NCBI GenBank assembly: GCA_024672315.1
Contig: GCA_024672315.1_4714.1
DNA from: a phage
Direction: 5' to 3' (one strand)
DNA: 64,000 nucleotides
In this document: positions 1-64,000 of the stretch, piece by piece
Numbering within the stretch: position 1 is the stretch's first letter
Layout: each line of letters starts with the position of its first letter
Notes under the pieces: generated by a model
Databases searched by the model: none
What the model was told of the DNA's origin: nothing
The model's input: the letters and a program-made list of their open reading frames with translations, nothing else
Translations under genes and position numbers: made by a program

Positions 1-431
1 GTCGTGGTTGTTTCGGTTACCTGGATTACGTTCGTGAAGAAGAACACCAGTTCATTCGGCAGATCGATAGCACGCGTTGTAAACGCATCAAGGCTTACAG
101 AATGGTCAGTGTATCCAGAAATGTAATGAACACGCTTGGTTCCTGGTGCAAGGGCCAAGGATTCTTCTACAGCCATCATGAAATGGAAACGGCGTGTGCC
201 CCAACCATTCGCAATCTCCGAAACCCCCTCAGGTTCTGCAGACTGTTGCAACAAACCGGTTGCAAGCTTATTGATTGCTGATGGTGTTGTTGCCGTACCG
301 AATCGCGTCGTGTTAATGAAGTCTTCGATGCTACGCATGCTATCTGCGTGGAATCGTAGTGGACGACGTTGTACATTGTTGTACGGTGCGGTTTCAACCA
401 TCAGTATTTCACGAACATTCATCGGGATCAT
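1..431 (-). CDS. hypothetical protein, 3' end truncated by window edge
   Basis: Minus-strand ATG at 431..429 preceded by AAGAGGAAA; open frame runs to position 1 without a stop (own translation MIPMNVREILMVETAPYNN...). Absent from the ORF track because it has no in-window stop. Confidence 0.5.
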   Translation of the reverse strand, partial: MIPMNVREILMVETAPYNNVQRRPLRFHADSMRSIEDFINTTRFGTATTPSAINKLATGLLQQSAEPEGVSEIANGWGTRRFHFMMAVEESLALAPGTKRVHYISGYTDHSVSLDAFTTRAIDLPNELVFFFTNVIQVTETTT

Positions 432-432
432 T

Positions 433-2019
433 TTATTTTTTTCCTCTTAAATTTACTACGTGTTCATTTAATCGAACAACTAATTGCACAAGCTGCTGAC
501 GGATATCTGCTGGACAAAGCATCAATCCTTTACGGTCAGCTGGGACTTTCTCAAGGATTTCCGGGCCTGCTGCTGAAACATCCCAGTCCCATTCACAAAA
601 CGCATCGGCCACCATGTTAATACCGACAACCGGTAAAGTTGTACGTTCATCTTCATACATGGCGTGTGGATACAATTTATTGACAGTAATGATCTCCTGT
701 GGTTTTAATTGGTGGATAATCTGATAAACATCGTCGCGTTTAACCTGGATACCTACGGTCAGCGCTGCCAGTTGAGGAAAACCCCAATGGTCTAATAAGC
801 AAGCTGCAATCGCTAACGCTTTTGCTTGATGCACGGCTTCAATCGGTGCCAGACTTCTCGCCGGAAGATGGCTATCAAGCAACCATTGTGCCAGTGCTCG
901 GCATCCACGGTTGATTGGTTTTAACTCAACGGTGTCATCATGTTTAGCGTACGTGTATCCGTCGTAACGTTTTGCGATACGCGCATACATGTCTTCAACT
1001 TTACCGTAAGGTGCTGTTTCGTCGACGTCGTGCAACACACGTTCCATCTGGGTGAGATACGCAATATCAAGAATGAGTACACGCGGTGAACGTTTATCTT
1101 TCACCATCAACGCATCAATCACGCCTTGACTGTCTTCATCTTGCGCGTTCCCTCGTGGGGTTTTCTCACGAATAGGTCCGCTGAAACGTCGTTCCGTACA
1201 AAGGTTATTCACATAGCTAAAGATCAGTGTTACCAGATGCGTACAACTCACCAACACCCCATCTTTAACGACAGGCTGTACGGCTTGGTCCAAGTCGCGT
1301 ACGGCTAGACGACGGACGATAGCTTGTGAACGCAACCAGCCTGGCACTTTCTCCGTCGACATGTAATCCACGGTCATCGACAGCGTGATCTTTTTATCAC
1401 CCGTCTGTGCGCGGATATAGTCTTCCAGTCGGTCGTAAGCAGCGATATCATGAATGCGTGTTTTATACATCAGTGACATAGCCACTTCTTCTTTACGGAC
1501 TGTCCCGTACGTTTTCCCTGCGTCAATCAGAAACTCTGCCCAAATCGGCACCATCAGACGGACGTAGATCGCTAACGCCGTTAACTCAACGTAATCATTT
1601 CGTAAATAGGTTTTCTCGGGTATATCATCCTCACCTAATGTTGTTTTCATGTCCGGCGGTAATTTTACCCAACCTGGGGTATTACACAATGCCAGAATCT
1701 CTTCATACACAACCGGTTTGTAAATTTCACCAACGGCGCGACTCAACTCCTCCATTTGTTGCTGTGGAGCAATGTAGTTATCCATCGCTTCACGTGCTTT
1801 AACGAACCCTTCGAAGATGTCGTCGATTCGACGTGGGTTCTTTTGTTCTATCCAGGCGAGATACTTGTTAATCTCCCGCATCTGATTGCTAGCCATATCC
1901 CCATCGATCTTGATGTAACCCTGACCTGAAAATTCCACGGTACGTCCATCACGGTGTTTGATGAGGTAGTGATCCAGCTTTTCTTTTCCTTGCGTCGTAA
2001 TGACGGGCACTATGTGCAT
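433..2019 (-). CDS. hypothetical protein
   Basis: ORF-track 433..2154; start moved to internal ATG at 2019 (MHIVPV...), which has AAGAGG 5-6 nt upstream. Early-promoter-like motif about 58 nt upstream. Confidence 0.6.
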   Translation of the reverse strand: MHIVPVITTQGKEKLDHYLIKHRDGRTVEFSGQGYIKIDGDMASNQMREINKYLAWIEQKNPRRIDDIFEGFVKAREAMDNYIAPQQQMEELSRAVGEIYKPVVYEEILALCNTPGWVKLPPDMKTTLGEDDIPEKTYLRNDYVELTALAIYVRLMVPIWAEFLIDAGKTYGTVRKEEVAMSLMYKTRIHDIAAYDRLEDYIRAQTGDKKITLSMTVDYMSTEKVPGWLRSQAIVRRLAVRDLDQAVQPVVKDGVLVSCTHLVTLIFSYVNNLCTERRFSGPIREKTPRGNAQDEDSQGVIDALMVKDKRSPRVLILDIAYLTQMERVLHDVDETAPYGKVEDMYARIAKRYDGYTYAKHDDTVELKPINRGCRALAQWLLDSHLPARSLAPIEAVHQAKALAIAACLLDHWGFPQLAALTVGIQVKRDDVYQIIHQLKPQEIITVNKLYPHAMYEDERTTLPVVGINMVADAFCEWDWDVSAAGPEILEKVPADRKGLMLCPADIRQQLVQLVVRLNEHVVNLRGKK

Positions 2020-2076
2020 AACAACCTCTTTTCGCGGTTCCCTGTTAAAACGTCTTCTGTGACGTCTACCACAAAG

Positions 2077-2084
2077 GTAATATA
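2077..2084 (-). promoter_or_regulatory. putative phiKZ-type early promoter core (TATATTAC on minus strand)
   Basis: Plus-strand GGTAATATAAGC = minus-strand GCTTATATTACC, about 58 nt upstream of the 2019 start; shares the extended motif with sites at 7356, 13212 and 42173. Confidence 0.5.
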
Positions 2085-2223
2085 AGCGTGAATAATTTTG
2101 GATTCCGGCTGAGTTATCGCTCAGCATGCAAGGCATCCCGCCGAAGCGAGACACCTTGCACTAACGGAAAATATTCGCGTTACCTTCTGAATCGAAGACT
2201 CAGAATGCGATGCTAAAGCATGA

Positions 2224-3012
2224 TTAGAACGCTAAGCCATCAAAGGCTACGGACGGATCATCGTCGTCATTTGCGCTTGGCGCATCCCAACGGGTATCAG
2301 GGGCCGCTGAAGCCGAACTTGATGCGTTAGAGTTACCGTTGTACTGGCCGTTACCAGCATTACGGTTACCGCCGCCGTTGTTGTTACGGTTATAGCTATT
2401 GTTGCCACCATTACTTACGCTACGGCTTTCACCGTCGAAGTTGGTTGCGAGGATGCTTGGCAACACCGCGCGATGAATACGTACAAATTCCAACGCACAA
2501 AGCGGAGAAACAACCCCGATCTGTAAAGGTTGCCCAGACTCATCAACCAGAGCGTGGAAGCGCGGTGGCTTGAATACGAATTGGATGTTCGGTTTTTGGT
2601 ACGCTGTTACAGCGATATATACCGAACCATCATCGTTCTTACCAACCCATGTTGTACTTTCGGTAATCTGTTTCTTCTTACCTGGGTTATTGCGATCGTC
2701 GATAACCTTTTCGTTCTTCATCGCAAAGCGTTGGCCTGGTTTACCCTTAGCAACCTGCTCGAGGATCGCAAGCAGGTTATAGAACGCGTATGAGCTCATG
2801 CGTGCCCAAATGCTTTCAGCGCGACCCTGCTGGTCTTTACGACCGGTGTAAACCGTGATACGCGGTTGATTCTTAGCAACGCTAATTTTCAATGAGGGGA
2901 TTGAATTACCGCCCTCAACCTTTTCGTCCGCCCACAGTTTCCAGTTGTTGTCGTCATACGCTGTAGGAATAATGTTTCCTTGTGGTTTACTGCCCGAATT
3001 CCAATTGCTCAT
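2224..3012 (-). CDS. hypothetical protein, possible ssDNA-binding-like protein
   Basis: 262 aa; long N/G-rich low-complexity linker followed by an acidic C-terminal tail (DDDDPSVAFDGLAF), an organisation reminiscent of SSB proteins; GAGG RBS. Functional call is weak. Confidence 0.35.
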   Translation of the reverse strand: MSNWNSGSKPQGNIIPTAYDDNNWKLWADEKVEGGNSIPSLKISVAKNQPRITVYTGRKDQQGRAESIWARMSSYAFYNLLAILEQVAKGKPGQRFAMKNEKVIDDRNNPGKKKQITESTTWVGKNDDGSVYIAVTAYQKPNIQFVFKPPRFHALVDESGQPLQIGVVSPLCALEFVRIHRAVLPSILATNFDGESRSVSNGGNNSYNRNNNGGGNRNAGNGQYNGNSNASSSASAAPDTRWDAPSANDDDDPSVAFDGLAF

Positions 3013-3085
3013 TTTCAGCCTCGTTACGTAGTGTGAATCAATTTCTGGTTCAGATGATAGTCAATATTAGTTAAAAATTACAGCC

Positions 3086-3883
3086 TCAGCGGAACATGTC
3101 CAACAGAAAACGTTTTGCGAAGGGGTCACGTAACTGGTTGACGCCAAAGCGTGTACGGTCTTCCGTTGTTAATGGATTCCACTGACTCTGTTTCGCAAGA
3201 TCTAACAGCATCCTTTTTATTTTCACCGGCCCGCTGTTGAACTGTACGGCTTGGTCACCGAACGTTCCCAACGTCATCTTTGTAAATGGAAGGTTCGCAA
3301 CCTCTGGACGATCCCCACCAGTAAGTTTGGTTGACCACTGATGTTTTCGTTTCAAGGTTCCGGTATGGCTTTCTACCAAAATAAGTTCACCAAAACCGGT
3401 TCTTGCCAACAAGTCAGAAACATAGTGCGTGGTGATATACGATGTCTTGGTTATCGCGGGTAATTTACAATCCATCGATTCGATATTAGGGAGTCGATCT
3501 ACAGACGCCATCAACCCACGATAAAGTGTAGCGAGTCCTTTTTGTTTTTCGGTGTGTGGCTCCTTATGTGTAGCGTGCGGATAAACACGCTTTATTGACG
3601 CATAGGTTGGCGCATATATCCGCAAGCGAATATGGGGAACGAGTTCATTCACCAGCTGCCTTAGCTGTAGTAACTCGTTTTGAAAATCCCCTGTTATCAT
3701 CGATAATGGTAATTTATGTTGTTCAACGTCTTCAAAGCTTTCAACGAAATTGCGTGCTAAAGTACGCAGGTTGAACAACCAATCCATCGGTGTTTCTGGC
3801 TGTTGCTGTACGGCTGATAATGTTGCAGACGTACCTACCGATAAAGGATAATCACCTAACGTGCGGGCGTACATATTGCTCAT
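3086..3883 (-). CDS. hypothetical protein
   Basis: ORF-track 3086..3919; start moved to ATG at 3883 (MSNMYART...) preceded by AAGGAG. Confidence 0.55.
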   Translation of the reverse strand: MSNMYARTLGDYPLSVGTSATLSAVQQQPETPMDWLFNLRTLARNFVESFEDVEQHKLPLSMITGDFQNELLQLRQLVNELVPHIRLRIYAPTYASIKRVYPHATHKEPHTEKQKGLATLYRGLMASVDRLPNIESMDCKLPAITKTSYITTHYVSDLLARTGFGELILVESHTGTLKRKHQWSTKLTGGDRPEVANLPFTKMTLGTFGDQAVQFNSGPVKIKRMLLDLAKQSQWNPLTTEDRTRFGVNQLRDPFAKRFLLDMFR

Positions 3884-3902
3884 ACCCCACAACTCCTTCT
3901 TA

Positions 3903-5045
3903 TCATGGCAACGTATCAAGCCAAGCAGAAACCTTTAAGGCATCAACGTTCGGGTATTTATTACGAATGCGTTCGACCAACAAACGCTTAACGTTGTCCT
4001 TTGTCAAGTCCCCACCTTTCTCGATAACGTTATTGACGAAACTGTTCTTTAATAGCGACTGGTTGTTCTTAGCGTCCGTTTTAATTGACCAAACGAAGCC
4101 TGGATACAAAGAAGGAATGGAACGAAACGTTTTCGCCGCATCGTCTTCCTTATCACAGCGTATTCGGATATGATCACCCTTCTTCAATGGAGCCAATTCC
4201 CGTTCCAACACACGAATGATTTCATCTCCAACAAGACCGTGCAGTTTTATCGTCTTGTAGACATCTGCTTTCTTGTTCTCAACAAACTCCCACTGGTCGT
4301 TAAACGTTTCCGTTAACATATAACGGAGGTATCCCTTCGGACCTTCTTCACCGTGCGCCAAGCGACCAAATGAACCGCCAACCATGATACGTCCTTTCTG
4401 GGATTGTAAGTGGATATGTCCGCTCACGACCCACCCTTGGGTCTTCTCCACCATTGCGTTATACGCATCGCTGCTATGAACACATGTTGCTTTTAACGCT
4501 TCTGGTGGAAGTTGATATTCAAACGCACCGTGCATCAGAATAAAGTCCGGCGATCCCTTCTCATCAATAAGTCGGTTCACGGCCGACAACGTCACATCCG
4601 GGTCGTGGCTGTAGTTATCTGGAAGATAAAGTACTTTTAAACCAAAGTCTTCATCAACCATGCAGAGGTCATCGTAATAACGAACTTTCGCTCCTATCTC
4701 CATGACCTCGTTCTGTTCAACGAACCACTGACTTTGCTTCTGGTCGTGTAAATTGGTACCCTCAAGAAAGATCAATGTAATATCGTGTTTTCTCGCATAC
4801 CGTAACAACCAGGTACCCCAGGCACGAACAGCAACCACGTCACTCGTCACAAATGTCGTAATACGATCGAAGACATCGCCGCTGAACGTAATCACATCAA
4901 GCAGCGCAGGATCTTCTTTTGTAATGTAATAACGTAGTTGGCTAATCAGGTTTACTGTCGGTGTTTGACGGTGGATAAAGTGAATATCCGACAAGTTGAT
5001 TCCACGTAATACCCCAGGCGTTTTATTTCGACTGAAGTCTCGCAT
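3903..5045 (-). CDS. SbcD/Mre11-like metallophosphoesterase nuclease
   Basis: Calcineurin-like phosphoesterase motifs in order: LSDIHF (D-x-H), GDVFDR (GD-x-x-D), GTNLHD (GNHD-like), MHGAFE, SGHIHL (GH-x-H). Start overlaps the upstream stop (ATGA). Confidence 0.8.
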   Translation of the reverse strand: MRDFSRNKTPGVLRGINLSDIHFIHRQTPTVNLISQLRYYITKEDPALLDVITFSGDVFDRITTFVTSDVVAVRAWGTWLLRYARKHDITLIFLEGTNLHDQKQSQWFVEQNEVMEIGAKVRYYDDLCMVDEDFGLKVLYLPDNYSHDPDVTLSAVNRLIDEKGSPDFILMHGAFEYQLPPEALKATCVHSSDAYNAMVEKTQGWVVSGHIHLQSQKGRIMVGGSFGRLAHGEEGPKGYLRYMLTETFNDQWEFVENKKADVYKTIKLHGLVGDEIIRVLERELAPLKKGDHIRIRCDKEDDAAKTFRSIPSLYPGFVWSIKTDAKNNQSLLKNSFVNNVIEKGGDLTKDNVKRLLVERIRNKYPNVDALKVSAWLDTLP

Positions 5046-5827
5046 CAGAATTCCTCTAAATTGCTGCTGCTAATAGTCCCCGTCGTAGACGGCATGTTTC
5101 TACTACCCACCGACGCTGTTGTTGAAGAGGTTCTGGCTAGATTCAATCCGTTTAATAAACCACGCTCTTTTACCGTACGACGTGAACCATCACGAACGTC
5201 GTAAAGGGGTACGTTATAATGGTCAAAAATCCGAAGCCATTGCACGTAATCAGCAACAACATGGTCTTTGCTTTCATTCGGGGCAAAGCGATCAAGCTGA
5301 TGGTCGACGTAAGCTTTAGCGCTTTCAGGATTGAAGTTATACTGTCGGCGTGCTTTGTCCACCATCGCGAGGAAACATGTATTGGGGTCACGATTGATAT
5401 ATGAACGCGTCCGGATAAAGATAGCCGGTACCGTAAACAGAACCTTGTTGTTATTCCCGTCAGCAACGATGTTAACCGCACGATGTGGTTGGCCTGCTAT
5501 CTTGCACCAATCGTGAACAATGGTGCTATTACTCAACATCTCCGCGTATTCAGGATCCTGCGAAAACATTCCTGCGAACGGGTACAAGAAATGTTTAACG
5601 AACAGCGATTCGGGCAGGATGTTGGGACGCGTCATCTCCTGTAAACCTTTTCGTAGAAGCTCGCTGTTGTCTACCAGCTCCTGCCACATATCCGGTCGTG
5701 TTTTCGGGATGGACGGGTCCTGAGCACGACGAATGCGTTCTTCTTCATTTACAACCACTACCCCAGCCGGATACCCCAATAAATCCGTTCCTTCGCTAAC
5801 GTTGCTGTTAGTTTGGCGCGCCTTCAT
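5045..5827 (-). CDS. hypothetical protein
   Basis: 260-aa ORF, translationally coupled to the downstream nuclease gene. Confidence 0.5.
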   Translation of the reverse strand: MKARQTNSNVSEGTDLLGYPAGVVVVNEEERIRRAQDPSIPKTRPDMWQELVDNSELLRKGLQEMTRPNILPESLFVKHFLYPFAGMFSQDPEYAEMLSNSTIVHDWCKIAGQPHRAVNIVADGNNNKVLFTVPAIFIRTRSYINRDPNTCFLAMVDKARRQYNFNPESAKAYVDHQLDRFAPNESKDHVVADYVQWLRIFDHYNVPLYDVRDGSRRTVKERGLLNGLNLARTSSTTASVGSRNMPSTTGTISSSNLEEF

Positions 5828-6215
5828 TTACTTCCTCCTGCCACTTGATAAAATTACCACGCTCGGATCGCAGAACACCACCCAGATCGTACGATATACC
5901 TTTCTCTGTGACAATCCCTCCAATCTGGAGATCGACACGTTCCGTCGTCGGATCGATATACTTGACACGGACTTTCAATTCCACGCGATCGTAATAACGC
6001 ATTAAATAATCATACAACATCCGGTATGTCGCATCTTCCAATTTGGGTGCGCTATACTGCGATGTTGCAATGAGGTACGGTAGTGAAACGATGGAACCTT
6101 GATAGCAATACGACTGGGAATAATTCGATATTGCGAAATTGGTCATTAACCCATCCAACTTTTTACCCGATGCGGTTAAAAAGCTCGACAGTCCCGGTAA
6201 CGGATTCGATGCCAT
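5808..6215 (-). CDS. hypothetical protein
   Basis: 135-aa ORF in a same-strand gene array. Confidence 0.45.
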   Translation of the reverse strand: MASNPLPGLSSFLTASGKKLDGLMTNFAISNYSQSYCYQGSIVSLPYLIATSQYSAPKLEDATYRMLYDYLMRYYDRVELKVRVKYIDPTTERVDLQIGGIVTEKGISYDLGGVLRSERGNFIKWQEEVNEGAPN

Positions 6216-6228
6216 GAGGAACTCCTCT

Positions 6229-6702
6229 TTAAGCGTAATTCATTCCAACCAATCTATCGTAGTTAGGCATATGCCCTAACTCCAGTTCGACAGGCATGGA
6301 TACATTGGTGCGTGGTGCGTAAAATGTTCGCGTATGCATATCGATATACCCACAGTCCAAATAAACAATATCGGACAACTCCGACGGATGTTTAGGCGCG
6401 GGAATCTTTAATCGATTATAACACTCAAGCTGCCACCAAGCATGAAAAAAGTTATTGTAGGCGTACGATTTACTGTTGGCAACTTTAAGTCCGTAGATCA
6501 CCCATAACGCCGCCATGAAGTTGGTTGCGTTAATTCGCATCGGTTGTTCATTATTGAGCATGTACGTGTAGGTAAACAACGGTGTGTTACCGTCACCAAA
6601 ACGTCCGACTAAGGTATTGTTCGTGTGTTCGACCTCAAAGGAAAAATGCTGGCTGCTATTGCCATCAAAATGGATCATTCCGTTCTCCTCAAGCTTTTTC
6701 AT
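6229..6702 (-). CDS. hypothetical protein
   Basis: ORF-track 6229..6768 begins at a GTG inside a GC-rich hairpin; internal ATG at 6702 (MKKLEENG...) is preferred. Start uncertain. Confidence 0.45.
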   Translation of the reverse strand: MKKLEENGMIHFDGNSSQHFSFEVEHTNNTLVGRFGDGNTPLFTYTYMLNNEQPMRINATNFMAALWVIYGLKVANSKSYAYNNFFHAWWQLECYNRLKIPAPKHPSELSDIVYLDCGYIDMHTRTFYAPRTNVSMPVELELGHMPNYDRLVGMNYA

Positions 6703-6797
6703 TTCATAGAGTGGTGGAAATTCGTAGAAAGTTACAAAAATAAAAAAGAATGGGTAGCCCCTCCCCACCCGAAGGTAGGGAGAGACCGCAAATATAT

Positions 6798-7262
6798 TTA
6801 AACCAAAGCTGCGATAACGTCGTTAACATTGCGGCCTCGCAACTCTGCCGCTAAACGAATAACTTCATCCAGGGAACGGTTTGTACGAATCTTGGCCACT
6901 TTCCAATTTTCAGGATACTGTTCGAAGTTAAGCAACCAAGTCATTACCTTTGCTTGTTCCATACCGTTGAGTTTAATTGTCGTGCGCGGATTGGCTTTGA
7001 ACCACTTCTTGCTCAGCTGCGCCATACGGCGAACAGGGTAAGCGTAAGCGCGAGTCCAGTCTTTGGACAGATTGTCGAGTAATTCACAGTAGCTGTTGTC
7101 GTAGTCTTTGTTGATACGACGTAATAACCAGTTGGCGGTCATCTGATAAAGTTTATCATCTTCACGTAACCGCATACCTGCTACTGCTAAATAAATGATA
7201 AGACCTGCGCCCAGGATGAGAGACAGGATGAACAGAATTTGGGTTTCTTGTGCTAAAGTCAT
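6798..7262 (-). CDS. hypothetical membrane protein
   Basis: N-terminal hydrophobic helix (ILFILSLILGAGLIIYLAVAG); start set at ATG 7262 with GAGGA upstream; early-promoter-like motif upstream. Confidence 0.55.
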   Translation of the reverse strand: MTLAQETQILFILSLILGAGLIIYLAVAGMRLREDDKLYQMTANWLLRRINKDYDNSYCELLDNLSKDWTRAYAYPVRRMAQLSKKWFKANPRTTIKLNGMEQAKVMTWLLNFEQYPENWKVAKIRTNRSLDEVIRLAAELRGRNVNDVIAALV

Positions 7263-7355
7263 TTTACTATCCTCGGATTTCATTAGGATTTAATTTCCAA
7301 TATAAGGACAATGTGATATGCCTTATACAGTCGATTGATGTTGTACATCACCTAA

Positions 7356-7363
7356 GTAATATA
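7356..7363 (-). promoter_or_regulatory. putative phiKZ-type early promoter core (TATATTAC on minus strand)
   Basis: Plus-strand CCTAAGTAATATAGCC = minus-strand GGCTATATTACTTAGG, upstream of the 6798..7262 gene. Confidence 0.5.
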
Positions 7364-7381
7364 GCCGTGAAAAATAATGGA

Positions 7382-8179
7382 TTAACGTGTTCTCCTGTCA
7401 CGATGTGTATACGACTGAAGACCGATGTCCATATGCGGTAACGTCAGCGTCTGCCAGATCTGTCGTGCGTAGCGATCAAGCGTATAATCGTCAGTAACAC
7501 AATCGACGGGTTCGATGAGGTGAGTCGTATACTGGCTTTTCACAGAGAAAGGTTCGTTGTTAGCTGTATCTCCTAATCCGCTTTTCACCGTGAAGACAAG
7601 ACGTGTGACTATCATCGCCTTATGTTGCTGTTCATTGTAACGAAGGCTGCGGTATACGGCATAGCTTCCTCCTTTTAGGCTTCGGGTATAACGAAGGTCG
7701 GAGGTCGTCTCGGAAATCTGATACAGCATCCAGTCTAACGTATCTCGCCAGTACACATCATCCACATCAGGAACCGTGATACCGTACCGCGTAGGCAGCA
7801 ATTCTAAAAGCAATTTATAAAGACCGCGACGTAAGCCATGCTCTTCGGTTTCCGATAAACCGTTTCCAACGTAACGTGAAATACGTGTACGTAAATACGT
7901 ACGGATGAACATATTCGCCATCAGTGTTTTCACTCTGCTACTGGTATCCTCAAAGCGATCAACGCTGAAACTCGTTTCAATCAACCGTCCATTAAAATAC
8001 AATGCAGCAACATACATCGCATTATTGCTATCTCGTTCAATGTTTAAACGACCGCAGATATTGGCTGCGTCGTTCATGGTAAATTCTAATTTATCGTGTT
8101 CGATACGATAGATAATATCCTCCTGGGTTGCTAGGCTCGCAATGCGACGATAGCCCGGAGAAGTACGTTTTACACTCAT
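7382..8179 (-). CDS. hypothetical protein
   Basis: ORF-track 7382..8218; start moved to ATG 8179 (MSVKRTSPGY...) with GAGGA upstream. Confidence 0.5.
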   Translation of the reverse strand: MSVKRTSPGYRRIASLATQEDIIYRIEHDKLEFTMNDAANICGRLNIERDSNNAMYVAALYFNGRLIETSFSVDRFEDTSSRVKTLMANMFIRTYLRTRISRYVGNGLSETEEHGLRRGLYKLLLELLPTRYGITVPDVDDVYWRDTLDWMLYQISETTSDLRYTRSLKGGSYAVYRSLRYNEQQHKAMIVTRLVFTVKSGLGDTANNEPFSVKSQYTTHLIEPVDCVTDDYTLDRYARQIWQTLTLPHMDIGLQSYTHRDRRTR

Positions 8180-8220
8180 GATTGTCCTCGTTTTCAATTT
8201 TAAGATTGCGTGCGGCATAA

Positions 8221-8247
8221 ACCCTCCCCGCCTTATGCAGGGAGGGT
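8221..8247 (-). terminator. GC-rich hairpin, putative intrinsic terminator
   Basis: ACCCTCCC...GGGAGGGT inverted repeat followed on the minus strand by TTTAT; lies between the stop of 8262..8900 and the start of 7382..8179. Confidence 0.45.
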
Positions 8248-8261
8248 AGCCATTAAATGGA

Positions 8262-8900
8262 TTAACCTAATTTACCACCGGCGATATTGGTGAAATCTTC
8301 GCCATCAGGAACTTGCAGTAGGATACGTGCCATGTCCCAGTTGGTTAATGTGATTGCTTTATCATCGATACTCAGTTCTGGTAGGTCGAGTTCATGATCA
8401 TCAAACTCGTAGGAAATACTCCACGTTTCATCTGTTTTAGGATCGGTCATCAATACACCGTCTGTTACACGCATGTAGTCCGGATGCAGTTCATTACTGA
8501 ACGTACTGAACGGATCGGTGTAACATTCAGCATACCCCTCGATCTGCTGACGCTGTGCCTTCGTACGTAATTCAGGGCACGCCATGATCAGTTGTCGAGA
8601 TATACCGTTTGCCGCACGGAAGTCTTCCACGGTGATACATGGCATAACCACATCGTCATGGAAGATGTTCTCCGATTGTCTCAACAGCGTCTTACGGAGT
8701 TCAGCATAGTTTATCTGATTAAATGCGTCGAACGTTGCTAACGATTCAGCGTAAAAATGCTTTACGTGTTCGCTTGCGCCGCCGAGGCTATTCATCAGCT
8801 TGTGGCCGTACTCCATAAAGCTTTTATCGAGACCGGAGGACATTTCTCCGAACCTCAGTGCACGATAACTGTCTCGTCCACCTGTAAATATTTGCGCCAT
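8262..8900 (-). CDS. hypothetical protein
   Basis: 212-aa ORF; AAGGAGG RBS upstream of the ATG at 8900. Confidence 0.6.
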   Translation of the reverse strand: MAQIFTGGRDSYRALRFGEMSSGLDKSFMEYGHKLMNSLGGASEHVKHFYAESLATFDAFNQINYAELRKTLLRQSENIFHDDVVMPCITVEDFRAANGISRQLIMACPELRTKAQRQQIEGYAECYTDPFSTFSNELHPDYMRVTDGVLMTDPKTDETWSISYEFDDHELDLPELSIDDKAITLTNWDMARILLQVPDGEDFTNIAGGKLG

Positions 8901-8915
8901 TACAGGCGTCCTCCT

Positions 8916-9153
8916 TTAGCAATGGTTGTTAGTTGCTTCTATTTCGTCAAGATACGGTTCTACGTCATCGCCCTCCACGAATTCGTTGAACCAACAGTCA
9001 ATGGTAGAAATAACCGGTGACTGGTGTTCACATTTCTTAGATACCTTAAAAGGTACGTTATTATCCATCATACCGAGTTCGGGTCGAAAACGCCCGAAAT
9101 GTTTCGCAGTCCAAATGTCTGGGACGATATGGTTGTTCATAGCGTCTCCGTCG
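8916..9153 (-). CDS. RNA polymerase beta'-like subunit (nvRNAP-type), 3' exon encoding the catalytic loop
   Basis: In-frame minus-strand translation from 9153 reads DGDAMNNHIVPDIWTAKHFGRFRPELGMMDNNVPF..., matching the bacterial beta' segment DFDGDQMAVHVP...LMMSTNNILSP. The ORF track shows only a 74-aa fragment (8916..9140) because an in-frame stop lies upstream in the intron. Confidence 0.65.
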
Positions 9154-9530
9154 CTGTTTATCGACTATATCTTCATCCTCATTGCGAGGAGTCTCCCGTT
9201 TGGGTCTGTGTTTAACAGAGCCTACTCTACTCGACGTCGCGTCTTTCGATAGTCTGTGAGCACACATCTTAACAAACATTCGTGGATTCCTAAACAGGTG
9301 AATGTTCTTGTTGAGATGCTTCGCTGCGGATTATTCCCGTCCTACCTCTTTTACCGTACCCAGTTCATTACGCTGGCCCTCATCTATGTCACCACGATGA
9401 GTTGGTGTGTAGTCCGATTACAGAAACTTCCCGTCAATTAGAGAGTTTTAACTACGTTCCTGTTACCAGAAACCAGATCCCGACGGTATCAATAAATCAA
9501 CGTAAGTTATTGATTTAATTGAAAAAACTG
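9154..9530 (-). ncRNA. group I self-splicing intron (second intron in the nvRNAP-type beta' gene)
   Basis: Minus-strand core elements in canonical 5'-to-3' order: P-like AATTGACGGGAAG (plus 9427-9439), Q AATCCGCAGCG (9322-9332), R GCTCACAGACTATCG (9247-9261), S AAGATATAGTCGA (9161-9173). Exon nucleotide before the intron is U; intron ends in G at 9154. Only about 9 nt follow S, so no P9 is evident and the exact 3' boundary is uncertain. Confidence 0.6.
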
Positions 9531-9549
9531 AAATCTGCATTATCTAAAT
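9531..9549 (-). CDS. 19-nt micro-exon of the beta'-like gene encoding (Y)LDNADF
   Basis: Minus-strand AT TTA GAT AAT GCA GAT TT; joined to one upstream exon nucleotide (T) and to the downstream exon (C GAC GGA GAC) it gives YLDNADFDGD, restoring the universal NADFDGD Mg-binding motif. Flanked by intron 3' G (9550) and followed by the next intron. Confidence 0.5.
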
Positions 9550-9932
9550 CTTCAGTATGGTTCGCTACGCCATACCCGCACATACGTGCAACTTACGTCT
9601 TTCACGTAAGAAGAGACTATATCTTTCACCCTCAGCATTATCTGGTCGGGGCTCCCATTTCGGCGGTCATCTGACCGGTGGTTTCCCACGCCGCTTGGCC
9701 CTAACGCCCGTAAGCGATAGTCGTTGAGCGCATCTCCGTTCTGGAGACTTCGCTGCGGATTCCCCAATCCTTGCCGCTTTTACCATACCCGAATGATTAG
9801 TTCAGCCCCACGCGCTGTTCCCAGGCGTGGTTGGTGGACAAGGCTCTAAGTAGGTTCCCGCATTAGAGAGTTCCTCGTAACAACATTTCTGCGTTACTGG
9901 GCCTAACGACCCTTTCAAGATCATCACGCTTA
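9550..9932 (-). ncRNA. group I self-splicing intron (first intron in the nvRNAP-type beta' gene)
   Basis: Minus-strand P TAATGCGGGAA (plus 9855-9865), Q AATCCGCAGCG (9751-9761), R GCTCAACGACTATC (9716-9729), S AAGATATAGTC (9615-9625), P9-like hairpin CTTACG-tgaaaga-CGTAAG (9592-9610). The 5' boundary at 9933 is a best guess (exon ends in U, frame gives Tyr when joined to the micro-exon). Confidence 0.65.
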
Positions 9933-11151
9933 ACCCGATGGTGTTATCCTGCGGATCGCGTTTAACCTTGGTGATTTCAAGACATTGGTTACTGCTTCGG
10001 TCAAGTGATGGGTTTCGAACAAAGCCACACACAATCCCATCGAACGGTGTATCAGCAATAAGCTCATCATGCAGCTCGCTCATCATCGGATGATAATTAC
10101 GGACATGTTCCGCAACGAACGCACGTGCTGCTCTTGGTGAATAACCACGATGGAATAACTTGGATTGGATATGTTCTTTATTGGTTAAAGTAAATGGTGC
10201 GTATGGGAAATGCAGATGATAATAACGATGGTTCGCTGTTATCGAACTGATTACGGTACGCGTGGTAAATGGATGTAATGTACCTAATATGTTTTTACGT
10301 GTGATACCTTTCTTCTTACCGATGAACTCATCGAAAATCGCCGCATGGTATTGCAGCAGCTTCAATTGCACTTTCGCCATCCAGTTTTCTTTCTTTCTGG
10401 CGCTCAAAGGTGTTGTTGGATGATAGATACTGTTCAACGTACCGATAGCATCGATCGCACCTTCCATTTTGCTATCCGCATAACGACCGGTTGGCGTATT
10501 CTCGATAACGAACATCATGGCCGCAGGAAAGCTGATATACTGACTGAAGAACTTATCACGATGAATACGGATGAATTCTCGTAGCGTGTCAACTTTCTCC
10601 GTGTTCTTCGGTCCACGTAACGTCGGTCCTTTATACAAGATCTCCATGATGCGATCGAAGTTCTGTATAAAACTATTTACGCCACGTCGTATCCCGAATA
10701 CATCGAATTGCTGCTCCAGATAGTTCTTGAGTTCGATGGGTCGTTTTACATTTGGACGGTAACTGGCATCAATGAGCCACGTCATCGTTTCAAAGCTTTT
10801 GATATTCAACTCGCTTGCCAGCACGAGATGGACCAACGGGTTAATGAACGCATCGATTCCTTCAGGAACGCGCGCCCACACCGTCGAACGAATCTCCTGT
10901 TCTGCTGGGTAGGTTACAACCGTTTTACAGTTTGGACACACCGTGCCGAGCAGCTCACCACGATTGTAGAAACCACAACCACATTGTGGCGTGATATCCA
11001 ACGTATCGCTGGAGTAAACACGGGTGATAAAACTGTTTAATTTCTTCTTCTCTTCGACGACTTTTGTATCGTAATCGTTCAACAAAATCGGCGTAAAAGG
11101 AAGTTCTGCGAGCTGTCTATCGAAACTCACGATATCGAGCATGATGGCCAT
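9933..11151 (-). CDS. RNA polymerase beta'-like subunit (nvRNAP-type, N-terminal part), 5' exon
   Basis: Zn-finger-like CGCG...CPNC near the N-terminus; GKKKGITRKNILGTLHPFTTRTVISS resembles beta' [39 protein letters not shown] resembles NRAPTLHRLGIQAFEP (switch 2). ORF-track runs on to 9802, but the last ~43 codons are judged intron read-through. AGGAGA RBS. Lies immediately downstream of the chimallin candidate, as gp54-gp55 do in phiKZ. Confidence 0.7.
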
Positions 11152-11193
11152 GGGGTATCTCCTACAAATGAAAAAGAACGTTAGGACGTATAA

Positions 11194-11217
11194 GGGAGGG
11201 AGGTTGCCCTCCCTCCC
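11194..11217 (-). terminator. GC-rich hairpin, putative terminator/attenuator after the chimallin gene
   Basis: GGGAGGGAGG-ttgc-CCTCCCTCCC perfect 10-bp stem between the chimallin stop (11244) and the beta' start (11151). Confidence 0.45.
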
Positions 11218-11243
11218 GTCAGATTACATCGAACGTTCTTCCA

Positions 11244-13139
11244 TTAGAACAGGTTGAATGCCCCACCCATGTTGTTACCGCCAACATTCGGACGATCGCT
11301 ACGTGCGTAGATGTTGCCGGAGATGTTACCCAGACCACGAGCACGTGCTGCCATGTTACCACGAACAGCGGTACCTGCCAGGTGCTGGATGTTCTCAGGA
11401 CGGATGGTGAAGCCAGCATCAGCCGCAGCTTCGATCAGCGCCTGCAGTGCTAACGGATCGAAGTCGTAACGCATTGCCCAGCCGGTTTGTTCCCAGCTAC
11501 CAGACAGAACACGATCAATGATTTCGTGACGAGCGACAACACGCTGAGACATCGTCATATCGGTACGGTCGAAGCTGTCTTCCCAAGCTTCTACGGTATC
11601 CGGGTTAGTGATGTTCATCATGTACAGATCGTCCATATCACGAATATCGTGACGGTGACCATCCTGGTGGTTGTAGTAACCCAGCGGGATACGGTTACCG
11701 GTAGCGTAGACCAGCGGTTGGCCGTATTGATATTTCTTGCTGAAGCAACCCAGGGTAGTATCATCGAAGGCACGGTAGAGTGCTTTGTAACCTTCGGAGA
11801 TTTCTTGAACTTTACCGTCAACGTTGCCCGTAAAGATCTTCTCAGCCGCCGGGATCATACGCAGCAGCCAGCTATACTCGCCTTCTTCCGGTACGTCGAT
11901 AGAAATCAGCAGAGACGGATACAGAACCTGTTGCAGGAACTTGTAAATCTGCTCGTTGGTTTGCGTAGACAGATCCAGCGGTGCAGTCACTTCAGGATCC
12001 AGCACCATCGCCAGAGCACCTGGGTTATGCGGACCAATACCACGAGCCGCGTTGCTGATTAAAGACTGTGCCCATGCCATGCCGCTGTTCAGCGTAGCGA
12101 TGGTACCAATCAGACCCAGCACGAAGCTGTTCGGTGTGAACGCATCCAGCTCCAGCGGGTAAACGCTGGTCATCACGTAACGCGGCTGGTACTGTACAGT
12201 CGGCGGTACCGGATAGCCGTTAACCAGAACAGGGCCTTGGTTGAAGGTCGGGTTCTGCGGGCTGTAGGTCAGGTCAATGTAACCGGTGGTGGCGACCAGA
12301 CGCTGTTGACTATCGTAATCGCTCATCGCTTGACGGATGCGGTTAGAGATAGTTACAGTGATGTCAGAACGCACAGGGTTACCAACAATATCGCTGTCCT
12401 GCATACCGCTGGTGTTGTACTGAACGCTGCTGATTGGCTGATCGCTTGCCATCATGCCCAGGTTGAACTGCGGCAGACCCAGTTTATCACCGAGACGGAT
12501 TTCGATCGCGGTTTGGATTGCGTTATCTGCAGCAGACAGCAGGGTGGTTGCCAGATGCGCAGATTCAGCGGTGATTTCATTGGTCACCACAGCCAGACCA
12601 GCGATACGAACAGTACCGTTAGACTTACCGCCAATAGCTGAATACATTGCCGCCATGACTTCGTTGATGAACGTACCGTTCAGGTTATCAACCCAGGTAC
12701 GCGGTACCAGAATGTTACCATGCGGACCTTGTTCTTCACGACGCGGCAGCGGAGCCAGACCAGCAACCAGCGGCAGGACGTAACCGAAGAAGTGGTTATG
12801 ATCACCAACTTTTGCACCGCTCATAACAACCAGGGTCGGATACGGTACGCTGTACTGGTTCGGGTCAACCGCAACAAAGATGAAGTCGTCTTTGAACTGG
12901 GTATCTTCCAGATATTTCTCCATCAGACGACGGAGATTCAGTACCTGCTCGGAGCCGGTATTACGGCTGATACGACGGCTCAGTGTACGGTTGATCGTAC
13001 GCATCGTATGAGTTACTTTAGGACGGTCGGCAAAATCTGCAGCGGTTTCCAGCGCCTCATCAGCACGTTGTGCGGTGCGGGTTTCAGCTGCACGAATTTC
13101 TACATTATCGTTACCGTTATTACGTACGTCTAAGCCCAT
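11244..13139 (-). CDS. chmA: candidate chimallin (phage nucleus shell protein, ChmA-like)
   Basis: 631-aa ORF with AAGAGGAA RBS and codon usage typical of a highly expressed gene; early-promoter motif about 73 nt upstream; sits directly upstream of an nvRNAP-type beta' gene (phiKZ gp54-gp55 arrangement) and about 12 genes from the PhuZ homolog. Assignment is by size and synteny, not by a recognised motif. Confidence 0.55.
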   Translation of the reverse strand: MGLDVRNNGNDNVEIRAAETRTAQRADEALETAADFADRPKVTHTMRTINRTLSRRISRNTGSEQVLNLRRLMEKYLEDTQFKDDFIFVAVDPNQYSVPYPTLVVMSGAKVGDHNHFFGYVLPLVAGLAPLPRREEQGPHGNILVPRTWVDNLNGTFINEVMAAMYSAIGGKSNGTVRIAGLAVVTNEITAESAHLATTLLSAADNAIQTAIEIRLGDKLGLPQFNLGMMASDQPISSVQYNTSGMQDSDIVGNPVRSDITVTISNRIRQAMSDYDSQQRLVATTGYIDLTYSPQNPTFNQGPVLVNGYPVPPTVQYQPRYVMTSVYPLELDAFTPNSFVLGLIGTIATLNSGMAWAQSLISNAARGIGPHNPGALAMVLDPEVTAPLDLSTQTNEQIYKFLQQVLYPSLLISIDVPEEGEYSWLLRMIPAAEKIFTGNVDGKVQEISEGYKALYRAFDDTTLGCFSKKYQYGQPLVYATGNRIPLGYYNHQDGHRHDIRDMDDLYMMNITNPDTVEAWEDSFDRTDMTMSQRVVARHEIIDRVLSGSWEQTGWAMRYDFDPLALQALIEAAADAGFTIRPENIQHLAGTAVRGNMAARARGLGNISGNIYARSDRPNVGGNNMGGAFNLF

Positions 13140-13211
13140 TTGGGATTCCTCTTTTCTTAAACTTTATTAAATGACGTCATTGAATCAGCTTCTACTCGCT
13201 CATTCACCTAG

Positions 13212-13219
13212 GTAATATA
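13212..13219 (-). promoter_or_regulatory. putative phiKZ-type early promoter core (TATATTAC on minus strand)
   Basis: Plus-strand CCTAGGTAATATAACCC = minus-strand GGGTTATATTACCTAGG in the 254-nt divergent intergenic region upstream of the chimallin candidate. Confidence 0.55.
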
Positions 13220-13393
13220 ACCCTGAAATTTTTTTCAATATTGGTGTAACCGCATTGAACGATATAAACCCCTAGGCGAACGCTGCCGAGAAGCAACATT
13301 CTTTCTACATATAATCAGGATATGTCTGTAAACTTTTACTTCTCTTATTGAGAGTAATGTCATATCCGTTTACCATCTTCTTACGGAGTTCGT

Positions 13394-14488
13394 ATGTTTC
13401 GTGTTTTAAATAACCTCCCGCGAACATCATCGGGTGTGCAACCCGTCCCTCAGAAAGACTATCTAATACGCGAAGTTCAAAGAAACCTACAGACAATCCA
13501 GAACCACTATCAAGGTTTTACCTTCGCGGTTCAGAGCGATCACATCCTTGCGTTGCTGCTCGCACAGCTCCCTATGAGATACGACATCTCAGTACAAACT
13601 TACTACGACATGATTCTCGATCTTACCCCAGAATTGGGTAATCGTGTCAAGTTGACAACATCAAGATACGCGGGTAAGTTATTCGACGGTGCTTTCTATC
13701 CGGGATTGCACGAAGCTATTATTGCAACCGGTGAAAGTCGTCTTATTTCACGTGACGTTCTTGATAACTGGCGTAATTGGTCACCAGTTAGAATCGTGAC
13801 GCATCCATACGCAAATCTTCGTTACATTCCTCTTCACCGAAAGCAGATTGAAGAAGGACGAGGTTTTGCGGTTATTATGGTTGATGTGCCTTTATTAGCG
13901 CTACAGTATCGAATGTGGTCTTTGGTCATGGGTCATAACGACGACGGTAAATGGGTGGTTAAAGAACCGGTTACAAGCTTCCTTGCGAGTTTTCCGTTGG
14001 TTAACGCATTATACTCACACAACGATGTTGTTATACGCAATCGTTGTTTATGGATATCTCCGGCTAAGAATCCACTCAAATCACCAATTTACGTTAACGA
14101 CCTTGATAACGTATTCAGCCAAGTCGTTCTGTCCGTACAGCATCATTTATTACGAAGAAGACGAAGCTACACCGACATGCTTAAACAGATACCGAGTTTA
14201 TACGGAGATCAGTACCAAGCAACCCGAATGGGCTACACCGTCGATCTTCGACAAACACGATGGGCAAGGGATCTGGGTTGTCTGTCATTATGGCAACAAC
14301 TCGTCACATTGCAAAACGTATCTGAAAGCGTCGGGTTCAGCAGTCAAATCGATAATGACCTGTATCGTGCTGCCGACCGAAGTCTAAAAGAAGGTAACTG
14401 GGAGTCCTCTCCGTTACCTGGCGATTTAAGACGTGAAGTTATTGCACAGGTTGCCGACCTCTTAAAAATTCTTCCTGCTGGTGCATAA
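13394..14488 (+). CDS. hypothetical protein
   Basis: 364-aa plus-strand ORF divergent from the chimallin candidate; GGAG RBS; followed by a hairpin at 14508-14539. Confidence 0.55.
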   Translation: MFRVLNNLPRTSSGVQPVPQKDYLIREVQRNLQTIQNHYQGFTFAVQSDHILALLLAQLPMRYDISVQTYYDMILDLTPELGNRVKLTTSRYAGKLFDGAFYPGLHEAIIATGESRLISRDVLDNWRNWSPVRIVTHPYANLRYIPLHRKQIEEGRGFAVIMVDVPLLALQYRMWSLVMGHNDDGKWVVKEPVTSFLASFPLVNALYSHNDVVIRNRCLWISPAKNPLKSPIYVNDLDNVFSQVVLSVQHHLLRRRRSYTDMLKQIPSLYGDQYQATRMGYTVDLRQTRWARDLGCLSLWQQLVTLQNVSESVGFSSQIDNDLYRAADRSLKEGNWESSPLPGDLRREVIAQVADLLKILPAGA

Positions 14489-14507
14489 TCACCTCCCTCT
14501 TCCCTTG

Positions 14508-14539
14508 CATCCTCCCAACCCGTAAGGGAAGGGAGGATG
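14508..14539. terminator. GC-rich hairpin between convergent genes
   Basis: CATCCTCCC-(14-nt loop)-GGGAGGATG between the 3' ends of 13394..14488 (+) and 14555..16708 (-). Confidence 0.4.
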
Positions 14540-14554
14540 GGGTGGTGGATTATG

Positions 14555-16708
14555 TTACTCTGTGGTTTCTCGCTTCGGTAAATAACTTGCTGCAATGTCT
14601 TGGGCTAACAATGTATTGTTTTTATTCGAGATGAAAATACCGTAACTTTCCATTAACGCGTAATACGAACGCACGAGCGTAGAGATCAATCGACGAATAT
14701 CCATACCTTGAATAAAGATATCGGGAAGCCCGGAGGCTTCGATCACCGGTAATGGTATCGTTAAGTTGCTTATCGTTTTCTTATCGTTACGTACAATCCA
14801 ATCACGGAAACGTTGTTGTAACCCTTTATCCTCCCAGGAATCAATCCAATCGTTAAGAAGCGTTTTGTTCTTCGTCGCCAACGGCACACGAACCCCAACA
14901 TAGGGTGGTTCCTGGCAATGGCCGTACGATTGAGCAAACACCTCTTCCCACATATCGTAAGACTGTTTCGTTACTGCAACATGCGGTTTCACTTTAACAC
15001 GTGTTAAGAAATCAGGATCACCACGTTTCATGGACTCAACGATTTCGTTTTCTAACGAGATAATATCGTCAAGAACCAATCGAATGCTGATCTTCTCATT
15101 ACGTAACAGCTTATCCATGATACCGCACATCATGCGTTCAACACGTTTGACGATCATTTTTGGTGCTGACGCATCGCGCATAACCGGACCTTTCAATTCC
15201 AGCTTCGGTGGATTGATAGGAACCCCTTCACGCATGGTCATGTAACCGTAATAGTTTTTACCCATCGAGGTTAACGACAGAATCAAGAACATATATTCGT
15301 TCTTCATTTCCATCACGTACATATGCTCTTTCGCCACACCGATATTACCAGAACACATCGCCATCAGATGGACTGTAATCTGCGTAACCAGATAGATAAG
15401 CGTGTTTGCTAAGCGCGTCGAAACTGGATTGATCTCCATATTTCCAAATCGCCACTGAACCCACTCCTGGCAGGTAAACACTGTCGAGTCGGTATCAGAC
15501 AACACACCCACTTCACGGATTGCTGATGGGAAAGCATAAACGCCAGCCGGTTGATTCTCGGTACGCCAGAACGCCATAATCAAATCAGCGTAGCTTTGGA
15601 TACGCTGTAGCATTAATTTTGTCGTTGCTGCGGTAAGACGATAACCAAGTTCATTTCCTTTTTCTAGCGCTACGTAAATCGCCTCCCCATTCAAGAACTC
15701 CGTGCATTGTGCTGTAATCCAAGCAACCGTGTTGTTATCCATGGAAGCAATAATGGCTTTAGCCTCTTCCATCGTTTCAACAGGTTCGGATGCCAGTTCA
15801 CATAACGAGTCAAGAAAATCTCGAACAAATTCAGGATTAAGCTCACGTAACGAGTACAGGTTATTGCTGTACATGTAGCAGGCGCGTTCTAATGGCGTTA
15901 AACCGGTAATTAGCTCCCGGATGGTCAGCTCTTTCTCTGGGTCGAAAGTATATCGATGCAAGCATTTCGATACGTTAGCCCAAACCTCTTCCGGCGTAGG
16001 GTAATGCAGTTTGTATTTTACCATTACCTGCTCAATGGCTTTACGATCGCTATTACGAACAATGCTCACGATGTTTTCAATTGCGATATCACAATCGTAA
16101 TAATGGAAATTGCCCGCAAGGAAGCGTTCGTTGTTCGCATTGGCTGAACCTGAAGCACAGCGACATGTTGTCGTTAAGCTTGGATGCGCAATCGGATTAT
16201 AAAAAGGGTTGAACTTGGACGCCTGGGTTCCTGACAAACTGTTGTTATCTAACTTGGTGTTGGTTTGTCGCTTATCGTGTAACTCAGCTTCATCTTTACG
16301 TCCGTGTGCTTGTGCTATCGACATTTGTTTCTTTTGTTTCTTACGCAACTTACCGTTTTCAACCGCAAAGTCGCTTAGCACACTGGAGCGTGTCTCACGT
16401 GGATAACAGTTAGCCCACACCGGCGTGATAATTAAATTATTTTCTTTAATATCGTTGAAGTATTGGCTGAACTTGATGACTTCTTTTTCACGATTTCCTT
16501 CGGTACGCTGTGTTAATACCAGGCAGTCGGGATCAACCATCCCGTATTTTCCACCAGGACGAACCGTTTCAAGAACAAACTGCAACGCTTCCTGCTGAGA
16601 TATCCCACGCATGCGCATTAAGAATAGGGTATAATCCTGTACCGCTTCTTTGGTCATATCCAACGTACGACCATATCCGTTTTCATCGTAAAAGAACGGA
16701 TTTTCCAT
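14555..16708 (-). CDS. hypothetical protein (717 aa)
   Basis: Long uninterrupted ORF; contains a DTDS-like tetrapeptide (VGVLSDTDSTVF) but no recognisable ordered polymerase motifs, so no function is assigned. Confidence 0.5.
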   Translation of the reverse strand: MENPFFYDENGYGRTLDMTKEAVQDYTLFLMRMRGISQQEALQFVLETVRPGGKYGMVDPDCLVLTQRTEGNREKEVIKFSQYFNDIKENNLIITPVWANCYPRETRSSVLSDFAVENGKLRKKQKKQMSIAQAHGRKDEAELHDKRQTNTKLDNNSLSGTQASKFNPFYNPIAHPSLTTTCRCASGSANANNERFLAGNFHYYDCDIAIENIVSIVRNSDRKAIEQVMVKYKLHYPTPEEVWANVSKCLHRYTFDPEKELTIRELITGLTPLERACYMYSNNLYSLRELNPEFVRDFLDSLCELASEPVETMEEAKAIIASMDNNTVAWITAQCTEFLNGEAIYVALEKGNELGYRLTAATTKLMLQRIQSYADLIMAFWRTENQPAGVYAFPSAIREVGVLSDTDSTVFTCQEWVQWRFGNMEINPVSTRLANTLIYLVTQITVHLMAMCSGNIGVAKEHMYVMEMKNEYMFLILSLTSMGKNYYGYMTMREGVPINPPKLELKGPVMRDASAPKMIVKRVERMMCGIMDKLLRNEKISIRLVLDDIISLENEIVESMKRGDPDFLTRVKVKPHVAVTKQSYDMWEEVFAQSYGHCQEPPYVGVRVPLATKNKTLLNDWIDSWEDKGLQQRFRDWIVRNDKKTISNLTIPLPVIEASGLPDIFIQGMDIRRLISTLVRSYYALMESYGIFISNKNNTLLAQDIAASYLPKRETTE

Positions 16709-16782
16709 AAATCCTCCAAAAGTTATTTAGTCTGTCTACATCATCTCGTATATCTGTTAAAAAAGAAGGACGGCATAAAAAA

Positions 16783-16810
16783 GAACCGATCCAGCCGAAG
16801 CCAGATCGGT
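16783..16810 (-). terminator. putative rho-independent terminator
   Basis: AACCGATC-(12-nt loop)-GATCGGTT followed on the minus strand by CTTTTTTAT; downstream of the 17008..17421 gene. Confidence 0.5.
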
Positions 16811-17007
16811 TAAAAAGGATAATAACTGACAGAAAGATATCGATGATGTTCGTGAAACAAGATCTTCTCTCGTGCACAATGATGCTAGATCAGAGGGAGG
16901 TTGTAACACGAGAGGCGATTCGCCAAAGAAGGAATAAAAAACACGAATCTATCTTATTTCACTGATGGCACTAACCACTCAAAATATATAGTACTGTATG
17001 TAAAAGT

Positions 17008-17421
17008 TTACTGATTAATCAAGTCGTTAGCAACAATCTTAGTGTAACCTGCCTGATTAAGAATCTGATTAATTTTCGTCACGTCGGTCGCATCCTCAAT
17101 AACGATGCTGGGTTTATAGATCAGCGTCTTGGTAACGACGATTGTACTCTCCTTAATCCAAGGAATCCCTAGAATCACATACTCGCCATCGGCTGTAATG
17201 ACCTCGACGTAATTGTATCTCGTCGGATCGTTCGGTACACTAGACGGGAGCCGGGAATAAATCTGTTGGTGAATGGCGTCTACATCACGGCCGTTGCGCA
17301 CAGCCGTACGATAATTGTACACGGCGCTAATTTCTACTCCGTTGAAGTTAACCCCAAGTTCTGGGGCGTATACATCAAAACTCACAACAGAGCCAATCTT
17401 TTCTAAATCAGAAGCTGGCAT
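17008..17421 (-). CDS. hypothetical protein
   Basis: 137-aa ORF. Confidence 0.5.
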   Translation of the reverse strand: MPASDLEKIGSVVSFDVYAPELGVNFNGVEISAVYNYRTAVRNGRDVDAIHQQIYSRLPSSVPNDPTRYNYVEVITADGEYVILGIPWIKESTIVVTKTLIYKPSIVIEDATDVTKINQILNQAGYTKIVANDLINQ

Positions 17422-17432
17422 AATAGCATCCT

Positions 17433-17831
17433 TTATTTAAAAATGTATTCGTATCCGAAGGTCGTCGCCGACCAGACCCGGATAGATGATAGTGTTCCGC
17501 CACGATAAAACGTTTTTGTGAATTCCATATCCTGGGCAACACGATAATAAACACGTCCGATAATACGCACGATAAGGTTTCGTGATAACGATCTCTCCTC
17601 GCAGTACTCATCGATAAAGTCATCGTCGATATCCGATAAGACAACATCTGCAATTTCTTGCAGTAGATTCCTCATCAGCATCTGCCTTCCTTCGGTACCC
17701 CACCCAGACAAACAGTAATCGTCTTCTGCCTGACTATAGATGTCGTTAACCGCCTGTTCGAGCAGTTGCTCAAGATAGTAGTCATCGCGTTTTATAACGT
17801 GGCGACGGCGCTCAGTGGCGTATTTTTCCAT
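17433..17831 (-). CDS. hypothetical protein
   Basis: ORF-track 17433..17954 overlaps the upstream gene by 163 nt; internal ATG at 17831 is proposed. Start uncertain. Confidence 0.4.
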   Translation of the reverse strand: MEKYATERRRHVIKRDDYYLEQLLEQAVNDIYSQAEDDYCLSGWGTEGRQMLMRNLLQEIADVVLSDIDDDFIDEYCEERSLSRNLIVRIIGRVYYRVAQDMEFTKTFYRGGTLSSIRVWSATTFGYEYIFK

Positions 17832-18280
17832 CCTGTGTTTCTCTTGTTCGGCGTATGTATTAACGACGCCACAGTCTTTTCTGGATCGTCCCACAATGCA
17901 CGACGAAAACTGGATACTACCATAACGGTAGGATAGATTTGTACAACCTCCCATCCGTAACGATGTGCGTTAGTCGTACGTCCGACATTGAACAGACATA
18001 GCTGATTTAAGAAACAGAGCTGCATCTTCGTAAACAACACCATGTCTTCACGTTTAACGTATCCGAGGATATACGCATTCTCGAACGCCTCGCGTGACAA
18101 GACGGGACGATTAAGATACCGCAACGCCAGTACCAACAACGTTGTTATGCGCAACGGATCTTCTGGGTCATTCATGGTGCTCAGCTCTGCTTGTAACCAG
18201 TCAGGGATAGTAACCGTCAGACGATAGGTATCTGTTCCACGATCAACCACATTCAATGTTGAAAAAGGCAACATATCCAT
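17792..18280 (-). CDS. hypothetical protein
   Basis: 162-aa ORF; GAAGGAA upstream of the ATG at 18280. Confidence 0.5.
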   Translation of the reverse strand: MDMLPFSTLNVVDRGTDTYRLTVTIPDWLQAELSTMNDPEDPLRITTLLVLALRYLNRPVLSREAFENAYILGYVKREDMVLFTKMQLCFLNQLCLFNVGRTTNAHRYGWEVVQIYPTVMVVSSFRRALWDDPEKTVASLIHTPNKRNTGWKNTPLSAVATL

Positions 18281-18737
18281 GAATTCCTTCTAGCTCGAGG
18301 TTGTTCTCGCCGGTCTTCGGTAATAACCCACTGGCCGTTAACATCTGTGTCATCGAGTAGTCAAAGCACGGAAATATCAGGTTAACGGTTTCCTGGATCG
18401 CGTCAACATAACTATAAATGGCTTCATAATACTCACCATCATGATCTACGCTAACCAGTTCCTGACACAGTTCTTCGCTTATCATTTCATATACCGGTGG
18501 ATACCACGATTGAAATGGTCGCTGCATACGTAACGACCAATACTCGTACGTCGTATACTGAAGCACGTCATATGCCGATACGTTAATGCGGTCGAAGAAA
18601 GTATACTTGTCCATATGCTGATACAACATCGCCAGCACGGTTTCCAAGCACACCGATATCCGCACGCCGTCATCTTTCCCGTTAAGAAAATTAGGTTTCT
18701 GCCGATAACGCACAAATGCCGACGGCTTCGATTGCAT
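18243..18737 (-). CDS. hypothetical protein
   Basis: ORF-track 18243..18818; start moved to ATG 18737, which overlaps the upstream stop (TAATG) and has a GGTGG RBS. Confidence 0.45.
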   Translation of the reverse strand: MQSKPSAFVRYRQKPNFLNGKDDGVRISVCLETVLAMLYQHMDKYTFFDRINVSAYDVLQYTTYEYWSLRMQRPFQSWYPPVYEMISEELCQELVSVDHDGEYYEAIYSYVDAIQETVNLIFPCFDYSMTQMLTASGLLPKTGENNLELEGIHGYVAFFNIECG

Positions 18738-19420
18738 TATTCCACCACCAACCATAACGTCATACTCGTATCTAACGTAAAATTGAAATGCCACCAATCT
18801 TCTACACGTGGAATCCACGTACGAAGGATTTGGTTAACTTCGCTTCGCATCACCGATAAACGACAACGAAAATCGAACTTCTCATCATGGCCGTAGTCTT
18901 CATGCATGAAAACTTCATCCAGAACGAACTCAAGTTGCATGTCGACATCACGGCCAGAGATATTCCGTTTGTACAAATACAACTCAATCGTGTCGTAAAG
19001 CAACGTATGAATATCATAATTTCCGTTCGGTGAGAAATAAGGTAACCGCTCATCGAGCATCGAAAACAGATATTCGCTGTAGTTTAATAACGGGATGATG
19101 TACCGACGCCCTGTCTGTGGTGTGCGAATATGTATCGAAACCTGACTTGGGCGCGGAATAACCGACGGCTTAGAATCGTCTCTCTGAAATTGCTCTAAAG
19201 ATCGCAACAAAGGTGGCCGCATTGTAACTCTCCAACGCCCAATTGTAAGGCCCTTCCAACATGTGTTCCCATACGTGAATAAACTCACTACCGAAGACAG
19301 GCTCCAGCGCCATGGTGAGATTCGTAAGTTCTGACGCGGCCGCATGGTAAGCATCAACATGTCTTTCCATTGACGGATCGTCTTCATTGAAAATACGTTC
19401 TGTATCGCCAGCCCGCTCAA
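18737..19420 (-). CDS. hypothetical protein
   Basis: ORF-track coordinates; the 5' part overlaps the upstream gene in another frame, so the true start is probably internal (candidates at 19222 or 19060). Confidence 0.35.
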   Translation of the reverse strand: MSGLAIQNVFSMKTIRQWKDMLMLTMRPRQNLRISPWRWSLSSVVSLFTYGNTCWKGLTIGRWRVTMRPPLLRSLEQFQRDDSKPSVIPRPSQVSIHIRTPQTGRRYIIPLLNYSEYLFSMLDERLPYFSPNGNYDIHTLLYDTIELYLYKRNISGRDVDMQLEFVLDEVFMHEDYGHDEKFDFRCRLSVMRSEVNQILRTWIPRVEDWWHFNFTLDTSMTLWLVVE

Positions 19421-19799
19421 TAAGTTCGGTAATGAGATCTGTCCATGTCTCGTGACACGTCATCATTTCCTGCTCTCGACTTAGTATGCCGATGTCTGCG
19501 TGGACGCTGGACTCGAACCGGTCTAAAAGGACCCGAAGAACGTGCACCTTGTCGATGTATTTCACCGTTATCCAAGAAAGCGGTTGCCATCGACTCAACA
19601 TCCATCCGGTACTCGGGAACCCCAAACTCATATAGTACGGGTTGCACCGGACCGAAGACGGAGCGACGTTGTTTAAATCGTTCCTTAAGGGCAAGGCCTT
19701 GTTTAATATAAACGGGTTCATTGGCGAGCTGTTCCGCTTTTCGTTTTGCGTGAGCCAATCGAAGTTCTTCCAATTGCCCAAGCCATTCAAATTGTTCAT
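19170..19799 (-). CDS. hypothetical protein
   Basis: ORF-track coordinates; overlaps the upstream gene by about 380 nt, so the true start is probably internal (about 19466). Confidence 0.35.
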   Translation of the reverse strand: MNNLNGLGNWKNFDWLTQNEKRNSSPMNPFILNKALPLRNDLNNVAPSSVRCNPYYMSLGFPSTGWMLSRWQPLSWITVKYIDKVHVLRVLLDRFESSVHADIGILSREQEMMTCHETWTDLITELIERAGDTERIFNEDDPSMERHVDAYHAAASELTNLTMALEPVFGSEFIHVWEHMLEGPYNWALESYNAATFVAIFRAISERRF

Positions 19800-20394
19800 C
19801 TGTTAGCTCCTGGGGACGTTCAACAATCGCGCCAGACGGGCAGATATTGATCGTAATGTTAATTGACGGCATCGCCATCACTCGAGGATTACTATTACGT
19901 ACGCGGACAACGTGTTCGGTTGCTGATTTACGATCGACGCAATACTCTGTTTCTTGGAACTCAAATGCTTTTAACGGCGTTGGTTTTGTTTGACGTTTAG
20001 GAACGCGGCCAAGATCAACAATATAGGCATAATCGCACACACGTTCTATTCCGTAAATACGGTTATCCGACCAGTTCTTACCAAACAGCTTATTGTGATG
20101 ATAAGACAGATATTCGGTTACCATACCCTGGACAACATCGAAGTCTTCTCGAAATTCAGGTTGGTACCAAATCGGGCCGAGAATATCTGCGAACGATTCA
20201 TGACGATATCGAGGATCATGTCGAGTCCAGGTCATTCTCTGGTTAAGATCGAAATCCACCAACAACTCGGTTAATTGCAATTTTTCCTTCGGAGAAAGCT
20301 GGCGTTGATGATGCAAACTCAGGCAATCGATAAGCGGTAATGAAACCCACGATGCTAATGTGTACAAATCGATCCTGGCTAATCTCTTGGTCAT
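19417..20394 (-). CDS. hypothetical protein
   Basis: 325-aa ORF. Confidence 0.5.
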   Translation of the reverse strand: MTKRLARIDLYTLASWVSLPLIDCLSLHHQRQLSPKEKLQLTELLVDFDLNQRMTWTRHDPRYRHESFADILGPIWYQPEFREDFDVVQGMVTEYLSYHHNKLFGKNWSDNRIYGIERVCDYAYIVDLGRVPKRQTKPTPLKAFEFQETEYCVDRKSATEHVVRVRNSNPRVMAMPSINITINICPSGAIVERPQELTDEQFEWLGQLEELRLAHAKRKAEQLANEPVYIKQGLALKERFKQRRSVFGPVQPVLYEFGVPEYRMDVESMATAFLDNGEIHRQGARSSGPFRPVRVQRPRRHRHTKSRAGNDDVSRDMDRSHYRTY

Positions 20395-20485
20395 ACTCTT
20401 TTCCTAAGTCCCCATTGTTTATACACACGATATCTGGGAATAGTTAAAATATACGGCGTAAAACGAAGCAGGAGAGTTTCTGACG

Positions 20486-20806
20486 TCATTTTCTCCCTCT
20501 TCGAATACCACCGATACCTCTTTCGTCTAAGACGTCCCAGGCACGCTTTATTTCATCCTCCGTTGCTCTGGTATCTGGAGGGACAACCATAACACAGTCG
20601 TGGAATGGCCAATGTGTAGGTCTGGGATTAGCGAACAAATCATCCCATTCAAATGTCCATTCTTTCTTTGAGCGATTGTAATAGAGCGTAAGGTACGTGT
20701 TGGTATACGCCGGATAACCACGCATAACCTCAATATCCTTGCGATCTTGCCGTTCCTGATTCCAATCGTTAAACCGCTTTCTTATTTTCTCCCACCACTT
20801 TCCCAT
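20486..20806 (-). CDS. hypothetical protein
   Basis: 106-aa ORF. Confidence 0.45.
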   Translation of the reverse strand: MGKWWEKIRKRFNDWNQERQDRKDIEVMRGYPAYTNTYLTLYYNRSKKEWTFEWDDLFANPRPTHWPFHDCVMVVPPDTRATEDEIKRAWDVLDERGIGGIRRGRK

Positions 20807-20859
20807 GCTTTCTCCTACGCGGCATAAAAGCCTGCCCCGAAGGACAGGCTCGATAGAAC

Positions 20860-21060
20860 TTAATAACCATCCAATTTCAATGAAGGATGGTTGACGATAT
20901 GTGCGTGTTTTGCTGGGTCATATAGCTGATATGGAAAATAGCCATGCCATTGACGGCCTTGGCATTTCGTACACAGGAACTGACCAGCACTTTGTCGATT
21001 CTCGTAAGCGAGTTCGGTACTATCAACATGACCGCAACGTTCGCAGATAAACAGCGACAT
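20860..21060 (-). CDS. small zinc-ribbon-like protein
   Basis: 66 aa with two CxxC pairs (CERCGH...CTKCQG). Confidence 0.4.
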   Translation of the reverse strand: MSLFICERCGHVDSTELAYENRQSAGQFLCTKCQGRQWHGYFPYQLYDPAKHAHIVNHPSLKLDGY

Positions 21061-21097
21061 AGCGCATCCCCATTCACTTGAACTTTTTGGTTCGGTG

Positions 21098-22078
21098 TTA
21101 GAAAAGCAAGAAACCGCTATTCTTCGCTTCCGCTACAGTTTCGTCACCAACTTTCGGTGCCTGTTGACGTGCGTTACGATGTTCGATGTAACGTTTCGCT
21201 TCGTCCGCGATCTGTTTGATAATACCCCCTAAACGATCGGTACTTAAAACAAACGACGTCGCTTCACGAATCGGGCTGCTTTCAGGCACAAAACCATCAC
21301 AGCTGTAAATAGCGCTAACGCCCATGACTTTGGTCGCGTCTTTCGGATAAAGCGTACAGAAAGCAATCGGGCTATCGTTCTCTTTCGTCCAATCGTATCC
21401 CATGAACGTATTCAGTTCGGTGATCGTTGGTTCCAAACCGGTAACACGCGGATGGTTTAAGAAGTTTTCCAGGTCGGCGCTGTCAAGACGACGGTTCTCG
21501 CCAGAAAACAGAACACAAAGCTGGCTAATAACAACCTGCACGTCCAGGTTGACATCCTGCTCCGATTTCCCATTTTCGCCATTCATGTGATAGCTAACAA
21601 TCACTGGACGTTTCAACCCTTCTGCGGCTGCCATCAGTCCTTTGAAGGTGCGATCGGCGTTGATCGTCTGACGCTCATCATCGAACGAGGCAACGATACA
21701 ACACACCACACGTTCACCGCGTTCCAGCAGATTAGCAACCAACGCAGGACCGGCAACAGAACCTGAACCACCGCTCAAACTAAAGACCACGATATTAAAT
21801 TTACCTGGCGTATGCTTATTGAGAATACCTGGGATTTGTGAACAGATCAGCTCAGCGTTCTCATCACGCTTCTTACCGGAACCGTCTAGCTCACGACCAG
21901 CTGCATCTTTAAAGATGTAAATATGATCGTCGCCCAGTGTGCTATCGCGTAGGTTAGCGCGGCTGGTATCAACATACGTCATGCTGTGTAATCCTTTCGC
22001 GACTTCGCCTTCAAATGCTGAGCCGATTTCGCCACCACAACCACCGACAGCCCAAATATGTACTTGGTTCTCTTGCAT
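21098..22078 (-). CDS. phuZ: PhuZ-like phage tubulin (tubulin/FtsZ-family GTPase)
   Basis: 326 aa; N-terminal AVGGCGGEIGSAF resembles the FtsZ GGGGxN motif; FSLSGGSGSVAGP resembles the tubulin signature GGGTGSG; N-A-D in a T7-loop-like position; size matches PhuZ; AGGAG RBS. Confidence 0.8.
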   Translation of the reverse strand: MQENQVHIWAVGGCGGEIGSAFEGEVAKGLHSMTYVDTSRANLRDSTLGDDHIYIFKDAAGRELDGSGKKRDENAELICSQIPGILNKHTPGKFNIVVFSLSGGSGSVAGPALVANLLERGERVVCCIVASFDDERQTINADRTFKGLMAAAEGLKRPVIVSYHMNGENGKSEQDVNLDVQVVISQLCVLFSGENRRLDSADLENFLNHPRVTGLEPTITELNTFMGYDWTKENDSPIAFCTLYPKDATKVMGVSAIYSCDGFVPESSPIREATSFVLSTDRLGGIIKQIADEAKRYIEHRNARQQAPKVGDETVAEAKNSGFLLF

Positions 22079-22142
22079 GTGAACTCCTAACTTAATATGT
22101 ATTTAACGCACAATGAATCTTACTTTGCTAAAGGGGTGACCC

Positions 22143-22985
22143 ATGGGTGCTATTGACTACAGTGTAGATCGTATCTGTCGTACAATACCGGCAGATATCC
22201 TACAGTATTGCTATATCGATCGTTACGACTGGCGTAATCGCTATCCTCGTTCCGTAGAAGACATCATTACCGATTGGGTAATCCGTAAACGGGTTATCGG
22301 CGACATCGATATCTACGGGGGACTACAAACCGTTATTCCCCTTGATGATGCCGGTGTCACTATCGAAGAAGTCACCATTAACTGTTATGTTTTCCACATC
22401 CCGTTGGAAGCCACGCAGGGACGTTATATCACGTCTGCATTATCCATTATTTCAGGGAGCGTGAACAACTACGGAATAAACTATAACGGTCAATGGGGCG
22501 CTTTCAACCAAACCCAATTTCAACGTCAGCTTTGCGGATGGAACCCCGCAAGCAACACATTACAGCAAGGGATGAACGCGTTCGGTCCCATGAACGTTCT
22601 TAGTACAGCCAACGTTGATATCATCGCCCCTAACACCATCATGGTGAACAACGTCACGCCTGTACAATTTCCCCTGAGTCTACGTTGTTTCCTTGCCCAC
22701 GATCCGGAACTTACTAACCTCAGCATGGAGGTTTGGAACGACTTCTACAAACTCTGTTTATACGCCACACAAAGTGACATCTACAACAGAACCGTTATCC
22801 GTCTTGATAGAGGTGTTACAGCACAAGGACAAGAAGTCGGTGCATTCAAGGAATACATCGATCGCTTTGCTGATGCTGAAAACACATATCAGGAATTCCT
22901 GAACGAAACGTGGGCTGGCGTTGCTGCCTGGAACGATCCACAAACTAAACGTCGCGCCATTCGTTTGCAAACCGGTTACTTCTGA
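22143..22985 (+). CDS. hypothetical protein
   Basis: 280-aa plus-strand ORF divergent from the tubulin gene. Confidence 0.5.
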   Translation: MGAIDYSVDRICRTIPADILQYCYIDRYDWRNRYPRSVEDIITDWVIRKRVIGDIDIYGGLQTVIPLDDAGVTIEEVTINCYVFHIPLEATQGRYITSALSIISGSVNNYGINYNGQWGAFNQTQFQRQLCGWNPASNTLQQGMNAFGPMNVLSTANVDIIAPNTIMVNNVTPVQFPLSLRCFLAHDPELTNLSMEVWNDFYKLCLYATQSDIYNRTVIRLDRGVTAQGQEVGAFKEYIDRFADAENTYQEFLNETWAGVAAWNDPQTKRRAIRLQTGYF

Positions 22986-23512
22986 TTAACGATAGCTTCC
23001 TCCCTCGGTGTTTTCGAGGGAGGTATTTGCCGTTTAAACACTTTCAGCACGTTCGTAAATTCAGCAGCAATAATACAGGCCGAGGTTGATAGCTTATTGC
23101 TGAAAATGAGATCGTCCGGTAAACAATCGAACTGAATACCGTATTGCGTCTTTGTCTCATCAACGATCAATGACGGTGTCGATCTTGTCTTCGCAATGTC
23201 GGTGATATACAAACGTAAAAATAATTCACCGTCTTCGCTATCCATAAAACGATAGGCGTTACCAGAAAACGCAACACATGGTGTAACGATAAATTGAACA
23301 CGATCGTCGATCGGATGGATATTTAACCAACGTTCGATATCATTACTACTCACATTTTGCATATTTACTACGGTAAAAGCAAATAGCGTATCGTGATGCT
23401 TGGAATAATGCAGCACATACGCCGCACCTTTCTTTTTGTGAATCCCTTCAATGTATTCTATTGTCGTATAGCCGGATTTATATAGCTTTACTTGCGGTTT
23501 CTCACTCATCAT
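22976..23512 (-). CDS. hypothetical protein
   Basis: ORF-track 22976..23593; start moved to ATG 23512, which overlaps the upstream stop (ATGATGA). Confidence 0.45.
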   Translation of the reverse strand: MMSEKPQVKLYKSGYTTIEYIEGIHKKKGAAYVLHYSKHHDTLFAFTVVNMQNVSSNDIERWLNIHPIDDRVQFIVTPCVAFSGNAYRFMDSEDGELFLRLYITDIAKTRSTPSLIVDETKTQYGIQFDCLPDDLIFSNKLSTSACIIAAEFTNVLKVFKRQIPPSKTPREEAIVNQK

Positions 23513-23808
23513 AACAGCCCTTCCCGTTTCATCGCAGCGCGCATACTTGCGTAAAGCGCATTCTTCATCGCACCTGGACGCAACGGATAACAAATCTCAT
23601 ATCGACGTCCTTGTTTTACAGCAATTTTCCTTCCGTTCAGAAACAACGTGCCATTATCCAACAACAACTCACCTTGTAGTATCATGAGTCCTGCTTTAAC
23701 ATGACGTCCTTCTTCTTTCGTTAAGACCTTATAGCCGTGTTTATCCAATAACCACAATTCGTAGATACCATGCGCAGCCTTCGGCATTACTTTCTTCTTC
23801 GTCGTCAT
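23509..23808 (-). CDS. hypothetical protein
   Basis: 99-aa ORF with AAGGAGG RBS. Confidence 0.55.
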   Translation of the reverse strand: MTTKKKVMPKAAHGIYELWLLDKHGYKVLTKEEGRHVKAGLMILQGELLLDNGTLFLNGRKIAVKQGRRYEICYPLRPGAMKNALYASMRAAMKREGLL

Positions 23809-23820
23809 GGAAGATCCTCC

Positions 23821-24195
23821 TTAAACTCCTTGTCGGATCATCACCAACCGGAGCATGTTGTATTCCAATGTAGCGCTTTCTAATTCGAATTCATATCGAT
23901 ACCAGAAATTCGGCTCTAATTGACCTACAACACATTTACGAACATCTGTCTGCACCTTCCTCGACAGCACCTGTAACAGTTGTGTTATCTCCGGCTTGAA
24001 GTAATGCGCCAAACCTAACTGATCAGAATAAAACAGGCCACAATCAAAGATGGCCTGTAAAATAACATATTCAACCATCAGGTGACGCGCATCGGGGTCA
24101 GGGAATGGCGAACGTAAAGCGAGGTCTAACACATCGACGATTGGGCCGACATAAATGGCGGCGCGGTACTCACGAATAACACTGATGTTATCCAT
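23821..24195 (-). CDS. hypothetical protein
   Basis: 124-aa ORF. Confidence 0.45.
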   Translation of the reverse strand: MDNISVIREYRAAIYVGPIVDVLDLALRSPFPDPDARHLMVEYVILQAIFDCGLFYSDQLGLAHYFKPEITQLLQVLSRKVQTDVRKCVVGQLEPNFWYRYEFELESATLEYNMLRLVMIRQGV

Positions 24196-24208
24196 GGTAG
24201 CCTATTCA

Positions 24209-25033
24209 TTAACTATCGCTTTCTGATGTATCGACGTAGTTGAAAATACGATCCCGTAAACACTCGTAACGAGGCAACGCGCTAAGAATGATCATCTTCA
24301 ACTGCATCGCGATCGATACGCGTTCTTCATCCGATGCATCATCTCCCCATTTACCCGGCTTAACCTGAATAGGTTCATGCGGATCCTGCGGGAATATAAA
24401 ACTTAACAACAGATAATCCGTACGGAACTCCCACACTTCTCGACCGTCGTTATCGGTTTCTTTACGTAACGTGAAGAGTTGACGTTCGGTGGTTGGATCC
24501 AGCATCAGCGGTCGACCACGAACAATCTCCAGTTTACGTGGGCTGACGAACGTCGTACGTTCGGGAAGGTATTTTTCAACATCATCCGTATCCAACAAGA
24601 ACAAAATGATGTCGTCGAAATACTTCGGTGCGTACGTGTGTATCGGTTCACCGTCGCTATACGAAGAGATCTCTTGGAGTATTGGTGTCTTACACGAAAA
24701 GTTCTGGCATGAACCACGGGTGATCGGTAAGGTGGTCCATTGATGTTCTGTAGACAATTCAACAGGCACCAACGGATAGTCATCAATGAATACCACACAC
24801 GTTGTGCTAATGGGTATTCTTCCGTCATTACCCGGTTCAAAAACCAAACGTATCTTACCAGTAATCAGCGCCATCTCATCTGGCATTAAATGGCTTGCTG
24901 ACCGGGCAAGTCTGAAACCGCTCGCCTGTTTATAAGGTTCGGGTTTATAGCCACGGACAATAAGAGAGACATCCGCAAGTTCAACGCTCACGAATGCATC
25001 TTTGGTGTCTTCATTGTTCGTCGTTAACGTCAT
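24209..25033 (-). CDS. hypothetical protein
   Basis: 274-aa ORF; GGAGAAAA RBS. Confidence 0.55.
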   Translation of the reverse strand: MTLTTNNEDTKDAFVSVELADVSLIVRGYKPEPYKQASGFRLARSASHLMPDEMALITGKIRLVFEPGNDGRIPISTTCVVFIDDYPLVPVELSTEHQWTTLPITRGSCQNFSCKTPILQEISSYSDGEPIHTYAPKYFDDIILFLLDTDDVEKYLPERTTFVSPRKLEIVRGRPLMLDPTTERQLFTLRKETDNDGREVWEFRTDYLLLSFIFPQDPHEPIQVKPGKWGDDASDEERVSIAMQLKMIILSALPRYECLRDRIFNYVDTSESDS

Positions 25034-26048
25034 TGTTCATTTTCTCCATTGCAACGAATCGTTCAAGCTCGCGTAATAAACGCTCTTTTAACGCAGGATC
25101 AACTTCCGGAGCATGTTTATCACGATACCATTCGGTCCCGTTGTATTGCAGGCTAACATGCCACGTTCCTAACGGGCTTTCCTCTGCAGCAGCGATGAAA
25201 TTCTTAACGCCGGTTTTGGTAGGATACTCCATGATAGGAACAGCCTGCTTCAGATCCATTACGGTAAGATCCTGGAAGTTATAATCCAGAAGCGTTAACG
25301 CACGTTTGTCGCGTAACAGTAACCCGCAATCCAAGATGGTGAAATCAATACCCCAGAAACGTAACTTACCTCCAACCCCAACAGGAGTGTGACCACGATA
25401 AACCGCGAGATAAATCTCACCTTTATCGGTTTCTTTGTTGTATCCAGCAATAAAAGCGGCTGTGATTAATGGTTGGTGTCCTTTCGCTAAGAAGACAGGG
25501 TGGTTATGATACAACCAGTCACTACGAATCAGATCGGTAACCTGACCTAAACGTGCTGTTGGTACCATCACCGATCCCAGAGTCTCATCAACAGGAACCT
25601 GGTAATATTCAAACAGAACACCATCGATTTCTTCGGTAGCGTAAGGCGTACGTGTAGGATCGTTAAGGAGTTTACGGAGTTTTGTGTCGATTTCGTTAAC
25701 ACGGCTACCCTGCTCTTTCTCACGACTGCCGATAACAAAAGCAACAAGATTGCGCACGCTAACAAAAACATCATCTTTCTCAGTGTCGCTGAGATCAGCT
25801 TCATCCGGCATTGTTGTCCAATGTAACGGACCTTCAACAACCTTAAGCCATTTATCTTCACGTTCAGGATAAACAAAAGGCTTATGCACAGGAACACTGG
25901 TGTGCTGAACTCGCAATAACAGGCTACATAACGGCGGTAATGTTTTCTCTAGAGGAGGAACAATACCTGAGGTAACGGAAATAACGTAACGATTAAGAAC
26001 AAGAGAAGCTGAATAAGTGATGTTATCTAATCCTGGTAATTGATCCAT
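25011..26048 (-). CDS. hypothetical protein
   Basis: 345-aa ORF; AAGGA RBS; 305-nt AT-rich leader upstream. Confidence 0.55.
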   Translation of the reverse strand: MDQLPGLDNITYSASLVLNRYVISVTSGIVPPLEKTLPPLCSLLLRVQHTSVPVHKPFVYPEREDKWLKVVEGPLHWTTMPDEADLSDTEKDDVFVSVRNLVAFVIGSREKEQGSRVNEIDTKLRKLLNDPTRTPYATEEIDGVLFEYYQVPVDETLGSVMVPTARLGQVTDLIRSDWLYHNHPVFLAKGHQPLITAAFIAGYNKETDKGEIYLAVYRGHTPVGVGGKLRFWGIDFTILDCGLLLRDKRALTLLDYNFQDLTVMDLKQAVPIMEYPTKTGVKNFIAAAEESPLGTWHVSLQYNGTEWYRDKHAPEVDPALKERLLRELERFVAMEKMNNDVNDEQ

Positions 26049-26303
26049 GATAGAAATCCTTAGTATATTTGATATGTTGTTTAATTGACATATTAAGTTT
26101 AAAAGAGGTTATGTTTTACGTATTGTTAATAACGTATTCTTATCTCTATTAAGTTATGTTCTATCTAAAGATAGTAAACAGATATAATGCTCCCCACCTC
26201 CCCATTCTCCCAAGTAATACTGGCCTACCGGCCCTCTCCTTTTTAAGGGAGAGAGTAAGCATTCAGTATTGCTCAAATGAATAAGCAAAACAGTATAAAC
26301 TTA

Positions 26304-26327
26304 CCGTCTCGAGATAACTCGAGACGG
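26304..26327 (-). terminator. putative intrinsic terminator
   Basis: CCGTCTCGAG-ataa-CTCGAGACGG perfect 10-bp stem just downstream of the 26354 stop; followed on the minus strand by TAAGTTTATACTGTTTT. Confidence 0.5.
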
Positions 26328-26353
26328 CGTAGTATCTGTTTATCTCTTTTATG

Positions 26354-26707
26354 TTAACAGCCTATTTCTGCATGAACCTTTAACGATTCGAATACATCTT
26401 CCTTCTTTATCATCGTCTTGTATAAACGTGATTGAGCAATGATCTTTATCCATTGTTGCGGATCGCGTAAATTCACATTTTCAAAACGGGGTGGGGTATT
26501 ATCTCCGTCGAGTCGGATATACCCTAAGAGCAATCCTTCATGGTGTCCTCGACGGATTTCGATATGCGGTTTGAGGAAGATGCGGTTATCTGGTGGATAC
26601 CAGCTTACGGTGTAATAATGGTTTCCTGAAACAACGAACTCATGAACGGTTTTTGTTTCATCATCAATGACCGCGTTTACGCTGGGAATCATTAATTTTT
26701 GAAGCAC
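26354..26707 (-). CDS. hypothetical protein
   Basis: 117-aa ORF. Confidence 0.5.
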   Translation of the reverse strand: MLQKLMIPSVNAVIDDETKTVHEFVVSGNHYYTVSWYPPDNRIFLKPHIEIRRGHHEGLLLGYIRLDGDNTPPRFENVNLRDPQQWIKIIAQSRLYKTMIKKEDVFESLKVHAEIGC

Positions 26708-27291
26708 GGGACATAAACCTCCATCAACATCGCATAAAGCGCACCAAGCCCATGCAGGACTTGGTTAGGTGCAAAGGTCGGTGTGTAACATACTTGTTCG
26801 GTTGGTGCTTGTTGACGTAAGTCTAGCGGATCCCCGTTAATAAGCATCTGCAGGAGATCGGCGTCATCTTGCAATGTGTCTTCATCGATGTATGCGTCAA
26901 CACAAAGCAGTCGGTGTAACTGTTCTGGTTTAATTGAAATACCGACAACCATGCAGTTGTTGTAAGTGGCGTTGTCCAGAAAGAAGTGAATGACACCCGC
27001 CTGAGGATCGCCACCGTAGTGGAGCCAACGCGTAAAGCCAGCCGACATCATCCATAGCGGGTTGTGTTGTAACGCACTGACGACGCGGGTCTCGAATTCC
27101 AAACCAAACTTCTGGAAGATCGCACCCATCTGGAAACGATCTTCATCGAGACGGTAGCGGAATATACAAGCATCCGATCCCGTTGAGTTGTCGTACACCG
27201 AAAGATACCCACGATGGATTTCCACGGTAACATTGTTGTCGTCAAGCGTAGCGCTCGCAACGCCGTTAGAAAAGGTTGGAACAAAGCTCAT
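26692..27291 (-). CDS. hypothetical protein
   Basis: 199-aa ORF. Confidence 0.5.
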   Translation of the reverse strand: MSFVPTFSNGVASATLDDNNVTVEIHRGYLSVYDNSTGSDACIFRYRLDEDRFQMGAIFQKFGLEFETRVVSALQHNPLWMMSAGFTRWLHYGGDPQAGVIHFFLDNATYNNCMVVGISIKPEQLHRLLCVDAYIDEDTLQDDADLLQMLINGDPLDLRQQAPTEQVCYTPTFAPNQVLHGLGALYAMLMEVYVPCFKN

Positions 27292-27839
27292 CTTGTAATC
27301 CTTAATTTACCTGAATGAATTATTGTTGACGGGTCCACGACGCGACCGTATTTCGCATTACGTAATACACGATGTCCAAAGAAGTCGGCGGTTTCCAAAA
27401 CAACCGTGTAACAACCCAGCTGATGTTGATGTCCCCAAAACCGTTCAATGGGAATCCAGCAGGGCGACATGCCTTTGTGTCGCCAATCCGTAACACAACC
27501 GAATTCAGCAAACTGTTCAGTAAACCACTCGTCAATGTCGGTATCCGTAAAGAGAAATACGTGGTTTTTAACCAGATAAGCGAACCCAGGATAAAAAAGC
27601 TGAGGGTCATCCGGGTCACGTAGATAAACACGAAGTTTGTCTAGCGTACCCTCGACAACGATTGTATCGGGTAATCCTGGCGGCGTGAACCGAAGTTGGA
27701 AGTTATCCTCGTTTGCCGAGGCGTTAACCAAATACCCCAGTTGAAGGGGTCGATGCAGTTCGAAAAGGTTAAACGTTAATGCATATTCGATATACTCTAA
27801 TCCTATATTCATGTCTGACCTATGTGGTATGGACGGCAT
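27288..27839 (-). CDS. hypothetical protein
   Basis: 183-aa ORF; a near-consensus promoter-like motif (TACATTACC on minus) lies about 30 nt upstream. Confidence 0.5.
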   Translation of the reverse strand: MPSIPHRSDMNIGLEYIEYALTFNLFELHRPLQLGYLVNASANEDNFQLRFTPPGLPDTIVVEGTLDKLRVYLRDPDDPQLFYPGFAYLVKNHVFLFTDTDIDEWFTEQFAEFGCVTDWRHKGMSPCWIPIERFWGHQHQLGCYTVVLETADFFGHRVLRNAKYGRVVDPSTIIHSGKLRITR

Positions 27840-27944
27840 TGCATTGCCTTCCGCGAGTGTAATCAGGAAGGTAATGTAGGTTTATTTTAATCTCCATTTC
27901 GCGATGATATGACAGTCTTTATTACGTTTACCATCTGAGGGAGC

Positions 27945-29189
27945 ATGCTCATGTCTTCTATTTTACAGGTGTTTAATGCGCATGCGGAAGGCATTGACAT
28001 CGACGAGTATTTTGTTAATCAGGTTATCCGTTACGCGACACGCTTCCGTACGCAAGACCAAGAACATATGCGTTTTTTCGGTGGGGTTCTGTTAGGTGTA
28101 CAGAAAATCCGATTCACAACAAGACATAACGATATGTGGTTTTCCGACGTCTTGATGATGGATGAAGAAAGCTTACGGCGCGATTTGAGTAAACTGCCCT
28201 TTTACAATACACAGACCAACCGTGTCGCCTCGAACGCCTTTAATCTAAGTTGCTGTTGGTTGCTTTATGCGATCTTCCACAGCAAACAAATCAAAAAAGA
28301 AAAGGTTCGTGAAGCCGGGATGCTTGCAGCAATGCAAGTCCTCCATTATAAATTCATTTGCGGTCTGGTAGCACGACGTTATCCTTATAACGCTGATCCG
28401 GCTATCGCTATTAAGGCGTACGATGAGTTAACACTCAAATCAGGCATCAAGCGCATGAATAGCTGGAATGAGTACATCGACGAACGCTGTAATGCCATCA
28501 TTGCGCGCAATAGTACACATTTCAGTCGCTGGTCAACCCTGGAACCTGATAGTGTCGCCGAACGTTTTGTACGTGATGTGAATACTGGAATCCGTAAGGT
28601 TATCAACCGTATCACCGATACGTACTACGCGATGTACGAAGAAGGTAAGAAGATAGGCACGTCTTCTCAAACTGTAGAATTAGACGATGGTCTCGCTGTT
28701 CGCGATATTAAACGCAACGAAACCACTTATCGTCAATATCTGTTCGAGATCGCTTATGACCGAACAAGTTTCGTTAAACGTGAACTCATGGTCGTCATCC
28801 TCGACGTGCATCATACGACCAATCTTTTATCCCTTGAGCGAGCGTTAAGCTATATCAGCGCTAACGTAGAACGACCGACAAGAGACGGAAAACAGGTCTC
28901 TCAGATGTTGCGGCTTGTAATGGAACATGCTATCGAGTATATCATCTTGAATAAGGTCGATATGCGCGATCTCACGTTCTTATTCTACATGCGTAACGTG
29001 TACACGTCTAACCGTACCAGCAACCCGAAACTGTTAGAGCTGCGTAAACTCGGCTCTGAAGTCATTAAGAAAGCAACCAACGCGAGAAACGACGCTGAAG
29101 CCGCAGCGACACGTACCGGTGTCTTTCTGTATATCCTGCTTCGGGTGTTTAGCCGTAACTATTACGTTCGACGTGCGATGTCACGTTAA
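27945..29189 (+). CDS. hypothetical protein
   Basis: 414-aa plus-strand ORF; GAGGGAG RBS. Confidence 0.55.
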   Translation: MLMSSILQVFNAHAEGIDIDEYFVNQVIRYATRFRTQDQEHMRFFGGVLLGVQKIRFTTRHNDMWFSDVLMMDEESLRRDLSKLPFYNTQTNRVASNAFNLSCCWLLYAIFHSKQIKKEKVREAGMLAAMQVLHYKFICGLVARRYPYNADPAIAIKAYDELTLKSGIKRMNSWNEYIDERCNAIIARNSTHFSRWSTLEPDSVAERFVRDVNTGIRKVINRITDTYYAMYEEGKKIGTSSQTVELDDGLAVRDIKRNETTYRQYLFEIAYDRTSFVKRELMVVILDVHHTTNLLSLERALSYISANVERPTRDGKQVSQMLRLVMEHAIEYIILNKVDMRDLTFLFYMRNVYTSNRTSNPKLLELRKLGSEVIKKATNARNDAEAAATRTGVFLYILLRVFSRNYYVRRAMSR

Positions 29190-29341
29190 CAATGTAACGG
29201 TAAAACTTTACTGACGTTGGTTATTATTTGAAGCATAGGGCTTCACCCAGGAGTACCATCCCTTTAAGTCGTTTGTCCTCTCCTGGTTAACTGTCGTTCT
29301 CTCACAGTGCTCGACAGACCAAAAATGCTCAGGCCTCATAG

Positions 29342-29370
29342 CCTCCTCTGGGAATGGAACCCAGAGGAGG
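29342..29370 (-). terminator. GC-rich hairpin, putative terminator
   Basis: CCTCCTCTGGG-aatggaa-CCCAGAGGAGG perfect 11-bp stem downstream of the 29383 stop. Confidence 0.45.
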
Positions 29371-29382
29371 ACTATGTTTGCC

Positions 29383-29691
29383 TTAAAATTCAATGCGACC
29401 TTTTGTCGTAAACAATACACCTCTTTGCCAACAGAAAAGATCCTCCGATTGAGCACAAACACGAATACCCGCATCGAATAGATGTTTTGTTCTGGCGCTT
29501 AAACAATCTGGATCTTCTACATACAACAGAAGACGTTGGCATTTATTTTGAATGCGTTCGACAAGGATATTCTTATCGCTTAAAATAAAATGCGCGTTAT
29601 CTGTTAAGTTATCGTCGGTTTCCAGCTGCTTGACAAGTTTGATTAAAATACGTAATTGCTCAAGTGTGTCATGATCAAGTGAATCACCCAT
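29383..29691 (-). CDS. hypothetical protein
   Basis: ORF-track 29383..29703; start moved to ATG 29691 with GAGG upstream. Confidence 0.45.
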   Translation of the reverse strand: MGDSLDHDTLEQLRILIKLVKQLETDDNLTDNAHFILSDKNILVERIQNKCQRLLLYVEDPDCLSARTKHLFDAGIRVCAQSEDLFCWQRGVLFTTKGRIEF

Positions 29692-29735
29692 GGCGTACCT
29701 CAACGTTATACGTCGTTTGTATTATAATACGCTAT

Positions 29736-29765
29736 AGTCTCCCCGCCTATATTAACGGGGAGTCT
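29736..29765 (-). terminator. hairpin downstream of the terminase gene
   Basis: AGTCTCCCCG-(loop CCTATATTAA)-CGGGGAGTCT with one mismatch; lies between the terminase stop (29777) and the next start. Confidence 0.4.
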
Positions 29766-29776
29766 GCAGACTACTC

Positions 29777-32008
29777 TTAGAAAAAACCGCCCGGACGGTA
29801 TTGACCCATCGTCATCCACGCATTACGAGAAATATTCCGTTCATTCGAAGAGCGGCTTATTTGACGATAAGTATTCGCTCGTTCCTCCCTTGCTTTCGTG
29901 ATCATCGCATCAATAGAAACAGCCGCTGAATCCTCCCCACGTATTTTTCCTTTATACGTAAGAAGCTCTGCCTCCAATCGATCCAAGATAAGGCCGTTGG
30001 TTTCGGTCTTAAGCAACTCATAAATTTCAGCAACGCGCTGACGTAGCTTCGCTTGCTGTTGGTTAAGATACGCTTCATACGGATCGATTTCACCCGTCAC
30101 AGATGCCGGTAAACGACTCATGACTTTAAGCGGATCGATACCGTAATGAATCTGTTTCTTAGCACGCTTGATGAACCACATCGCTAACATCCAGGCGAAC
30201 GTCATGTCATCATGCATTCCATCCTGGTGATCGACACGCCCATCTTTGATAACCAATCCAAGGATCTCGGAACACAACATCTTGTCGCGTAATTGCCCGC
30301 GAGTTTCTACAATACCTTCCATCAAGATGTCGGAATACAACTCCATACGTTTGCGTGCATCCGTTGTGAAGCCCAAATGCCGTTTACGTTGAGCGTACCA
30401 ACTTTCATCACGCATGCTCAATGGCAGTTTCAGGTCTTCGAACATCGCTGGGTTATCAGCATGTCTGTCCACAATCGTGTTGTATACACGTTTGAACACG
30501 TCGATGCCCGCTTGTCTCAGGAACTCTTCAATTGCGTCTAACAACATGATTGCACTGCTTTTACGTTCAGGAATCAACGTAACGTTCTTAAAACGCATCA
30601 TGAAGTTGGCCATCCAACGAGCAAAAGAAAGCAGGCTCAGTTTATTAAAACGTCCTGTCGCAACAACTTCTGCTGTTTCCACATCCACCATCACCAAACC
30701 GATAGCGTCACGACCTATCGCATCACTGGTATCTAAACCAGCAACCACCTTATTGTTCTGCATGTATGTCTCGATTTGACCTCGAGGTATATACCAGTTA
30801 ATGCAGTAGCCTTCAGGTGAGATCTCGATATGGTCGATTTCACGTTGTCCCGCCATGATCATCTCAACCATCTCAGCGGTTAACGGACTTTCTGCTGAAC
30901 CGTTGGTCCAAATGTTCATGTAGTCGCGGTCTTTCTGAAGTTTATCACCTTCCGTTTCGTTCATGGTTTTTGCTAACCATTCGTCACTGAAGCCCAGCTG
31001 AGCATGGTTCCATTGTGCCCCGATCCTGACGGTCGCTTTGCTGAGCTCGCACGGTACGTTGTTCAATACCGTCTGATGCAGATGCTTTTCGTTACGGCAG
31101 TCAAAGAAACTTTCAGAGAACGGCGCTGAACGCATGAAAACTTCATAAGCCCATTTACCTTCACGTTTATCCAATTCACCTGCCGTTGTCGTATAGATGA
31201 TACTTGTCAGGTCGCCGTTGCTTAATGCTTCGTCACGTGCTGCACCCATCGCACCGATACCAGCAGGAACAATGATTTCGATGTATTTCGTAAACGCGGT
31301 TTCGTCGCTGTGGAATAGCGGGGTTGTTAGACCACGACCGATGTTTGTTGCTTGTTTCTTATCCGAACGCGGAATCTTTACCGATAACTTGTTCTTAAAC
31401 CGCGTGTAGGTTACGTTCTCTTTGTTCGATGAATCGCGACTATCCAGCGTCCAGAGATATGCAGGCAACAGATCGCGTATACTACGCACGTCTTCTACCG
31501 TTTTCGTACGGGCATCACCGTCTTTTGTTAACTGAATAACCTCGGTGTTTCGACTACGAACATAGGTTAGATAACAGAACAATCCTAACATGGTCATGGA
31601 TTTACCGGTCTGACGTATCTGTATCTGATACCAGTTCGTTCGGGTAAATATCCCCCAAAGCATCGGAATGTTACCACGGTTAGCACGGAATGAAATTTTG
31701 TTATCGCCCGCTTTAGCCGGAACACGCATCACTTCACGGAAGAAGTACCACGGATTAAGATAGCATTCCGCACTGATCATCTGAATCTGTTCTGACGTCA
31801 AATTCGGTGCGTGGGGATCAACGCCAATCAATCTTGGGTTTAATAACGCCATGAAAAACGCAGAGTTCCGGACACCGAATTCACGACGATACAAGATCGC
31901 TAAATCACGCCAACTTGTGTTTGTTGTTTCCCAGTGTGGAACAGCCTGAGGAAAATAATCCCAATCTTCCTCAAACAGGATGATTTTCTTCGGATCAACA
32001 ATCGACAT
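29777..32008 (-). CDS. terL: terminase large subunit
   Basis: 743 aa; Walker A-like IRQTGKSMT in the N-terminal half; nuclease-like acidic motifs AGLDTSDAIGRDAIGLVMVDV and HQDGMHDDMTFAW in the C-terminal half; GGAGGAG RBS. Confidence 0.7.
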   Translation of the reverse strand: MSIVDPKKIILFEEDWDYFPQAVPHWETTNTSWRDLAILYRREFGVRNSAFFMALLNPRLIGVDPHAPNLTSEQIQMISAECYLNPWYFFREVMRVPAKAGDNKISFRANRGNIPMLWGIFTRTNWYQIQIRQTGKSMTMLGLFCYLTYVRSRNTEVIQLTKDGDARTKTVEDVRSIRDLLPAYLWTLDSRDSSNKENVTYTRFKNKLSVKIPRSDKKQATNIGRGLTTPLFHSDETAFTKYIEIIVPAGIGAMGAARDEALSNGDLTSIIYTTTAGELDKREGKWAYEVFMRSAPFSESFFDCRNEKHLHQTVLNNVPCELSKATVRIGAQWNHAQLGFSDEWLAKTMNETEGDKLQKDRDYMNIWTNGSAESPLTAEMVEMIMAGQREIDHIEISPEGYCINWYIPRGQIETYMQNNKVVAGLDTSDAIGRDAIGLVMVDVETAEVVATGRFNKLSLLSFARWMANFMMRFKNVTLIPERKSSAIMLLDAIEEFLRQAGIDVFKRVYNTIVDRHADNPAMFEDLKLPLSMRDESWYAQRKRHLGFTTDARKRMELYSDILMEGIVETRGQLRDKMLCSEILGLVIKDGRVDHQDGMHDDMTFAWMLAMWFIKRAKKQIHYGIDPLKVMSRLPASVTGEIDPYEAYLNQQQAKLRQRVAEIYELLKTETNGLILDRLEAELLTYKGKIRGEDSAAVSIDAMITKAREERANTYRQISRSSNERNISRNAWMTMGQYRPGGFF

Positions 32009-32019
32009 ATAAACTCCTC

Positions 32020-32048
32020 CGATGGAGGGTGCCCAGCACCCTCCATCG
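32020..32048 (-). terminator. GC-rich hairpin abutting the terminase RBS
   Basis: CGATGGAGGGTG-cccag-CACCCTCCATCG perfect 12-bp stem; its 3' arm ends immediately before the GGAGGAG of the terminase gene. Confidence 0.45.
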
Positions 32049-32058
32049 TTGTATTACC

Positions 32059-33798
32059 TTATGCGACTTTACTAATAACGACTGCTGTGATACCGAGATG
32101 TAGGTCGACGCCATTCTGTACTTTAATCCAACGGATATACAGGTTAGCGTTATCCTGTCCCGTACCACCTGGGACGTTATTGTTCCTATTCCATTGCGAG
32201 ATTTCGAAACGTTTCTGCACGTTAGGACCAACCATGATTTCAAAGTGGGTCGGTTCTGGTGCTTTCGATTCCGTTTTCTCAAGATAGAGCGGATGCGTCG
32301 GGTAGTAAAGCTGCTTCAACCATTCACCCAGATCTGAGTGTTTGTTCGTCAAGTCAACATACGCGTTACCAGCAACATCGTAAGTAAACAACGCTTTCGT
32401 GTTACGACCGTACACATCCGTTGTCGTCGGCGTTGTTTGCGAGCTGAACGTTACTGTCCAGTAGTCACCGGATGTTGCCGAACCTGCTTGCAGTAGCGTC
32501 ATTCGAATAGTCTGCGTATGACGTACGCGCTTGTAAACGGTAGGATCGACTTCATCTAACCAGATGTTGTACGCAAATTCCTGAGGTTGTCCGTATTTCT
32601 TCGGATTAAACTCAGGACTGTTCAGTGCCAATTGTACTTTATCGGTTACGTTGTAGTATCGCTCACGGTCAACGTTGTACAACCAGAATACCAGCTCATA
32701 TCCCACCGCATCAGATACCCATTGCGGATAGCAGAACAGTTTAACACTGTATGCCCCTTTCGCTTCTTTAGAAACAACGGTATAAGGGACACTAATATGT
32801 TTCACTGCACCAGGTAACGCGTAGGACGTGTCCTCATCGTCGTCCAGGTAGTAGTGTAACGCCAGCGGATGTTTGCTGTTGATGACCTGGGACGTGAAGA
32901 CGTTAAGGCCGTCCAACACAACCTTGTTACCAGTAACCGGCCATTGTTTAATGGAGCCGTCACTGTAGGTGACTTCAGCCTGAAGGTCAACGGAGTCCAG
33001 GTTGACGTTGATCGGTAACTCGAGTAGTTTGGTATCGCTGCTGCTCAACCACGTTGACTTCAGTCGTACCCCGTCTTCCAGAATATATTTAATACCCTGG
33101 TCTGGGGTGCGTACATAGTCAGTGATACGAACGATCATGCGTTTCATGGATAGCGGCTGCGGACCGTCACCATAACCTACTACCATCACCTGCTCAAAAT
33201 CTTCGACCGGCTTGATGCAGTAACCTTCGCGGGGTGCCCAGATAGCTTTATTCGTTCCGTCTTTGTAAGCGATAAGCTGGCACGGAATGAAATCGCTAAT
33301 CTTATTCCCGCTGTTATCATACATCGCACTGATGATTTCGCCTTTGGCGCTAATATCAGAACCGCGGAACACCGCGATACGTCGAATATCCGAGCCGTGT
33401 AGATGGAAACGACGATCGATGTTCATTGTAGCAGGGATCGTGTTCGTATTAATCAATACACGCCATGTGTCGTATGACCACGTAGGATCAATACCTTCGA
33501 AGGTTGTCGTCCCATCACCCTGGCCGTCGAACGGAGCAGACAGCTGACCGATAAGTTTAAGGGTACTTAGTTTAGTGCGATCGTCTACGGCGATAACGCG
33601 GTACACCGCATTCGTATCCCAGTCTTCAACTTTATCATCCACGTTGGGAACGTAAAGTTTCCAGTCTTCTTCAACGCCATTATAGATCTCTTTATACGCA
33701 TAGGTGGTATAGCGTCTGTCGAGATCCTGAATAGCGAGTTTATCCGGATGCTGTTGTGCATAAAGCACCGGATTGGTAATCTCTCTTCCCATTATCAC
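32059..33798 (-). CDS. hypothetical protein, probable virion structural protein
   Basis: 579-aa ORF between terminase and tail genes; start overlaps the upstream stop (ATGA). Confidence 0.5.
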   Translation of the reverse strand: MIMGREITNPVLYAQQHPDKLAIQDLDRRYTTYAYKEIYNGVEEDWKLYVPNVDDKVEDWDTNAVYRVIAVDDRTKLSTLKLIGQLSAPFDGQGDGTTTFEGIDPTWSYDTWRVLINTNTIPATMNIDRRFHLHGSDIRRIAVFRGSDISAKGEIISAMYDNSGNKISDFIPCQLIAYKDGTNKAIWAPREGYCIKPVEDFEQVMVVGYGDGPQPLSMKRMIVRITDYVRTPDQGIKYILEDGVRLKSTWLSSSDTKLLELPINVNLDSVDLQAEVTYSDGSIKQWPVTGNKVVLDGLNVFTSQVINSKHPLALHYYLDDDEDTSYALPGAVKHISVPYTVVSKEAKGAYSVKLFCYPQWVSDAVGYELVFWLYNVDRERYYNVTDKVQLALNSPEFNPKKYGQPQEFAYNIWLDEVDPTVYKRVRHTQTIRMTLLQAGSATSGDYWTVTFSSQTTPTTTDVYGRNTKALFTYDVAGNAYVDLTNKHSDLGEWLKQLYYPTHPLYLEKTESKAPEPTHFEIMVGPNVQKRFEISQWNRNNNVPGGTGQDNANLYIRWIKVQNGVDLHLGITAVVISKVA

Positions 33799-36389
33799 TC
33801 ACCTTTGATTGTGTAAAACTTCGTGAAGTCCACGCGATCTTTCAAGAACTCACGACTGACGCGTTCTAAGAACCGCAGTTGTTTAACCGTAACTTCAAGC
33901 GGCGTCCAACTGTCGTGTGGATGAATAGAGACCATCCGCCAATCGTAATTACGTAACGCAGGATCGTAGTCATAGAACCATTTATACGGCTCCATGAAAT
34001 CCATCAGTTTAACGTCCTGCATGTCAGGATCGGGATCGATAACACCATTGATAAGATCGTACGTTACCGCCATCAACGTTGGGCTGATAAGCTGGTATTT
34101 GTTTTCAATCGTTACCGGCGTATCGTACTTCACACGAGGGAAATACAAGGACATATAGTCTTCAACGCGTTTATCGGTTTCAAGACTTTTGTCGCGTAGA
34201 TAATACGTGTCTGTGTTCACGAGACCGCGGATAGGGGCAATAACGTGGTAAATCGCATAAGGTACCCCATCGTTGACTTTGATGTCGGCAGGGTATTGCG
34301 TGTCCTCTGCGGTAACCACTTCGCTACGATCGTAAATACGTCCACCAACCACAATACGAACAACGTGATCGTCACGAACATTAAACACATCGTCGTAAGA
34401 AAGCTGATTATGCATCGTCCAACCGGTATCGTAAACGGTTTCACCGGTTAAGTCCGTACGCGGAAAACCGGTGCATCTCACGGTAACCGTGTGTGTGTTC
34501 CCTTCACTGAAATAACGTTTCGCGTTGATCACGATCGTTGGCCATTTTACGATATAGTCGATATCGCGTACCAAGCTGTAGCTTTTGGTTGCTCGCTCGT
34601 CACCTAACCACACTTCGATTTGACCAGGTTCGAAAGGCAGCGGATATTCAACATCAATACCTGTCGTAACATCCAACCATACGGTGTGGTTACGATGTTG
34701 TACTGTGGTCTTATACGCTAAGAAGTAGGTGTCGAACAATACTAAACCGGTTTGCTTTCTTCCATCCAACGACCATTTTATCACCCCGTTCTCTTCCGTT
34801 ACCACAGAAGCATCGTCGGTAACATCCTTCCATGTGTTCGCAACAGGTTGTCCGTTACGAAGGTTTACGCTATAGCAACGGTAGCTTGCCCATTCACGGA
34901 TTGGGACGTCGGCAACACCCATTACGTAATCAAGCGTTCTCCCACCAACACCCGATCGACCCTCAACATAGGACGTGGTTTCATATTGCGGATAAAAATG
35001 TCGACCTGCCGGATGTTGCGTGATACCCAATAATAGACCGTCACTGTCGTACTCGAAAAACGTCGCATTTGCACGCAAACCCCACGGTACTTCAGCAGTA
35101 GGTGTACCCATATCGTCAGTAACGCGTTGTGGACTATCTGCAACCAGTTTCGCCATCGCGTTATACCCGTAAGCGGAGGTCACCATGTCGATCGTGATAT
35201 TGCTTTCCTTATTACGCATGATGCGTGTATAATCACTGGCTTCAAGCGTACGTGCAAAGAACTCAGGTATATTAGCGTTCTGTTCTAACATCGCACCGAC
35301 GATGACGTCGTCTGGAAGTTTATACAACTCGTGGATGCGGTTATGTTCAAAGGTTAACTGCGTTTTCAAACCGCTATCACGGACAACCACTTCCAGGGTT
35401 AAATCACGAAGCGATTCTGCGCCATCAATCCGTTCAACGAAGTAGCTGACATAATCAACAGGAATCCCGTAATCACGATGCGTGAGCATGCGGATACTAT
35501 TTTCCTGGTTGGTGTGGTAATAACGTCCTTTTCCGTTAGGGCCTTTCACGTAGATATCAACGTCATCACGATACCGGATCTTGGTATCCACTTCATCTTT
35601 CGGTGGATGAATAAGATACTTCACTTTTTTGTCCAGATCGCTATTGTACGTTTTAAGATCTTCTACACGGAAGCTGTACCGATGAACAACCGTACCGTCA
35701 TAGACGACCTGAATGCTATCACCAATCTTAAAACTTGACGGCGGAATGTCTTCAACCGCTTCACCGTTGATGCTGCAGTGCGTCCAGCCGATACCGGTTT
35801 CCTGGATCTTTTTACGCCAGGCGTATAGCTGGCGCTGCCACTGCAGAACCTGTGTCGAGCTGGTTACGATCCCCCCAAGGACATGCACTTCACGCCCCGT
35901 CGGTTTCGTGTATGATGGATAGCCTTCCGCGAAGTCAGCGTTGAGATAAGTGCGCCAGTAATAATCACCAACGCCAAGGTCAGCGATATTCGGTTGGTCT
36001 AGCACACAGACCAGCATCGTTTCGTTTTCCAGATTACCCGTCCACGTTAATGTCAACGGGAATTCTTTACCGTCCTCGGTATAGATATTGTAATACGATC
36101 CCTTCACTTCACAGAACTTGCTGAGTTCTCGCCACCACAACCGCCCAGCCCCGACATTAAAATCCTCTCCCATATGTCGTCCAATAACAAACACATGGAA
36201 CGTATTCGTATCGTCAGGAAGATTGAATGTACGATGCCAAGCCGTAAAGTTTTTTACTGCGCCGGTCTTTCCGGTAATACGACGCATCTTGATACGATGC
36301 TGGTTGTCCATTAATGGACGACAGTTCACATTCAGCGCAGCATGATTTATCAAGTATTGCGCTGTAGGATTAGAAGCGTTCAACACCAC
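33795..36389 (-). CDS. hypothetical protein, probable virion structural protein
   Basis: 864-aa ORF in the terminase-to-sheath interval. Confidence 0.5.
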   Translation of the reverse strand: MVLNASNPTAQYLINHAALNVNCRPLMDNQHRIKMRRITGKTGAVKNFTAWHRTFNLPDDTNTFHVFVIGRHMGEDFNVGAGRLWWRELSKFCEVKGSYYNIYTEDGKEFPLTLTWTGNLENETMLVCVLDQPNIADLGVGDYYWRTYLNADFAEGYPSYTKPTGREVHVLGGIVTSSTQVLQWQRQLYAWRKKIQETGIGWTHCSINGEAVEDIPPSSFKIGDSIQVVYDGTVVHRYSFRVEDLKTYNSDLDKKVKYLIHPPKDEVDTKIRYRDDVDIYVKGPNGKGRYYHTNQENSIRMLTHRDYGIPVDYVSYFVERIDGAESLRDLTLEVVVRDSGLKTQLTFEHNRIHELYKLPDDVIVGAMLEQNANIPEFFARTLEASDYTRIMRNKESNITIDMVTSAYGYNAMAKLVADSPQRVTDDMGTPTAEVPWGLRANATFFEYDSDGLLLGITQHPAGRHFYPQYETTSYVEGRSGVGGRTLDYVMGVADVPIREWASYRCYSVNLRNGQPVANTWKDVTDDASVVTEENGVIKWSLDGRKQTGLVLFDTYFLAYKTTVQHRNHTVWLDVTTGIDVEYPLPFEPGQIEVWLGDERATKSYSLVRDIDYIVKWPTIVINAKRYFSEGNTHTVTVRCTGFPRTDLTGETVYDTGWTMHNQLSYDDVFNVRDDHVVRIVVGGRIYDRSEVVTAEDTQYPADIKVNDGVPYAIYHVIAPIRGLVNTDTYYLRDKSLETDKRVEDYMSLYFPRVKYDTPVTIENKYQLISPTLMAVTYDLINGVIDPDPDMQDVKLMDFMEPYKWFYDYDPALRNYDWRMVSIHPHDSWTPLEVTVKQLRFLERVSREFLKDRVDFTKFYTIKGE

Positions 36390-37317
36390 GGCATGCCTCC
36401 AGGAGGTATTTCATGTTGGCTTGGAAATCATTGACGTCACGCGCCATACGACGCTGATCCGCCATGAGACGAGCCAACACGGTATCACGGTAACCACGAT
36501 CGTGGTCGGCAGCAGAGCATAAAAGAATAAATGTTGGTGGATGCTCTAAAGCAATCCCAGCAACTTCTTTACTATAACCCCCAACCCAGCTGTAAGCGGT
36601 GATTTCAAACAACAACGCTTGGGTTAACGTGTTCAAACGGGGACTAATATTACTTTCTTTTAATGCTGTTACGAAAGCTGCCATGTTAGGGATATAACCA
36701 AGGTTTTCGGTTACGATACCGATGCTCGCAAAATCGTAACGAAGCGTTGTCTGGATGGTGCGCACCATAGTTAGTCTTTCATTATTTGTAAGGCTATCTT
36801 TAAACAGGCAAAGATAATACCATGCTGTTATGATGGCAACATCACGACGTTGTTGAAGGTCCAACCCTAAACGCTGTGTGATTTGTCCGCTAATCCAATC
36901 ACAAAAGACACGCATCGGGATAGGGCCAAGACGTTCAAAAGGACGTGTGCCCAAGGATTCCCATCCTACCTGAAGATACGCACGTGATTGAAGAAAGTTA
37001 TATTCACGTTCGTTAACAACGGTAGTACGCGATCCTGGGCGTGAAGTATCTGTTGGGGTGCGCGCGTAGGCGCGTTGGTCGATAACAACGCGCTGTCCGT
37101 CCATCACTGTTTTAATAACCAACGGATGGCCGAAAGAAGGGATATCGTCCAACGTATTTTTGTTGCCGATGACTTCGAGAACGGGAGTGTTTACGCCACT
37201 TTCTTCACCGGGTGCACTTAACAATCCGCCGACGTAAGCAACTTCGATAGCGGTTCGGATACGGTCAATGCCTTTTAGTTTTGTTCCAACAGTTGTGTCG
37301 TAAGGAGAGATGAACAT
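36370..37317 (-). CDS. hypothetical protein
   Basis: 315-aa ORF divergent from the sheath gene. Confidence 0.5.
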   Translation of the reverse strand: MFISPYDTTVGTKLKGIDRIRTAIEVAYVGGLLSAPGEESGVNTPVLEVIGNKNTLDDIPSFGHPLVIKTVMDGQRVVIDQRAYARTPTDTSRPGSRTTVVNEREYNFLQSRAYLQVGWESLGTRPFERLGPIPMRVFCDWISGQITQRLGLDLQQRRDVAIITAWYYLCLFKDSLTNNERLTMVRTIQTTLRYDFASIGIVTENLGYIPNMAAFVTALKESNISPRLNTLTQALLFEITAYSWVGGYSKEVAGIALEHPPTFILLCSAADHDRGYRDTVLARLMADQRRMARDVNDFQANMKYLLEACRGVERF

Positions 37318-37460
37318 ATGTAATTCCTTTATTACGGCATATAAGAAAACGGGTTAAGCACACAGATTTACGCATAATTGTAATATTTTACGTTATGCCT
37401 ATGACATTGTGTCACGTGTGCAATTATGTCATACAATTTCCTTAAATTAAGGAGAGTTCC

Positions 37461-39533
37461 ATGAGGCTTAAGAATAGCACGCCTCGCGCGATTTTTACGG
37501 GCTTTAAAGAGGGTCTTACCACGGATCCGGTTACAGCCCCAGAGATCACGCCCATTCACCTCCCGTATGTTTTCATTCAGGGTGGTCGTGGTAAAGAGGA
37601 CACCTTGCTGTTAACAGGGGACGCCCTGTCTACAGTCTATGGTGAAGATATGCTGAACTACCGCAGTAAGTACGCTTCTCCGGCAACACTGATTGCTCGC
37701 CAGGCGGCTTCTACAGGTAGCGCGATCTTCACAAAACGTTTGGTTGCGCCGGATGCAACGGCAGCACGCATCCGTATCGGTGTTGAAGTGGTCGCCGATA
37801 AACTGGTCGTTTACCAGCGTAACGCTGACGGGTCCTTTATGAAGGACACCGATGGCAACAAAATCCCTGACGGCGATAAAACCGTTGACGGGGTGAAAAT
37901 GCGTTGGATTGTTAACCACGACAAAGATGCCGTAGCGCCTAACGCCTTCGGTAAAGATGAAGTGGTTATCGGACAAATGACCGCAGCTGATGGTACCCAG
38001 AGCAACTACTATCCTATTCTGGATGGAATGGTGAGCTGGCGTGGTGCTGAAGGGGACAACATCGGCTTACGTCTGGAAGCACCGACCGCGCTGAGCAGCA
38101 ACCCTACCCGTACCGATATCATCGAACGCATCGGTGCTTTCCTGTACCGCATTCAGTTCGTGGAACGTAAGTCTTCACGTACTGCGCCGACGGTCATTCG
38201 TACGATCAGCGGCATGGAACAAGAAACCTTCGCGTTGCAGGAAGGTGTTATCCAGCCTGATGACGAAACCGATCTGTCCTTCGGTAAAGTGGTCGTTGAT
38301 GCCTACGAGTATAATGAGACGGGTAACACCCCGATCTTTGCTCCGATGGATCAGATGCATCTTTATCAGAAGAACATCGATGAAGTCGTCAAGAAGCTGT
38401 ACGAATCTGAAAGCAAAGTTAACAAAGATCTGTTAACCGACGTTGAATTCGTCGAAGGTCAGATGAACATCTTCACCGGTGTCGATTACAACGGCATCCC
38501 TTATCAAACCATCGAAGTTCTCGATGCGGATCAGGGCGGCGTCATCTTTGATGGTACCAGCACCTTCTACGCAATTGATGGTAGCGACGGTGACGTTGAC
38601 TGGGATACCTTCGACGCGTTAGCGAAACAGCAGTTCGAATCGTTCGGCAGAATGGGCGAAGATCTGGAAGACATGGCTTTCTATCCGTTCTCCATCGTGT
38701 ATGACATTGGTTACAAAGTCGACACGAAGAAAGCGATGGCAAACGTCTTGTCTCTGCGTCCGGATGTCATGATCATTGCGTCAACCCATACCTGGAAGGG
38801 TGTGGAACTGAATGTCGATGAAGAAAGCTCCATGGGCGCAATGCTGCGTAACTACTATCGTCTGCATCCAGAAAGCGTGCTTTACAATACCCCAGCTTGC
38901 CGTGCTGCTGTATTCATGCAATACGGTGAAAGCATCGAAGCACCAAGCCTGGGTAAAGTTCCGTTGACGCTGGAAGTTGCTAATAAACTGGCAACTTACA
39001 TGGGTGCTTCGGATGGTGTTATCCGTGGTACCCGCATCGATAACAACCCTGGTAACGTTGTCACAACGATGCGTAAAATCAACAAGACGTATCGTAACGC
39101 AACGGTCCGTGATCGTGATTGGGAAAACGGCTTGAACTATGTTCAGACCTACAACCGTAATTCCAACTTCTTCCCGGCTTGGGGTACGATCTACAATAAC
39201 GACCGTTCGGTATGGCGTTCGTTGATCAACGTGATCATCGGTTGCGATCTGACTCGTGTCTGCTATCGTCTCTGGGCAGAAACCACCGGTACTACAGGAA
39301 TGGATGAAACGCTGTTCCTGAAACTGATGGGCGAACGCTTCCTGGAATACACCACGGGCCGTTACAACGACCACGTGACTGTTAAGGGACGTTTCTACCT
39401 GGATAAAGAAGACGGTTATAACGGCTTCAGCTATCACGGCGATATCAGCCTGATCGGCGATCCAGGCATGACCGTGGGTACGTTTACCATCACCGGGCTG
39501 CGTCGTAACACCGAAGCAGCAGAAGCGGCGTAA
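37461..39533 (+). CDS. putative contractile tail sheath protein
   Basis: 690 aa, the size of phiKZ-type sheath proteins; AAGGAGAG RBS; biased codon usage; immediately followed by a ~300-aa gene. Call is by size and gene order. Confidence 0.55.
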   Translation: MRLKNSTPRAIFTGFKEGLTTDPVTAPEITPIHLPYVFIQGGRGKEDTLLLTGDALSTVYGEDMLNYRSKYASPATLIARQAASTGSAIFTKRLVAPDATAARIRIGVEVVADKLVVYQRNADGSFMKDTDGNKIPDGDKTVDGVKMRWIVNHDKDAVAPNAFGKDEVVIGQMTAADGTQSNYYPILDGMVSWRGAEGDNIGLRLEAPTALSSNPTRTDIIERIGAFLYRIQFVERKSSRTAPTVIRTISGMEQETFALQEGVIQPDDETDLSFGKVVVDAYEYNETGNTPIFAPMDQMHLYQKNIDEVVKKLYESESKVNKDLLTDVEFVEGQMNIFTGVDYNGIPYQTIEVLDADQGGVIFDGTSTFYAIDGSDGDVDWDTFDALAKQQFESFGRMGEDLEDMAFYPFSIVYDIGYKVDTKKAMANVLSLRPDVMIIASTHTWKGVELNVDEESSMGAMLRNYYRLHPESVLYNTPACRAAVFMQYGESIEAPSLGKVPLTLEVANKLATYMGASDGVIRGTRIDNNPGNVVTTMRKINKTYRNATVRDRDWENGLNYVQTYNRNSNFFPAWGTIYNNDRSVWRSLINVIIGCDLTRVCYRLWAETTGTTGMDETLFLKLMGERFLEYTTGRYNDHVTVKGRFYLDKEDGYNGFSYHGDISLIGDPGMTVGTFTITGLRRNTEAAEAA

Positions 39534-39548
39534 TGAGAGGAGTCCATA

Positions 39549-40439
39549 ATGCGTCCTGATAATACCCTACTCGGTGAACAGGGTGTTGGTGCTCTTAGCA
39601 ACGCGGCTATGGTCGATATTCGTGCGGGTGCCCAAAACGGGTACATCAGCAATATCGGTACGTACGTTGCTAACGCCAACTACATTCCGAACCAAATGTT
39701 CTGTCTCCTGCTGGAGGCACCACGTGGTTTCAACTATCTGCCTAACCCGGATGTACAGATTGGTTATCTGAAGGCGTTGGTAGAAGAAGTTGCGCATTCG
39801 ATTACCGGTCTGCAACGCGGATTGGAAGTTGAATTCGTTAGCGTCCCGGTTTCTGGTTCCGGTGAAATCCAGGAAGAAGTCTCTGACGTTAAACGTCCTC
39901 GCTCTAACCCGACTTTCGGGATCTATGAGAAAGAAGGTCGTTCCGTTAGCTACTTCCTGGAACAATGGATCACGTATCTGTTGATGGATCCGGATGCCAA
40001 ATATCCGATGTTGTCGTCTATCGTATCCACCGGTGGTCCAACCGACCTGCTGGCGGATTATCGTAGCGCAACAATGCTGTTCGTTGAGCCAGACCGTCAA
40101 CACAAGAAAGTGGTTAACGCCTGGCTGTGCACGAACATGATGCCTCACGGTACCGGTGACTGGACATCACGTCGTAACAAGAACGATGCGCCAAACGTGG
40201 TAGAATTGAGCATTCAGTTCACCGCGTTAACACAGACCAACTACGGCGTGCGTGCTTTTGCACAACGTCTGCTGGATAAGATGAACCTGCTTAAAGTGAA
40301 CCCGGATTTCCGTCCGGCTTATCTGAGCGACATCGATCCGGCTGTGGCAGCGCAGAAGGTTGGCTACACCTTCGACTTTGATAACAACGATACCTTTGAG
40401 GTACCGAATACTTATCAAAACGTAACACCTCGCGTGTAA
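39549..40439 (+). CDS. putative tail tube protein
   Basis: 296 aa directly downstream of the sheath candidate with GAGAGGAG RBS; followed by a strong hairpin. Confidence 0.45.
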   Translation: MRPDNTLLGEQGVGALSNAAMVDIRAGAQNGYISNIGTYVANANYIPNQMFCLLLEAPRGFNYLPNPDVQIGYLKALVEEVAHSITGLQRGLEVEFVSVPVSGSGEIQEEVSDVKRPRSNPTFGIYEKEGRSVSYFLEQWITYLLMDPDAKYPMLSSIVSTGGPTDLLADYRSATMLFVEPDRQHKKVVNAWLCTNMMPHGTGDWTSRRNKNDAPNVVELSIQFTALTQTNYGVRAFAQRLLDKMNLLKVNPDFRPAYLSDIDPAVAAQKVGYTFDFDNNDTFEVPNTYQNVTPRV

Positions 40440-40465
40440 CGTAAAAAAAAAGCATATTAACCTCC

Positions 40466-40500
40466 CTTCCTTCCCTAGCCGTCAAGGCCGGGGAAGGAAG
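40466..40500. terminator. bidirectional intrinsic terminator
   Basis: CTTCCTTCCC-(15-nt loop)-GGGAAGGAAG perfect 10-bp stem; T-rich run follows on the plus strand (GTTTATGGTTTATTT) and a T9 run on the minus strand; lies between convergent genes. Confidence 0.6.
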
Positions 40501-40513
40501 GTTTATGGTTTAT

Positions 40514-41053
40514 TTACTGTGTGTTCTTAGCTTCACGAATGAAAATAACATCAGGATATTCTTGGGATTCAATGAATTCAGGATTACGATAACGACGAAT
40601 ATGACGCATCGTCGTACAAGCAAGTTTGTAAAGATGTTCCTCCTCACGTTGTGTTAATAACATCAGTTGCGCGTCTGGGATCACGAATGGGAGTCTTTCA
40701 CTCACGTATTCTCGAAGGTCATCGAGATCATCGTGATGAATGCCCTCTGAGAGCTTATATAACGCTTCCAGCAATTCTAATCCACCGAACTGGTAACTTC
40801 CTATTGTTGTCTTAAACAATGCGCCAGAACGCGTGGTGGATGCTCTATCGGCGACATCGTATTGTTCTAACATATATCCGTAGACCATGCTACGTCGATC
40901 CAGTGTATCCGTAACGAGATTACGCCACCGTTCCAGTCTTTCGAGCGCTTTGTCGATAGAGTAAACGATCATGCCATGTTCATCCAACTCTTCCGCAATA
41001 CCCAATAGTTCATTGTTGTTAGGTTTTGCTGCACCGATAAGAAAAACACTCAT
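40514..41053 (-). CDS. hypothetical protein
   Basis: 179-aa ORF. Confidence 0.5.
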   Translation of the reverse strand: MSVFLIGAAKPNNNELLGIAEELDEHGMIVYSIDKALERLERWRNLVTDTLDRRSMVYGYMLEQYDVADRASTTRSGALFKTTIGSYQFGGLELLEALYKLSEGIHHDDLDDLREYVSERLPFVIPDAQLMLLTQREEEHLYKLACTTMRHIRRYRNPEFIESQEYPDVIFIREAKNTQ

Positions 41054-41466
41054 TACTCAAACTCCTTATTCCAAAACTCGATTAATGAATCGAGCTGTTC
41101 CTTACTGGTTATCTCACCTCCCCTAACAAAATGAAATCGTTCTTGAATGGCGATCTTTTCCAGGATATCGGTAAGCAAATGACGGTGACAGAAATTTCCT
41201 GCAGGACAATAACACCCTAACACCACAACCGGATGGGAGAATAAAGCCAACCATTCCGGTGTATGATCAACAAAGCTTTTGCGCATAAGCGTGTAGTAGC
41301 CTGCGGTATATTCATCCTCGGTTAACGTTTTTGATTTGATTCCTGTAACAAGTTCCCATGAAGGTGCGAAGAGTGGGTTACCTGTTTTCACCGTCGTGTC
41401 CAGTAGGAACGCTCGTGTGTCTGAAAGCCAACGATGTTTGGCTAATTGAAGGGTGTATAAAAACAC
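41053..41466 (-). CDS. hypothetical protein
   Basis: 137-aa ORF; the ORF-track start is a GTG; contains a Cys/His cluster (CYCPAGNFCHRH). Confidence 0.4.
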   Translation of the reverse strand: MFLYTLQLAKHRWLSDTRAFLLDTTVKTGNPLFAPSWELVTGIKSKTLTEDEYTAGYYTLMRKSFVDHTPEWLALFSHPVVVLGCYCPAGNFCHRHLLTDILEKIAIQERFHFVRGGEITSKEQLDSLIEFWNKEFE

Positions 41467-41569
41467 AGCGCTAACCCCAAAGGATAAAAATAAAACCTTG
41501 ACATAACCACCACCGCAACCCCATACAGGGCTACGGTGGGGTCATACAGAGAGACGTGTTAGGTTACAA

Positions 41570-42049
41570 TCAGTCTTTCAGCAGCTCAGCTGCATACGCA
41601 CTGATGTTGTCGCGAATATGCTTAACCTGAGTTGTTGGGAAAGATTTCTTATACGCGGTGGTCAGGCGTCCGTAAACCTGTTTCTTCTCGTTAGAGCCGA
41701 AACCAACTTCAGCGCTGCGTTGAACGGTTGCGGACACAACGTCTTTGCCCAGCGGCAGGGTTACAGAAACAACGTCAACCTGTTTGTTATCCGCCATGAA
41801 CTGCGCGCCAACGCGGCCAACCGCCAGACCGTGAGCCAGACCGATATCGGTGGTCAGTTTCTGTGCTTTTTCCAGGATTTCTTTTTCTTCCGGTGTTACC
41901 AGAGTACCCAGGAAATCACTGCCTAGCTTCTGGCTACCAGATTCGTCCAGTTTAATACCAGCGGCGATTTTATCAGAAAGAGCCTGAACTTCCGGACGTA
42001 CGTTAGAAGTGGTTTCAGTCGCTACGGTGGTTTCTACAGCTTCAGACAT
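41570..42049 (-). CDS. hypothetical protein, candidate abundant early protein
   Basis: 159-aa ORF with strongly biased codon usage, GGAG RBS and an early-promoter motif about 120 nt upstream. Confidence 0.55.
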   Translation of the reverse strand: MSEAVETTVATETTSNVRPEVQALSDKIAAGIKLDESGSQKLGSDFLGTLVTPEEKEILEKAQKLTTDIGLAHGLAVGRVGAQFMADNKQVDVVSVTLPLGKDVVSATVQRSAEVGFGSNEKKQVYGRLTTAYKKSFPTTQVKHIRDNISAYAAELLKD

Positions 42050-42172
42050 GTTAATACTCCAATTAGTTTTTTCGATCGATCAAAAGGATAAAATCAGAAG
42101 ATTCTTTCTTCATAGGGAAAACACAAGTCGGTTAAGGTTTACTTCTTAAACTCCTTGCGTTCTATCAGTTAG

Positions 42173-42180
42173 GTAATATA
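42173..42180 (-). promoter_or_regulatory. putative phiKZ-type early promoter core (TATATTAC on minus strand)
   Basis: Plus-strand GTTAGGTAATATAGACC = minus-strand GGTCTATATTACCTAAC upstream of the 41570..42049 gene. Confidence 0.5.
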
Positions 42181-42184
42181 GACC

Positions 42185-42985
42185 TCAACTTTTTTCCAAT
42201 AATGCCGCAACGTTCCGTGCGAAGCGAATCACCTTGTAATTGCGGGTCTGTTTGATATCTTCTTCCCCATCACTGTCACCTTCAGACGGATCTTCCCACA
42301 TGAAGTCTTGTTCGTCCGCTTTCTGTAAGTAGCGGTATAACTGCACCATGCTGCGTGCGGTCGGAGAGATAGCGCGAAGCTCATCCAATTCTTCATCCGT
42401 CAACAGAACGTGCGATGAACGCAGCGGCTCCATTGTCGTATTACACAACAGACGAATCAGCAGATCGACGCACGGAATAACAGAACCTGGTGCGGCGATT
42501 TCTGGGTGTAACGTATAACCCCAATATACGGTGTTAAAATACGTCAAAACAGCAGGTAGTGACGGATGTTCCATCGCACGACCAATTTGTTGTCTTACGA
42601 TAGATGCACGATCGTTCAATACATCGAAAGTAATCTGCTGCGGTTCCATAACCGCAAGTGAAATACCGTATGCGTCAGCCACGCCCAGGATTTCATGAAG
42701 GGCCGAACGTTCTTCTTCGGCGGATATTGTCCCGATTGCTTTACGCCCTGCAAGGTCAATCAGCATCGGTGAAACAGCTTCTTTAACCGCATTAAAAGAA
42801 GCCTGGTAAGCGTGTTTGTGAATATACAATGTCCACGCTAATGCGCGTTCAGCCGCATGAAGCAGATCGACATAAGACAGTTCTTGATGGCATGGGCCAT
42901 ACACGCTCACAGCAAGCTTGGTGGCTTTCTCAGAGGCTTGCATAATAACATCCGGTGATTTAGGCATATCGCGTTCTTCTTGCAT
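42185..42985 (-). CDS. hypothetical protein
   Basis: 266-aa ORF. Confidence 0.5.
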   Translation of the reverse strand: MQEERDMPKSPDVIMQASEKATKLAVSVYGPCHQELSYVDLLHAAERALAWTLYIHKHAYQASFNAVKEAVSPMLIDLAGRKAIGTISAEEERSALHEILGVADAYGISLAVMEPQQITFDVLNDRASIVRQQIGRAMEHPSLPAVLTYFNTVYWGYTLHPEIAAPGSVIPCVDLLIRLLCNTTMEPLRSSHVLLTDEELDELRAISPTARSMVQLYRYLQKADEQDFMWEDPSEGDSDGEEDIKQTRNYKVIRFARNVAALLEKS

Positions 42986-43087
42986 CTTTTAAATTCCTAC
43001 TTAACAATAAAGTTCATATACGGCGTATGTATCCGTAGAATAATGGGTTCTGGTAAGATCTTACATCAAAATGACGGCATAAAAAGT

Positions 43088-43115
43088 ACCTCCTTACCCA
43101 CATGGGTAAGGAGGT
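43088..43115 (-). terminator. putative rho-independent terminator
   Basis: ACCTCCTTACCCA-catg-TGGGTAAGGAGGT palindrome followed on the minus strand by ACTTTTTATGCC; downstream of the 43269 stop. Confidence 0.5.
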
Positions 43116-43268
43116 TCGTCCATCACGACGAAAGGACGTTATGTGACGCGGTGTCCATAACGGCCCTGGTAGCAGGCATCAAAGATAACAAAAAGGATGT
43201 AAGTTGAGCTAAACCACCTAAATACGGTAACGATTACTTCCGTACACAATATAACGTAACGTATTTTT

Positions 43269-44078
43269 TTACCAATGATTAAAGCTGCCCGCTTTAACGA
43301 CGTCACAACGTAGGTGGTTACGTAACTGATCCAGGAAGACAACCGGACTGTCGCCAGACAACATGGCCAGCGCGTGTTGACCACCTGAACGAACAACAAG
43401 CTCATCAACCATTGGTGCTGTAATCGGAAGATCATACGCGTCCATGATTGCTTTGGCTTCCTGTTCTACGTCTTTCTGGAACCCTTCCATCGTCGGAGAG
43501 TCATATTTGGTTGCAAACTCGATCCCAGGCAAGTTAACGTAATCGTAAGTCATGACACGGGTCATAACACGACGGCGCTCACGTTGCCAGATCTGAGGAT
43601 CAGTTAATGCGCGAACCGAAAAACATACGTTCACCAGCGGTGTTTCAAAATCTTTACGTAATGGATCACCGTACGGTCCGCAAGGAATAACATCCCCCAT
43701 CACCATTACGACAGGACGACCACGACGATCGCGTCCAGCTTCCTCTAACCAAATCTTAGAAAAACAATGGCTCACCTTCGTTTCTTCGATTCGTAATGCT
43801 CGCTGTAAAAAGCTGGTTGCATCCTGACCGATCTCCGGTTTAGGGTGACCGTATTCACCTTTCAACGAACGATTGCGCGCGTTTGTTTGCAATAAACTGT
43901 TTTCCAGGAACAGCGGTTTCGAACGCTCAAGTTCGTAATATTCTTCGGTATTGTTAAAACAGTTAAATCCGCCGATAACACAGGTGTAGGCACCGTCAGC
44001 ATTAGGACGGATAATACCTTTCTTATTCACACCAAGATAACTGGTGCAAACAAGATTACTAATTGGTGGTTGCATCAT
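43269..44078 (-). CDS. hypothetical protein
   Basis: 269-aa ORF; AAAGGGG RBS. Confidence 0.5.
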   Translation of the reverse strand: MMQPPISNLVCTSYLGVNKKGIIRPNADGAYTCVIGGFNCFNNTEEYYELERSKPLFLENSLLQTNARNRSLKGEYGHPKPEIGQDATSFLQRALRIEETKVSHCFSKIWLEEAGRDRRGRPVVMVMGDVIPCGPYGDPLRKDFETPLVNVCFSVRALTDPQIWQRERRRVMTRVMTYDYVNLPGIEFATKYDSPTMEGFQKDVEQEAKAIMDAYDLPITAPMVDELVVRSGGQHALAMLSGDSPVVFLDQLRNHLRCDVVKAGSFNHW

Positions 44079-44156
44079 AACCCCTTTATAAGCAACTGAA
44101 TGAAAAAGCGTTACCTTCCCACTTTTACGTCAAGAAGGCGACGTGTAAGCGTTATA

Positions 44157-44888
44157 TCACCATTCATACGATCCGGCGCACTGATGCCCCAATAGTACCA
44201 ACGCGTCGTCTTTGGCCGCCAGATATTTTTCTAACGTTATCCGTGAAACAGACACATTAGAGAAATCCATCACGCCTAAGCGATGATCGTAATGGTTAAT
44301 TTGCATCCGGTAATAACCTTTCTTTACCACCAGAAACTCGCCTTGACGCAACCATAGCGGAACGTTGTCAACCTCCGCATGGATATAAAACACCGGACAT
44401 TCTGTCGTAACGGAGTTTTCCTTCCCATCGCTATCTGTAATCTTCCCTTTGGGAACAGCCGCGATAAAACATTCACCGATACGCTCGGTTTGGTACCCGT
44501 TTGGATAACGCGGATCGTGAAATAACCAATGCTCATCGCTAATATCAACATCGGATAATAACGTACGATGTGGACGTAAGGCGATATCAAACGGAACACG
44601 ATAGATAACGTACCCGCCTAACCAATGGGCTAAGTGACCGCCGGAATAGTACTGCTTGATTGCGGTACTGTAACCGTATATACACCCCATCAAACTGCTG
44701 GATACACAGATCCTTGGAAACGACCCGTCTTCCATACGCAAGGTACGTTGTGGGATACGCGGCATCATCGTTTTCAGTTCGGTGTCGGTGCTGATATGCA
44801 ATAAACCGAAAGGAAGCGTTTTACTCGGTACCCACGCGCAACGTTCCATGATCGCTCTTGGGACAATAGTCTCGATAGACGATAACAT
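44157..44888 (-). CDS. hypothetical protein
   Basis: 243-aa ORF; GAGGGGG RBS. Confidence 0.5.
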   Translation of the reverse strand: MLSSIETIVPRAIMERCAWVPSKTLPFGLLHISTDTELKTMMPRIPQRTLRMEDGSFPRICVSSSLMGCIYGYSTAIKQYYSGGHLAHWLGGYVIYRVPFDIALRPHRTLLSDVDISDEHWLFHDPRYPNGYQTERIGECFIAAVPKGKITDSDGKENSVTTECPVFYIHAEVDNVPLWLRQGEFLVVKKGYYRMQINHYDHRLGVMDFSNVSVSRITLEKYLAAKDDALVLLGHQCAGSYEW

Positions 44889-44889
44889 A

Positions 44890-45600
44890 TCACCCCCTCA
44901 GAATCGCTTCTGTTTCGCTGATCGTATCCGCAGGATAAACCAAACTACTATCGATTGCGTTATTCACGTAACCACCCATTAAGTTGGTGATGGTGTTTGT
45001 ACCACTATCGATAATGTTTCGTAATCCGATGTCGATGGCTTTTAACGTACTGCGTTCCTCATCCGAAAGCAGACGCCACGCTCGACGACGATCGTTGGGG
45101 TCGCGTGTGGTGATAGAAGCCAGAACAGAATAGATGCTGCTGTCTGCGTTCAATTTAACGCCAGCCAATTTCGCTGACGTGTAGAGCAGCTGATATTTTT
45201 CTTTCTCAGTGTACCACCATGGCACTTTACCGAGCGTATAGATCTCGTTATACATCAGCCATGGGAAAGAGTTTCGCATCACGACATCGGTCGACACCAA
45301 CACCGTGTCGCCGGGAAGAAACACAAATTCATAAAACGGCTGACCATCCATGGTAATCTCACGGATGTCAGACGGGTCGATATGGAGCTGGGTCAATGCG
45401 TGGCTGACACCATACTGTCCATCAGGAAGAATAATCGGGCAGCACGCACAAACCCGGTTCTCACTCCCGATGATAGATAAACCCAATCCCTCGTAACGGA
45501 CGGGTGTCAGAATCGAACACCCGCCACGAGTAACAACAGATTTATCTTCTTGTATGTCCCAGTCCGCAAGCACCGCAGCACCGTTGCGGACAAGCGCCAT
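44890..45600 (-). CDS. hypothetical protein
   Basis: 236-aa ORF tightly packed with its neighbours. Confidence 0.5.
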   Translation of the reverse strand: MALVRNGAAVLADWDIQEDKSVVTRGGCSILTPVRYEGLGLSIIGSENRVCACCPIILPDGQYGVSHALTQLHIDPSDIREITMDGQPFYEFVFLPGDTVLVSTDVVMRNSFPWLMYNEIYTLGKVPWWYTEKEKYQLLYTSAKLAGVKLNADSSIYSVLASITTRDPNDRRRAWRLLSDEERSTLKAIDIGLRNIIDSGTNTITNLMGGYVNNAIDSSLVYPADTISETEAILRG

Positions 45601-47124
45601 TTACACCTCGCTAATCTGGATAACGTAAAGCTGCTGGGCCACGTAATCGGTGGTCAGATGCATCGTTGCGATGGTCGCTGCTTCGAACACCGTGAGTTCA
45701 GGACGTTCACGCATAATCAAATCGATCTCGTCGATGAGACGGTTAACGCCTTGAGCGTCTTCATGATGCATCGTTTTCACGTAGAGTGTACGGAAATACT
45801 GCTGGAAGTTAGCTACGTCGGTATCGGTAAGGTTAGCAACTTCACCACGCACAATTTCCATGACCTTCTTACGGGTATCTTCATCGAGGTCTACCGTAAT
45901 CAGGTCAGCAAATACACCCTGCAATGCCAGCGCGTATGCACGTAAGCGGTTTGCGGCTTGCTGGCTGGCTTTCATGTTGATGTAGTTACGGTAATGCTGC
46001 ATGAAGCCAGCACCGTTAGCCAGCAGTTCATCTTTACTGATGAGTTCACGCTCTAACAGGACAGCTGCGGTTAATGCTTCCGGTGAACCGCCTTCTTGCA
46101 GATAACCCATGTAGACATCTGCGTTAACGAAAATCGTCATCGCTGACGCGTCTTCAGCACGTTGAATCTGAGAAGCTGACGGTGCAGAAAGAATCAGTTC
46201 ACCACGCTCCATACGCAGGATACGATCACGACCGACGCGTGCCATCCCGTTAATCGCTGCAGCACGAGCTTGTTGCATTTTAGCGCGGTAGTTTTCAAGC
46301 ATCATGTCGTTGCCGTCCTGGATATCTTCCAGCAGGTTAACGGCCCACATATAGCAGAGGAATGCAGGAGTTGCCGCAGCGCGGGAACCGTGGAATGCAA
46401 CGTTATCGCTATCCGGATACGTAATCAGATAAGCGGTGTTGTTCGAAGAAGGAGCGGAACCACGGAAGAAATAGTTGTAGATGTCTTCCAGTGCCTGGTC
46501 GCTCATCCCTTCCGTCGCTTGCTGTACAAAGCGATCCAGGTTTTCATTACCGGTATACAGCAACGTACGCAGCTTATCACCGGTGATAAACGCAAGCTTT
46601 CCGGTTGGAGTGAAATCGTTATTAATCGAAATCAAGCCGTTAAGATCGTAATCGCTAACTAAGGCCTGGTACTCTTCGGAGTTATAAAACTCAGGATAGT
46701 AACTCAGACTTACTGTCGGGATCAGTTTCGGTGCCAGGATGATCGAATCGATGCGTTTTTCCAGTTCCGGGTACAGCGCACGGCATTTCGGCAGGATGGT
46801 ATTACGCGCCAACTCTTTGGCATACACCACTTTTTCCACCACGTCTTGAACTGCGGTCTGTAAAACTTCATCGTGGATATAAACCTCGCGTTCGCTGGCA
46901 GGTGCTACAACGCCATCTTCGGTTTCATCAAGTGTTTCAGCAACAACCATACGTTCAGCACTAAGCTGCACCAACGCATCTGCGTCTTCCGGTGGCTGGT
47001 TCCAATGCATGGTTTCACAAACCGCGGCTAACGGGGTACCTGGAATGGCTGCGACGATTTGGTTACGTTTGATAAACCCTTCGACAATAGGCTCAACGGC
47101 ATAAACGGTTTTATTGGTGATCAT
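45601..47124 (-). CDS. hypothetical protein
   Basis: 507-aa ORF. Confidence 0.5.
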   Translation of the reverse strand: MITNKTVYAVEPIVEGFIKRNQIVAAIPGTPLAAVCETMHWNQPPEDADALVQLSAERMVVAETLDETEDGVVAPASEREVYIHDEVLQTAVQDVVEKVVYAKELARNTILPKCRALYPELEKRIDSIILAPKLIPTVSLSYYPEFYNSEEYQALVSDYDLNGLISINNDFTPTGKLAFITGDKLRTLLYTGNENLDRFVQQATEGMSDQALEDIYNYFFRGSAPSSNNTAYLITYPDSDNVAFHGSRAAATPAFLCYMWAVNLLEDIQDGNDMMLENYRAKMQQARAAAINGMARVGRDRILRMERGELILSAPSASQIQRAEDASAMTIFVNADVYMGYLQEGGSPEALTAAVLLERELISKDELLANGAGFMQHYRNYINMKASQQAANRLRAYALALQGVFADLITVDLDEDTRKKVMEIVRGEVANLTDTDVANFQQYFRTLYVKTMHHEDAQGVNRLIDEIDLIMRERPELTVFEAATIATMHLTTDYVAQQLYVIQISEV

Positions 47125-47357
47125 TACTGCGCTCCCTCCAACGCATTACTACCTACGGGTTCTTTGGTTTCCAGACGGCTGTTTAAGCGCGCAGCAACCG
47201 CATCTTCCAATCCCAACGGCATAACCTTTTTGTTCACGTCGGGATCGGCGGCATCATTACCAACGGTTTGACGTACGACCTCAGCAACCAACGTTACCGC
47301 GTTCGTCAGCGCAACAAAGCTCGCTGCCCGAGCCGTGTTAAGTTGTTCTTGGTTCAT
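47124..47357 (-). CDS. hypothetical protein
   Basis: 77-aa ORF with AAGGAAAAG RBS. Confidence 0.4.
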   Translation of the reverse strand: MNQEQLNTARAASFVALTNAVTLVAEVVRQTVGNDAADPDVNKKVMPLGLEDAVAARLNSRLETKEPVGSNALEGAQ

Positions 47358-47432
47358 TCACTTTTCCTTTTAATGTCAGAGCATCGCATTCTTGACATGC
47401 GTCAAGAAGGTATTGCGTTCAGCGAAATAAAC

Positions 47433-47458
47433 GAGCAGGGGCATGACGCCCCCTGCTC
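47433..47458 (-). terminator. intrinsic terminator immediately after the RNAP beta-like gene
   Basis: GAGCAGGGG-catgacg-CCCCTGCTC hairpin starting 1 nt after the TAA at 47459-47461, followed on the minus strand by GTTTATTTCG; a T-rich run also follows on the plus strand. Confidence 0.6.
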
Positions 47459-50400
47459 TTATTTAGCGTCGTTAAAGTAAATATCAACAGCTCGTTCCGT
47501 TGCGTAGAGGAGACCAAGATTCACAGTCCCAACCACTTCCGGTGAACCGATGATACGGTTAGCGATACTGGTGCCACTGAAGATAGCATCAAGGGTGTGC
47601 CCGTCTTCGGTTTTGTTCACACCATGACCCACGGAAGAGACAACGGATTTCGCTTGTGCTGCGAAGGTACCTTTATCACCCATCCCCGCACCAAGGTCGT
47701 AACGCATGAAAATACGGATAGCGATCTGGTTCTCGCCTAACGGATTACCGTCTATTCTCACGTTACTGTTATTGATACGCCCTGTTGTTGCCTCGCTGAG
47801 TTTCAGTTCCTTGACGCGTTTAGCTCGCGCTTTATCCGCTTCACCGACGAGCGCCGCCATGGTTTCGCTCATATCCTCAATCTGAGCGCGGTACAGTACA
47901 TCGATCTGTACAACTTCACCATGAACATCAGCACGTGGGTTATACTGACTCATACGACGTAATGCTTCAACGGCTTCCTGACTCTCATCACTCAGATCAG
48001 TTGCGATCGGTTCTTCCAGTGTTGCAAGAATCGTTCGCGGTTCAACGTGGTCGCCGATTTTCACAAGACCACGAATGTTGAGATGGGCGTCAACGATAAG
48101 CGTACGGCTCTTAATCGATGGTGTTACGAGACGATCAGCAAGATTGTCGAAGATATACGAACTGTCCTCGTGAGTCTCTGGAATATCCAGAATACCGACA
48201 AGAGACAGAACACCTGCGCGCCAAACAACCTGACCCGGGTTCCACCAATCGCGTTTAAAATAAAGACGATGGAAAACCACCACATCCTGATCCTTAACGC
48301 GATCCCCGACTTTATAATCGGTAATGAGATCATGGGGATAATACTTACCTGGTCCTTTCCCGATTATCGTACCGAGCTGGAAAACCTCTTCCCCTAACTC
48401 TGGATCGTCGTATTGTATCGTAAGCGCGGTTTTGGTGACCTTCTTCACAACACCATCGCCTTGGGCAGCTGCTGCGAAGAGCTTACCAACACGATGCGCG
48501 ATGACAGTCTCACCACCTGTACGCCACGGTTGTACATCGTAACCTTCAGCAGCAATCATGCGGTTGTGTTGGATCCCGACAAAGACCAGACGTTTTCCAT
48601 CGTCGCGGTCTACAGCCGGAACAGCTAACGCTGACGTACTCATTACCGATGAAATGCCGTCTGTCTTTTCATCGAATGGTCGTGTTTCACCATATACCGA
48701 CACGATATTAGCATTAGGTGCGAGGTAAGCAGAAATACCTACGTCCCCGCTATCTTTCGTACCCTCTGACACAATACCAACATCGGACTTGTCGTATTCA
48801 CGATCGCGTGCGCGTCGAAGCGATGTCTTTGAACGACCTCCGATACCGGTCATCGTCGCTTCTTCACCCTGCTTGATATCCAACATCGGGTTGGTTTCAT
48901 CAATCACGATGGAAGCACTGTCGTCGAGAATCTGGTTCCAGACACTTACCGGACTGATTGATATTTTCTGGCGATTTCCTTGACTGCTGTTCTCATTCTG
49001 ACGAATAGCACCAACCAGGTCCTTATACACCAATTCAGCGAACTTATCGTACGTTTTAAAACGTTGGTAGTTCACATCGTTCGTGTTAGGAGCCCAATCA
49101 TCCAGAAGCAGTTCAACAGCACGCAGTAACAACATGGCGAAATCGGTAGGTTCTCCCATGTTCTGTAGCAACGTACGGCTTACCGGATCAACGAAAAGAC
49201 GCTCCATGAGTTCAAGTTCGCGTAAATGACGAACCTTAAGTCCAGCACCATCGACAACGTTAAAATAGATATCTCGATTGTCAAAAGCGCCGCGAGCGTA
49301 ACCGATGTAGTTACGGTATTCGTTAAACCCACCCAGCAACAACGTCGTCATGCGATCGTCTTTACTGAAGATCAAACTTTCGTCATCAAAGCTCACCGCG
49401 AATTCATCGGGTGCTAGACCCATACGAGAACCGCGAGGTACCGTACGATAGTTCGCTTTAAGATGTTCTAATAACGGGGTAAGTCCACCCAGATAACTTA
49501 GAACAACACCGACCGGAATACGTACACCCATGAATTCAAGATCGGCGGCTTCGATCGGCATCTTAGCCGCATTGATACCGAAGAAATCAGGGAACGTCCC
49601 TACAGGTGTTGGTGTTTGTCCTGACTGACAGATATAGAGCTGATTGCGTTTATCGATTGCTAAGAATTCACCCAGCGTGTTACGCGCAAACGTCAGGAGC
49701 CCTTCGGCTAACTGTTCGTTGAACCGATCTTCCCCGATGAACTCCGGCAATGTCTTTGTATCGAGACGTATATCCCAATCAGCAAATTGGATTTGGGTAT
49801 AGTTGCGTGCAAGCACAGCGAAGTAATACGGAACTTTGACGGCCGGATCAAAGACGTTACCGCGTTTCAACGTGGTTAAGGGTGAGGATTTATCGTAATA
49901 CATCGCCGTAAGTTGACGTGTTAGCCAACGACCGGCGTTATTAACGACGCGCTCTGAACGTTTAACAAACACCTTACCGTAGGCGGTACTCAACGCAACT
50001 TCAGATGACGATACCTTTCTAATAGGTTTATCAACACGTTGTTTACGCATCCGGTATTTGATGCCGTTAACGACATAAATGCCATCCTTACGAACCTTCG
50101 GCAACATCACCGGGAACGTGGTCGGGACACCGCCTACGGGAGCCAGTTTAATCGTGATGACTTGATAATCCCCCATCACGTCAACAACATCTTCGACTTT
50201 ATATCCCGTAACAGGGTAACCCGCCTGCTGTACCGCAACAACAGCGGCTGCGATGTCCTTTTGCATTACGTGTTCAACGTAATGTTTATCCCACACCGCA
50301 AGCGTCGATTTACACAGGCTCTTATCGACGATAACATCCGCTTCCGGCATAACCTTTGCAGGAGCTAATTTCGCGGCTTTTGGTTTAACTTCAACATACT

Positions 50401-51805
50401 CGGCAAGTGTTAATCCAGAACCGTCGGGTGCTTCGATTTCATGGATGGCGTCAGCATTACGCATCGCTGCTTTATATTGGACACCGCTTAACTGACCTGC
50501 ATCGGCCAGATCGCTCGCGCGCACCAACACCGCATCCGATAACGACTGAATATACTCACCGTGTGTTTTTGGTAACGTTGTCGCGTCAAAGACATCAACC
50601 TTTTCTTCTTCGGTATCGTCGGTAACGACTTCGAAGAGATCGTCGGTAATGTCCTGATCTTCATCAGGTTGGAAATCCGGTTGTACTTCTACCCCAGGTA
50701 CTTCACGGACATCTTCGAACGAGCGTTCTACAATGGCGTTCCACGCATCAGCGTCATCGTCTTCATCCGACCCGCCGACCAACTCAGCTTCTAACTCATC
50801 GGGATCAAGAACGGTAGCCAGATCCTCACCGTTAGGAAGCACGACGTCGCGATCATCGTACTCCGCATCCGGGCTGTCCGCAAGAATATCTCGCTCCTGA
50901 CGAAGAACCTGTTCCTCTTCTTGTTTCTGTTCTTCTTCATTCGCGCTCTGCGACCACAGACGTGTTACCGCCATCATCCAACGACGTTGGAAGGTTTCAA
51001 GTGTCGTTTTATCGAGTTCTTCCCCTTCCTTTACAAGTCCGGTACGCCATTCTTCCAGCAGGCCGAGATTCAGCGTAAAGAAGTACACGCCGTCTGTGAA
51101 TACAACGTTAAGCTTGTCCAGCGTGGCTCTGTCTAACGAAGCCATCGTGCTGTTCTCACGATCGGTTCCCAGCCAGCGGAAGAAGTCAAAGAACGACAGC
51201 TCCTCCGGTGTGGCGAAATTCATGAGGTTGTTACGGGTCGGTGCCTGTTGCGTGGTACGCATCAACGAAATCTTCGGCAATGTTGACGGTATACGGAACA
51301 ACAAAAAGTGTTGGCGATCGCTTTGCTGTGCGATTTCGTTGGCTTTCGACCAAATTGTTTTACGTACATTGAACCATTCATCATACCAACGGGTGAGCGT
51401 TGGACGATAAATGTACATGTGGTTAAGATGCGCGTAGTTAGCAACGATCTGAGCGTTGATGTTTTTCTCCACCGTGCTTAGATCGGTAACCAAACGAAAA
51501 CGACGATGTGATGCACGATAATCCAATTTCGCTCGTGGGAGTTGGAATCGTTGATCGCGTCGAGGTGCACCCTGTTTGGTTGCGAGATCATCAGCAAACG
51601 AAATCCATAGTTGAGCATTTTCTTTACTCAGCATGTATTCGTTTTCTGGAGGACCTATCAATGAAGGATCCGTTGCGATGTAATGATAGACAGCATAACG
51701 CGGCAGCTGCAATAGCTGCACTAAACGTAATCTTGGTGATAGTAACTCTTGGTAGCGTCTGACACCAAACTGTCGGTAGTAATCAAGGTATTTAAGTTTT
51801 GCCAT
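47459..51805 (-). CDS. multisubunit RNA polymerase beta-like subunit (vRNAP-type, N-terminal part of beta)
   Basis: 1448 aa; TGIGGRSK...VGIVSEGTKDSGDVGISAYLAPNANI resembles the beta fork-loop region; GDKGTFAAQAKSVVSS...TEDGHTLDAIFSGTSIANRIIG resembles the GDKxxxRHGxKG...DENGxPVDIVLNP region; the protein ends about 60 aa after this, with no GEME-type C-terminal region, consistent with a split beta. GGAG RBS. Large acidic insertion in the N-terminal half. Confidence 0.75.
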   Translation of the reverse strand: MAKLKYLDYYRQFGVRRYQELLSPRLRLVQLLQLPRYAVYHYIATDPSLIGPPENEYMLSKENAQLWISFADDLATKQGAPRRDQRFQLPRAKLDYRASHRRFRLVTDLSTVEKNINAQIVANYAHLNHMYIYRPTLTRWYDEWFNVRKTIWSKANEIAQQSDRQHFLLFRIPSTLPKISLMRTTQQAPTRNNLMNFATPEELSFFDFFRWLGTDRENSTMASLDRATLDKLNVVFTDGVYFFTLNLGLLEEWRTGLVKEGEELDKTTLETFQRRWMMAVTRLWSQSANEEEQKQEEEQVLRQERDILADSPDAEYDDRDVVLPNGEDLATVLDPDELEAELVGGSDEDDDADAWNAIVERSFEDVREVPGVEVQPDFQPDEDQDITDDLFEVVTDDTEEEKVDVFDATTLPKTHGEYIQSLSDAVLVRASDLADAGQLSGVQYKAAMRNADAIHEIEAPDGSGLTLAEYVEVKPKAAKLAPAKVMPEADVIVDKSLCKSTLAVWDKHYVEHVMQKDIAAAVVAVQQAGYPVTGYKVEDVVDVMGDYQVITIKLAPVGGVPTTFPVMLPKVRKDGIYVVNGIKYRMRKQRVDKPIRKVSSSEVALSTAYGKVFVKRSERVVNNAGRWLTRQLTAMYYDKSSPLTTLKRGNVFDPAVKVPYYFAVLARNYTQIQFADWDIRLDTKTLPEFIGEDRFNEQLAEGLLTFARNTLGEFLAIDKRNQLYICQSGQTPTPVGTFPDFFGINAAKMPIEAADLEFMGVRIPVGVVLSYLGGLTPLLEHLKANYRTVPRGSRMGLAPDEFAVSFDDESLIFSKDDRMTTLLLGGFNEYRNYIGYARGAFDNRDIYFNVVDGAGLKVRHLRELELMERLFVDPVSRTLLQNMGEPTDFAMLLLRAVELLLDDWAPNTNDVNYQRFKTYDKFAELVYKDLVGAIRQNENSSQGNRQKISISPVSVWNQILDDSASIVIDETNPMLDIKQGEEATMTGIGGRSKTSLRRARDREYDKSDVGIVSEGTKDSGDVGISAYLAPNANIVSVYGETRPFDEKTDGISSVMSTSALAVPAVDRDDGKRLVFVGIQHNRMIAAEGYDVQPWRTGGETVIAHRVGKLFAAAAQGDGVVKKVTKTALTIQYDDPELGEEVFQLGTIIGKGPGKYYPHDLITDYKVGDRVKDQDVVVFHRLYFKRDWWNPGQVVWRAGVLSLVGILDIPETHEDSSYIFDNLADRLVTPSIKSRTLIVDAHLNIRGLVKIGDHVEPRTILATLEEPIATDLSDESQEAVEALRRMSQYNPRADVHGEVVQIDVLYRAQIEDMSETMAALVGEADKARAKRVKELKLSEATTGRINNSNVRIDGNPLGENQIAIRIFMRYDLGAGMGDKGTFAAQAKSVVSSVGHGVNKTEDGHTLDAIFSGTSIANRIIGSPEVVGTVNLGLLYATERAVDIYFNDAK

Positions 51806-51808
51806 GGG

Positions 51809-51988
51809 TTAGGCTCCACGAGGTCCCGTTAAGTTGCGTAATAGGAACGCAACCGTATCGTAACCAATATCGATGTTGAATTTATTTTTACCACTTACCC
51901 AGAAAGCACGCTTCTTGTGCGAGTTGGTAATTTCGTCAATGGCTTCCATGGAATAAAGAACGTTAACCGAGACCGTATCGCCGTCGAA
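51809..51988 (-). CDS. RNA polymerase beta'-like subunit (vRNAP-type), 3' exon encoding the catalytic loop
   Basis: Minus-strand in-frame translation from 51988: FDGDTVSVNVLYSMEAIDEITNSHKK...GPRGA-stop, matching beta' [20 protein letters not shown]; stop lies 3 nt before the beta-like gene's ATG. Not in the ORF track (no start codon). Confidence 0.65.
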   Translation of the reverse strand, partial: FDGDTVSVNVLYSMEAIDEITNSHKKRAFWVSGKNKFNIDIGYDTVAFLLRNLTGPRGA

Positions 51989-52507
51989 CCTTGTCTTCGC
52001 CTCAGGTCGCTACGCTGAGACCGCCTGCGTGGATACGTACATCACAGGCTGCTTGCACTTTCATGCAAGAGGAGACTATATCAAACCGTCAGCTTCACCT
52101 GCTACGGTAACCTACACTTCGAAGACGCTTGTCCTCTACAGGGTGGTAAATCCCTTAGTCGTTGAACCTGCGTTGTTTCACATTCTTGTTTGCAAGAATG
52201 CCGTATTGCTACGCAACAACCAGGCTGCTGATTGCCCATTATCACGCACCTTAGCACCGCTTACGCGGCTTTTCTTTCAGCCTAAGCCTCCGTGGGAGGT
52301 AGTGCATCTCAACTGTTGTTTCCGCCTTTCGGCACCTCATGGGTTGTTGAGCTTTAGGGGTTCCCAGCAATTCGTAGGTTTTTCAAGCACTCCCTTTCGG
52401 GAATACCGGACCAATTCAGTTAGTAAACAACATTATTACCATCCCTCATTCTTAAGGGTTAATTTTTTAAAATGATAAAATTAATGTGTTTTTGGGCTAA
52501 CTCGAAG
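51989..52507 (-). ncRNA. group I self-splicing intron in the vRNAP-type beta' gene
   Basis: Minus-strand P CGAATTGCTGGGAA (plus 52361-52374), Q AATCAGCAGC (52225-52234), R GGTTCAACGACTAA (52155-52168), S GATATAGTC (within 52072-52084), P9-like hairpin CTTGCA-tgaaag-TGCAAG (52052-52069). Exon nucleotide before the intron is U (52508); intron ends in G (51989). Splicing gives ...YLAGLGGD|FDGDTV.... Confidence 0.7.
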
Positions 52508-53974
52508 ATCACCGCCTAAACCGGCGAGGTATGGCGCAGGAACAATAGTCGTTTCTACGAACGAAGCATTAGGTAACCAGTCGGGGTATTCCCATGCGAT
52601 AAATCGTTCATCCGTTATTGGTTCCCAGTTACTATCCAGTTCGGTTTTCGGTTTTGCAGCGACGGTTGTACGCGCGTAACAGGTTAACGGGATAACGGAT
52701 TGCATACCCGATACCGGATAACGTGTTACCATCGCAGCCAGGTTATTCCAGTACTTATATCCGGCGATATAGATAAGCTCGGTGTAAGTAATGGGGTGAA
52801 CATCCGCACCAGGTTTATTCAACATCTCTGGGGGTAATTCACTCATACCACGGAATAACCGAAACGAATCGTTGTTCACATAGACGAGGCAAAGATAACG
52901 TCCATTAACCATGATAGGCTCGTTACGCACACCAGGATCGCTTAAGGTGTTCAATAAACGTTCTATTCCGTCCCATGTTGTAAAGTCATCGATGGTATCT
53001 GGGTCTAACGTGACACGTTCACGTTCCATCGTTTCGATATCGATAAGTTCAACTTCTGTAACATCACGGACAAATATTTCCTGCAAAATCCCCGTACGTA
53101 GCGCATGTTGCGTTACAGGGAGAGCAGCTTTACTCATCTGGTATAACCCTAACTGAACCGCGGTACAGGAAGGCTGGTTAGGCGACCCTAATACCTCCGT
53201 TGTGGGGTTAATTGCCGAAATAACGTTACGGGTTGAGTTCCAAACGCGACGTGAGCCGAACTTACCTTGGAAGATCCCTTTCTTACCCTGGAACATATCC
53301 AACAGTAAAGCGTAGATATCGTTAAATGTTCTCTGTAAGCTCCAACGTTGACCGTCGTAAACGGGATCAGAATAATCTTTTAATCCATCAGGGACGGTGT
53401 TAGAAATTGCAAGGAAACGACGATACAACTCCGTGATTTCTTGCTCGCTTTCATACCCACCTTCTTTTACTTCTATTTCACGTAAGCCTGCAGGCAATAC
53501 CAGTAAGTGACGGGTCATCGCTTTGAACATGTTCTCTTCGACAACTTTAATTCGTAGCTCTCGTTGAGCTGAACCCGTTGAAACGAACTTGATATCAGCG
53601 ACGTGTTGTGCAAAGAACCCGTATCCTGTTTGTCCTGTTAATGCATCAGACGCAACGAAGTCGCGTTGTTCAGGATCCCAACGAGCATACGCCTTTCCCG
53701 ACATGATATCACCATAGAGGTGTTTTAGTCGAATGAGGCGGTCGTAAATGACGGGATGCAGGATTTCAACTTTGCATTCAATCACCGCAAATCGACGGTC
53801 TCGATCTTCACTACCTGCGCTACCAAAGATGGTGTAAGAATAGAAACCATCATCGTGGAAATTACCGGTGCTTGGGTCACGAATGCTCATGCTCGTGATC
53901 TTGGGGAGAAAACGTAACTGCTGTTTATCGAGGTGTAAAATGCTAATGTTAAACGGCTCTCTGACTTTAGCCAT
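52508..53974 (-). CDS. RNA polymerase beta'-like subunit (vRNAP-type, N-terminal part), 5' exon
   Basis: DGFYSYTIFG...RRFAVIECKVEILHPVIY resembles beta' DGLFCARIFG...RRERMGHIELASPTAHIWF but lacks the Zn-finger cysteines; GKKGIFQGKFGSRRVWNSTRNVIS resembles [23 protein letters not shown]. Start set at ATG 53974 with AGAGGAG (ORF-track 54016). ORF-track end 52481 includes 27 nt of intron read-through. Confidence 0.7.
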
Positions 53975-54219
53975 GGAGACACTCCTCTTTACCACCACCG
54001 GCTGCGGCGGTATCATCTGAACACACGAGAGACGTAATGGGTGATGGCGTCACCCATCGCTTCCTTGCCTGATGCCAGGAAGTTATTAGGTTACGTACCG
54101 GCTTGATAAAATCAAGCAGGCGATGTGTGAAGTTACGCTTCAACATTATCAATGCCGAAGGTAAGCTTCGTGCATCACGTTCCAACGTAACATGGGAACG
54201 TATCGAACTGGAGGTATAC

Positions 54220-57200
54220 ATGGTAGATAAAACCCGTGTTGAGGGTGATGATAATTGGGATAACTGGGATGAAGACTTCTCCCTGGATCTCGATTTCAAC
54301 GAACCCAAAGACGATCGTAAACCGATAACACGCTTTGCGATAGGAGCGGTTAAAGGTGCCGCTGAGGATCTTACTTCCTACGAAAGAATGAAGGAGATCG
54401 CCAGAAACGCATTGCCTAAGGGCTACAGCGACGGTATGGATCTTATCGATTCCGCCGTCGGATCCACGAAGGAACTATACAATGAAGCCGTTCGTGACGT
54501 TCTTCCTAAGGTCCAAAGCTCAAAACGGTTAGCTGCACAACTGACCAAGAAATACCGCGCGAGCATGCCCGATTTCTCGAAGAAAATTCTCGAGCAATGG
54601 GAGCGAGAAGCCAAGGAAGAAGACGAACGTAAACATGCTGAAGAAACCCTTCGTCAACGCATGGCGAGCGCGGGGGACGATGAGATTGCCCGCAAGGTTG
54701 CCGAGGCATTAGGCGAATCAGCAAACCAAAACGCGGATCAGTTCGCTGAACAGCAAGCGAAAGAGAGTATCCGTGACGATATCGCTGATAAACGGTACGC
54801 TGTAACCAACAAACAAATGAGTGCGATGCAAGAAGGCGTCGCCAAGATGGTTGGTTTCAACAACGAATTCGCTGCACGTTACATGCGTAAAAGCCTGGAA
54901 CTGAAATATCGTTCCTTAGCGATTCAACGTGCAAGTTTTGATCAGCATAAAAAGTTAGCCGAAGTCTATATCGGTTTATTACAAAACATCCAGAAGAATA
55001 CGGCTTTACCTGATGCGGCTAAAGCGAAAATGTCGGAAGAATTCCGTCGTAGCGCATACCAACGTTTCTTTGGTAATGCGTTAGATGCGATGGGTTCTTT
55101 CGAGAACCGTTTCTTTGCCGATGTTAAGAAGAACCTTGCCACCAACGCATTAGGTGCTTTAAAAGGCGTCGTGTCTGGCGCAAACGATGCGTTATACGGT
55201 TTAAACGAAGCGCGTGACTCGATGTCCATGATGGACGGGATGGGGTCAGAAGGCGATATTAAGGAAATGCAAGGAAAGATGTTGGGTCAGTTCATTGGCT
55301 CAACTGTCGCACCATGGATGGCTAATAAAGGCAGGATGGCGTTACGTGATTTAGCAAAACGCCACCCCAATGCTAAATTCGCAAGTGCGTTAAAAGCCGT
55401 GGATCAAGGTGGTGAGGCTGCCGCTTACACGACGCGTAATCTCGGTAAACTGCTCCAGGAAGATATTCGTAAAAACGAATTCAATCTTAGCGATCCGTTT
55501 TACAAGCAATTAATACGCGGCGCAGGGCGTTGGGCGTTCAACATGGACAGCGGACGTAACTTCCGTGTGATGAACGACACCGCTGAAACGCTGGCGGAGC
55601 AAACGTCTTTCGACGGTTTAACCTACCGCAGCATCAACGAGGTTATTCCAGGCTTTCTTGCACGCATTCTGAAAAGCAGTGAAGGTATCCGCACCGGAAA
55701 CAGCGATCCTGACTACGAGGTCTATGACGGCATCAGCGGGCAATTCGTGTCTCAGCGCACGCGTGAGCAAAGCGTCAACGACACACTGTTTAACAAACGT
55801 ACGTTTGGTTATTACGCCAGCCGTTTCAACGAGGTTATCTCGGTCATCGATCCCGATAAGAAATTATCGGAAAAAGCCAGGAAGGCACTGGCTAAGCAGC
55901 TGGCACGAGATAGCGACGCAAACATCGCATTCGACCCAGCTCGTTTTACGGATGAAAGCAACTTCGATCGTAGTATTGACCGCGACGCTATTAAGGAACT
56001 TTCCACGTACTTTCGTGATCGTTACGGTATTCGTGACGATATCAACGATAAGGGCGAACGTCATCAGGTCATTGGAAACCGCGGGCAATATTACACGGAA
56101 CGTAACCGAGCTGACCTTCGCTACGGTAATCTGAAATCTTTACAGCCGGATATTCAGCGTAACCTTAACCTACTGAAACGTACTGGTGACGTCCAATATC
56201 TGGAACGTATTGGTATCGTAACGAGAAATAGCGACGGAAGCTACTCGGTTAATCACGATCGGTATTTCTCTGAAATCGATCGATACATCGACCGACCGGA
56301 GTACGCTGAACGTAACGACGTTAATACGCGATTAACCGCTCAGGAAACAAGAGCGCTGGCGTTGGGTTATCGTGACGCAAAACCATCAGCTGATGACGTC
56401 CAAAATGCGGGTCTGCCACACATCGGTCGTAAGGCTGTTGGAACAGTAACCGTTGATGAAAACATCGGCTACGATAAATGGTGGAACGACACAGGTGTTA
56501 TCACCACATCGCTTGAAGAACAGAATCGAGCGTGGCAAGAACTCTATCTCGAAGCGTTATCTGAAGCATCCGAACAACGTACTGAAATGCTTGCGTTACT
56601 GAAAGCCATTTCTGAGAAAGACCGGTCTAATAACGTTTCGTTGGACGGCGAAGATGTACCTGAAGGTACGGCACCCATTTCATTTATCGATCGTGCCAAA
56701 CAAAAACTCGGTGCACGCAACCCCTTTAAAGGCGGCCGTAATCTCCTCTGGAAAGGAATTAAAAATACCGCACGTTGGGGTGTTAAAGGCGCGCGCTGGG
56801 GTGCAGAACGCACGTTGGGTAGTTTGGTAAATTCTGGCCGTCGCATTATCAATTTCAACCGTTTTGTGTTCGGTGCATTATCCAAAGTCGATCAGGTTCC
56901 GTTTGACATTTACGTTAAAGGGGAATCCCAACCACGCATACTGGCTGCTAAACTTCGTCAGGGGTTATACTTCGACGAAGCGACAGGAAAAGCCGTAAAA
57001 CGGATGAAGGATATCAAAGGCCCACTCGTTGATGCTGATGGAAACATCGTAATCAGCAACGAGGATATCGAGAAAGGGTTGGTCACTCGCGCGGGTCGTG
57101 CCTTTGAGAATTCAGGACTTAAGGCGTGGGCACGTGAAGGTCTTAATGGAATCACGACGGTATTAAGTCTACCACGGATGTTAAAACGCGGTGCGGTCGA

Positions 57201-60200
57201 GATCTACAAACAGCTTGACAAGACGCCCGACGTTTACGTCAAGGGAGAATCAACGCCTCGTCTGTTGTCCATGGTGTTAGCAGCGGGTGGGTATTTCCGT
57301 CGGTCGGATGGACAAGTCATCAAAAATCTTGAAGACATCGATGGTGATGTTGTTGATGCACAAGGTAACGTCGTACTTACGCTTGCCGACATGCAGAAAG
57401 GACTTGTCGATAAATACGGTAAAGCGATTCGTCGCTTAAAAGAAAAGCTCATCAACTTCGGTGTAAAAGCTTTTACGTTACCGTTAACGCTGCTACGTAA
57501 GACAAAGGACATCCTTAAAGCCCTTCCAGGTAAAGCCGTTAACGGTCTACGACGGATGGGATTAAACTTCCAATCACCTGACGCATTACTGGTGGGAACA
57601 ACGTCGAGTATGGTAGATCGTCTCGATGCGATTTACCAGCTTCTTGACCAGCGTATGCCGGGTGGTGATAAGGATTACCGCGATTGGAATGGCGATGGTG
57701 TTCGAGAAGGATCGCTGGAAGACCTAAAACGTAAGCGTGAAGCCAAGGAAAACGGTAAGGACGACACCGGCAAAGATTCCAATAAAGGGGAAGAAAAGGA
57801 GAAGAAACGAGGATTACTCGGAAGCCTTTTCGATATGCTCGGCGATACCGCATTAGGCAAACGACTCATGGCGAGTCCGCTTGGAAAAATTCTAGGTGGT
57901 CTTGGGGCGGTGTTAAGCGGCGGTGCATCGTTAACCGGGTTGTTGGGCAAGGGTCTCATTAGTGGAACCGGCGCGCTGGTCAAGGGGGGACTAAGTGCGG
58001 CAGGATGGTTAGGACGTGGTGCGTTAATGGCGGGTGGGGCCGCGTTGAACGCCGTTGGTGGGTTATCGGGATTAGGTGCATTCCTTATCTCACCTGTTGG
58101 GCTTGCTATCGCTGGCGGTGCATTGGCTGCTTATGCTGGATGGAAGATCTATCAGCATTTCGCTGAGAAGCCTGACCCGATGCAGAAACTCCGTCTTATT
58201 GCATACGGTGCAAAAGGGGACGATAAAGACTTCAATAAGAAGCTGCTTGCGACAGAAACATACCTCACCGATCACGTGGTTATGACCGGGGATACCATCG
58301 GATTCGATCCGAAAGCGGATTCTGAAAAGATTCTCGAAATCTGGGAATTGTCCCTGGAAGATTCCGACCGAATGAACGAATGGAAACGCTGGTATCTGCA
58401 TCGTTTTATTCCTGTTTTCGCTCGTGCGTACAAACTCTGGAAAGAGCATATGCCGGACGAGAAGAAATACATGGAAATGGATAAATATCCGAACGGTGAG
58501 AACAAAGTGAAATGGTCGGAAGCGTTTATCTGGCCTTCCGATAGTCCTGACGGTCCGTATTACGTCGAAGCTAACCCGTTGGGTTCTTCTGGTGCGACGC
58601 GTTATATTGCTGGTCAAGACGTCAAAACCTTGATGCTGAAACAACTCGAAGCCATCAAGAAAGAGTACCAGAATCAGATTAAGCAATACACTCATGATGA
58701 GGCTATTGCTGATTGGTCACGGATGTCTGACACGCAACGTAAATCCGTTGCGCCTAACGCATTACGCGGTCAGAAAGCGTCGTTACGTTTTAACGATAAA
58801 CGTTACAACAGTGCTGGCGCTAAAGGACGACAGAAGCTTGACGCAACCGCGGTTATTGAAAGCGTAGACCGTCGTGGTAGAAAATGGGTTGCCGGTGGAT
58901 ACATCGATGAACTCACCAGTCTCCGTGTTCGTGCGTACGGTATCAAGGTTCCGTTGTTAAGTCAGATAAAAGTGCTGATGGAACTCGAAGACGCTGTAGA
59001 ACCTGGCGTAGTCGCTGAAGGTAAAGGTGTTAAATACGGTGGCGATCTTGTTGCGCTCTACAAGAAATTCGCGACGAAGTTCGGAAGAGACGTTAACAGC
59101 AAGCGGGATCAGGATATCTGGTTCGCTTGGATGAATAACCGTTTCCTGCCCGTCTTTTTAACCTATTACCAACAAGTTAGCGACATGGGCGGTCAAGGAC
59201 TTCTGTCCGACGTGGTACAGAACCTGAAAGACAGCCAACGCTGGGAAATCGGTGAAGCACTTGTCGCAACGCAATACCGTGATGAGAAAGGTACACTGCA
59301 GCCTGTATGGTCCTGGAATAGTTGTGGTTTCTCCGGTACTGAAGCTAACACCACCAGCAGTTCAACAAAGAGCCAGCTCGATCTGTTAAAAGAATATGCG
59401 GATAAAGAGAAGGTTCGTGAGAAGAACGCGGAAGCATCGCAAGAGGATGCCGATAAATTATCGAAGATCCAAGAGCTGATGATGAAGCAGGCTGGGTACG
59501 AGAAGAAAGACGGTGTCTGGCAGAAGAAATCACGCATTACCGGCGGGATGAGTAACGCCGAAGCGAATTACAACCCCAATGGGAATAGGGTAGGTGCAAG
59601 CAGCTTTACTGCTTCGGCTACTTCCAGTGCTGGGTTGGGGTCAACCGGCGATCTTACTGGATTGCCTAACATGGGCTTACAGAAACCTGCAATGGGACCA
59701 GGTCCTGAAGCTGGACGTCGTGCGCTTGTTAAATCCGCTGTAAAACGCGGCATTACCGATCCAATGGAAATGGCGATGTTCCTCGCGAACATCGAACATG
59801 AATCAGGGAACTACACTCACGTACGTGAGGGGAACTATAAGACACCAGAGCGTCTTAAACAGGTCTTCCCTTACAAATTCCGTGATGTACAGGATGCCGC
59901 ACAGACGATCAGCATGGGGCCGGAAGCGGTATTCGAACGTGTGTATGGTAATCGTAAAGATCTCGGGAACACACAGAAAGGGGACGGGGCGAAGTATTTA
60001 GGACGTGGCTTCATTCAGGTTACCGGTAAAGCTAACTACGCTCGTCTGTCCAAGACCTTGAATAAGGATCTTGTCAGCGATCCGACATACCTGGAAACGC
60101 CGGAAGGTGCGGCGGAAGGTAGTGTCGCATGGTGGCTCAACCGAGGTAACGTGTTACGCGATCCCGCAAAACGGGGTGATGTACGCCAAGTTCGTTATCT

Positions 60201-60885
60201 GGTTAACGGCGGTTTTAACGGATTACGCGATGTTGAACAACGTTCAGCTTATTGGATTCAGGCGGCTAAGAATGGCACCCTGAAGAGAATGATGGACGAG
60301 TTATCAGGGTCAACATCAGACGATCAAGCTGAAGGACCGACCACTGCCGAACAGGTGAAGAACGAAGCAGCACAAGAGGCAAACGGAACACCTGCTGTAA
60401 GCAACGATCCGCAAGCCCCAGTATCTTCTACTACCCCTGAAGCTAAACCGTCTGCGGCTGCCGGGACGGCCCCAGCACCTGGAGAAGCATCACCAACGCC
60501 TGGAAGTTTCGAAACAGCAAAAGCCGCGGCAGGACAACCGACATCAACTCCAGCACCTAGCGATTTGCCGTCAAACCCGGGCGCAAATCGAGGGATATCG
60601 GTTCCGAATACGCCTGCACAGGTTGCGCAGTCTGCGACACAAACATCGGTTGCAAGTGAGAACTTCTACGGTAGCGCAGGTGAAATTCTCCGACAGCAGC
60701 TGACCACGCAGCAGAACATCGAGAAGAACACCGGTAGAACGAATGAACTTATTTCGGAATTAATCCAAGCCGTTAAGGGTTCTTCTATCGGTAAGGGTTC
60801 TGCAGGTCCTTCTCAACAACAGACGATGTCGCTACCTAATCGTCCGCAAGGAATCTCTCCAACACGGACAAGGTACGCACAGTAG
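54220..60885 (+). CDS. giant virion-associated protein with C-terminal GH19-type lysozyme domain (phiKZ gp181-like)
   Basis: ORF-track 54103..60885 begins at a TTG; ATG at 54220 has GGAGG 7 nt upstream. A Gly/Ala/Leu-rich hydrophobic segment (LGGLGAVLSGGASLTGLLGKGLISGTGALVKGGLSAAGWLGRGALMAGGAALNAVGG) lies mid-protein; the C-terminal domain contains IEHESGNYTHVREG and YLGRGFIQVTGKANY, typical GH19 lysozyme/chitinase signatures. Gene order (RNAP beta, beta', giant hydrolase) matches phiKZ gp178-gp180-gp181. Confidence 0.8.
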   Translation: MVDKTRVEGDDNWDNWDEDFSLDLDFNEPKDDRKPITRFAIGAVKGAAEDLTSYERMKEIARNALPKGYSDGMDLIDSAVGSTKELYNEAVRDVLPKVQSSKRLAAQLTKKYRASMPDFSKKILEQWEREAKEEDERKHAEETLRQRMASAGDDEIARKVAEALGESANQNADQFAEQQAKESIRDDIADKRYAVTNKQMSAMQEGVAKMVGFNNEFAARYMRKSLELKYRSLAIQRASFDQHKKLAEVYIGLLQNIQKNTALPDAAKAKMSEEFRRSAYQRFFGNALDAMGSFENRFFADVKKNLATNALGALKGVVSGANDALYGLNEARDSMSMMDGMGSEGDIKEMQGKMLGQFIGSTVAPWMANKGRMALRDLAKRHPNAKFASALKAVDQGGEAAAYTTRNLGKLLQEDIRKNEFNLSDPFYKQLIRGAGRWAFNMDSGRNFRVMNDTAETLAEQTSFDGLTYRSINEVIPGFLARILKSSEGIRTGNSDPDYEVYDGISGQFVSQRTREQSVNDTLFNKRTFGYYASRFNEVISVIDPDKKLSEKARKALAKQLARDSDANIAFDPARFTDESNFDRSIDRDAIKELSTYFRDRYGIRDDINDKGERHQVIGNRGQYYTERNRADLRYGNLKSLQPDIQRNLNLLKRTGDVQYLERIGIVTRNSDGSYSVNHDRYFSEIDRYIDRPEYAERNDVNTRLTAQETRALALGYRDAKPSADDVQNAGLPHIGRKAVGTVTVDENIGYDKWWNDTGVITTSLEEQNRAWQELYLEALSEASEQRTEMLALLKAISEKDRSNNVSLDGEDVPEGTAPISFIDRAKQKLGARNPFKGGRNLLWKGIKNTARWGVKGARWGAERTLGSLVNSGRRIINFNRFVFGALSKVDQVPFDIYVKGESQPRILAAKLRQGLYFDEATGKAVKRMKDIKGPLVDADGNIVISNEDIEKGLVTRAGRAFENSGLKAWAREGLNGITTVLSLPRMLKRGAVEIYKQLDKTPDVYVKGESTPRLLSMVLAAGGYFRRSDGQVIKNLEDIDGDVVDAQGNVVLTLADMQKGLVDKYGKAIRRLKEKLINFGVKAFTLPLTLLRKTKDILKALPGKAVNGLRRMGLNFQSPDALLVGTTSSMVDRLDAIYQLLDQRMPGGDKDYRDWNGDGVREGSLEDLKRKREAKENGKDDTGKDSNKGEEKEKKRGLLGSLFDMLGDTALGKRLMASPLGKILGGLGAVLSGGASLTGLLGKGLISGTGALVKGGLSAAGWLGRGALMAGGAALNAVGGLSGLGAFLISPVGLAIAGGALAAYAGWKIYQHFAEKPDPMQKLRLIAYGAKGDDKDFNKKLLATETYLTDHVVMTGDTIGFDPKADSEKILEIWELSLEDSDRMNEWKRWYLHRFIPVFARAYKLWKEHMPDEKKYMEMDKYPNGENKVKWSEAFIWPSDSPDGPYYVEANPLGSSGATRYIAGQDVKTLMLKQLEAIKKEYQNQIKQYTHDEAIADWSRMSDTQRKSVAPNALRGQKASLRFNDKRYNSAGAKGRQKLDATAVIESVDRRGRKWVAGGYIDELTSLRVRAYGIKVPLLSQIKVLMELEDAVEPGVVAEGKGVKYGGDLVALYKKFATKFGRDVNSKRDQDIWFAWMNNRFLPVFLTYYQQVSDMGGQGLLSDVVQNLKDSQRWEIGEALVATQYRDEKGTLQPVWSWNSCGFSGTEANTTSSSTKSQLDLLKEYADKEKVREKNAEASQEDADKLSKIQELMMKQAGYEKKDGVWQKKSRITGGMSNAEANYNPNGNRVGASSFTASATSSAGLGSTGDLTGLPNMGLQKPAMGPGPEAGRRALVKSAVKRGITDPMEMAMFLANIEHESGNYTHVREGNYKTPERLKQVFPYKFRDVQDAAQTISMGPEAVFERVYGNRKDLGNTQKGDGAKYLGRGFIQVTGKANYARLSKTLNKDLVSDPTYLETPEGAAEGSVAWWLNRGNVLRDPAKRGDVRQVRYLVNGGFNGLRDVEQRSAYWIQAAKNGTLKRMMDELSGSTSDDQAEGPTTAEQVKNEAAQEANGTPAVSNDPQAPVSSTTPEAKPSAAAGTAPAPGEASPTPGSFETAKAAAGQPTSTPAPSDLPSNPGANRGISVPNTPAQVAQSATQTSVASENFYGSAGEILRQQLTTQQNIEKNTGRTNELISELIQAVKGSSIGKGSAGPSQQQTMSLPNRPQGISPTRTRYAQ

Positions 60886-60895
60886 TCATTAGTTA

Positions 60896-60916
60896 AGGGC
60901 GGGAGATTCCCGCCCT
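60896..60916 (+). terminator. putative intrinsic terminator
   Basis: AGGGCGGGA-gat-TCCCGCCCT followed by CTTCTTG, 10 nt after the stop of the giant gene. Confidence 0.45.
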
Positions 60917-60934
60917 CTTCTTGAGGAATGTTAC

Positions 60935-63076
60935 ATGGGTATTCTTGTTCAAAACGCCCTAATAACCAAACAAGCGTTTTTATTACCTGGCGATAGCAGC
61001 ACGCTTAGTGCTGACATGATTAAAGCGAGACATACACCGTATTCCTACGATAACGTCGATGATACCACCTTAGGTGGGAACTGGGTGCTTAACCCGCCAC
61101 CGCAATATACCAAATTTGCCGACATCAAAGAACGCCGACGTGCGGTTATGCCGGGATCAACGGGCATGGGCCGAGGCTATAGTGAAAGCATTAACAGCTT
61201 TAAAGAAGTCGTTACCTTACGATTCGGTAAACCTCGCTTTACAGGCGCAAGTATCTTCTTTACCGATTTCTACGACGCCGATGTTGCCGTAACGGTTAAA
61301 ACCGGTCGCGATCCCGGTATTCTTTATTACGCAGCCAAAGCGTATACCACCGTTCTTTCTTACCTCACACCGCTACCTTACCTGTATATGGTTGGACGTA
61401 TCGGTCGATATTTCCTGGGTAAGCCTACCAGTCAATATTACTATCAAGTACCAACCATGCACGTGTATTGGGCGTCTTTCCAGACGCTGGTAAACCAAAC
61501 AGCGATAAACATGGGTCTTATCGCCGGTGCCGGTAAAGATAAAGGCTACGTGGAAGAAGGGGGTACCGTACTCCATCAATATTCAATCGGTGGTCAGAAC
61601 GTTGAAGAATTCATCAACTACGCCTCTAAGACGCTACCGGGGATTTATAAGAAAGGTGGTGGGATCGATATCTACCAGATTGCAACACGTCGTCAGCGTA
61701 TACAAAACGCATGGGTACGTCGTATTCAATCCATGATGGAAAACGATTACTCGTCTTACGAGGAGTTCTGGAACGATCTTGATAAACGACTTGATAGCGG
61801 AGCATTTCCATCGGATGTAACCGGTCGTACGTTAACGCAGTATCTCGCCGACACACAGAAGTCTGCTGTTTACAGTGCGACAGCTGGTGATAATAAACAA
61901 ACGATGGACGACCTTTTATTCGGAAGGGCCTCATACACCAACAAGGATGCTGATGCTAACTTCAATGTCTCAGCGGCTACCTCCGACGGCGGTACGTCAA
62001 CACAGAGTCAGGGTACAACAGCCAATGTCGGTAATTCAACATCGGGGACAACGCAGGCTTCAACAGCAGCATCCACGGCTGGAGGCGCGAACGTACAGAG
62101 CAAAGGAATCGGACAAACGAATGCAGCCGAAGAAGCTACGTTTCTTGATCTGATGGACGCTGAATTGGCCGACGGTGCTCAGTTCATCAGTTTTCGAGTC
62201 GATTCTGTCACCAGTGTAACCGAAACGTTTTCAAACAGTGCTTCAGAAAGTTCAATCGCACAGACGATGAACAGCCGTGCACAAGCGAACATCGAACGTC
62301 GTTTCACCCTCTCCGGCGGTAATACAGGTTGGGCTGTACTGGACGAAGCCATCAAAGCCGGTTCCGACCTCGTTAATGGCGCTATTTCCGGGATGGGTTT
62401 GGATGGTATTTTTGGTGCCTTCATGGGTTCCGGCTTCGCTGACATTCCGAAATTCTATTCTGGGTCTTCGGTAAGTCTACCGCGTGCGGATCTGACGATG
62501 GAATTGCGTTCCTGGAGTGGGGATCGTTGGTCGATCTTTACGAACCTCATGGTACCTCTTTTAGCGATCCTTGCAGGTGGTTTACCTCAGGCTACCGGTA
62601 AATCGTCCTACGGGATGCCATTCATGTGTGAGTGTTATATTCCCGGTAAAGTCCAGATTAAAATGGGTCTTATCGATAACATCACTGTGACGCGTCATGT
62701 TGGGAACGTACCATCAACGCGTGAGCGATTACCGTTGGGTATCGATGTCAGCTTCAGTGTTTATGACCTGTCGTCCATCGTCGCCATGCCGATCACAACG
62801 ACAGCCGCATCGATCGCAAAACTGGATCCTCGTGGCTTCTTAAGTGATCTTCTTGCTGATGATACCCCACTCAACAACTATCTTGCTGTATTATCGGCAT
62901 TGACACTTACGGAACAAGTTTACATGATTCCTGATTTAAGTCGTCGTATGCATAAAACCATGGCCGATATCGATAGTTTCTGGAGCAAAGGTAATTTTGC
63001 TAGCTGGTTATCTGACACCATGCCAGGCAGGATAGCATCAGGGCTGTTATGGAAACGTACAGAACGACCGTTCTGA
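60935..63076 (+). CDS. hypothetical protein, probable virion protein
   Basis: 713-aa ORF directly downstream of the giant hydrolase gene; S/T/G-rich central region. Confidence 0.5.
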   Translation: MGILVQNALITKQAFLLPGDSSTLSADMIKARHTPYSYDNVDDTTLGGNWVLNPPPQYTKFADIKERRRAVMPGSTGMGRGYSESINSFKEVVTLRFGKPRFTGASIFFTDFYDADVAVTVKTGRDPGILYYAAKAYTTVLSYLTPLPYLYMVGRIGRYFLGKPTSQYYYQVPTMHVYWASFQTLVNQTAINMGLIAGAGKDKGYVEEGGTVLHQYSIGGQNVEEFINYASKTLPGIYKKGGGIDIYQIATRRQRIQNAWVRRIQSMMENDYSSYEEFWNDLDKRLDSGAFPSDVTGRTLTQYLADTQKSAVYSATAGDNKQTMDDLLFGRASYTNKDADANFNVSAATSDGGTSTQSQGTTANVGNSTSGTTQASTAASTAGGANVQSKGIGQTNAAEEATFLDLMDAELADGAQFISFRVDSVTSVTETFSNSASESSIAQTMNSRAQANIERRFTLSGGNTGWAVLDEAIKAGSDLVNGAISGMGLDGIFGAFMGSGFADIPKFYSGSSVSLPRADLTMELRSWSGDRWSIFTNLMVPLLAILAGGLPQATGKSSYGMPFMCECYIPGKVQIKMGLIDNITVTRHVGNVPSTRERLPLGIDVSFSVYDLSSIVAMPITTTAASIAKLDPRGFLSDLLADDTPLNNYLAVLSALTLTEQVYMIPDLSRRMHKTMADIDSFWSKGNFASWLSDTMPGRIASGLLWKRTERPF

Positions 63077-63094
63077 TATTCACCGCATAAACCC

Positions 63095-63126
63095 CCCTCT
63101 CCCTTCCCTGATGGGTCGGGAGAGGG
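63095..63126. terminator. GC-rich hairpin between convergent genes
   Basis: CCCTCTCCC-(14-nt loop)-GGGAGAGGG between the ends of 60935..63076 (+) and 63133..63933 (-). Confidence 0.45.
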
Positions 63127-63132
63127 ATTATG

Positions 63133-63933
63133 TTAACCTAACGTCACTGTCGGTAAATCAGGATAAAGTTTCTTCAATCCCGCCATCGTGGTGGTAGTCG
63201 TATAATTCTTACCCATCACAGCAAGAGATGCGTATTTCCTACTGCGGGAGAAAAGGGAATAAAACCCACTGGATGTTTCCATCCACATCGTGAGGAGTTC
63301 TGCATCCTTACCGTGATAGTTCGTTTTACCCCATCCGGGTTTAAACGCATCGGCAAAATCAATTAAACGCGAGGCTTCAGCGTCGTATTCTTTAAGGGTA
63401 AGGTACGATGGGATACGGTAGTTACGGAACAGTAACGTAATGAGTTCAGGGACAACGCTACGGGCACGTTCAGCCGTAATGAGTTCGGTGATAACAGCAG
63501 CTGTACGGAAATCGCCGTTAAGACCAACGCTGCTTAACGATTCCGCTAAAGTGGTCGCCATCGCCACTTTATCCTCCGCTGACCCAGAGTCATACAGACT
63601 ACGTACATCGATATAGTTGCCTGCTAATGCGGCTTGACGAATCAACGACGTGACAACCGTCCGGTTCGTCTTATAGTCGTTGTAGCTGAATTCGGTTCGC
63701 GTTTTCCCTTGATCCTCGAGATACCGATCAACAATCGTCGACAGTTTATAATACTCATCGCCAGACATCAGACTATCGAGAAGCTTAACATTTCCATCTT
63801 TATCGATAAGCTTCCCTAACGCACCATTGGATTGCTGGTTAATGGTGCTGTAAATCTGGTCTTTTACTTGCGATAGGATGTTATCGGTTGACGATATATT
63901 CAGGCCAGTAACATCTTTGATCTTATTCATCAA
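63133..63933 (-). CDS. hypothetical protein
   Basis: 266-aa ORF near the window edge; the true start could lie beyond the window. Confidence 0.4.
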   Translation of the reverse strand: MMNKIKDVTGLNISSTDNILSQVKDQIYSTINQQSNGALGKLIDKDGNVKLLDSLMSGDEYYKLSTIVDRYLEDQGKTRTEFSYNDYKTNRTVVTSLIRQAALAGNYIDVRSLYDSGSAEDKVAMATTLAESLSSVGLNGDFRTAAVITELITAERARSVVPELITLLFRNYRIPSYLTLKEYDAEASRLIDFADAFKPGWGKTNYHGKDAELLTMWMETSSGFYSLFSRSRKYASLAVMGKNYTTTTTMAGLKKLYPDLPTVTLG

Positions 63934-64000
63934 CGCGTTTTCATTCAGGGAGATTTTGCCTCCGCTGATATCGATGAAAGAATTAAGATCGCTTATGGAA

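Follow-up and report, generated by a model that had tools for sequence, protein, structure and literature searches.

A phuZ tubulin gene nearly identical to that of Escherichia phage Goslar in a 64-kb stretch of phage DNA

In Pseudomonas phages the PhuZ tubulins assemble into a bipolar spindle by which the phage nucleus is both centred and rotated, whereas the Goslar type forms a vortex that rotates the nucleus without positioning it (PMC9891218; PMC12908238). When GFP-PhuZ was followed in Goslar infections, the share of cells with filaments was 19% at 30 min and 97% at 60 min (PMC9891218; review PMC12908238). These filaments were arranged as a vortex-like array round the nucleus and reached the membrane, and the direction in which the nucleus rotated matched their orientation (PMC9891218; PMC12908238). 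Expression of the dominant-negative D202A form of Goslar PhuZ, which polymerised at a much lower expression level, abolished the vortex and reduced the share of rotating nuclei to 29% (Birkholz 2022; PMC9891218), a phenotype consistent with loss of GTP hydrolysis (PMC9891218). Nucleus position and growth were left unchanged by D202A (PMC9891218; PMC12908238). PhuZ is dispensable, and 66.2% of chimallin-encoding phages encode a homologue (PMC10299810); since it is absent from about a third of these phages, its contribution to fitness may be modest.

The DNA analysed here (the window, 64,000 nt of phage contig GCA_024672315.1_4714.1) was approximately 96-98% identical to the genome of Escherichia phage vB_EcoM_Goslar (NC_048170.1 / MK327938.1) and collinear with it from Goslar position 158708 to 225289. 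The phuZ coding sequence occupied 21098..22078 on the minus strand, with an ATG start and 326 codons plus stop. An earlier note on this DNA had placed a tubulin ORF of ~326 aa at exactly these coordinates, which include the stop codon; the coding strand is the minus strand, and the plus strand of 21098-22078 was full of stops in the same frame when ORFs were checked. A Shine-Dalgarno sequence, AGGAG (22084..22088, minus), was located 5 nt before the start codon, the upstream sequence reading ...TTAGGAGTTCAC-ATG. The Goslar orthologue is HOV27_gp234 (YP_009820885.1), which RefSeq names 'tubulin PhuZ' and GenBank lists as 'hypothetical protein Goslar_00201' (gp201 in the GenBank numbering), and PhuZ gp234 was seen by mass spectrometry in Goslar preparations. 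The window gene differed from Goslar phuZ at 16 of 981 nt. Fifteen of the codon changes were synonymous and one was conservative, at codon 229 (21392..21394, minus), which is GAT (Asp) in the window and GAA (Glu) in Goslar PhuZ and in the 9pm9 protein; this excess of synonymous change indicates purifying selection on a functional protein. The Goslar protein, for which the structures PDB 9pm9 and 9pmk are available, is thus 99.7% identical to the window protein. Residue 229 was a variable column in the family alignment, and there is strong reason to expect that the E229D allele of the window would behave like Goslar PhuZ.

Profile and sequence searches gave a PhuZ match over nearly the full length of the protein. 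The PHROGs profile phrog_4733 'tubulin PhuZ' matched aa 1-323 of 326 with an E value of 2.9e-68, and the best match among PDB sequences was Goslar PhuZ itself (9pm9 chain C, E 4.3e-220, 325/326 identical). PhuZ of phiKZ (3zbp) followed at E 7.8e-29 and PhuZ of 201phi2-1 (3r4v/3rb8/3j5v) at E ~6e-15. The generic Pfam Tubulin profile PF00091 matched aa 9-151 with E 8.3e-7, but its 29.9 bits fell short of the gathering score of 33, indicating that the window protein is a divergent tubulin by sequence; two relatives, P0002 and P0003, scored 33.9 and 36.7 bits with the same profile, above the cut-off of 33. The tubulin/FtsZ and PhuZ profile searches that the earlier note had proposed as a check both returned significant matches, the generic Tubulin profile by E value while short of its gathering score. 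The phage-tubulin C-terminal profile PF22334 (TubZ_C_2) did not match the window PhuZ even at E 10, and it reached only 17.3 and 16.3 bits on P0002 and P0003 (56-61% identical relatives) against a cut-off of 27; more distant homologues passed. The C-terminal domain of the Goslar clade falls below the PF22334 threshold, in contrast to phiKZ and 201phi2-1 PhuZ. This domain aligns structurally with the PhuZ proteins of those two phages, so the miss more likely reflects limited sensitivity of the profile than absence of the domain. By tblastn, 173 phage records were matched, in many of which the matched gene is annotated PhuZ or tubulin-like. Judged by sequence, the protein reads as an unambiguous PhuZ with family-specific profiles and as a divergent tubulin with generic ones.

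The AlphaFold2 model, built on a 23-sequence alignment, had a mean pLDDT of 87.4 and a pTM of 0.86, and only the tail at aa 306-326 was poorly defined (pLDDT 47-68). An alternating strand-helix GTPase domain was followed by helix H7 (173-190), the T7 loop, helix H8 (200-207), then a C-terminal domain of four strands and, at the end, a long helix. Lack of a Rossmann-like GTPase domain from the predicted fold had been named as grounds for dismissing the PhuZ reading; the domain was present, together with H7 and the C-terminal domain. In the fold comparison the model was closest to 9pm9, 'PhuZ Tubulin from phage Goslar (locally refined monomer)', released 2025-12-24 (Foldseek E 1.3e-60, TM 0.91; comparison score 45.8), followed by phiKZ PhuZ (3zbq; Foldseek TM 0.82; score 38.6) and 201phi2-1 PhuZ (Foldseek TM 0.80 with 3r4v; score 37.2 with 3rb8). 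The model, its C-terminal domain included, aligned with the phiKZ and 201phi2-1 structures over 305-311 residues. CetZ (25.2), TubZ (24.7) and FtsZ (22.5) ranked below the PhuZ proteins; BtubA scored 21.4, eukaryotic and Asgard tubulins about 21, and generic Rossmann-fold enzymes about 10. The predicted fold is that of tubulin/FtsZ, and PhuZ is its nearest branch. With a full-length PhuZ profile match, and with PhuZ proteins as the top matches in both the PDB sequence and the fold searches, the proposal of a PhuZ-like tubulin held.

The same comparison bears on whether the protein could be a TubZ. Tubulins of that kind serve type III partition systems, known for instance from Bacillus plasmids and Clostridium phage c-st, and move phage or plasmid DNA by way of an adaptor that binds the centromere. 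TubZ was far from the model in fold, at 24.7 against 37.2-45.8 for the PhuZ proteins, and the four adjacent ORFs, namely the DUF7484 gene, the 66-aa zinc-ribbon ORF, the phrog_5903 gene and one that matched no PHROG, gave no match to an adaptor family. A partition system of this type was rejected on fold distance and on the neighbouring ORFs, and we consider it exceedingly improbable. TubZ of plasmids and of phage c-st, CetZ and FtsZ shared 11-17% identity with the window PhuZ, against 22-28% for PhuZ of phiKZ (gp039; 3zbp/3zbq) and of 201phi2-1 (gp059; 3r4v, 3rb8, 3j5v), and the window PhuZ had no cell-division context.

Conservation was assessed in an alignment of 23 sequences, the window PhuZ and 22 homologues; the homologue search had returned 23 proteins at E < 1e-5, two of the relatives among them being 61% and 56% identical. 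Invariant columns were M1, D37, T38, S39, N42, G66, G68, R71, G103, G104, V108, N140, Y163, N166, D199, D202 and G262, and G12, G13, G15, S105, G106 and S107 were at least 90% conserved. Of the invariant residues, D37, T38, S39, N42, G66, G68, R71, G103, G104, N140, Y163, N166, D199 and D202 lay within or beside the glycine-rich loops and T7; going by tubulin/FtsZ structures in general, we take most of these columns to belong to the nucleotide-binding loops T1-T6 and to T7. The T1 glycine-rich loop, VGGCGGEIGS (aa 11-20; 22019..22048, minus), was placed by the model at the junction of strand S1 and helix H1. The T4 tubulin-signature loop, SGGSGS (aa 102-107; 21758..21775, minus), aligned with GGASGS in phiKZ PhuZ and GGGSGS in 201phi2-1 PhuZ. 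The earlier note had pointed to these two loops at the spacing expected of a tubulin, and they were indeed separated by ~90 residues, a distance also seen in the aligned phiKZ PhuZ. The T7 loop and the start of helix H8 (RLDSADLENF, aa 197-206; 21461..21490, minus) carried the catalytic-site aspartates D199 and D202, the latter encoded at 21473-21475 (minus). Both were located between H7 and H8 in the model, and they aligned pairwise with D187 and D190 of 201phi2-1 PhuZ. One aligned sequence departed from this pattern: P0001, the representative of a 90% cluster and encoded on an NCBI contig of 7.2 kb, was 97% identical to the window protein, had SGGSAAV for SGGSGSV in the T4 loop, and was the only sequence in the alignment to break G106 and S107. 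Either an inactive allele or an error of assembly could account for this sequence.

The C-terminal tail (aa 306-326; 21101..21163, minus), a low-confidence extension beyond the last long helix that ends in ...APKVGDETVAEAKNSGFLLF, kept the family pattern of acidic residues, a G322 conserved in at least 90% of the sequences and a hydrophobic terminus. The corresponding tail of 201phi2-1 PhuZ reportedly has a role in subunit contacts. By analogy, the tail of the window protein may mediate longitudinal or lateral contacts.

Conservation also speaks to the idea that the gene is a decaying or catalytically dead remnant. PhuZ is an accessory protein that has been lost repeatedly and sporadically in chimallin-encoding phages, and the 66.2% occurrence and dispensability noted above (PMC10299810) favour such a reading. 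By contrast, the window ORF was intact with a good ribosome-binding site, every invariant GTPase residue was retained, and the changes against Goslar were 15 synonymous to 1 conservative non-synonymous. Further, the identical protein was encoded on 488 public contigs, and its Goslar orthologue is expressed and active. The chance that this phuZ is a remnant is accordingly very slight.

The ORF is thus very probably phuZ, encoding a tubulin/FtsZ-family GTPase of an Enterobacteriaceae Goslarvirus whose vortex filaments rotate the chimallin-bounded phage nucleus. The GTP chemistry of the window protein is assigned from its superfamily membership and conserved residues. In the proposed mechanism, each PhuZ monomer would hold GTP in loops T1-T6 of its N-terminal Rossmann-like domain, and monomers would polymerise head to tail, with D199 and D202 in the T7 loop of one subunit completing the GTPase site of its neighbour. 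The filaments would be dynamic owing to hydrolysis of GTP. Filaments of the Goslar type would then wrap the chimallin-bounded nucleus as a vortex-like array extending to the membrane, and their growth would push tangentially and cause the nucleus to rotate. In Pseudomonas phages, rotation of the nucleus spreads the capsids around the shell for DNA packaging. The window allele occurs in assemblies of Salmonella, E. coli and Shigella, so that to carry the Goslar filament geometry over to another host is an extrapolation.

The earlier note had described the protein as the tubulin of a spindle that centres the phage nucleus, and this part of the claim was not upheld, since in the Goslar lineage the array is vortex-like and rotates the nucleus, and the GTPase-site mutant leaves positioning unchanged. 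A bipolar spindle anchored at the cell poles that drives the nucleus to midcell and keeps it in place, as in 201phi2-1, PhiPA3 and phiKZ, would agree with the family and fold that the window PhuZ shares with the spindle-forming proteins. It would also agree with the two long, spindle-like filaments that flank the nucleus in some Goslar-infected cells (PMC9891218). However, these long filaments were always accompanied by short, vortex-forming ones, and the Goslar nucleus was found anywhere along the cell, with D202A expression having no effect on its position (PMC9891218; PMC12908238). We therefore regard a positioning spindle as very improbable for the window protein, and the rotating vortex is the reading preferred here.

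The transcription unit of phuZ likely ended at a hairpin terminator at 20824..20850 (minus), read by eye as AGCCTGTCC-TTCG-GGGCAGGCT followed by TTTAT; the matching site in Goslar is annotated as a terminator with -18.8 kcal/mol. A simple terminator scan around phuZ did not pick up this hairpin, and the pattern scan as a whole stayed at the level of shuffled sequence, with 5 promoter-like sites against 4.5 in shuffles and 3 terminator-like sites against 2.9. Since jumbo phages of this type rely for transcription on RNA polymerases of their own, sigma-70 patterns are probably irrelevant around phuZ. Between phuZ and the hairpin, 37 nt downstream of phuZ, was a small ORF of 66 aa with a zinc ribbon-like arrangement of four cysteines (Goslar gp235; 20860..21060, minus), which is probably carried on the same transcript as phuZ. 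On the other side, phuZ was paired divergently with a DUF7484/phrog_3179 gene of 280 aa (22143..22985, plus; Pfam PF24302 E 1.4e-87, phrog_3179 E 3.9e-62). The same divergent pair was observed in the loci L004 and L005 (PF24302) and in phage LucasX (phrog_3179). In phage Xoo-sp14 a phrog_3179 gene occupied the matching slot, and phuZ was absent from it. In Erwinia phage Ea35-70 a divergent gene, Ea357_206, adjoined PhuZ; its link to the family is a 'weakly similar' note in the Goslar record only.

The four-cysteine ORF belonged to a family of proteins of 62-74 aa with invariant F4, C6, C9, V12, D13, C30, C33, W38, H39 and N57; relatives were located at L004 4992-5186, L005 4989-5177, L008 2989-3189, L009 2995-3198, L010 2998-3222 and L011 2995-3195. 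The protein matched no PHROG, all of its Pfam zinc-ribbon matches were sub-threshold, it had no relative of solved structure, and a literature search found no mention of Goslar gp235. The gene directly followed phuZ in five divergent lineages (the window and Goslar, the metagenomic L004 and L005, and the Xanthomonas phages LucasX and RTH11), and in Pseudomonas phage pPa_SNUABM_DT01 it was 1.8 kb downstream of phuZ. No unannotated zinc-ribbon ORF was found after phuZ in Erwinia phage Ea35-70. Such linkage would suit an undescribed accessory factor of PhuZ, such as a protein that nucleates filaments, anchors them to the membrane or shell, or regulates their geometry, although we consider this very improbable. 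If true, the factor could help to explain the choice between vortex and spindle, a question raised in a review (PMC12908238). Xoo-sp14 kept the zinc-ribbon gene with no detectable PhuZ, and in Erwinia phage pEa_SNUABM_54 the gene was ~69 kb from phuZ, so the linkage may be plain conserved gene order. Conserved gene order is the simpler reading.

The surrounding genes were those of a nucleus-forming jumbo phage, as the earlier note had proposed from this tubulin together with a chimallin candidate and two split RNA polymerases. Chimallin, the main protein of the nuclear shell, was encoded at 11244..13139 (minus) and matched phrog_4795 'nuclear shell protein' with E 1.8e-54; the corresponding Goslar gene, gp246, is annotated 'nuclear shell protein'. 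Its presence in the window indicates that the genome is that of a nucleus-forming phage. A phage DNA polymerase gene was located at 14555-16708 (minus). Three RNA polymerase beta-type pieces were recognised, one at 9802-11151 (minus) and two at 47459-51805 and 52481-54016 (both minus), the last two equivalent to Goslar gp207 and gp205, both of them identified by proteomics as virion-RNAP subunits; the annotation and virion proteomics of Goslar agree with these gene assignments. Elsewhere, a 28-bp stretch at 43088-43115 perfectly matched the opposite strand at the corresponding Goslar position, showing that it is self-complementary (palindromic). The ORFs on either side of it matched Goslar gp213 and gp212, the latter annotated as the head maturation protease, and the stretch may form a hairpin or act as a terminator.

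The only structural differences from Goslar in the 64 kb were at two intron-bearing RNAP loci. Two HNH endonuclease ORFs of Goslar, gp186 (HNH_3 + NUMOD1) and gp206 (HNH_3 + weak NUMOD1), were both missing from the window, the sites concerned being window 9141-9157 against Goslar 167847-169281 and window 52413-52506 against Goslar 212227-213796. The adjoining group I introns were kept (RF00028 at 52052-52436 with 63.6 bits and at 9154-9521 with 47.8 bits). An additional insertion of 367 bp at window 9544-9910 (minus), absent from Goslar, was observed in the same RNAP subunit gene as the second of these introns, ~70 nt upstream of the Goslar-type intron. It scored weakly as a second group I intron (30.8 bits and E 1e-5 with RF00028 at 9593-9929, short of the gathering score), and its segment 9674-9761 shared 85.6% identity with unannotated sequence where the record of Escherichia phage Av-05 begins. 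Intron endonucleases are described as mediating competition among co-infecting chimalliviruses in a reference cited in the review PMC12908238.

The exact window PhuZ was present on 488 public contigs of up to 259 kb, in assemblies of Salmonella enterica, E. coli and Shigella, whereas Goslar's own allele was present on 10, which makes the window allele the more common of the two among public sequences. On the 488 contigs the protein was mostly named 'hypothetical protein', probably because PhuZ scores just under the Pfam Tubulin threshold. The genus Goslarvirus grew from 1 to 237 genomes when bacterial assemblies were mined for lytic phages (PMC12768965), and the spread over 488 contigs fits this expansion. 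A paper on the anti-jumbo-phage defence Avs5 was checked for PhuZ as a defence trigger, and PhuZ appeared there as a background mention only. The phuZ assignment is right and already known: the Goslar orthologue is annotated in RefSeq, was imaged and mutated in 2022, and had its structure released in December 2025. The value of the present result is one of annotation, in that PhuZ together with chimallin reliably marks such contigs as nucleus-forming Goslarvirus and not bacterial DNA.

Follow-up and report, generated by a model that had tools for sequence, protein, structure and literature searches.

The window, a 64,000-nucleotide stretch of phage DNA, is 96.1% identical in nucleotide sequence to Escherichia phage vB_EcoM_Goslar (99% of 14 kb compared) and colinear along its entire length with Goslar positions 158708-225289. 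The region described here is very probably the virion RNA polymerase (vRNAP) gene cluster of an Escherichia coli chimallivirus close to Goslar. The cluster is already known from Goslar and phiKZ-type jumbo phages, and the vRNAP module itself is textbook knowledge for chimalliviruses; the new part is the intron allele of the beta'-like gene. The features of the locus are as follows.

44890..45600, minus strand: 236-aa homologue of phiKZ gp176 and Goslar gp210, putative fifth vRNAP subunit with the extreme C-terminal beta' segment (BLASTP, PHROG)
45601..47124, minus strand: 507-aa homologue of phiKZ gp177 and Goslar gp209, a virion protein amid the vRNAP genes, given as context (BLASTP)
47433..47458, minus strand: terminator-like hairpin directly 3' of the beta-like gene (9-bp stem with 7 G-C pairs, then a T-rich tail)
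47459..51805, minus strand: 1448-aa beta-like subunit, homologue of phiKZ gp178 and Goslar gp207 (BLAST, PHROG, profile)
51809..51988, minus strand: beta'-like gene, exon 2 (59 codons and a stop), first residues FDGDTVSVN (homology, PHROG coverage)
52507..51989, minus strand: group I intron of 519 nt with no endonuclease ORF (Rfam RF00028)
52508..53974, minus strand: beta'-like gene, exon 1 (489 codons), last residues ...AGLGGD (Shine-Dalgarno sequence, phiKZ gp180 alignment)
54220..60885, plus strand: 2221-aa homologue of phiKZ gp181, a virion-associated peptidoglycan hydrolase; GH19-type muramidase domain encoded at 59725..60261 (homology; phrog_3201)

The sequence-only reading had delimited three open reading frames, at 47459..51805 (minus strand, 1448 aa), 52481..54016 (minus strand, 511 aa) and 54103..60885 (plus strand), and had placed them in phiKZ order. 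The coordinates were reproduced, and homology searches identified the products as full-length or nearly full-length homologues of gp178, gp180 and gp181. Strands and order are those of phiKZ gp178 (minus), gp180 (minus) and gp181 (plus), and the synteny is wider than had been claimed, running through gp175-176-177-178-(179)-180-181-182, with homology to gp175 and gp182 also found in the window. The product of 45601..47124 matches phrog_3841 and, in BLASTP, phiKZ gp177 (22% identity, E 9e-8); Goslar gp209 is reported to be present in more than 200 copies per virion (bioRxiv 10.64898/2026.04.21.720040).

Virion and non-virion phage polymerases are both split beta/beta' enzymes, and PHROG labels both sets alike, as 'RNA polymerase beta subunit'. 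It is nevertheless extremely improbable that the genes encode the non-virion (middle/late) enzyme rather than the packaged one. Separate non-virion homologues are present in the window (phiKZ gp55-like at 9895..11151 and gp68-like at 463..1953), while the genes under study match gp178 and gp180 with E=0 and 1e-95; phiKZ gp71, gp73, gp74 and gp123 as queries gave nothing in the window at E<=1e-5. The genes also lie amid head-protein genes, by the prohead protease and the gp176 and gp177 homologues. Their Goslar orthologues occur in virions, where gp78, gp196, gp205, gp207 and gp210 were detected by mass spectrometry as the five vRNAP subunits (bioRxiv 10.64898/2026.04.21.720040). By analogy, the subunits encoded here are probably packaged as well.

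The beta-like and remaining polymerase subunits

The beta-like protein aligns with phiKZ gp178 over 1484 columns at 31% identity (E=0) and matches phrog_3148 end to end. Searches of Pfam and NCBIfam gave no RNAP match for the beta-like or the beta'-like subunit, and a PDB search with the beta-like protein as a single sequence found nothing, so that the case for homology to beta depends on a small profile together with PHROG labels. This four-sequence profile is colinear with residues 394-880 of the 1119 residues of Thermus RNAP beta (E 8e-7), covering 394-464, 535-704 and 821-880 and including the EHDD and GDK...DG regions, of which the third stretch (821-880) scores below zero on its own. Because the alignment ends at Thermus residue 880, the last ~220 residues of beta, the GEME region included, are absent, in agreement with the earlier proposal that the protein lacks a C-terminal GEME-type segment. 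It had also been proposed that the protein stops about 60 aa after GDK...DENG; it does stop there, the fit being loose, with GDK at residues 1376-1378, TEDG at 1399-1402 and an actual distance of 46 aa past EDG. The gene differs from that of Goslar at 187 nucleotides, 164 of them at third codon positions, with 12 amino acid changes, and it is intron-free at the conserved DD codons (48604..48599). At the site equivalent to the hairpin at 47433..47458, a terminator is annotated in Goslar.

The remaining beta and beta' portions had been expected elsewhere in the genome, which holds for the gp149-like and gp80-like genes (outside the homologous stretch in Goslar) and fails for the gp176-like gene, located in the window 1.9 kb downstream of the beta-like gene. 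The product of the latter matches phiKZ gp176 over its full length in BLASTP (28% identity, E 3e-34) and phrog_2926 end to end (E 4e-56). It is likewise a full-length homologue of SPN3US gp244, and its gene is placed alike with respect to the prohead protease and gp177/gp178; Thomas et al. (2016, PMC5105663) put forward SPN3US gp244 and phiKZ gp176 as the beta' C-terminal subunit that had been missing. That assignment, to beta' region a20, was based on weak profile matches and genetics (PMC5105663), and is extended to the window by homology. A tblastn search with phiKZ gp149 and gp80 gave no significant match in the window. In Goslar, the C-terminal part of beta is encoded by the gp149-like gene gp196 (39% identity to phiKZ gp149, E 1e-47), ~3.5 kb beyond the position matching the right end of the window, and gp078, at 88 kb, is the gp80-like beta' gene. 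The window thus encodes three of the five vRNAP polypeptides, the gp149-like and gp80-like ones being found only in Goslar.

The beta'-like gene and its group I intron

The start of the beta'-like gene is likely ATG 53974 rather than 54016, since a GAGGAG Shine-Dalgarno sequence precedes the former by 7 nt and none lies ahead of the latter; the phiKZ gp180 alignment begins at the same methionine, and Goslar gp205 starts at the same position. The ORF 52481..54016 is incomplete as a gene because its early stop falls inside a group I intron, which splits the gene at DFDGD and was missed by the sequence-only reading. The covariance model RF00028 matches in full (positions 1-253) with 63.6 bits against a gathering threshold of 50 (E 1.9e-14). 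The insertion point lies between GAT (first D) and TTC (F) of this Mg-binding motif, and homology with Goslar breaks off exactly at the 5' splice site, GAT|C. By inspection, P1 is formed by pairing of GAU|C with the guide sequence GGUC (52412..52409), with a U.G at the 5' splice site; at the 3' splice site the sequence reads ...CAAGG|UUC, the last intron base being G. The first intron base and its partner covary among the four alleles inspected (C-G in the window and Goslar, A-U in the related contig L010, U-A in phiKZ). Compensatory changes occur in 16 of 109 predicted pairs, P3 and P5 included, in a comparison of four introns, three of them close, under a model that leaves out the P7 pseudoknot. 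The first 95 nt are a variable, AT-rich P1-loop insert. P1 is short in the window allele, with three exon base pairs and one intron pair, and a compact alternative P1 (GGUGAU / GUUA(G)CC, 6-nt loop) can be drawn in the window intron only. No sense-strand ORF longer than 51 aa, and hence no intron-encoded homing endonuclease, was found in 51989..52507, so that the window allele is classed as non-autonomous.

Excision of the intron restores a reading frame colinear with intron-less homologues. Exon 2 lies within an apparent 675-bp gap, its stop 3 nt ahead of the beta-like ATG; it has no in-frame start codon ahead of FDGD and codes for peptides such as FNIDIGYDTVAFLLR. It differs from Goslar and contig L010 by 4-6 nt, all synonymous, and its protein is 100% conserved across the three phages; exon 2 is under purifying selection. 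Judged from these sequences, the gene product is not the 511-aa ORF but a spliced protein of 548 aa. The spliced protein aligns with spliced phiKZ gp180 at 38% identity over 549 columns (E 2e-119), and it alone covers phrog_2986 (positions 3-538 of 539). At least 80% of it is matched in 285 of 310 phage records, most of the listed matches being uninterrupted to residue 557-558. The catalytic motif GGDFDGD occupies residues 487-493 and exists only once exons 1 and 2 are joined.

Could the 511-aa ORF nevertheless be the complete beta'-like protein, and the 675-bp stretch be intergenic with a decayed, non-splicing intron, the polymerase copy being dead or another catalytic subunit being used? In Goslar, the CDS annotated as gp205 corresponds to the unspliced ORF, the window intron has no endonuclease gene, and ONT-cappable-seq, a long-read transcriptomic approach, detected no splicing at the homologous gp179 intron of phiKZ under the conditions used (PMC10914365). 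We consider this reading very unlikely, as the only FDGD codons of the gene are those of exon 2, conserved with synonymous differences only and preceded by no separate start codon; the Rfam model is matched over its full length with a score above gathering, and core pairing in the intron is kept by compensatory changes; and homologues without an interruption align colinearly with the two exons joined. Furthermore, the phiKZ Gp180 protein is reported to carry DFDGD, to be present in virions and to co-precipitate Gp178, Gp80 and Gp149 (PMC10612078). The split gene is therefore retained as the preferred reading, and its intron is predicted to be self-splicing. The consequence for annotation is that the beta'-like catalytic subunit is left without its catalytic aspartates in the deposited Goslar records, where exon 2 and the splice are unannotated, as well as in any reading based on ORFs. 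The non-virion beta' gene needs to be corrected in the same way.

The predicted 2221-aa lysin and the proposed pathway

The 2221-aa protein starts at ATG 54220, 6 nt downstream of a GGAGG Shine-Dalgarno sequence. It matches phiKZ gp181 at 25% identity over residues 35-693 and 887-1730 (E 2e-45 and 4e-37), and its homologous, non-enzymatic body comprises ~1700 residues; the gene adjoins the gp180 homologue. A C-terminal lysozyme domain had been claimed; the lysozyme-like domain is present at residues ~1836-2014, though not strictly C-terminal, because a 190-aa tail rich in Ala, Ser, Thr and Pro comes after it. This domain matches GH19-type phage endolysins (PDB 9EOI, E 2e-24; 4OK7, E 4e-19), and the Pfam GH19 model scores 23.8 bits on it, under the cut-off of 25.5.

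Goslar records label the homologue 'tail fiber protein' or 'putative chitinase', and its enzymatic domain is similar to those of soluble phage endolysins. That the protein is a tail fibre or an endolysin acting in lysis from within, in place of a gp181-type penetration lysin, is still most improbable, given homology to phiKZ gp181 over ~1500 residues at the same genomic position, and a size of 2221 aa with a Gly-rich hydrophobic stretch at residues ~1200-1300, both atypical of endolysins. The phiKZ protein is a documented virion-associated lysin of the puncturing device (PMC5380687), and the role of the window lysin looks the same, with an enzymatic activity that is predicted from its domain.

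We propose that the minus strand encodes a beta'-like N-terminal catalytic subunit (548 aa when spliced), a beta-like subunit (1448 aa) covering beta minus its C-terminal ~220 residues, and the gp176-like subunit (236 aa). Unspliced beta'-like RNA would yield only a truncated protein ending ...GGD-LRVSPKTH, in which the second and third Asp of the triad are missing. In the spliced RNA the sequence would again read ...LAGLGGD|FDGDTVSVN..., and its translation would carry ribosomes to within 3 nt of the start codon of the beta-like gene. As homology with phiKZ and Goslar suggests, the five subunits would assemble, be packaged in the head, be ejected with the DNA and transcribe early genes, while the divergently transcribed gp181-type lysin would open the peptidoglycan as the tail penetrates.

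Introns in the Goslar lineage and comparison with known systems

The window phage carries three introns and no endonuclease in them. Its non-virion beta' gene (8916..11151) contains two ORF-less introns separated by 13 nt. In a set of genomes that share at least 95% identity with one another, one intron occurs with three P1-loop cassettes (an HNH gene, a 95-nt filler and a 38-nt hairpin), the beta DD site has an intron present or absent, and the non-virion beta' NADFDGD codons offer three alternative insertion sites within ~30 nt, leaving 13-nt mini-exons. In phiKZ, a fourth site is used in this NADFDGD region. PhiPA3 gp210, a mobile intron in the vRNAP gene gp211/209, demonstrates a part played by such introns and their HNH nucleases in competition between phages (Birkholz et al. 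2024, PMC11620839). By analogy with it, the RNAP catalytic-site codons of the Goslar lineage might be an active battleground for group I introns, and ORF-less introns might serve as cost-free 'immunity' alleles that destroy nuclease target sites of co-infecting relatives, an idea we advance tentatively and hold to be possible rather than probable. Phages that are nearly identical except for their introns and endonucleases form a natural series in a model phage infecting E. coli, in which intron homing, the loss of endonucleases and competition mediated by introns could be studied; these have so far been shown only for PhiPA3/phiKZ in Pseudomonas.

Goslar gp210-gp204 (NC_048170, 204655-222175) comprise the same genes in the same order at 96% nucleotide identity to the window, and the same group I intron interrupts the same beta'-like codon, with a core, from guide sequence to 3' end, that is 86-97% identical. 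The Goslar intron is 2044 nt long and holds in its P1 loop a gene for a 490-aa HNH_3+NUMOD1 endonuclease (gp206), where the window has the unrelated 95-nt insert; its stretch assigned to P8 is also longer by 49 nt, an extension that the window intron lacks. In phiKZ, gp176-gp182 share strands and gene order with the window, the proteins being 22-38% identical. The phiKZ gp180/gp179 intron has the identical insertion site, LGAD|FDGD, and the same P2-P3-P4 layout, with a smaller core of 337 nt from the guide sequence. It carries an HNH gene (gp179) upstream of the guide sequence, positioned as in Goslar; the Goslar and phiKZ alleles both encode HNH_3 proteins, whereas the window allele has no such gene. 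The lysins differ as well: phiKZ gp181 has an SLT transglycosylase domain (Pfam SLT, 28.4 bits), in place of which the window protein has the GH19-type domain, a non-homologous catalytic module.

By sequence, the closest solved structure to the beta'-like protein is the beta' N-terminal subunit of the Bacillus phage AR9 RNAP (PDB 7S00/7S01 chain d), a very distant match (E 5e-4) from the non-virion polymerase set of another phage lineage; a second stretch pairs GDFDGD with GDYDGD across the splice junction at a statistically insignificant 0.7 bits. Like the window intron, PhiPA3 gp210 is a group I intron in catalytic-region codons of a chimallivirus vRNAP gene, but it sits in the beta-like gp178 homologue after the conserved DD, a site that is empty in the window. 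L014, a 96%-identical relative from IMG/VR, has an ORF-less intron at this PhiPA3-type beta DD site.

The virion RNA polymerase genes and their relatives

Across 14 kb around the virion RNA polymerase (vRNAP) genes the window is 96.1% identical to Escherichia phage vB_EcoM_Goslar (NC_048170; Goslar), a nucleus-forming jumbo phage, and Goslar 158708-225289 is colinear with the whole window save for a few indels. No record in the phage collection was closer to the window than Goslar, and further relatives at ~95-96% are a Logan contig from SRR28381429 (L010) and the IMG/VR contig IMGVR_UViG_3300045988_173921 (L014). A sequence-only reading had proposed three genes in the order of gp178-gp180-gp181 of Pseudomonas phage phiKZ. 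All three open reading frames were found where it had placed them, with order and strands as in phiKZ: gp178 (-), gp179/180 (-) and gp181 (+). Synteny extends beyond these three genes in both directions, taking in the protease gp175 together with gp176 and gp177 at one end and gp182 at the other.

Features of the vRNAP region (window positions)
44890..45600, minus strand: homologue of phiKZ gp176/Goslar gp210 (28% identity, E 3e-34)
47459..51805, minus strand: beta-like gene
51809..51988, minus strand: beta'-like gene, predicted exon 2
52507..51989, minus strand: 519-nt group I intron, D|FDGD
52508..53974, minus strand: beta'-like gene, exon 1
54220..60885, plus strand: gp181-like lysin, 2221 aa

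The beta-like protein (1448 aa) shares 31% identity with phiKZ gp178 along its full length. A word-index protein search for homologues gave only 3 relatives, single-sequence searches of Pfam, NCBIfam and PDB gave no match, and neither Pfam nor NCBIfam yielded anything useful for the RNAP subunits; beta homology was detectable in PDB with a small profile and not with a single sequence. The four-homologue profile aligned, in colinear order, with residues 394-464, 535-704 and 821-880 of the 1119 in Thermus RNAP beta (E 8e-7); the protein thus corresponds to beta without its final ~220 residues, in agreement with the C-terminal truncation first proposed. GDK lies at 1376-1378 and TEDG at 1399-1402, and the C-terminal end follows 46 residues later, a loose fit to the ~60 aa after a GDK...DENG region first proposed.

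Against Goslar the beta-like gene carries 187 nucleotide differences, 164 of them at third codon positions, with 12 amino-acid changes; in L010, 7 of the protein's 1448 residues are changed, the DNA of gene and flanks being 94.9% identical. This pattern points to very strong purifying selection on the gene. A strongly acidic low-complexity stretch (38% Asp+Glu; 50606..50950, minus strand, residues ~286-400) divides a ~285-residue N-terminal region from the beta-homologous body and may be a linker or packaging-related. In phiKZ gp178 an acidic segment occupies a similar place, but the two cannot be aligned.

Splice junction and intron of the beta'-like gene

The 511-aa open reading frame first taken as the beta'-like gene is not complete, as a group I intron splits the gene. 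A full-length match to Rfam Intron_gpI (52436..52052, minus strand; 63.6 bits, E 1.9e-14, gathering score 50) lies inside the 675-bp "gap" between the polymerase reading frames. The upstream frame reads ...LAGLGGD and then LRVSPKTH-stop, and 3' of the Rfam match TTC GAC GGC GAT ACG... encodes FDGDTVSVN..., open for 59 codons. Joining GAT(52508) to TTC(51988) gives GGDFDGD, the Mg-binding motif universal to beta', and the predicted spliced junction reads ...GGCGGTGAT|TTCGACGGC.

Several independent lines fix this predicted junction. Goslar nucleotide homology extends across the splice site to intron base +1, ends there, and returns after 95 nt in the window and about 1570 nt in Goslar, and the phiKZ gp179 intron is at the identical place (LGAD|FDGD). 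The spliced protein covers PHROG 2986 from 3 to 538 of 539, and at least 80% of it is matched by 285 of 310 phage records; most of the phage matches listed are unbroken up to residue 557-558, the Goslar match ending at residue 503. The closest solved relative is the AR9 beta' N-terminal subunit (PDB 7S00/7S01, E 5e-4), and a second AR9 stretch, weak and statistically insignificant, sets GDYDGD against the junction. Exon 2 differs from Goslar at 4 positions and from L010 at 6, all synonymous. Since no in-frame start codon precedes FDGD in exon 2, the motif would be expressible only through splicing. The junction-spanning tryptic peptide of the predicted protein contains ...LAGLGGDFDGDTVSVNVLYSMEAIDEITNSHK, and the exon-2 peptides, FNIDIGYDTVAFLLR among them, are the same in Goslar and the window phage.

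Translation probably starts at ATG 53974: a GAGGAG ribosome-binding site precedes it, the phiKZ alignment begins there and the Goslar gene has the same start; with the predicted splicing, the mature protein would thus be 548 aa. Exon 2 stops 3 nt short of the start codon of the beta-like gene, which is followed by a strong terminator-like hairpin, so the two genes look like one transcription unit.

The intron structure was drawn from the Rfam alignment and an alignment of four introns (window, L010, Goslar and phiKZ). It comprises P2, P3, P4-P6, in which P5 carries a long extension, a pair of small hairpins between P7 and the P3 3' strand, P8, P9, two more hairpins and a terminal G. In this small set of four introns RNAalifold found 16 pairs in which both partners had changed, three of them in P3 and two in P5; it cannot represent the P3/P7 pseudoknot, left P7 unmodelled and mis-paired the 3' third. 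Minimum-free-energy folding of the whole intron was not informative on the core.

The first 95 nt of the window intron are unrelated to Goslar. The same segment holds gp206 (a 490-aa HNH_3+NUMOD1 protein) in Goslar, a 38-nt hairpin in L010 and the HNH gene gp179 in phiKZ. Directly 3' of it, all four alleles carry (G/U/A)GUCC, a sequence able to base-pair with the end of the exon and intron base +1, exon U(-1) then facing G; for the pair at +1, the window and Goslar have C-G, L010 has A-U and phiKZ has U-A. The shared motif and the covarying pair suggest that the variable segment is a P1-loop insert, with GGUC (52412..52409) as the predicted guide sequence. A compact P1 hairpin at the splice site itself, GGUGAU / GUUA(G)CC, was set aside: it can be drawn for the window only, a guide sequence of this kind being absent from that position in Goslar and phiKZ.

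The window intron contains no endonuclease gene, its sense-strand reading frames being at most 51 aa, which makes this allele a non-autonomous representative of the gp180-intron family. A 49-nt extension that the three relatives share, in the stretch assigned to P8, is missing from it as well; in the relatives this insertion interrupts a 148-aa GTG reading frame antisense to the intron (52029..52475, plus strand), which we regard as chance. Sensitive blastn against phage genomes gave Goslar as the sole close relative of the intron and no match for the 95-nt insert.

Other polymerase genes and their introns

The vRNAP of phiKZ consists of gp178, gp149, gp180 and gp80 (PMC10612078), with phiKZ gp176/SPN3US gp244 as a fifth subunit (PMC5105663), and all five Goslar subunits (gp78, gp196, gp205, gp207, gp210) have been reported in purified virions (bioRxiv 10.64898/2026.04.21.720040). 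The earlier expectation that the rest is encoded elsewhere stands for gp149 and gp80, which have no significant match within the window, and fails for gp176, whose homologue is only 1.9 kb from the beta-like gene. BLAST with phiKZ gp149 likewise gave no significant match in Goslar pieces lying short of its last 12 kb; the Goslar homologue is gp196 (228757-229431, 39% identical), within those 12 kb and about 3.5 kb beyond the position matching the window end. The Goslar gp80 homologue is gp078, at 88 kb.

That the genes described here encode the non-virion enzyme is ruled out by the separate gp55-like and gp68-like genes, two non-virion polymerase components, in the window. The phiKZ gp68 homologue lies at 433..2154 (minus strand; tblastn 24% identity over 534 aa, E 1e-34; phrog_3209). 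In phiKZ, gp68 is the fifth non-virion RNAP subunit and has no cellular counterpart.

The gp55-like gene, which encodes the non-virion beta' and adjoins the chimallin gene (8916..11151, minus strand), is interrupted twice in its NADFDGD codons.

Introns of the non-virion beta' gene (window positions)
9908..9544, minus strand: intron A, ORF-less group I, 365 nt, Rfam 30.8 bits
9543..9531, minus strand: mini-exon between introns A and B, 13 nt, ATAATGCAGATTT
9530..9154, minus strand: intron B, ORF-less group I, 377 nt, Rfam 47.8 bits

Both introns score under the Rfam gathering threshold, and their support is the Goslar comparison and the colinear spliced product: the predicted 497-aa protein, ...ILKGYNADFDGDAMNNH..., is colinear with uninterrupted homologues. 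Goslar lacks intron A, the codons being contiguous at its site, and has intron B with the HNH gene gp186 inserted near the 3' end; unlike the window, it then has a 13-nt mini-exon, CGACGGTGACGCT, and a third intron. In phiKZ gp55 another, fourth site is used, N|ADFDGD.

At the conserved DD codons of the beta-like gene (48599..48604, minus strand), where the PhiPA3 gp210 intron homes (PMC11620839), neither the window nor Goslar has an intron. In L014, which is 96% identical, an ORF-less group I intron of approximately 490 nt (10530..11023; Rfam 54 bits) lies exactly at these codons.

The gp181-like lysin and comparison with known phages

For the 2221-aa protein the start is ATG 54220, preceded by a GGAGG ribosome-binding site; no such site precedes TTG 54103 or the GTG at which the Goslar records start gp204. 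The protein aligned with phiKZ gp181, a virion-associated lysin (PMC5380687), over residues 35-693 and 887-1730, bearing out the proposed homology. Residues ~1836-2014 match GH19-type phage endolysins (9EOI, E 2e-24; 7R6S; 4OK7, E 4e-19), with Pfam GH19 at 23.8 bits, just below the cut-off, and a 190-aa Ala/Ser/Thr/Pro-rich tail follows. In phiKZ gp181 the corresponding position (residues 1885-1978) is instead taken by Pfam SLT, which does not align with the GH19-type domain. These matches argue for a GH19-for-SLT module swap in a ~2200-aa virion-associated lysin that is homologous in its other parts.

A Gly/Ala/Leu-rich hydrophobic stretch, GLLGSLFDMLG...GGLSGLGAFLISPVGLAIAGG (57820..58120, plus strand; residues ~1200-1300), resembles membrane-inserting or tape-measure-like segments, and the phiKZ alignment spans the equivalent region. 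An Rfam S15-leader match in the coding sequence (54951..55056, plus strand) was sub-threshold (25.5 against 39.5 bits) and is regarded as chance.

The vRNAP cluster, its split subunits, the phiKZ gp180 intron and introns in vRNAP genes generally are already published, and Rfam-based intron features stand in the Goslar records. In these records (NC_048170 / MK327938) gp205 and gp247 are entered as unspliced reading frames that run into the introns, and no annotation is given to exon 2 of gp205 or to the mini-exon and exon 3 of gp247. The new elements are an ORF-less allele whose P1-loop cassette differs, an explicit predicted splice junction together with exon 2, which the Goslar annotation lacks, and the presence of GH19 where phiKZ has SLT.

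Follow-up and report, generated by a model that had tools for sequence, protein, structure and literature searches.

Group I introns in phage genes

The classic group I introns of phages lie in the td, nrdB and nrdD genes of T4 and in the DNA polymerase genes of SPO1 and Bastille (with I-HmuI and I-BasI, respectively), and an endonuclease ORF placed in the L1 loop is uncommon. Introns were reportedly also described in the AR9 genome by Lavysh in 2016. That essential phage genes may carry group I introns at their catalytic codons, optionally with HNH homing endonucleases, is well known (reviewed in PMC12908238). A chimallivirus intron in a virion RNA polymerase (vRNAP) gene was characterised in 2024: in PhiPA3, the vRNAP beta gene gp211/209 is interrupted by the gp210 intron, which belongs to group I and carries a nicking homing endonuclease of the HNH type (Birkholz et al. 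2024, PMC11620839). Introns and a homing nuclease have furthermore been marked in the vRNAP genes of SPN3US, phiKZ and 201phi2-1 (Thomas et al. 2016, PMC5105663, Fig. 7), and introns have been documented in AR9 genes (PMC5312081); at the level of their figure legends, these two papers place no intron within the DFDGD codons of a vRNAP beta' gene. The beta and beta' subunits of jumbo-phage polymerases are naturally split into several polypeptides, with the split site of beta' following the DPBB domain (PMC7598289).

The locus described here lies in a stretch of 64,000 nucleotides of phage DNA (contig GCA_024672315.1_4714.1 of assembly GCA_024672315.1), called the window below, and this region is approximately 95-97% identical to Escherichia phage vB_EcoM_Goslar (Goslar), a nucleus-forming jumbo phage of the Chimalliviridae. 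The intron found in its vRNAP beta' gene is real but of an ordinary kind among phages, and the current Goslar gene model has missed it. With the classic phage introns, in which an HNH or GIY-YIG endonuclease in a peripheral loop is optional, it shares a position at catalytic codons of an essential gene and the existence of both intron-plus and intron-minus relatives, and its ribozyme may, like theirs, be of IA type. It differs from them in its host gene (beta' of a multisubunit RNA polymerase rather than a nucleotide-metabolism or DNA-polymerase gene), in the location of its relatives' endonuclease in L1, and in belonging to a phage whose nucleus keeps transcription apart from translation.

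The orthologous Goslar intron (NC_048170, ncRNA HOV27_gs002 'Intron_gpI') is inserted at GAU/UUC (a slash marks the insertion point throughout) in the same gene, its exons encode the same protein, and its core, from the internal guide sequence (IGS) to omega-G, is approximately 94-96% identical to that of the window. Unlike the window's intron it measures 2044 nt, carries the gp206 endonuclease in its P1 loop, and has another P1 intron-side sequence and a 49-nt insertion in P8. The Goslar ribozyme is already flagged as ncRNA in GenBank, annotated in part; in the same record gp205 is truncated, exon 2 is unannotated, the exons are unjoined, and gp206 is 'hypothetical'. The Goslar genome paper, the 2025 review (PMC12908238) and a 2026 virion-structure preprint (bioRxiv 10.64898/2026.04.21.720040) leave the Goslar intron unmentioned.

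Like the window's intron, the PhiPA3 gp210 intron resides in a chimallivirus virion-RNAP subunit gene, beside conserved Asp residues of the catalytic region, and the order of genes is the same in both loci, beta'N followed by beta (gp212, then gp211/gp210/gp209 in PhiPA3). The PhiPA3 intron, however, interrupts the beta and not the beta' gene, after DD near residue 1072 of phiKZ gp178; no intron interrupts the beta gene of the window at this site, and the intron in its beta' gene lacks an endonuclease. The best relative outside the Goslar-like phages is an unannotated intron in the non-virion RNAP (nvRNAP) beta' gene of Vibrio phage vB_pir03 (L003), which apparently interrupts the same two codons (NAD/FDGD) at a putative 5' splice site where the 5' exon ends in C, not U. 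It has four collinear core blocks of 82-94% identity, the 3' tail GAAGAC…G/UUCGAC, and an HNH ORF, and differs in its length (1323 nt), in its host gene, which is the non-virion paralog, and in coming from another phage genus. The vB_pir03 host gene is 27% identical to the window's nvRNAP beta'N and gave no significant match to vRNAP beta'.

The interrupted virion RNA polymerase gene

The locus consists of the following features:

47459..51805, minus strand: vRNAP beta gene, 1448 aa, uninterrupted; ortholog of PhiPA3 gp211/209 and phiKZ gp178, corresponding to Goslar gp207
51809..51988, minus strand: exon 2, encoding FDGD and 55 further residues, then TAA; placed by the intron-less allele and the alignment of PhiPA3 gp212 to ...LRNLTG
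51989..52507, minus strand: group I intron, 519 nt, no ORF; Rfam match, minimum free energy (MFE) fold, absence in contig L007
52508..54016, minus strand: exon 1, vRNAP N-terminal beta' gene; 99.6% identical to Goslar gp205, match to phrog_2986

A 511-aa ORF (52481..54016, minus strand) is separated from the next minus-strand gene, which begins at 51805, by an ORF-free gap of 675 nt (52480..51806). Both had been described in an earlier note, and both were found where that note had placed them, as was its in-frame second exon with a stop 3 nt before the ATG of the beta gene (TAA at 51811-51809, then CCC, then the ATG at 51805). The ORF, 99.6% identical to Goslar gp205 across 489 residues, overshoots the predicted 5' splice site by 27 nt (52507..52481), with the tail LRVSPKTH. 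Exon 1 ends in GGC GGU GAU (…GGD), the last codon specifying the first catalytic Asp, and exon 2 (51988..51809) encodes FDGDTVSVNVLYSMEAIDEI...GPRGA, the FDGD of which contains the second and third; the tryptic peptides predicted from exon 2 are AFWVSGK, FNIDIGYDTVAFLLR and NLTGPR. The start codon is probably ATG 53974 rather than 54016, judging from its Shine-Dalgarno sequence (AAGAGGAG) and from the same start being annotated in Goslar, and the mature spliced protein would accordingly have 548 aa.

The interrupted gene, previously proposed to be a vRNAP-type beta' paralog, is supported by sequence comparison as that of the virion RNAP N-terminal beta' subunit, an ortholog of Goslar gp205, PhiPA3 gp212 and phiKZ gp180. 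The joined protein is 39% identical to PhiPA3 gp212 over 549 aa (548 relative to 550 aa) and matched the phrog_2986 profile over its full length (3-543 of 539), and the synteny of the beta' gene with the vRNAP beta gene (phiKZ gp178 ortholog) is conserved. Full-length homology to the phiKZ gp180/PhiPA3 gp212 family includes the DFDGD loop and ends at the post-DPBB split site. None of the three proteins, the two beta' and the beta, had a match in Pfam, and their identities were established via PHROGs, PDB and tblastn. The five vRNAP subunits of Goslar, gp205 and gp207 among them, have all been detected in purified virions by LC-MS/MS, in data searched against the unjoined gene model (bioRxiv 10.64898/2026.04.21.720040).

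Identity and fold of the intron

From the 3' end of the intron to P2, the following elements were assigned, all on the minus strand:

51989: omega-G, terminal guanosine at the 3' splice site, preceding UUCGAC; boundary set by the intron-less allele
51999..52069: P9 region, comprising P9 with a GAAA tetraloop (52069-52052), P9.1 (52049-52023) and P9.2 (52021-51999)
52074..52082: S element GAUAUAGUC, with P7 3' strand UAGUC
52085..52380: catalytic core P3-P8; covariance-model (CM) match and MFE fold, core helices invariant in three alleles
52108-52085: P8
52155-52121: P7.1-P7.2, IA-type hairpins between P7 and P3'
52167-52156: R element and P7 5' strand
52224-52167: P6
52233-52223: Q element
52373-52361: P element; the core also has a branched P5 extension
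52380-52374 and 52115-52109: P3
52386..52407: P2 hairpin, GGUAUUCCC-GAAA-GGGAGUGCU; complementarity and MFE fold

Rfam family RF00028 (Intron_gpI) matched 52436..52052 on the minus strand with 63.6 bits (gathering score 50 bits; E 8.7e-14) over the full model (1-253/253), and an unconstrained MFE fold of the 519 nt recovered P2, P3, P4, P5 (with a branched extension), P6, P7.1, P7.2, P8, P9, P9.1 and P9.2. The score above the gathering threshold and the recovery of the canonical helices assign the intron to group I, the class that had been put forward on the basis of P, Q, R and S elements in order and a P9-like hairpin on the minus strand; these elements are all present, in that order. The core helices P3-P9, including the P3/P7 pseudoknot, are fully complementary. 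The subgroup is read from the P7.1/P7.2 hairpins only, which suggest an IA-type architecture. The MFE of the intron had a z-score of -4.1 relative to dinucleotide shuffles, and 0 of 100 shuffles folded as well. The S core GATATAGTC occurred five times in the window (0.41 expected), with three of the five copies on the minus strand, one in each S element of the three introns supported by the CM; the earlier note had this core shared by the vRNAP intron and intron A of the other beta' gene (see below), and it is present in all three.

In the three fully sampled alleles, the sequence from the guide to the 3' end was approximately 94-96% identical and all core helices were invariant, and in the allele alignment paired columns varied half as often as unpaired columns (9/222 relative to 18/216). 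Some of the peripheral helices as drawn are approximate (the P5b2/P5b3 overlap, and P9.1), and the drawn peripheral pairs P5b1, P6a, P8b and P9.1 are broken in one or two alleles. That an ordinary intergenic spacer should resemble group I motifs by chance has in its favour that the P/Q/R/S motifs are short, and nothing else; against the E value and z-score given above, and a presence/absence polymorphism with exact boundaries (see below), its probability is practically nil and the reading is already refuted.

The splice junction

The collinearity of the window with Goslar ends at 52508/52507, is followed by total divergence, and is regained from 52412. An intron-less counterpart was found in L007 (IMGVR_UViG_3300011560_000001), a Goslar-like viral contig of 237.5 kb, which has an uninterrupted ...YLAGLGGDFDGDTVSV...GPRGA followed by a stop codon. 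Its DNA across the site is GGTGGGGAC/TTTGATGGT (protein ...GLGGDFDGDTVSV...GPRGA, stop), and a longer reading, …CCGGACTTGGTGGGGAC/TTTGATGGTGATACGG…, encodes …PAPYLAGLGGDFDGDTVSVNVLYSMEAIDEI…LTGPRGA and the stop. The L007 protein is, residue for residue, the predicted product of joining U52508 to U51988, its exon 2 begins at the equivalent of 51988, and an Rfam scan of the L007 locus detected no intron. When the spliced protein was searched by tblastn, one contiguous match across the junction was obtained in 285 of 310 phage records; PhiPA3 gp212 aligned LAPLTADFDGDTVSFNAVYSKEAIEE with LAGLGGDFDGDTVSVNVLYSMEAIDE through the junction to the C-terminus, and in the AR9 nvRNAP beta' structure (7S00_d) LSGDYDGD was aligned with LGGDFDGD.

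The junction is thus fixed by three independent lines, namely the break in Goslar homology, the intron-less L007 and the uninterrupted phage homologs, and the splice between U52508 and G51989 predicted in the earlier note, giving ...GGD/FDGD..., is exact as judged from these comparisons. From this position it follows that the intron separates the first catalytic Asp, in exon 1, from the other two, in exon 2. Its precise removal restores a continuous, conserved reading frame, with the predicted ligated-exon site GGCGGTGAT/TTCGACGGC (RNA junction GGUGAU-UUCGAC).

The same comparisons bear on a true split gene, in which the stop at 52481 would be the real C-terminus and a separate small protein, either the product of a 46-aa ATG ORF (51809..51949) or one starting near FDGD, would supply the rest of the loop in trans. 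Jumbo-phage beta and beta' are already multi-polypeptide (PMC7598289) and the 46-aa ORF is present in the exon-2 frame, but this ORF begins past FDGD and would omit both Asp residues, and the known beta' split site lies after DPBB, outside DFDGD (PMC7598289). With a high-scoring group I ribozyme as the spacer between the two parts, and the parts fused in frame without a spacer in the sister phage L007 and in about 285 other phages, a split gene is very improbable.

P1 helix, guide sequence and predicted splicing

The elements of P1 were placed as follows, all on the minus strand:

52409..52423: P1 3' strand/internal guide sequence CUAACUGAAUUGGUC; GUC(C) conserved, intron side covarying
52424..52496: L1 (P1 loop extension), an AU-rich imperfect hairpin of 73 nt; site of the HNH ORF in Goslar and L018
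52497..52510: P1 5' strand, from exon GAU (52510-52508) across the 5' splice site, which follows U52508, into intron CUUCGAGUUAG

The window's exon G-A-U is paired with C-U-G, and inside the intron CUUC.AGUUAG follows, paired with CUAACU-GAA; the pair at the 5' splice site is a wobble (U52508-G52411). All alleles have a conserved GUC(C) directly 5' of P2. The intron side of P1, in contrast, occurs among the relatives in four versions that are unrelated in sequence, each complementary to its own partner and with the U-G pair kept (intron side, then partner):

Window: CUUCGAGUUAG and CUAACUGAA
Goslar: CAAGGAAAG and CUUUUCUAU
Metagenome contig L018: CCCUUUUAG and CUAAAGGG
L009, L015 and L017: AAGUCCUUGAAAAA and UUUUUCAAGGGAAGUU

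Cofolding, which covered three of the four versions (window, Goslar and L009), gave energies of -10.0, -12.3 and -16.8 kcal/mol, respectively, for cognate strands, relative to -4.9 to -8.0 kcal/mol for non-cognate combinations. On its exon side P1 has few pairs, 3 bp in the window and in Goslar (G-C, A-U, U-G; U-4 faces C) and 3-4 bp across alleles, and the candidate P10, between UGAA (52418-52415) and exon-2 UUCG, is weak (4 bp in the window, 2-3 bp in relatives). Two other guide candidates were rejected. GUUAGCC (intron positions 7-13), which would form a small P1 around a 6-nt loop, has no equivalent in Goslar or L009 and was dropped because all alleles share GUC(C) 5' of P2 and long compensating P1 stems, and an 8-bp complement to the exon end within the Goslar ORF (intron position 404) was put down to chance, about two such matches being expected per 2 kb.

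Very probably, then, the group I intron is functional, and its splicing follows the prediction exactly. Intron identity, fold, boundaries, ligated frame, conservation and the allelic series were computed; from there we infer self-splicing catalysis, its timing and location, co-transcription with the beta gene, and mobilisation of the ORF-less copy in trans. The beta' gene would be transcribed together with its intron, presumably on one transcript with the beta gene, and P1 would form from exon GAU and intron CUUCGAGUUAG on the guide CUAACUGAAUUGGUC, placing the U52508-G52411 wobble at the cleavage site. An external guanosine would attack after U52508, the freed exon would attack after the terminal G51989, and the exons would be joined. 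The ligated mRNA would yield the 548-aa subunit (…LAGLGGD-FDGDTVSV…GPRGA) with all three catalytic aspartates, and the unspliced RNA a truncated protein with one catalytic aspartate only. Splicing would presumably occur inside the phage nucleus, away from ribosomes.

Alleles and mobility of the intron

Among the loci whose 5' part was readable, L007 carries the intron-less allele, the window, L009, L015 and L017 carry an ORF-less intron, and Goslar and L018 an endonuclease-bearing one. No endonuclease-like ORF was found in the window's intron, and this copy, without a homing-endonuclease gene, would not be mobile by itself; it may be mobilised in trans. The 2044-nt Goslar intron contains, within the P1 loop, a 491-aa ORF (gp206) with HNH_3 (3e-8) and NUMOD1 domains, which was assigned to HNH PHROGs and shares 29% identity with PhiPA3 gp210 over the HNH/nuclease region, and L018 has the same endonuclease ORF in its P1 loop. 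The coexistence of intron-less, ORF-less and endonuclease-bearing alleles points to a locus in a cycle of gain, endonuclease loss and intron loss, and their distribution fits the pattern expected from a homing cycle. An exact exon-pattern scan of viral contigs found Goslar alone, and L007 and L009 were reached by a protein-based scan. When the intron was searched against 50,697 phage genomes by distant blastn, the sole full-length relative was Goslar, the remaining hits being 40-100-nt core matches to other introns.

The site codons were GAU/UUC in all intron-bearing alleles, relative to GAC/UUU in the intron-less allele. Between the window and L007, 6/6 third-codon positions within 9 nt of the site differed, compared to approximately 11% elsewhere (post-hoc binomial P ~2e-6), a pattern compatible with a need for U at -1 and for P10, with co-conversion, and/or with target-site resistance.

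This allelic series is also where a decayed relic has to be weighed, that is, an intron that has ceased to splice or depends for splicing on a protein cofactor of the phage or the host, with the result that the 511-aa read-through product accumulates. The endonuclease ORF lost from, or never present in, the window's copy would suit such a relic, as would the 3-bp exon side of P1, the weak P10 and the few peripheral pairs broken in relatives. However, early transcription in this phage family requires the virion RNAP, as has been described for phiKZ and AR9 (PMC7598289), targeting of the phiKZ vRNAP beta gene gp178 by PhiPA3 gp210 abolishes viable progeny (PMC11620839), and the unspliced subunit would miss two of the three catalytic Asp residues. 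Moreover, P/Q/R/S and the core helices were invariant in every allele examined, against a divergence of approximately 4-5% in the flanking exons, P1 has been kept by compensatory change in four versions, and Goslar, with the same core, is a viable phage grown in the laboratory and has gp205 in its virions. A relic is therefore improbable, and the three alternatives to a functional intron (decayed or cofactor-dependent relic, split gene and chance) make up a small probability even when taken together.

Introns in the non-virion beta' gene

The nvRNAP beta' gene (exon 1 ORF 9802..11151) has two further group I introns supported by the CM:

9908..9544: nvRNAP intron A, 30.8 bits
9530..9154: nvRNAP intron B, 47.8 bits

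They flank a 13-nt mini-exon, AUAAUGCAGAUUU, and the joined protein reads …ILKG-YNADF-DGDAMN…; in Goslar, which is without intron A, GGT TAT AAT GCC GAC TT is contiguous, confirming the boundaries of intron A. The earlier note had put the introns of the two beta' genes at the same catalytic-loop position. They do share the loop but not the bond: the vRNAP intron is inserted between codons (GAU/UUC, D/F), intron A splits a Tyr codon 11 nt upstream (U/AU), and intron B splits a Phe codon 2 nt downstream (UU/C). The likeness of the P9 hairpin to that in the first intron of the other gene was borne out, in that the vRNAP intron and intron A share a 25-nt block from S to P9 with 88% identity, including two compensatory P9 pairs, and beyond this block the likeness is confined to the generic core. 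In Goslar-like phages the nvRNAP loop has five insertion sites, with up to three introns together; an Rfam E-value scan of relatives missed a third and a fourth intron type (C and D), which were seen by eye at the nvRNAP locus.

It is conceivable, though rather unlikely, that the approximately 36 nt encoding (Y)NADFDGD(A) form a shared landing pad, with group I introns moving between beta' paralogs and between jumbo-phage genera and the ORF-less copy persisting via HNH endonucleases acting in trans. Hints in this direction are the nearest relative outside the Goslar-like phages, apparently at the D/F site of a Vibrio phage nvRNAP gene, the five insertion sites in the nvRNAP loop of Goslar-like phages, and the 6/6 third-codon differences near the vRNAP site between the intron-less allele and the window. 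If this were true, HNH endonucleases of co-infecting Goslar-like phages would keep converting intron-less genomes, with an interference advantage as with PhiPA3 gp210.

Implications for nucleus-forming phages

With the intron recognised, the gene model of an essential enzyme is put right in Goslar, a workhorse of phage-nucleus research. Goslar gp205 is annotated as ending in read-through intron, its annotation lacks two catalytic aspartates and 57 further residues, and gp206 has gone unrecognised as a homing endonuclease of the intron. For structural and proteomic studies of the virion RNAP, and for knock-downs, the spliced protein of 548 aa is the one to use. The finding further prompts one to ask when and where such an RNA is spliced, given that the phage keeps transcription and translation apart. 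The intron and the multiply interrupted nvRNAP beta' gene together mark the active-site codons of the polymerase as an intron hot spot, and with a full allelic series at one site, natural Goslar-like phages offer an E. coli system for intron-mediated interference competition, which was recently shown for PhiPA3 versus phiKZ (PMC11620839).

Intron hot spot in the nvRNAP beta' gene

The catalytic-loop codons of the beta' gene of the non-virion RNA polymerase (nvRNAP) are a hot spot for introns, the presence of which is polymorphic among relatives (Goslar, L010, and two further relatives, L011 and L012). In the window the gene is interrupted by tandem group I introns, A and B, for both of which the Rfam scores lay below the gathering threshold:

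11151..8916, minus strand: nvRNAP beta' gene
9908..9544, minus strand: intron A, 365 nt (Rfam, 30.8 bits, E 5e-4)
9543..9531, minus strand: mini-exon between introns A and B, 13 nt, AUAAUGCAGAUUU
9530..9154, minus strand: intron B, 377 nt (Rfam, 47.8 bits, E 5e-9)

Joining of the exons and the mini-exon gives the product …ILKG-YNADF-DGDAMN…. The equivalent of window positions ~9920-9140 was compared in L010, L011 and L012 (around 5200-7100). Goslar lacks intron A, carries an HNH-like ORF close to the 3' end of intron B, and has an additional intron positioned after GCU|AUG. Three introns (A, B and the GCU|AUG intron) and two 13-nt mini-exons are present in L012, while L011 has two other introns, after AAC GCU| and after GAU GCC|, with an 18-nt mini-exon (GACTTTGACGGTGATGCC) between them. 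Altogether, five insertion sites fall within ~36 nt of the nvRNAP loop. The introns other than A and B gave no Rfam call at E<=0.001; P/Q/R-like elements are visible in them by eye.

The DFDGD codons of nvRNAP beta' also hold unannotated, ORF-bearing introns in other jumbo phages, in the annotations of which each flanking exon is a gene of its own, labelled 'RNA polymerase' or hypothetical:

L003 (Vibrio phage vB_pir03), 2362-3698: intron with apparent site NAD|FDGD; the 5' exon ends in C, not U
L004 (Proteus phage 7, SPN3US-like), ~2440-3804: intron immediately before DFDGD

Insertion site and periphery of the vRNAP beta' intron

At the insertion site in the virion RNA polymerase (vRNAP) beta' gene, all intron-bearing alleles read GAT|TTC, whereas the intron-less allele (Goslar-like contig L007) reads GAC|TTT. 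Synonymous differences between the window (52517..51980) and L007 (5450-5485) are concentrated around this site, with all six third-codon positions within 9 nt of it differing, against a background of ~11%.

Further features of the gene, its intron and matches to the intron's S core were as follows:

54016, minus strand: first ATG of the vRNAP beta' ORF
53974, minus strand: alternative ATG, with a strong ribosome-binding site (AAGAGGAG); annotated start in Goslar
52441..52424, minus strand: 5-codon mini-ORF in the P1 loop (AUG UUG UUU ACU AAC UGA)
52029..52475, plus strand: antisense GTG ORF through the intron, 148 aa
1414-1422 and 34551-34559, plus strand: exact GATATAGTC matches, each antisense to a long minus-strand ORF

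Homolog alignments begin at 53974, which is probably the true start, giving a spliced protein of 548 aa. Comparison of the P8 loop (window ~52100-52090, Goslar L001 6325-6363, L009 5829-5862) revealed a 49-nt insertion with two small hairpins in Goslar, L009 and other relatives that is absent from the window; gain or loss of this peripheral element is under way. The start region of the mini-ORF resembles that of the Goslar endonuclease ORF (…GGUAAUnAAU…AUGUU…). The mini-ORF may be a scar left where a homing-endonuclease gene was deleted; beyond it, blastn detected no trace of the endonuclease ORF. Almost certainly, the antisense ORF is not a genuine gene but a consequence of the complementary strand being structured and poor in stop codons. 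The two GATATAGTC matches are probably due to chance, since the covariance model found no intron at either, even at E<=0.01.

HNH genes at the beta'N-beta locus

In phiKZ, gp179 separates gp180 (beta'N) from gp178 (beta); the PhiPA3 annotation notes (L013, 189500-198500) describe it as resembling two intron endonucleases, PhiPA3 gp210 and Goslar gp206. The three phages therefore have related HNH genes at three different positions of the two-gene locus: intergenic or free-standing, within the beta intron, and within the beta' intron.

What the first reader, a model, noticed from the sequence alone, without database searches (positions are those of the whole stretch)
54220..60885. Giant virion protein combining a glycine-rich hydrophobic segment with a GH19-type lysozyme domain
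The C-terminal region has the GH19 hallmarks (EHESG...GRGFIQVTGKANY), and a long G/A/L-rich hydrophobic stretch lies upstream. This combination is typical of ejected tail or inner-body proteins that breach the cell wall during infection.
Basis: partly seen in the sequence, partly recalled or inferred. Interest (0 to 1): 0.5.

Follow-up and report, generated by a model that had tools for sequence, protein, structure and literature searches.

The report
Jumbo-phage tail protein with lysozyme domain
This 2,221-residue gene is the Goslar-type counterpart of the known phiKZ gp181 giant tail protein, which carries a wall-cutting enzyme and a membrane-seeking segment to help the phage breach the cell envelope; the reading is correct but the thing is already known.

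Summary
A single ORF (ATG 54220 to TAG 60885, + strand, 2,221 aa, about 245 kDa) has a 113-residue G/A/L-rich block (aa 1196-1308) upstream of a GH19 domain (aa 1836-2058).

The window is a 96.4%-identical relative of E. coli jumbo phage Goslar. The gene is the orthologue of Goslar gp204 (deposited as "putative chitinase", RefSeq "tail fiber protein"). It is also the positional and sequence orthologue of phiKZ gp181, between the gp180-like virion RNA polymerase subunit and the gp182-like tail-tube initiator.

All nine active-site residues of the solved GH19 muramidase PaGH19Lys are kept, including E1861 and E1870.

In this family of 2,000-3,800 aa proteins the lytic module varies at one position: SLT in most, otherwise GH19, M23, VanY or CHAP.

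Published Goslar virion mass spectrometry finds the orthologue at about 3-8 copies. Cryo-EM assigns the spike to other proteins.

Best reading: a tape-measure-like protein in the tail lumen, ejected at infection, built like T5 pb2. The virion and GH19 parts are well supported. The lumen location, ruler role and membrane insertion are inferred.

The gene and family are already known, so interest is low to moderate.

The parts
54210..54214 (+). Ribosome-binding site GGAGG, 5 nt before the ATG
   Evidence: Read directly from the sequence.
54220..60885 (+). CDS of the giant gp181-like tail protein (2,221 aa plus TAG stop)
   Evidence: ORF list. 96.4% nt identity to Goslar_00232 / HOV27_gp204. PHROG 3201, E = 1.5e-295. 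Start confirmed by homologue N-termini.
54325..55719 (+). N-terminal region (aa 36-500) predicted as long helices
   Evidence: The AF2 model is 79% helix over aa 1-500, including one helix spanning aa 118-259, but pLDDT is mostly below 50. Collinear with phiKZ gp181.
55732..56319 (+). Confidently folded alpha/beta domain (aa ~505-700), function unknown
56884..57189 (+). Internal repeat R1, copy a (aa 889-990; 'DIYVKGE..PR...G.Y...I....DI.G.VVD..GN.V' module)
   Evidence: 41% identity to copy b, E = 9e-24. Both copies are present in gp181. AF2 gives a small beta-rich module, pLDDT 70-80.
57211..57510 (+). Internal repeat R1, copy b (aa 998-1097)
57667..57804 (+). Highly charged K/E/D linker (aa 1150-1195) before the hydrophobic block
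   Evidence: Composition table: 39% charged in the window aa 1101-1200.
57805..58143 (+). G/A/L-rich hydrophobic block (aa 1196-1308). The last 42 residues (aa 1267-1308, nt 58018-58143) are uncharged and long enough for one or two membrane spans
   Evidence: A segment with KD >= 1.6 is present in 97 of 120 homologues, at the equivalent position in the 30 whose coordinates were listed.
58174..58671 (+). Middle helical domain R2, copy a (aa 1319-1484)
58909..59346 (+). Middle helical domain R2, copy b (aa 1564-1709)
59725..60393 (+). GH19 (endolysin-type) peptidoglycan hydrolase domain (aa 1836-2058)
   Evidence: PHROG 181 endolysin, E = 7.8e-53. PDB 9EOI 3e-24, 7R6S 4e-23, 9MS6 3e-21, 4OK7 7e-19. 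The Pfam GH19 match is below threshold (18.1 against 25.5 bits).
59800..59802 (+). Codon of E1861, equivalent to E51 of PaGH19Lys (proposed catalytic base)
   Evidence: Alignment; residue roles from PMC12329726; position checked.
59827..59829 (+). Codon of E1870, equivalent to E60 of PaGH19Lys (catalytic acid; E60Q had no observable activity at 1 nM, some at higher concentration)
60394..60669 (+). P/S/T/A/Q-rich low-complexity spacer (aa 2059-2150)
   Evidence: 53-54% P+S+T+A+Q. The Goslar virion peptide AAAGQPTSTPAPSDLPSNPGANR (aa 2102-2124) maps here.
60670..60882 (+). C-terminal segment: a stretch read as helical (not modelled), Q/S/P-rich stretch and a short basic end (…GISPTRTRYAQ). Candidate anchor to the hub / tube-initiator
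   Evidence: Homologues, including gp181 (…PLPIRLR), end in a similar pattern of Pro, hydrophobic residues, then [RK][RK]. The motif is in 54 of 120 C-termini against 4.7% of random windows. The anchor role is inference by analogy with T5 pb2.
60935..63076 (+). Context: co-directional downstream gene, orthologue of phiKZ gp182 / Goslar gp203 (tail-tube initiator / spacer ring)
   Evidence: 25% identity, E = 5e-58 to KTN4_222. Structural role from cryo-EM papers.

Best explanation
The gene encodes the Goslar-type orthologue of phiKZ gp181, a giant, low-copy structural protein of the contractile tail that combines three functions.

Proposed layout. A long, mostly helical N-terminal part (about 1,190 aa) lies in the tail-tube lumen and probably serves as the tape-measure / scaffold on which the tube is built. 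The conserved C-terminal end is anchored near the gp203-like tube initiator and the hub.

Proposed sequence at infection. After sheath contraction and loss of the spike, the protein leaves the tube C-terminus first. The GH19 muramidase domain (E1861/E1870) cuts MurNAc-GlcNAc bonds locally, so the tube or channel can cross the peptidoglycan. The uncharged G/A/L block (aa 1267-1308, in 3-6 copies) then inserts into a host membrane and helps form the conduit for DNA and co-injected proteins.

Status of each step.
- Shown here: orthology, synteny, domain architecture, an intact GH19 active site, and conservation of the hydrophobic block across the family.
- Shown by others for the Goslar or phiKZ orthologue: presence in virions, essentiality, and muralytic activity of the phiKZ SLT version.
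- Inferred: lumen location, ruler function, order of exit and membrane insertion.
For: Identity and synteny.
- 96.4% nt identity to the Goslar gene over its full length.
- Collinear BLASTP alignment to phiKZ-type gp181, E = 2e-45 and 6e-37, running through repeat R1, the hydrophobic block and R2.
- The flanking genes are the gp180 orthologue (E = 4e-106) and the gp182 orthologue (E = 5e-58).

Enzyme.
- GH19 endolysin-type matches in PDB.
- H1860, E1861, E1870, Y1909, Q1933, T1935, V1995, N1996 and R2008 correspond to the nine active-site residues of PaGH19Lys, a proven muramidase.

Family.
- 120 listed homologues of 1,500-3,856 aa carry SLT, GH19, M23, VanY, CHAP or Phage_lysozyme2 domains.
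- In the four members scanned, the lytic domain sits at the same relative position (gp181 SLT 1885-1978, P0041 M23 1918-2010).
- 1,380 cluster representatives share the middle domain; nearly all of the 150 best listed are 2,000-3,600 aa.

Virion.
- Goslar Table S4 lists YP_009820915.1 with 34 peptides, 24% coverage and an estimated 3.4-8 copies, labelled 'Tail protein'.
- Peptides map to aa 393-406, 739-753, 771-787 and 2102-2124.

Not the spike. Goslar hub, spike and inner-baseplate density is fully assigned to other proteins (gp13, gp48, gp203, gp62 and others), and the same holds in phiKZ.

Tape-measure view. [quoted passage not shown]

Shape and fit. The N-part is 65% helix in the AF2 model. 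Three to six copies would fill only 13-26% of a 68 A lumen.

Analogy. T5 TMP pb2 has the same order of parts: coiled coil, a 46-residue hydrophobic stretch, a muralytic domain, and a C-terminal coil docked in the hub.
Against: - No structure shows the protein in the tube lumen. Neither the Goslar nor the phiKZ cryo-EM study models or mentions it.
- Length does not fit a simple ruler. 2,221 aa as one helix would be 333 nm, against about 180-188 nm of tube. phiKZ has a slightly longer protein (2,237 aa) but a shorter tube (43 against 46 rings).
- No Pfam or NCBIfam tape-measure family matches.
- There is no upstream frameshifted chaperone pair; the upstream neighbour is on the opposite strand.
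- AF2 confidence for the helical N-part is low (mean pLDDT 51).
- The two GH19 tryptic peptides searched for were not found in the stored part of the MS table. At 24% coverage this is uninformative.
- The hydrophobic block shows no GxxxG enrichment.
Confidence: 0.7

Rival explanations
1. A capsid-internal ejection protein, analogous to T7 gp16. It would be packaged in the head with the virion RNA polymerase and inner-body proteins, ejected ahead of the DNA, and would build a trans-envelope channel while its lytic domain cuts the wall.
For:
- The gene lies directly beside the virion-RNAP genes and near the head-protease and head-protein genes.
- Chimalliviruses package and inject many proteins.
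- The low copy number (about 3-8) fits either location.
- Neither cryo-EM study locates the protein.
Against: - The gene is transcribed divergently from the RNAP / head genes. It is co-directional with the tube-initiator gene, 49 nt upstream of it.
- The Goslar authors label it 'Tail protein', and the phiKZ literature treats gp181 as a tail or baseplate component.
- The architecture matches T5 pb2, a tail-lumen protein.
Confidence: 0.12
2. The needle-like cell-puncturing device at the centre of the baseplate, the older view of gp181 as a trimer analogous to T4 gp5.
For: Reviews list gp181 as a 'needle-like cell-puncturing device / putative trimer' and homologues as a 'putative cell-puncturing protein'. 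Like T4 gp5, it carries a lysozyme-type module.
Against: - Cryo-EM assigns the spike, spike cap and hub to Goslar gp13/gp48 and to phiKZ gp164/gp163.1/gp101, with all central density accounted for.
- The AF2 models of aa 1-1195 and 1310-1835 show no beta-helix or OB-fold, only helices and small modules.
Confidence: 0.04
3. A tail fibre or receptor-binding protein, as in the RefSeq and PHROG 3201 annotation.
For: RefSeq product name 'tail fiber protein'. PHROG 3201 is labelled 'tail fiber protein'.
Against: - No fibre-like repeats or beta-helical domains are predicted.
- The protein has an internal hydrophobic block and a lytic domain.
- About 5 copies per virion.
- The Goslar study labels another protein (gp25) as tail fibre in its table and proposes the DUF7941 proteins as host-recognition filaments.
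- The label is probably propagated annotation.
Confidence: 0.02
4. The phage's end-of-cycle endolysin (lysis from within), with the large N-terminal part unrelated to that role.
For: The domain belongs to the GH19 endolysin subfamily. Some database records call homologues 'endolysin'.
Against: - A 245-kDa structural protein present in virions is not a typical endolysin. It sits beside a baseplate gene (gp203) and the virion-RNAP genes; no lysis genes were identified nearby, though this was not specifically searched.
- The family swaps lytic modules while keeping the scaffold. This fits virion-associated lysins.
Confidence: 0.03

Closest known systems
Goslar gp204 (Goslar_00232; QBO64023.1 / YP_009820915.1)
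   Same: Orthologue: 96.4% nt identity, 46 of 2,221 residues different, the same length from the ATG and the same neighbours. Detected in Goslar virions.
   Different: Only point differences. The deposited CDS starts 31 codons upstream at a GTG, which distant homologues do not support.
phiKZ gp181 (represented here by KTN4_221), structural peptidoglycan hydrolase
   Same: - Same size (2,237 against 2,221 aa) and same position between gp180 and gp182.
- Collinear homology through the N-part, R1 x 2, the hydrophobic block and R2 x 2.
- The lytic module sits at the same place.
- Essential tail protein with proven muralytic activity.
   Different: The lytic module is an SLT / lytic transglycosylase domain (PF01464, aa 1885-1978) in gp181 and a GH19 muramidase here. 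These are unrelated Pfam families, so the module was exchanged in place. Overall identity is about 25%.
Bacteriophage T5 tape-measure protein pb2
   Same: [quoted passage not shown]
   Different: - No detectable sequence homology.
- T5 is a siphophage, and pb2 is 1,219 aa with a metallopeptidase.
- pb2 is cleaved between the hydrophobic stretch and the enzyme; processing here is unknown.
- The extra R1 and R2 modules are specific to the gp181 family.
GH19 endolysins PaGH19Lys (9EOI) and SPN1S endolysin (4OK7)
   Same: Same catalytic domain, with all nine active-site residues conserved. The expected chemistry is hydrolysis of the MurNAc-GlcNAc bond.
   Different: Those are free enzymes of about 200 aa that act from within at lysis. 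Here the domain is embedded near the C-terminus of a virion protein.
T7 gp16 and T4 gp5 (virion lysins)
   Same: Virion-borne peptidoglycan-cleaving modules used at entry.
   Different: Different location and fold. gp16 is a capsid core protein with an N-terminal transglycosylase (from general knowledge). gp5 is the spike with a lysozyme insert. There is no homology to the scaffold of this protein.

Membership tests
phiKZ gp181-like giant virion peptidoglycan hydrolases (PHROG 3201) | Sequence homology of the non-enzymatic scaffold | tested here: met
   PHROG 3201 E = 1.5e-295 over aa 11-1170. BLASTP to gp181 2e-45 and 6e-37, collinear from aa 35 to about 1620. The profile of the middle region finds 1,380 cluster representatives.
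phiKZ gp181-like giant virion peptidoglycan hydrolases (PHROG 3201) | Conserved genomic position between the gp180-like vRNAP subunit and the gp182-like tube initiator / spacer | tested here: met
phiKZ gp181-like giant virion peptidoglycan hydrolases (PHROG 3201) | Central hydrophobic block followed by the duplicated middle domain and a C-proximal muralytic module | tested here: met
   The module here is GH19 instead of SLT, a variation also seen in other members.
phiKZ gp181-like giant virion peptidoglycan hydrolases (PHROG 3201) | Incorporation into the virion | not testable with these tools
   Shown by others for the 98%-identical Goslar protein by LC-MS/MS. Not testable for this exact phage.
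GH19, endolysin subfamily | Catalytic glutamate pair nine residues apart, plus the other active-site residues | tested here: met
   E1861/E1870 with H1860, Y1909, Q1933, T1935, V1995 (Ile in 9EOI), N1996 and R2008.
GH19, endolysin subfamily | Score above Pfam PF00182 gathering threshold | tested here: not met
   18.1 bits against a 25.5 cut-off, and only profile positions 103-141 matched. Direct comparison with solved GH19 endolysins gives E down to 3e-24, and PHROG 181 gives 7.8e-53. My reading, not tested, is that the Pfam model (named 'Chitinase class I') fits chitinases better than endolysins.
GH19, endolysin subfamily | Muramidase (not chitinase) activity on peptidoglycan | not testable with these tools
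   Inferred from the PaGH19Lys biochemistry.
Tail tape-measure proteins | Match to a curated TMP family (Pfam / NCBIfam) | tested here: not met
   No TMP family matches even at permissive E-values.
Tail tape-measure proteins | Long, predominantly helical protein encoded next to hub / tube-initiator genes | tested here: inconclusive
   65% helix in the AF2 N-part but mean pLDDT 51. Adjacent to and co-directional with the tube-initiator gene. No frameshifted chaperone pair upstream.
Tail tape-measure proteins | Protein length proportional to tail length (about 1.5 A per residue) | tested here: not met
   2,221 aa corresponds to 333 nm, against 180-188 nm of tube. About 1,200-1,250 residues would suffice. 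phiKZ has a longer protein and a shorter tube. Only part of the protein could act as the ruler.
Tail tape-measure proteins | Located in the tail-tube lumen with the C-terminus docked in the hub | not testable with these tools
   Not resolved in the Goslar or phiKZ cryo-EM studies. Volume arithmetic shows it would fit.
T4 gp5-type central spike | OB-fold plus beta-helical needle forming the spike density | tested here: not met
   No such fold in the AF2 models. The spike is assigned to other proteins in Goslar and phiKZ.

The most novel reading that the evidence does not exclude
In nucleus-forming phages the injected DNA ends up inside an early-infection (EPI) vesicle, thought to derive from the inner membrane, and how that vesicle forms is unknown. 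The conserved unit 'uncharged G/A/L block plus R2 helical domain' has no known fold and is duplicated together in some family members. It could be the virion factor that inserts into the inner membrane at the tube tip and shapes or seals that membrane into the EPI vesicle, rather than merely forming a pore.
Probability: 0.1. Interest if true: 0.75.

Novelty: already known. Interest (0 to 1): 0.25.

Why it matters
The result corrects the public annotation. "Chitinase" and "tail fiber protein" are both misleading names for a tail-internal, muramidase-bearing, tape-measure-like protein.

It documents that the gp181 scaffold keeps one slot in which unrelated wall-cutting modules are exchanged: SLT, GH19, M23, VanY and CHAP. 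That is useful for mining virion-associated lysins and for understanding host adaptation of jumbo phages.

The protein remains the largest structural component that neither the Goslar nor the phiKZ atlas has placed. It is therefore a defined target for the open question of how chimalliviruses cross the envelope and start the EPI vesicle.

None of this is surprising to a specialist.

Tried and rejected
- Pfam on the whole protein and on four sub-regions, and NCBIfam on the whole protein. Only a sub-threshold GH19 hit appeared, and no TMP, fibre or membrane-protein family.
- Sequence search of the full protein against PDB. Only the GH19 domain matched, so no solved structure contains the scaffold.
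- Glycine-zipper idea for the hydrophobic block. GxxxG occurs 3 times against 7.5 +/- 2.0 in shuffles, and GxxxGxxxG not at all, so the idea is rejected.
- Simple ruler arithmetic. It does not fit the whole protein, and the Goslar / phiKZ comparison goes the wrong way.
- A whole-protein BLAST self-comparison missed the internal repeats. They appeared only when the segments were compared directly.
- Promoter and terminator consensus scan around the gene. Counts were at or below shuffle expectation, so it was uninformative; these phages use their own RNA polymerases.
- Text searches of the Goslar and phiKZ structure papers, the RAY core-genome paper and the EPI-vesicle papers for gp204, gp181 or tape measure. 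The protein is not discussed in any of them.
- The 201phi2-1 proteome paper could not be retrieved.

Full report
OBSERVATION

The six-frame ORF list shows one very long ORF, 54103..60885 on the + strand.
- The ATG at 54220 is preceded by GGAGG at 54210-54214.
- The N-termini of homologues at 88%, 47% and about 26% identity begin at the equivalent methionine.
- The GTG 31 codons upstream, used in the Goslar record and by gene callers, has no such support.
The product is 2,221 aa, about 245 kDa, and ends at TAG.
- 'EHESG' is at aa 1859 and 'GRGFIQVTGKANY' at aa 1928.
- The G/A/L-rich stretch is aa 1196-1308. The 100-residue window 1201-1300 is 64% G+A+L and 8% charged, Kyte-Doolittle means reach 1.91, and the last 42 residues carry no charge.

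IDENTITY

- The gene is 96.4% identical in DNA over its full length to Escherichia phage vB_EcoM_Goslar. There it is Goslar_00232 'putative chitinase' in GenBank and HOV27_gp204 'tail fiber protein' in RefSeq.
- Against Goslar there are 181 synonymous and 46 non-synonymous codon differences.
- The N-terminal 1,200 aa find 277 phage records by tblastn. The listed ones are mostly jumbo phages of 200-320 kb from Pseudomonas, Erwinia, Vibrio, Serratia, Aeromonas, Salmonella, Klebsiella and Ralstonia. They include the phiKZ-group 'structural peptidoglycan hydrolase'.
- Pairwise BLASTP against the phiKZ-type protein (KTN4_221, 2,237 aa, i.e. gp181) is collinear from aa 35 to about aa 1620 at 25% identity, E = 2e-45 and 6e-37.
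- The neighbours match as well. The upstream divergent gene is the gp180 orthologue (virion RNA polymerase subunit, 38% identity, E = 4e-106). The downstream co-directional gene is the gp182 orthologue (25% identity, E = 5e-58).
- This is the positional and sequence orthologue of phiKZ gp181.

ARCHITECTURE (aa numbers from the ATG)

1. aa 1-35: acidic leader.
2. aa 36-500: predicted long helices. They make 79% of this stretch, including one 142-residue helix, but at low confidence.
3. aa ~505-700: a confidently folded alpha/beta domain (pLDDT 75-90), next to the near-invariant IPGFLARI...RTG motif.
4. aa 701-888: low-confidence helices.
5. aa 889-990 and 998-1097: a duplicated small module, R1 (41% identity, E = 9e-24).
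6. aa 1150-1195: a K/E/D-rich linker.
7. aa 1196-1308: the hydrophobic block.
8. aa 1319-1484 and 1564-1709: a duplicated helical domain, R2 (28% identity, E = 4e-6; the AF2 blocks covering the two copies have pLDDT 62-95), separated by a disordered linker.
9. aa 1836-2058: GH19.
10. aa 2059-2150: a P/S/T/A/Q-rich spacer.
11. aa 2151-2221: a stretch read as helical (this part was not modelled) and a short basic end.

THE ENZYME

- Pfam's GH19 model scores below threshold (18.1 against 25.5 bits).
- Solved GH19 lytic enzymes match strongly: 9EOI 3e-24, 7R6S 4e-23, 9MS6 3e-21 and 4OK7 (SPN1S) 7e-19. PHROG 181 'endolysin' gives 7.8e-53.
- The 9EOI paper lists the active site as H50, E51, E60, Y103, Q127, T129, I187, N188 and R197. 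It shows the enzyme is a muramidase and that E60Q had no observable activity at 1 nM, with some at higher concentration (PMC12329726).
- In the HMMER alignment these residues correspond to H1860, E1861, E1870, Y1909, Q1933, T1935, V1995, N1996 and R2008. All are conserved, with one Ile-to-Val change.
The domain should be an active peptidoglycan muramidase, and 'chitinase' is a misnomer.

THE FAMILY

- The protein search returned 120 listed relatives of 1,500-3,856 aa. Their precomputed Pfam domains are mostly SLT (PF01464). GH19, Peptidase_M23, VanY, CHAP, Phage_lysozyme2 and Peptidase_S74 also occur.
- In the four members scanned here, the lytic domain lies at the same relative position: gp181 SLT 1885-1978, P0041 M23 1918-2010, P0006 GH19 2091-2153, and P0028 VanY plus SLT.
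- GH19 versions are common among Erwinia Ea35-70/RAY-like, Ralstonia RSL2/RSF1-like, Burkholderia, Aeromonas and other jumbo phages. Their homology to gp181 has been noted in print.
- A profile of the middle region finds 1,380 cluster representatives at E <= 1e-3 and 998 at E <= 1e-30. Nearly all of the 150 best, which are the ones listed, are 2,000-3,600 aa with the domain at the same place.
- 97 of 120 relatives have a segment with KD >= 1.6; in the 30 whose coordinates were listed it lies immediately before the first R2 domain. Members with an extra R2 copy have a second hydrophobic segment in front of it.
- Many C-termini share the pattern proline, hydrophobic residues, then [RK][RK]. It is present in 54 of 120 C-termini against 4.7% of random windows, and gp181 ends …PLPIRLR.

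WHERE IT SITS AND WHAT IT DOES

- A 2026 preprint on the Goslar virion reports LC-MS/MS of purified particles. YP_009820915.1 has 34 peptides and 24% coverage, with an estimated 3.4-8 copies per virion. It is labelled 'Tail protein' and is not part of the atomic model.
- I found its peptides for aa 393-406, 739-753, 771-787 and 2102-2124 in the stored table. Both the N-part and the far C-terminal spacer are therefore in virions.
- The same paper and the phiKZ structural atlas assign the spike, spike cap, hub and both tube-initiator rings to other proteins. In Goslar, all hub/spike and inner-baseplate density is assigned.
- This contradicts the older description of gp181 as the needle-like puncturing device.
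- The remaining plausible location is the tube lumen, which helical averaging blurs.
- Arithmetic. The Goslar tube is 46 rings x 39.16 A = 180 nm, or 188 nm with the two initiator rings. That needs about 1,200-1,250 helical residues, whereas 2,221 residues would span 333 nm.
- phiKZ has a slightly longer protein but only 43 rings. At most part of the protein can be the ruler, and this test is not met in its simple form.
- Three to six copies would occupy 13-26% of a 68 A lumen, so the protein fits.

MECHANISM PROPOSED

The layout parallels T5 pb2: helical part, hydrophobic stretch, muralytic domain, C-terminal coil.
- pb2 fills the tube and docks its C-terminal coil in the hub.
- It is expelled on triggering. 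Its 46-residue hydrophobic stretch is proposed to insert into a membrane.
- It is proposed to release its muralytic domain into the periplasm.

By analogy, I propose the following sequence:
1. The conserved C-terminus is anchored at the gp203/gp48 region.
2. After contraction and spike loss the protein exits C-terminus first.
3. GH19 opens the peptidoglycan locally.
4. The uncharged block inserts into a membrane to help form the conduit.

Orthology, architecture and the intact active site are shown here. Virion presence, essentiality and muralytic activity of the SLT version are shown by others for orthologues. Lumen location, ruler role, exit order and membrane insertion are inferences.

RIVALS

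- A capsid-internal ejection protein (T7 gp16-like) is not excluded, because nobody has located the protein and the gene adjoins the virion-RNAP / head cluster. Against it, the gene is divergent from that cluster and co-directional with the tube-initiator gene 49 nt downstream. The literature also treats it as a tail protein.
- The spike, tail-fibre and end-of-cycle endolysin readings are each contradicted, as set out in the rival entries.

NOVELTY

- The gene is deposited and annotated in Goslar.
- The family was characterised biochemically in phiKZ.
- GH19 versions have been noticed before.
- The tape-measure idea is in print.

I did not find the following described: the explicit one-slot exchange of lytic modules across more than 1,000 relatives, the R1 and R2 duplications, the hydrophobic-block-plus-R2 unit, and the shared C-terminal end. 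These are refinements rather than a new kind of system.

The most novel reading left open is that the hydrophobic / R2 unit takes part in forming the inner-membrane-derived EPI vesicle of chimalliviruses. The origin of that vesicle is unexplained. I found no evidence for or against this.

Noticed in passing
window 52052-52436 (- strand), with 51806-52051 and 52481-54016: A group I intron (Rfam RF00028, 63.6 bits, E = 9e-14) interrupts the gp180-like virion RNA polymerase subunit at the catalytic (N)ADFDGD motif. Exon 1 ends …LAGLGGD and exon 2 reads …FDGDTVSVNVLYS…, aligning with gp180 …LGADFDGDTVSFNAVYS…. The 511-aa ORF is therefore only exon 1.
   Followed up: partly
window 52413-52506 compared with Goslar L001 8718-10287: Relative to Goslar, this phage lacks about 1.57 kb next to the intron. 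That stretch in Goslar encodes Goslar_00230, which has HNH_3 and NUMOD1 domains (an intron-associated homing endonuclease). Here the intron is present without its endonuclease gene.
   Followed up: partly
window 54127-54219: Database versions of this protein (Goslar CDS; cluster P0001, 2,252 aa) start at a GTG 31 codons upstream of the ATG. Homologues at 88% identity and lower start at the ATG-equivalent Met, and only the ATG has a GGAGG site.
   Followed up: yes
window 60897-60915: A perfect 7-bp GC hairpin (GGGCGGG-AGATT-CCCGCCC) followed by TCTTCTT lies in the 49-nt gap between this gene and the tube-initiator gene, just before that gene's GAGG site. It could be a terminator, attenuator or stability element. 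The consensus scan did not list it.
   Followed up: no
window 60935-63076 (+) and 63133-63933 (-): The downstream genes have no Pfam match. The first is shown here to be the orthologue of phiKZ gp182; by its position in the Goslar record it corresponds to Goslar gp203 (tail-tube initiator / spacer ring). The second corresponds by position to Goslar gp202 (lower baseplate wedge). So the finding sits at the edge of a baseplate gene cluster.
   Followed up: partly
homologues P0018, P0030, P0037 (family members, not in the window): Some relatives carry a third copy of the R2 domain; in P0018 and P0030, the two whose segments were listed, it has its own preceding hydrophobic segment. This suggests that 'hydrophobic segment plus R2' is a duplicable unit.
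   Followed up: partly
window 58090-58695 (- strand): A 201-aa antisense ORF overlaps the glycine-rich block. It is probably a by-product of the G-rich codon composition and was not examined.
   Followed up: no
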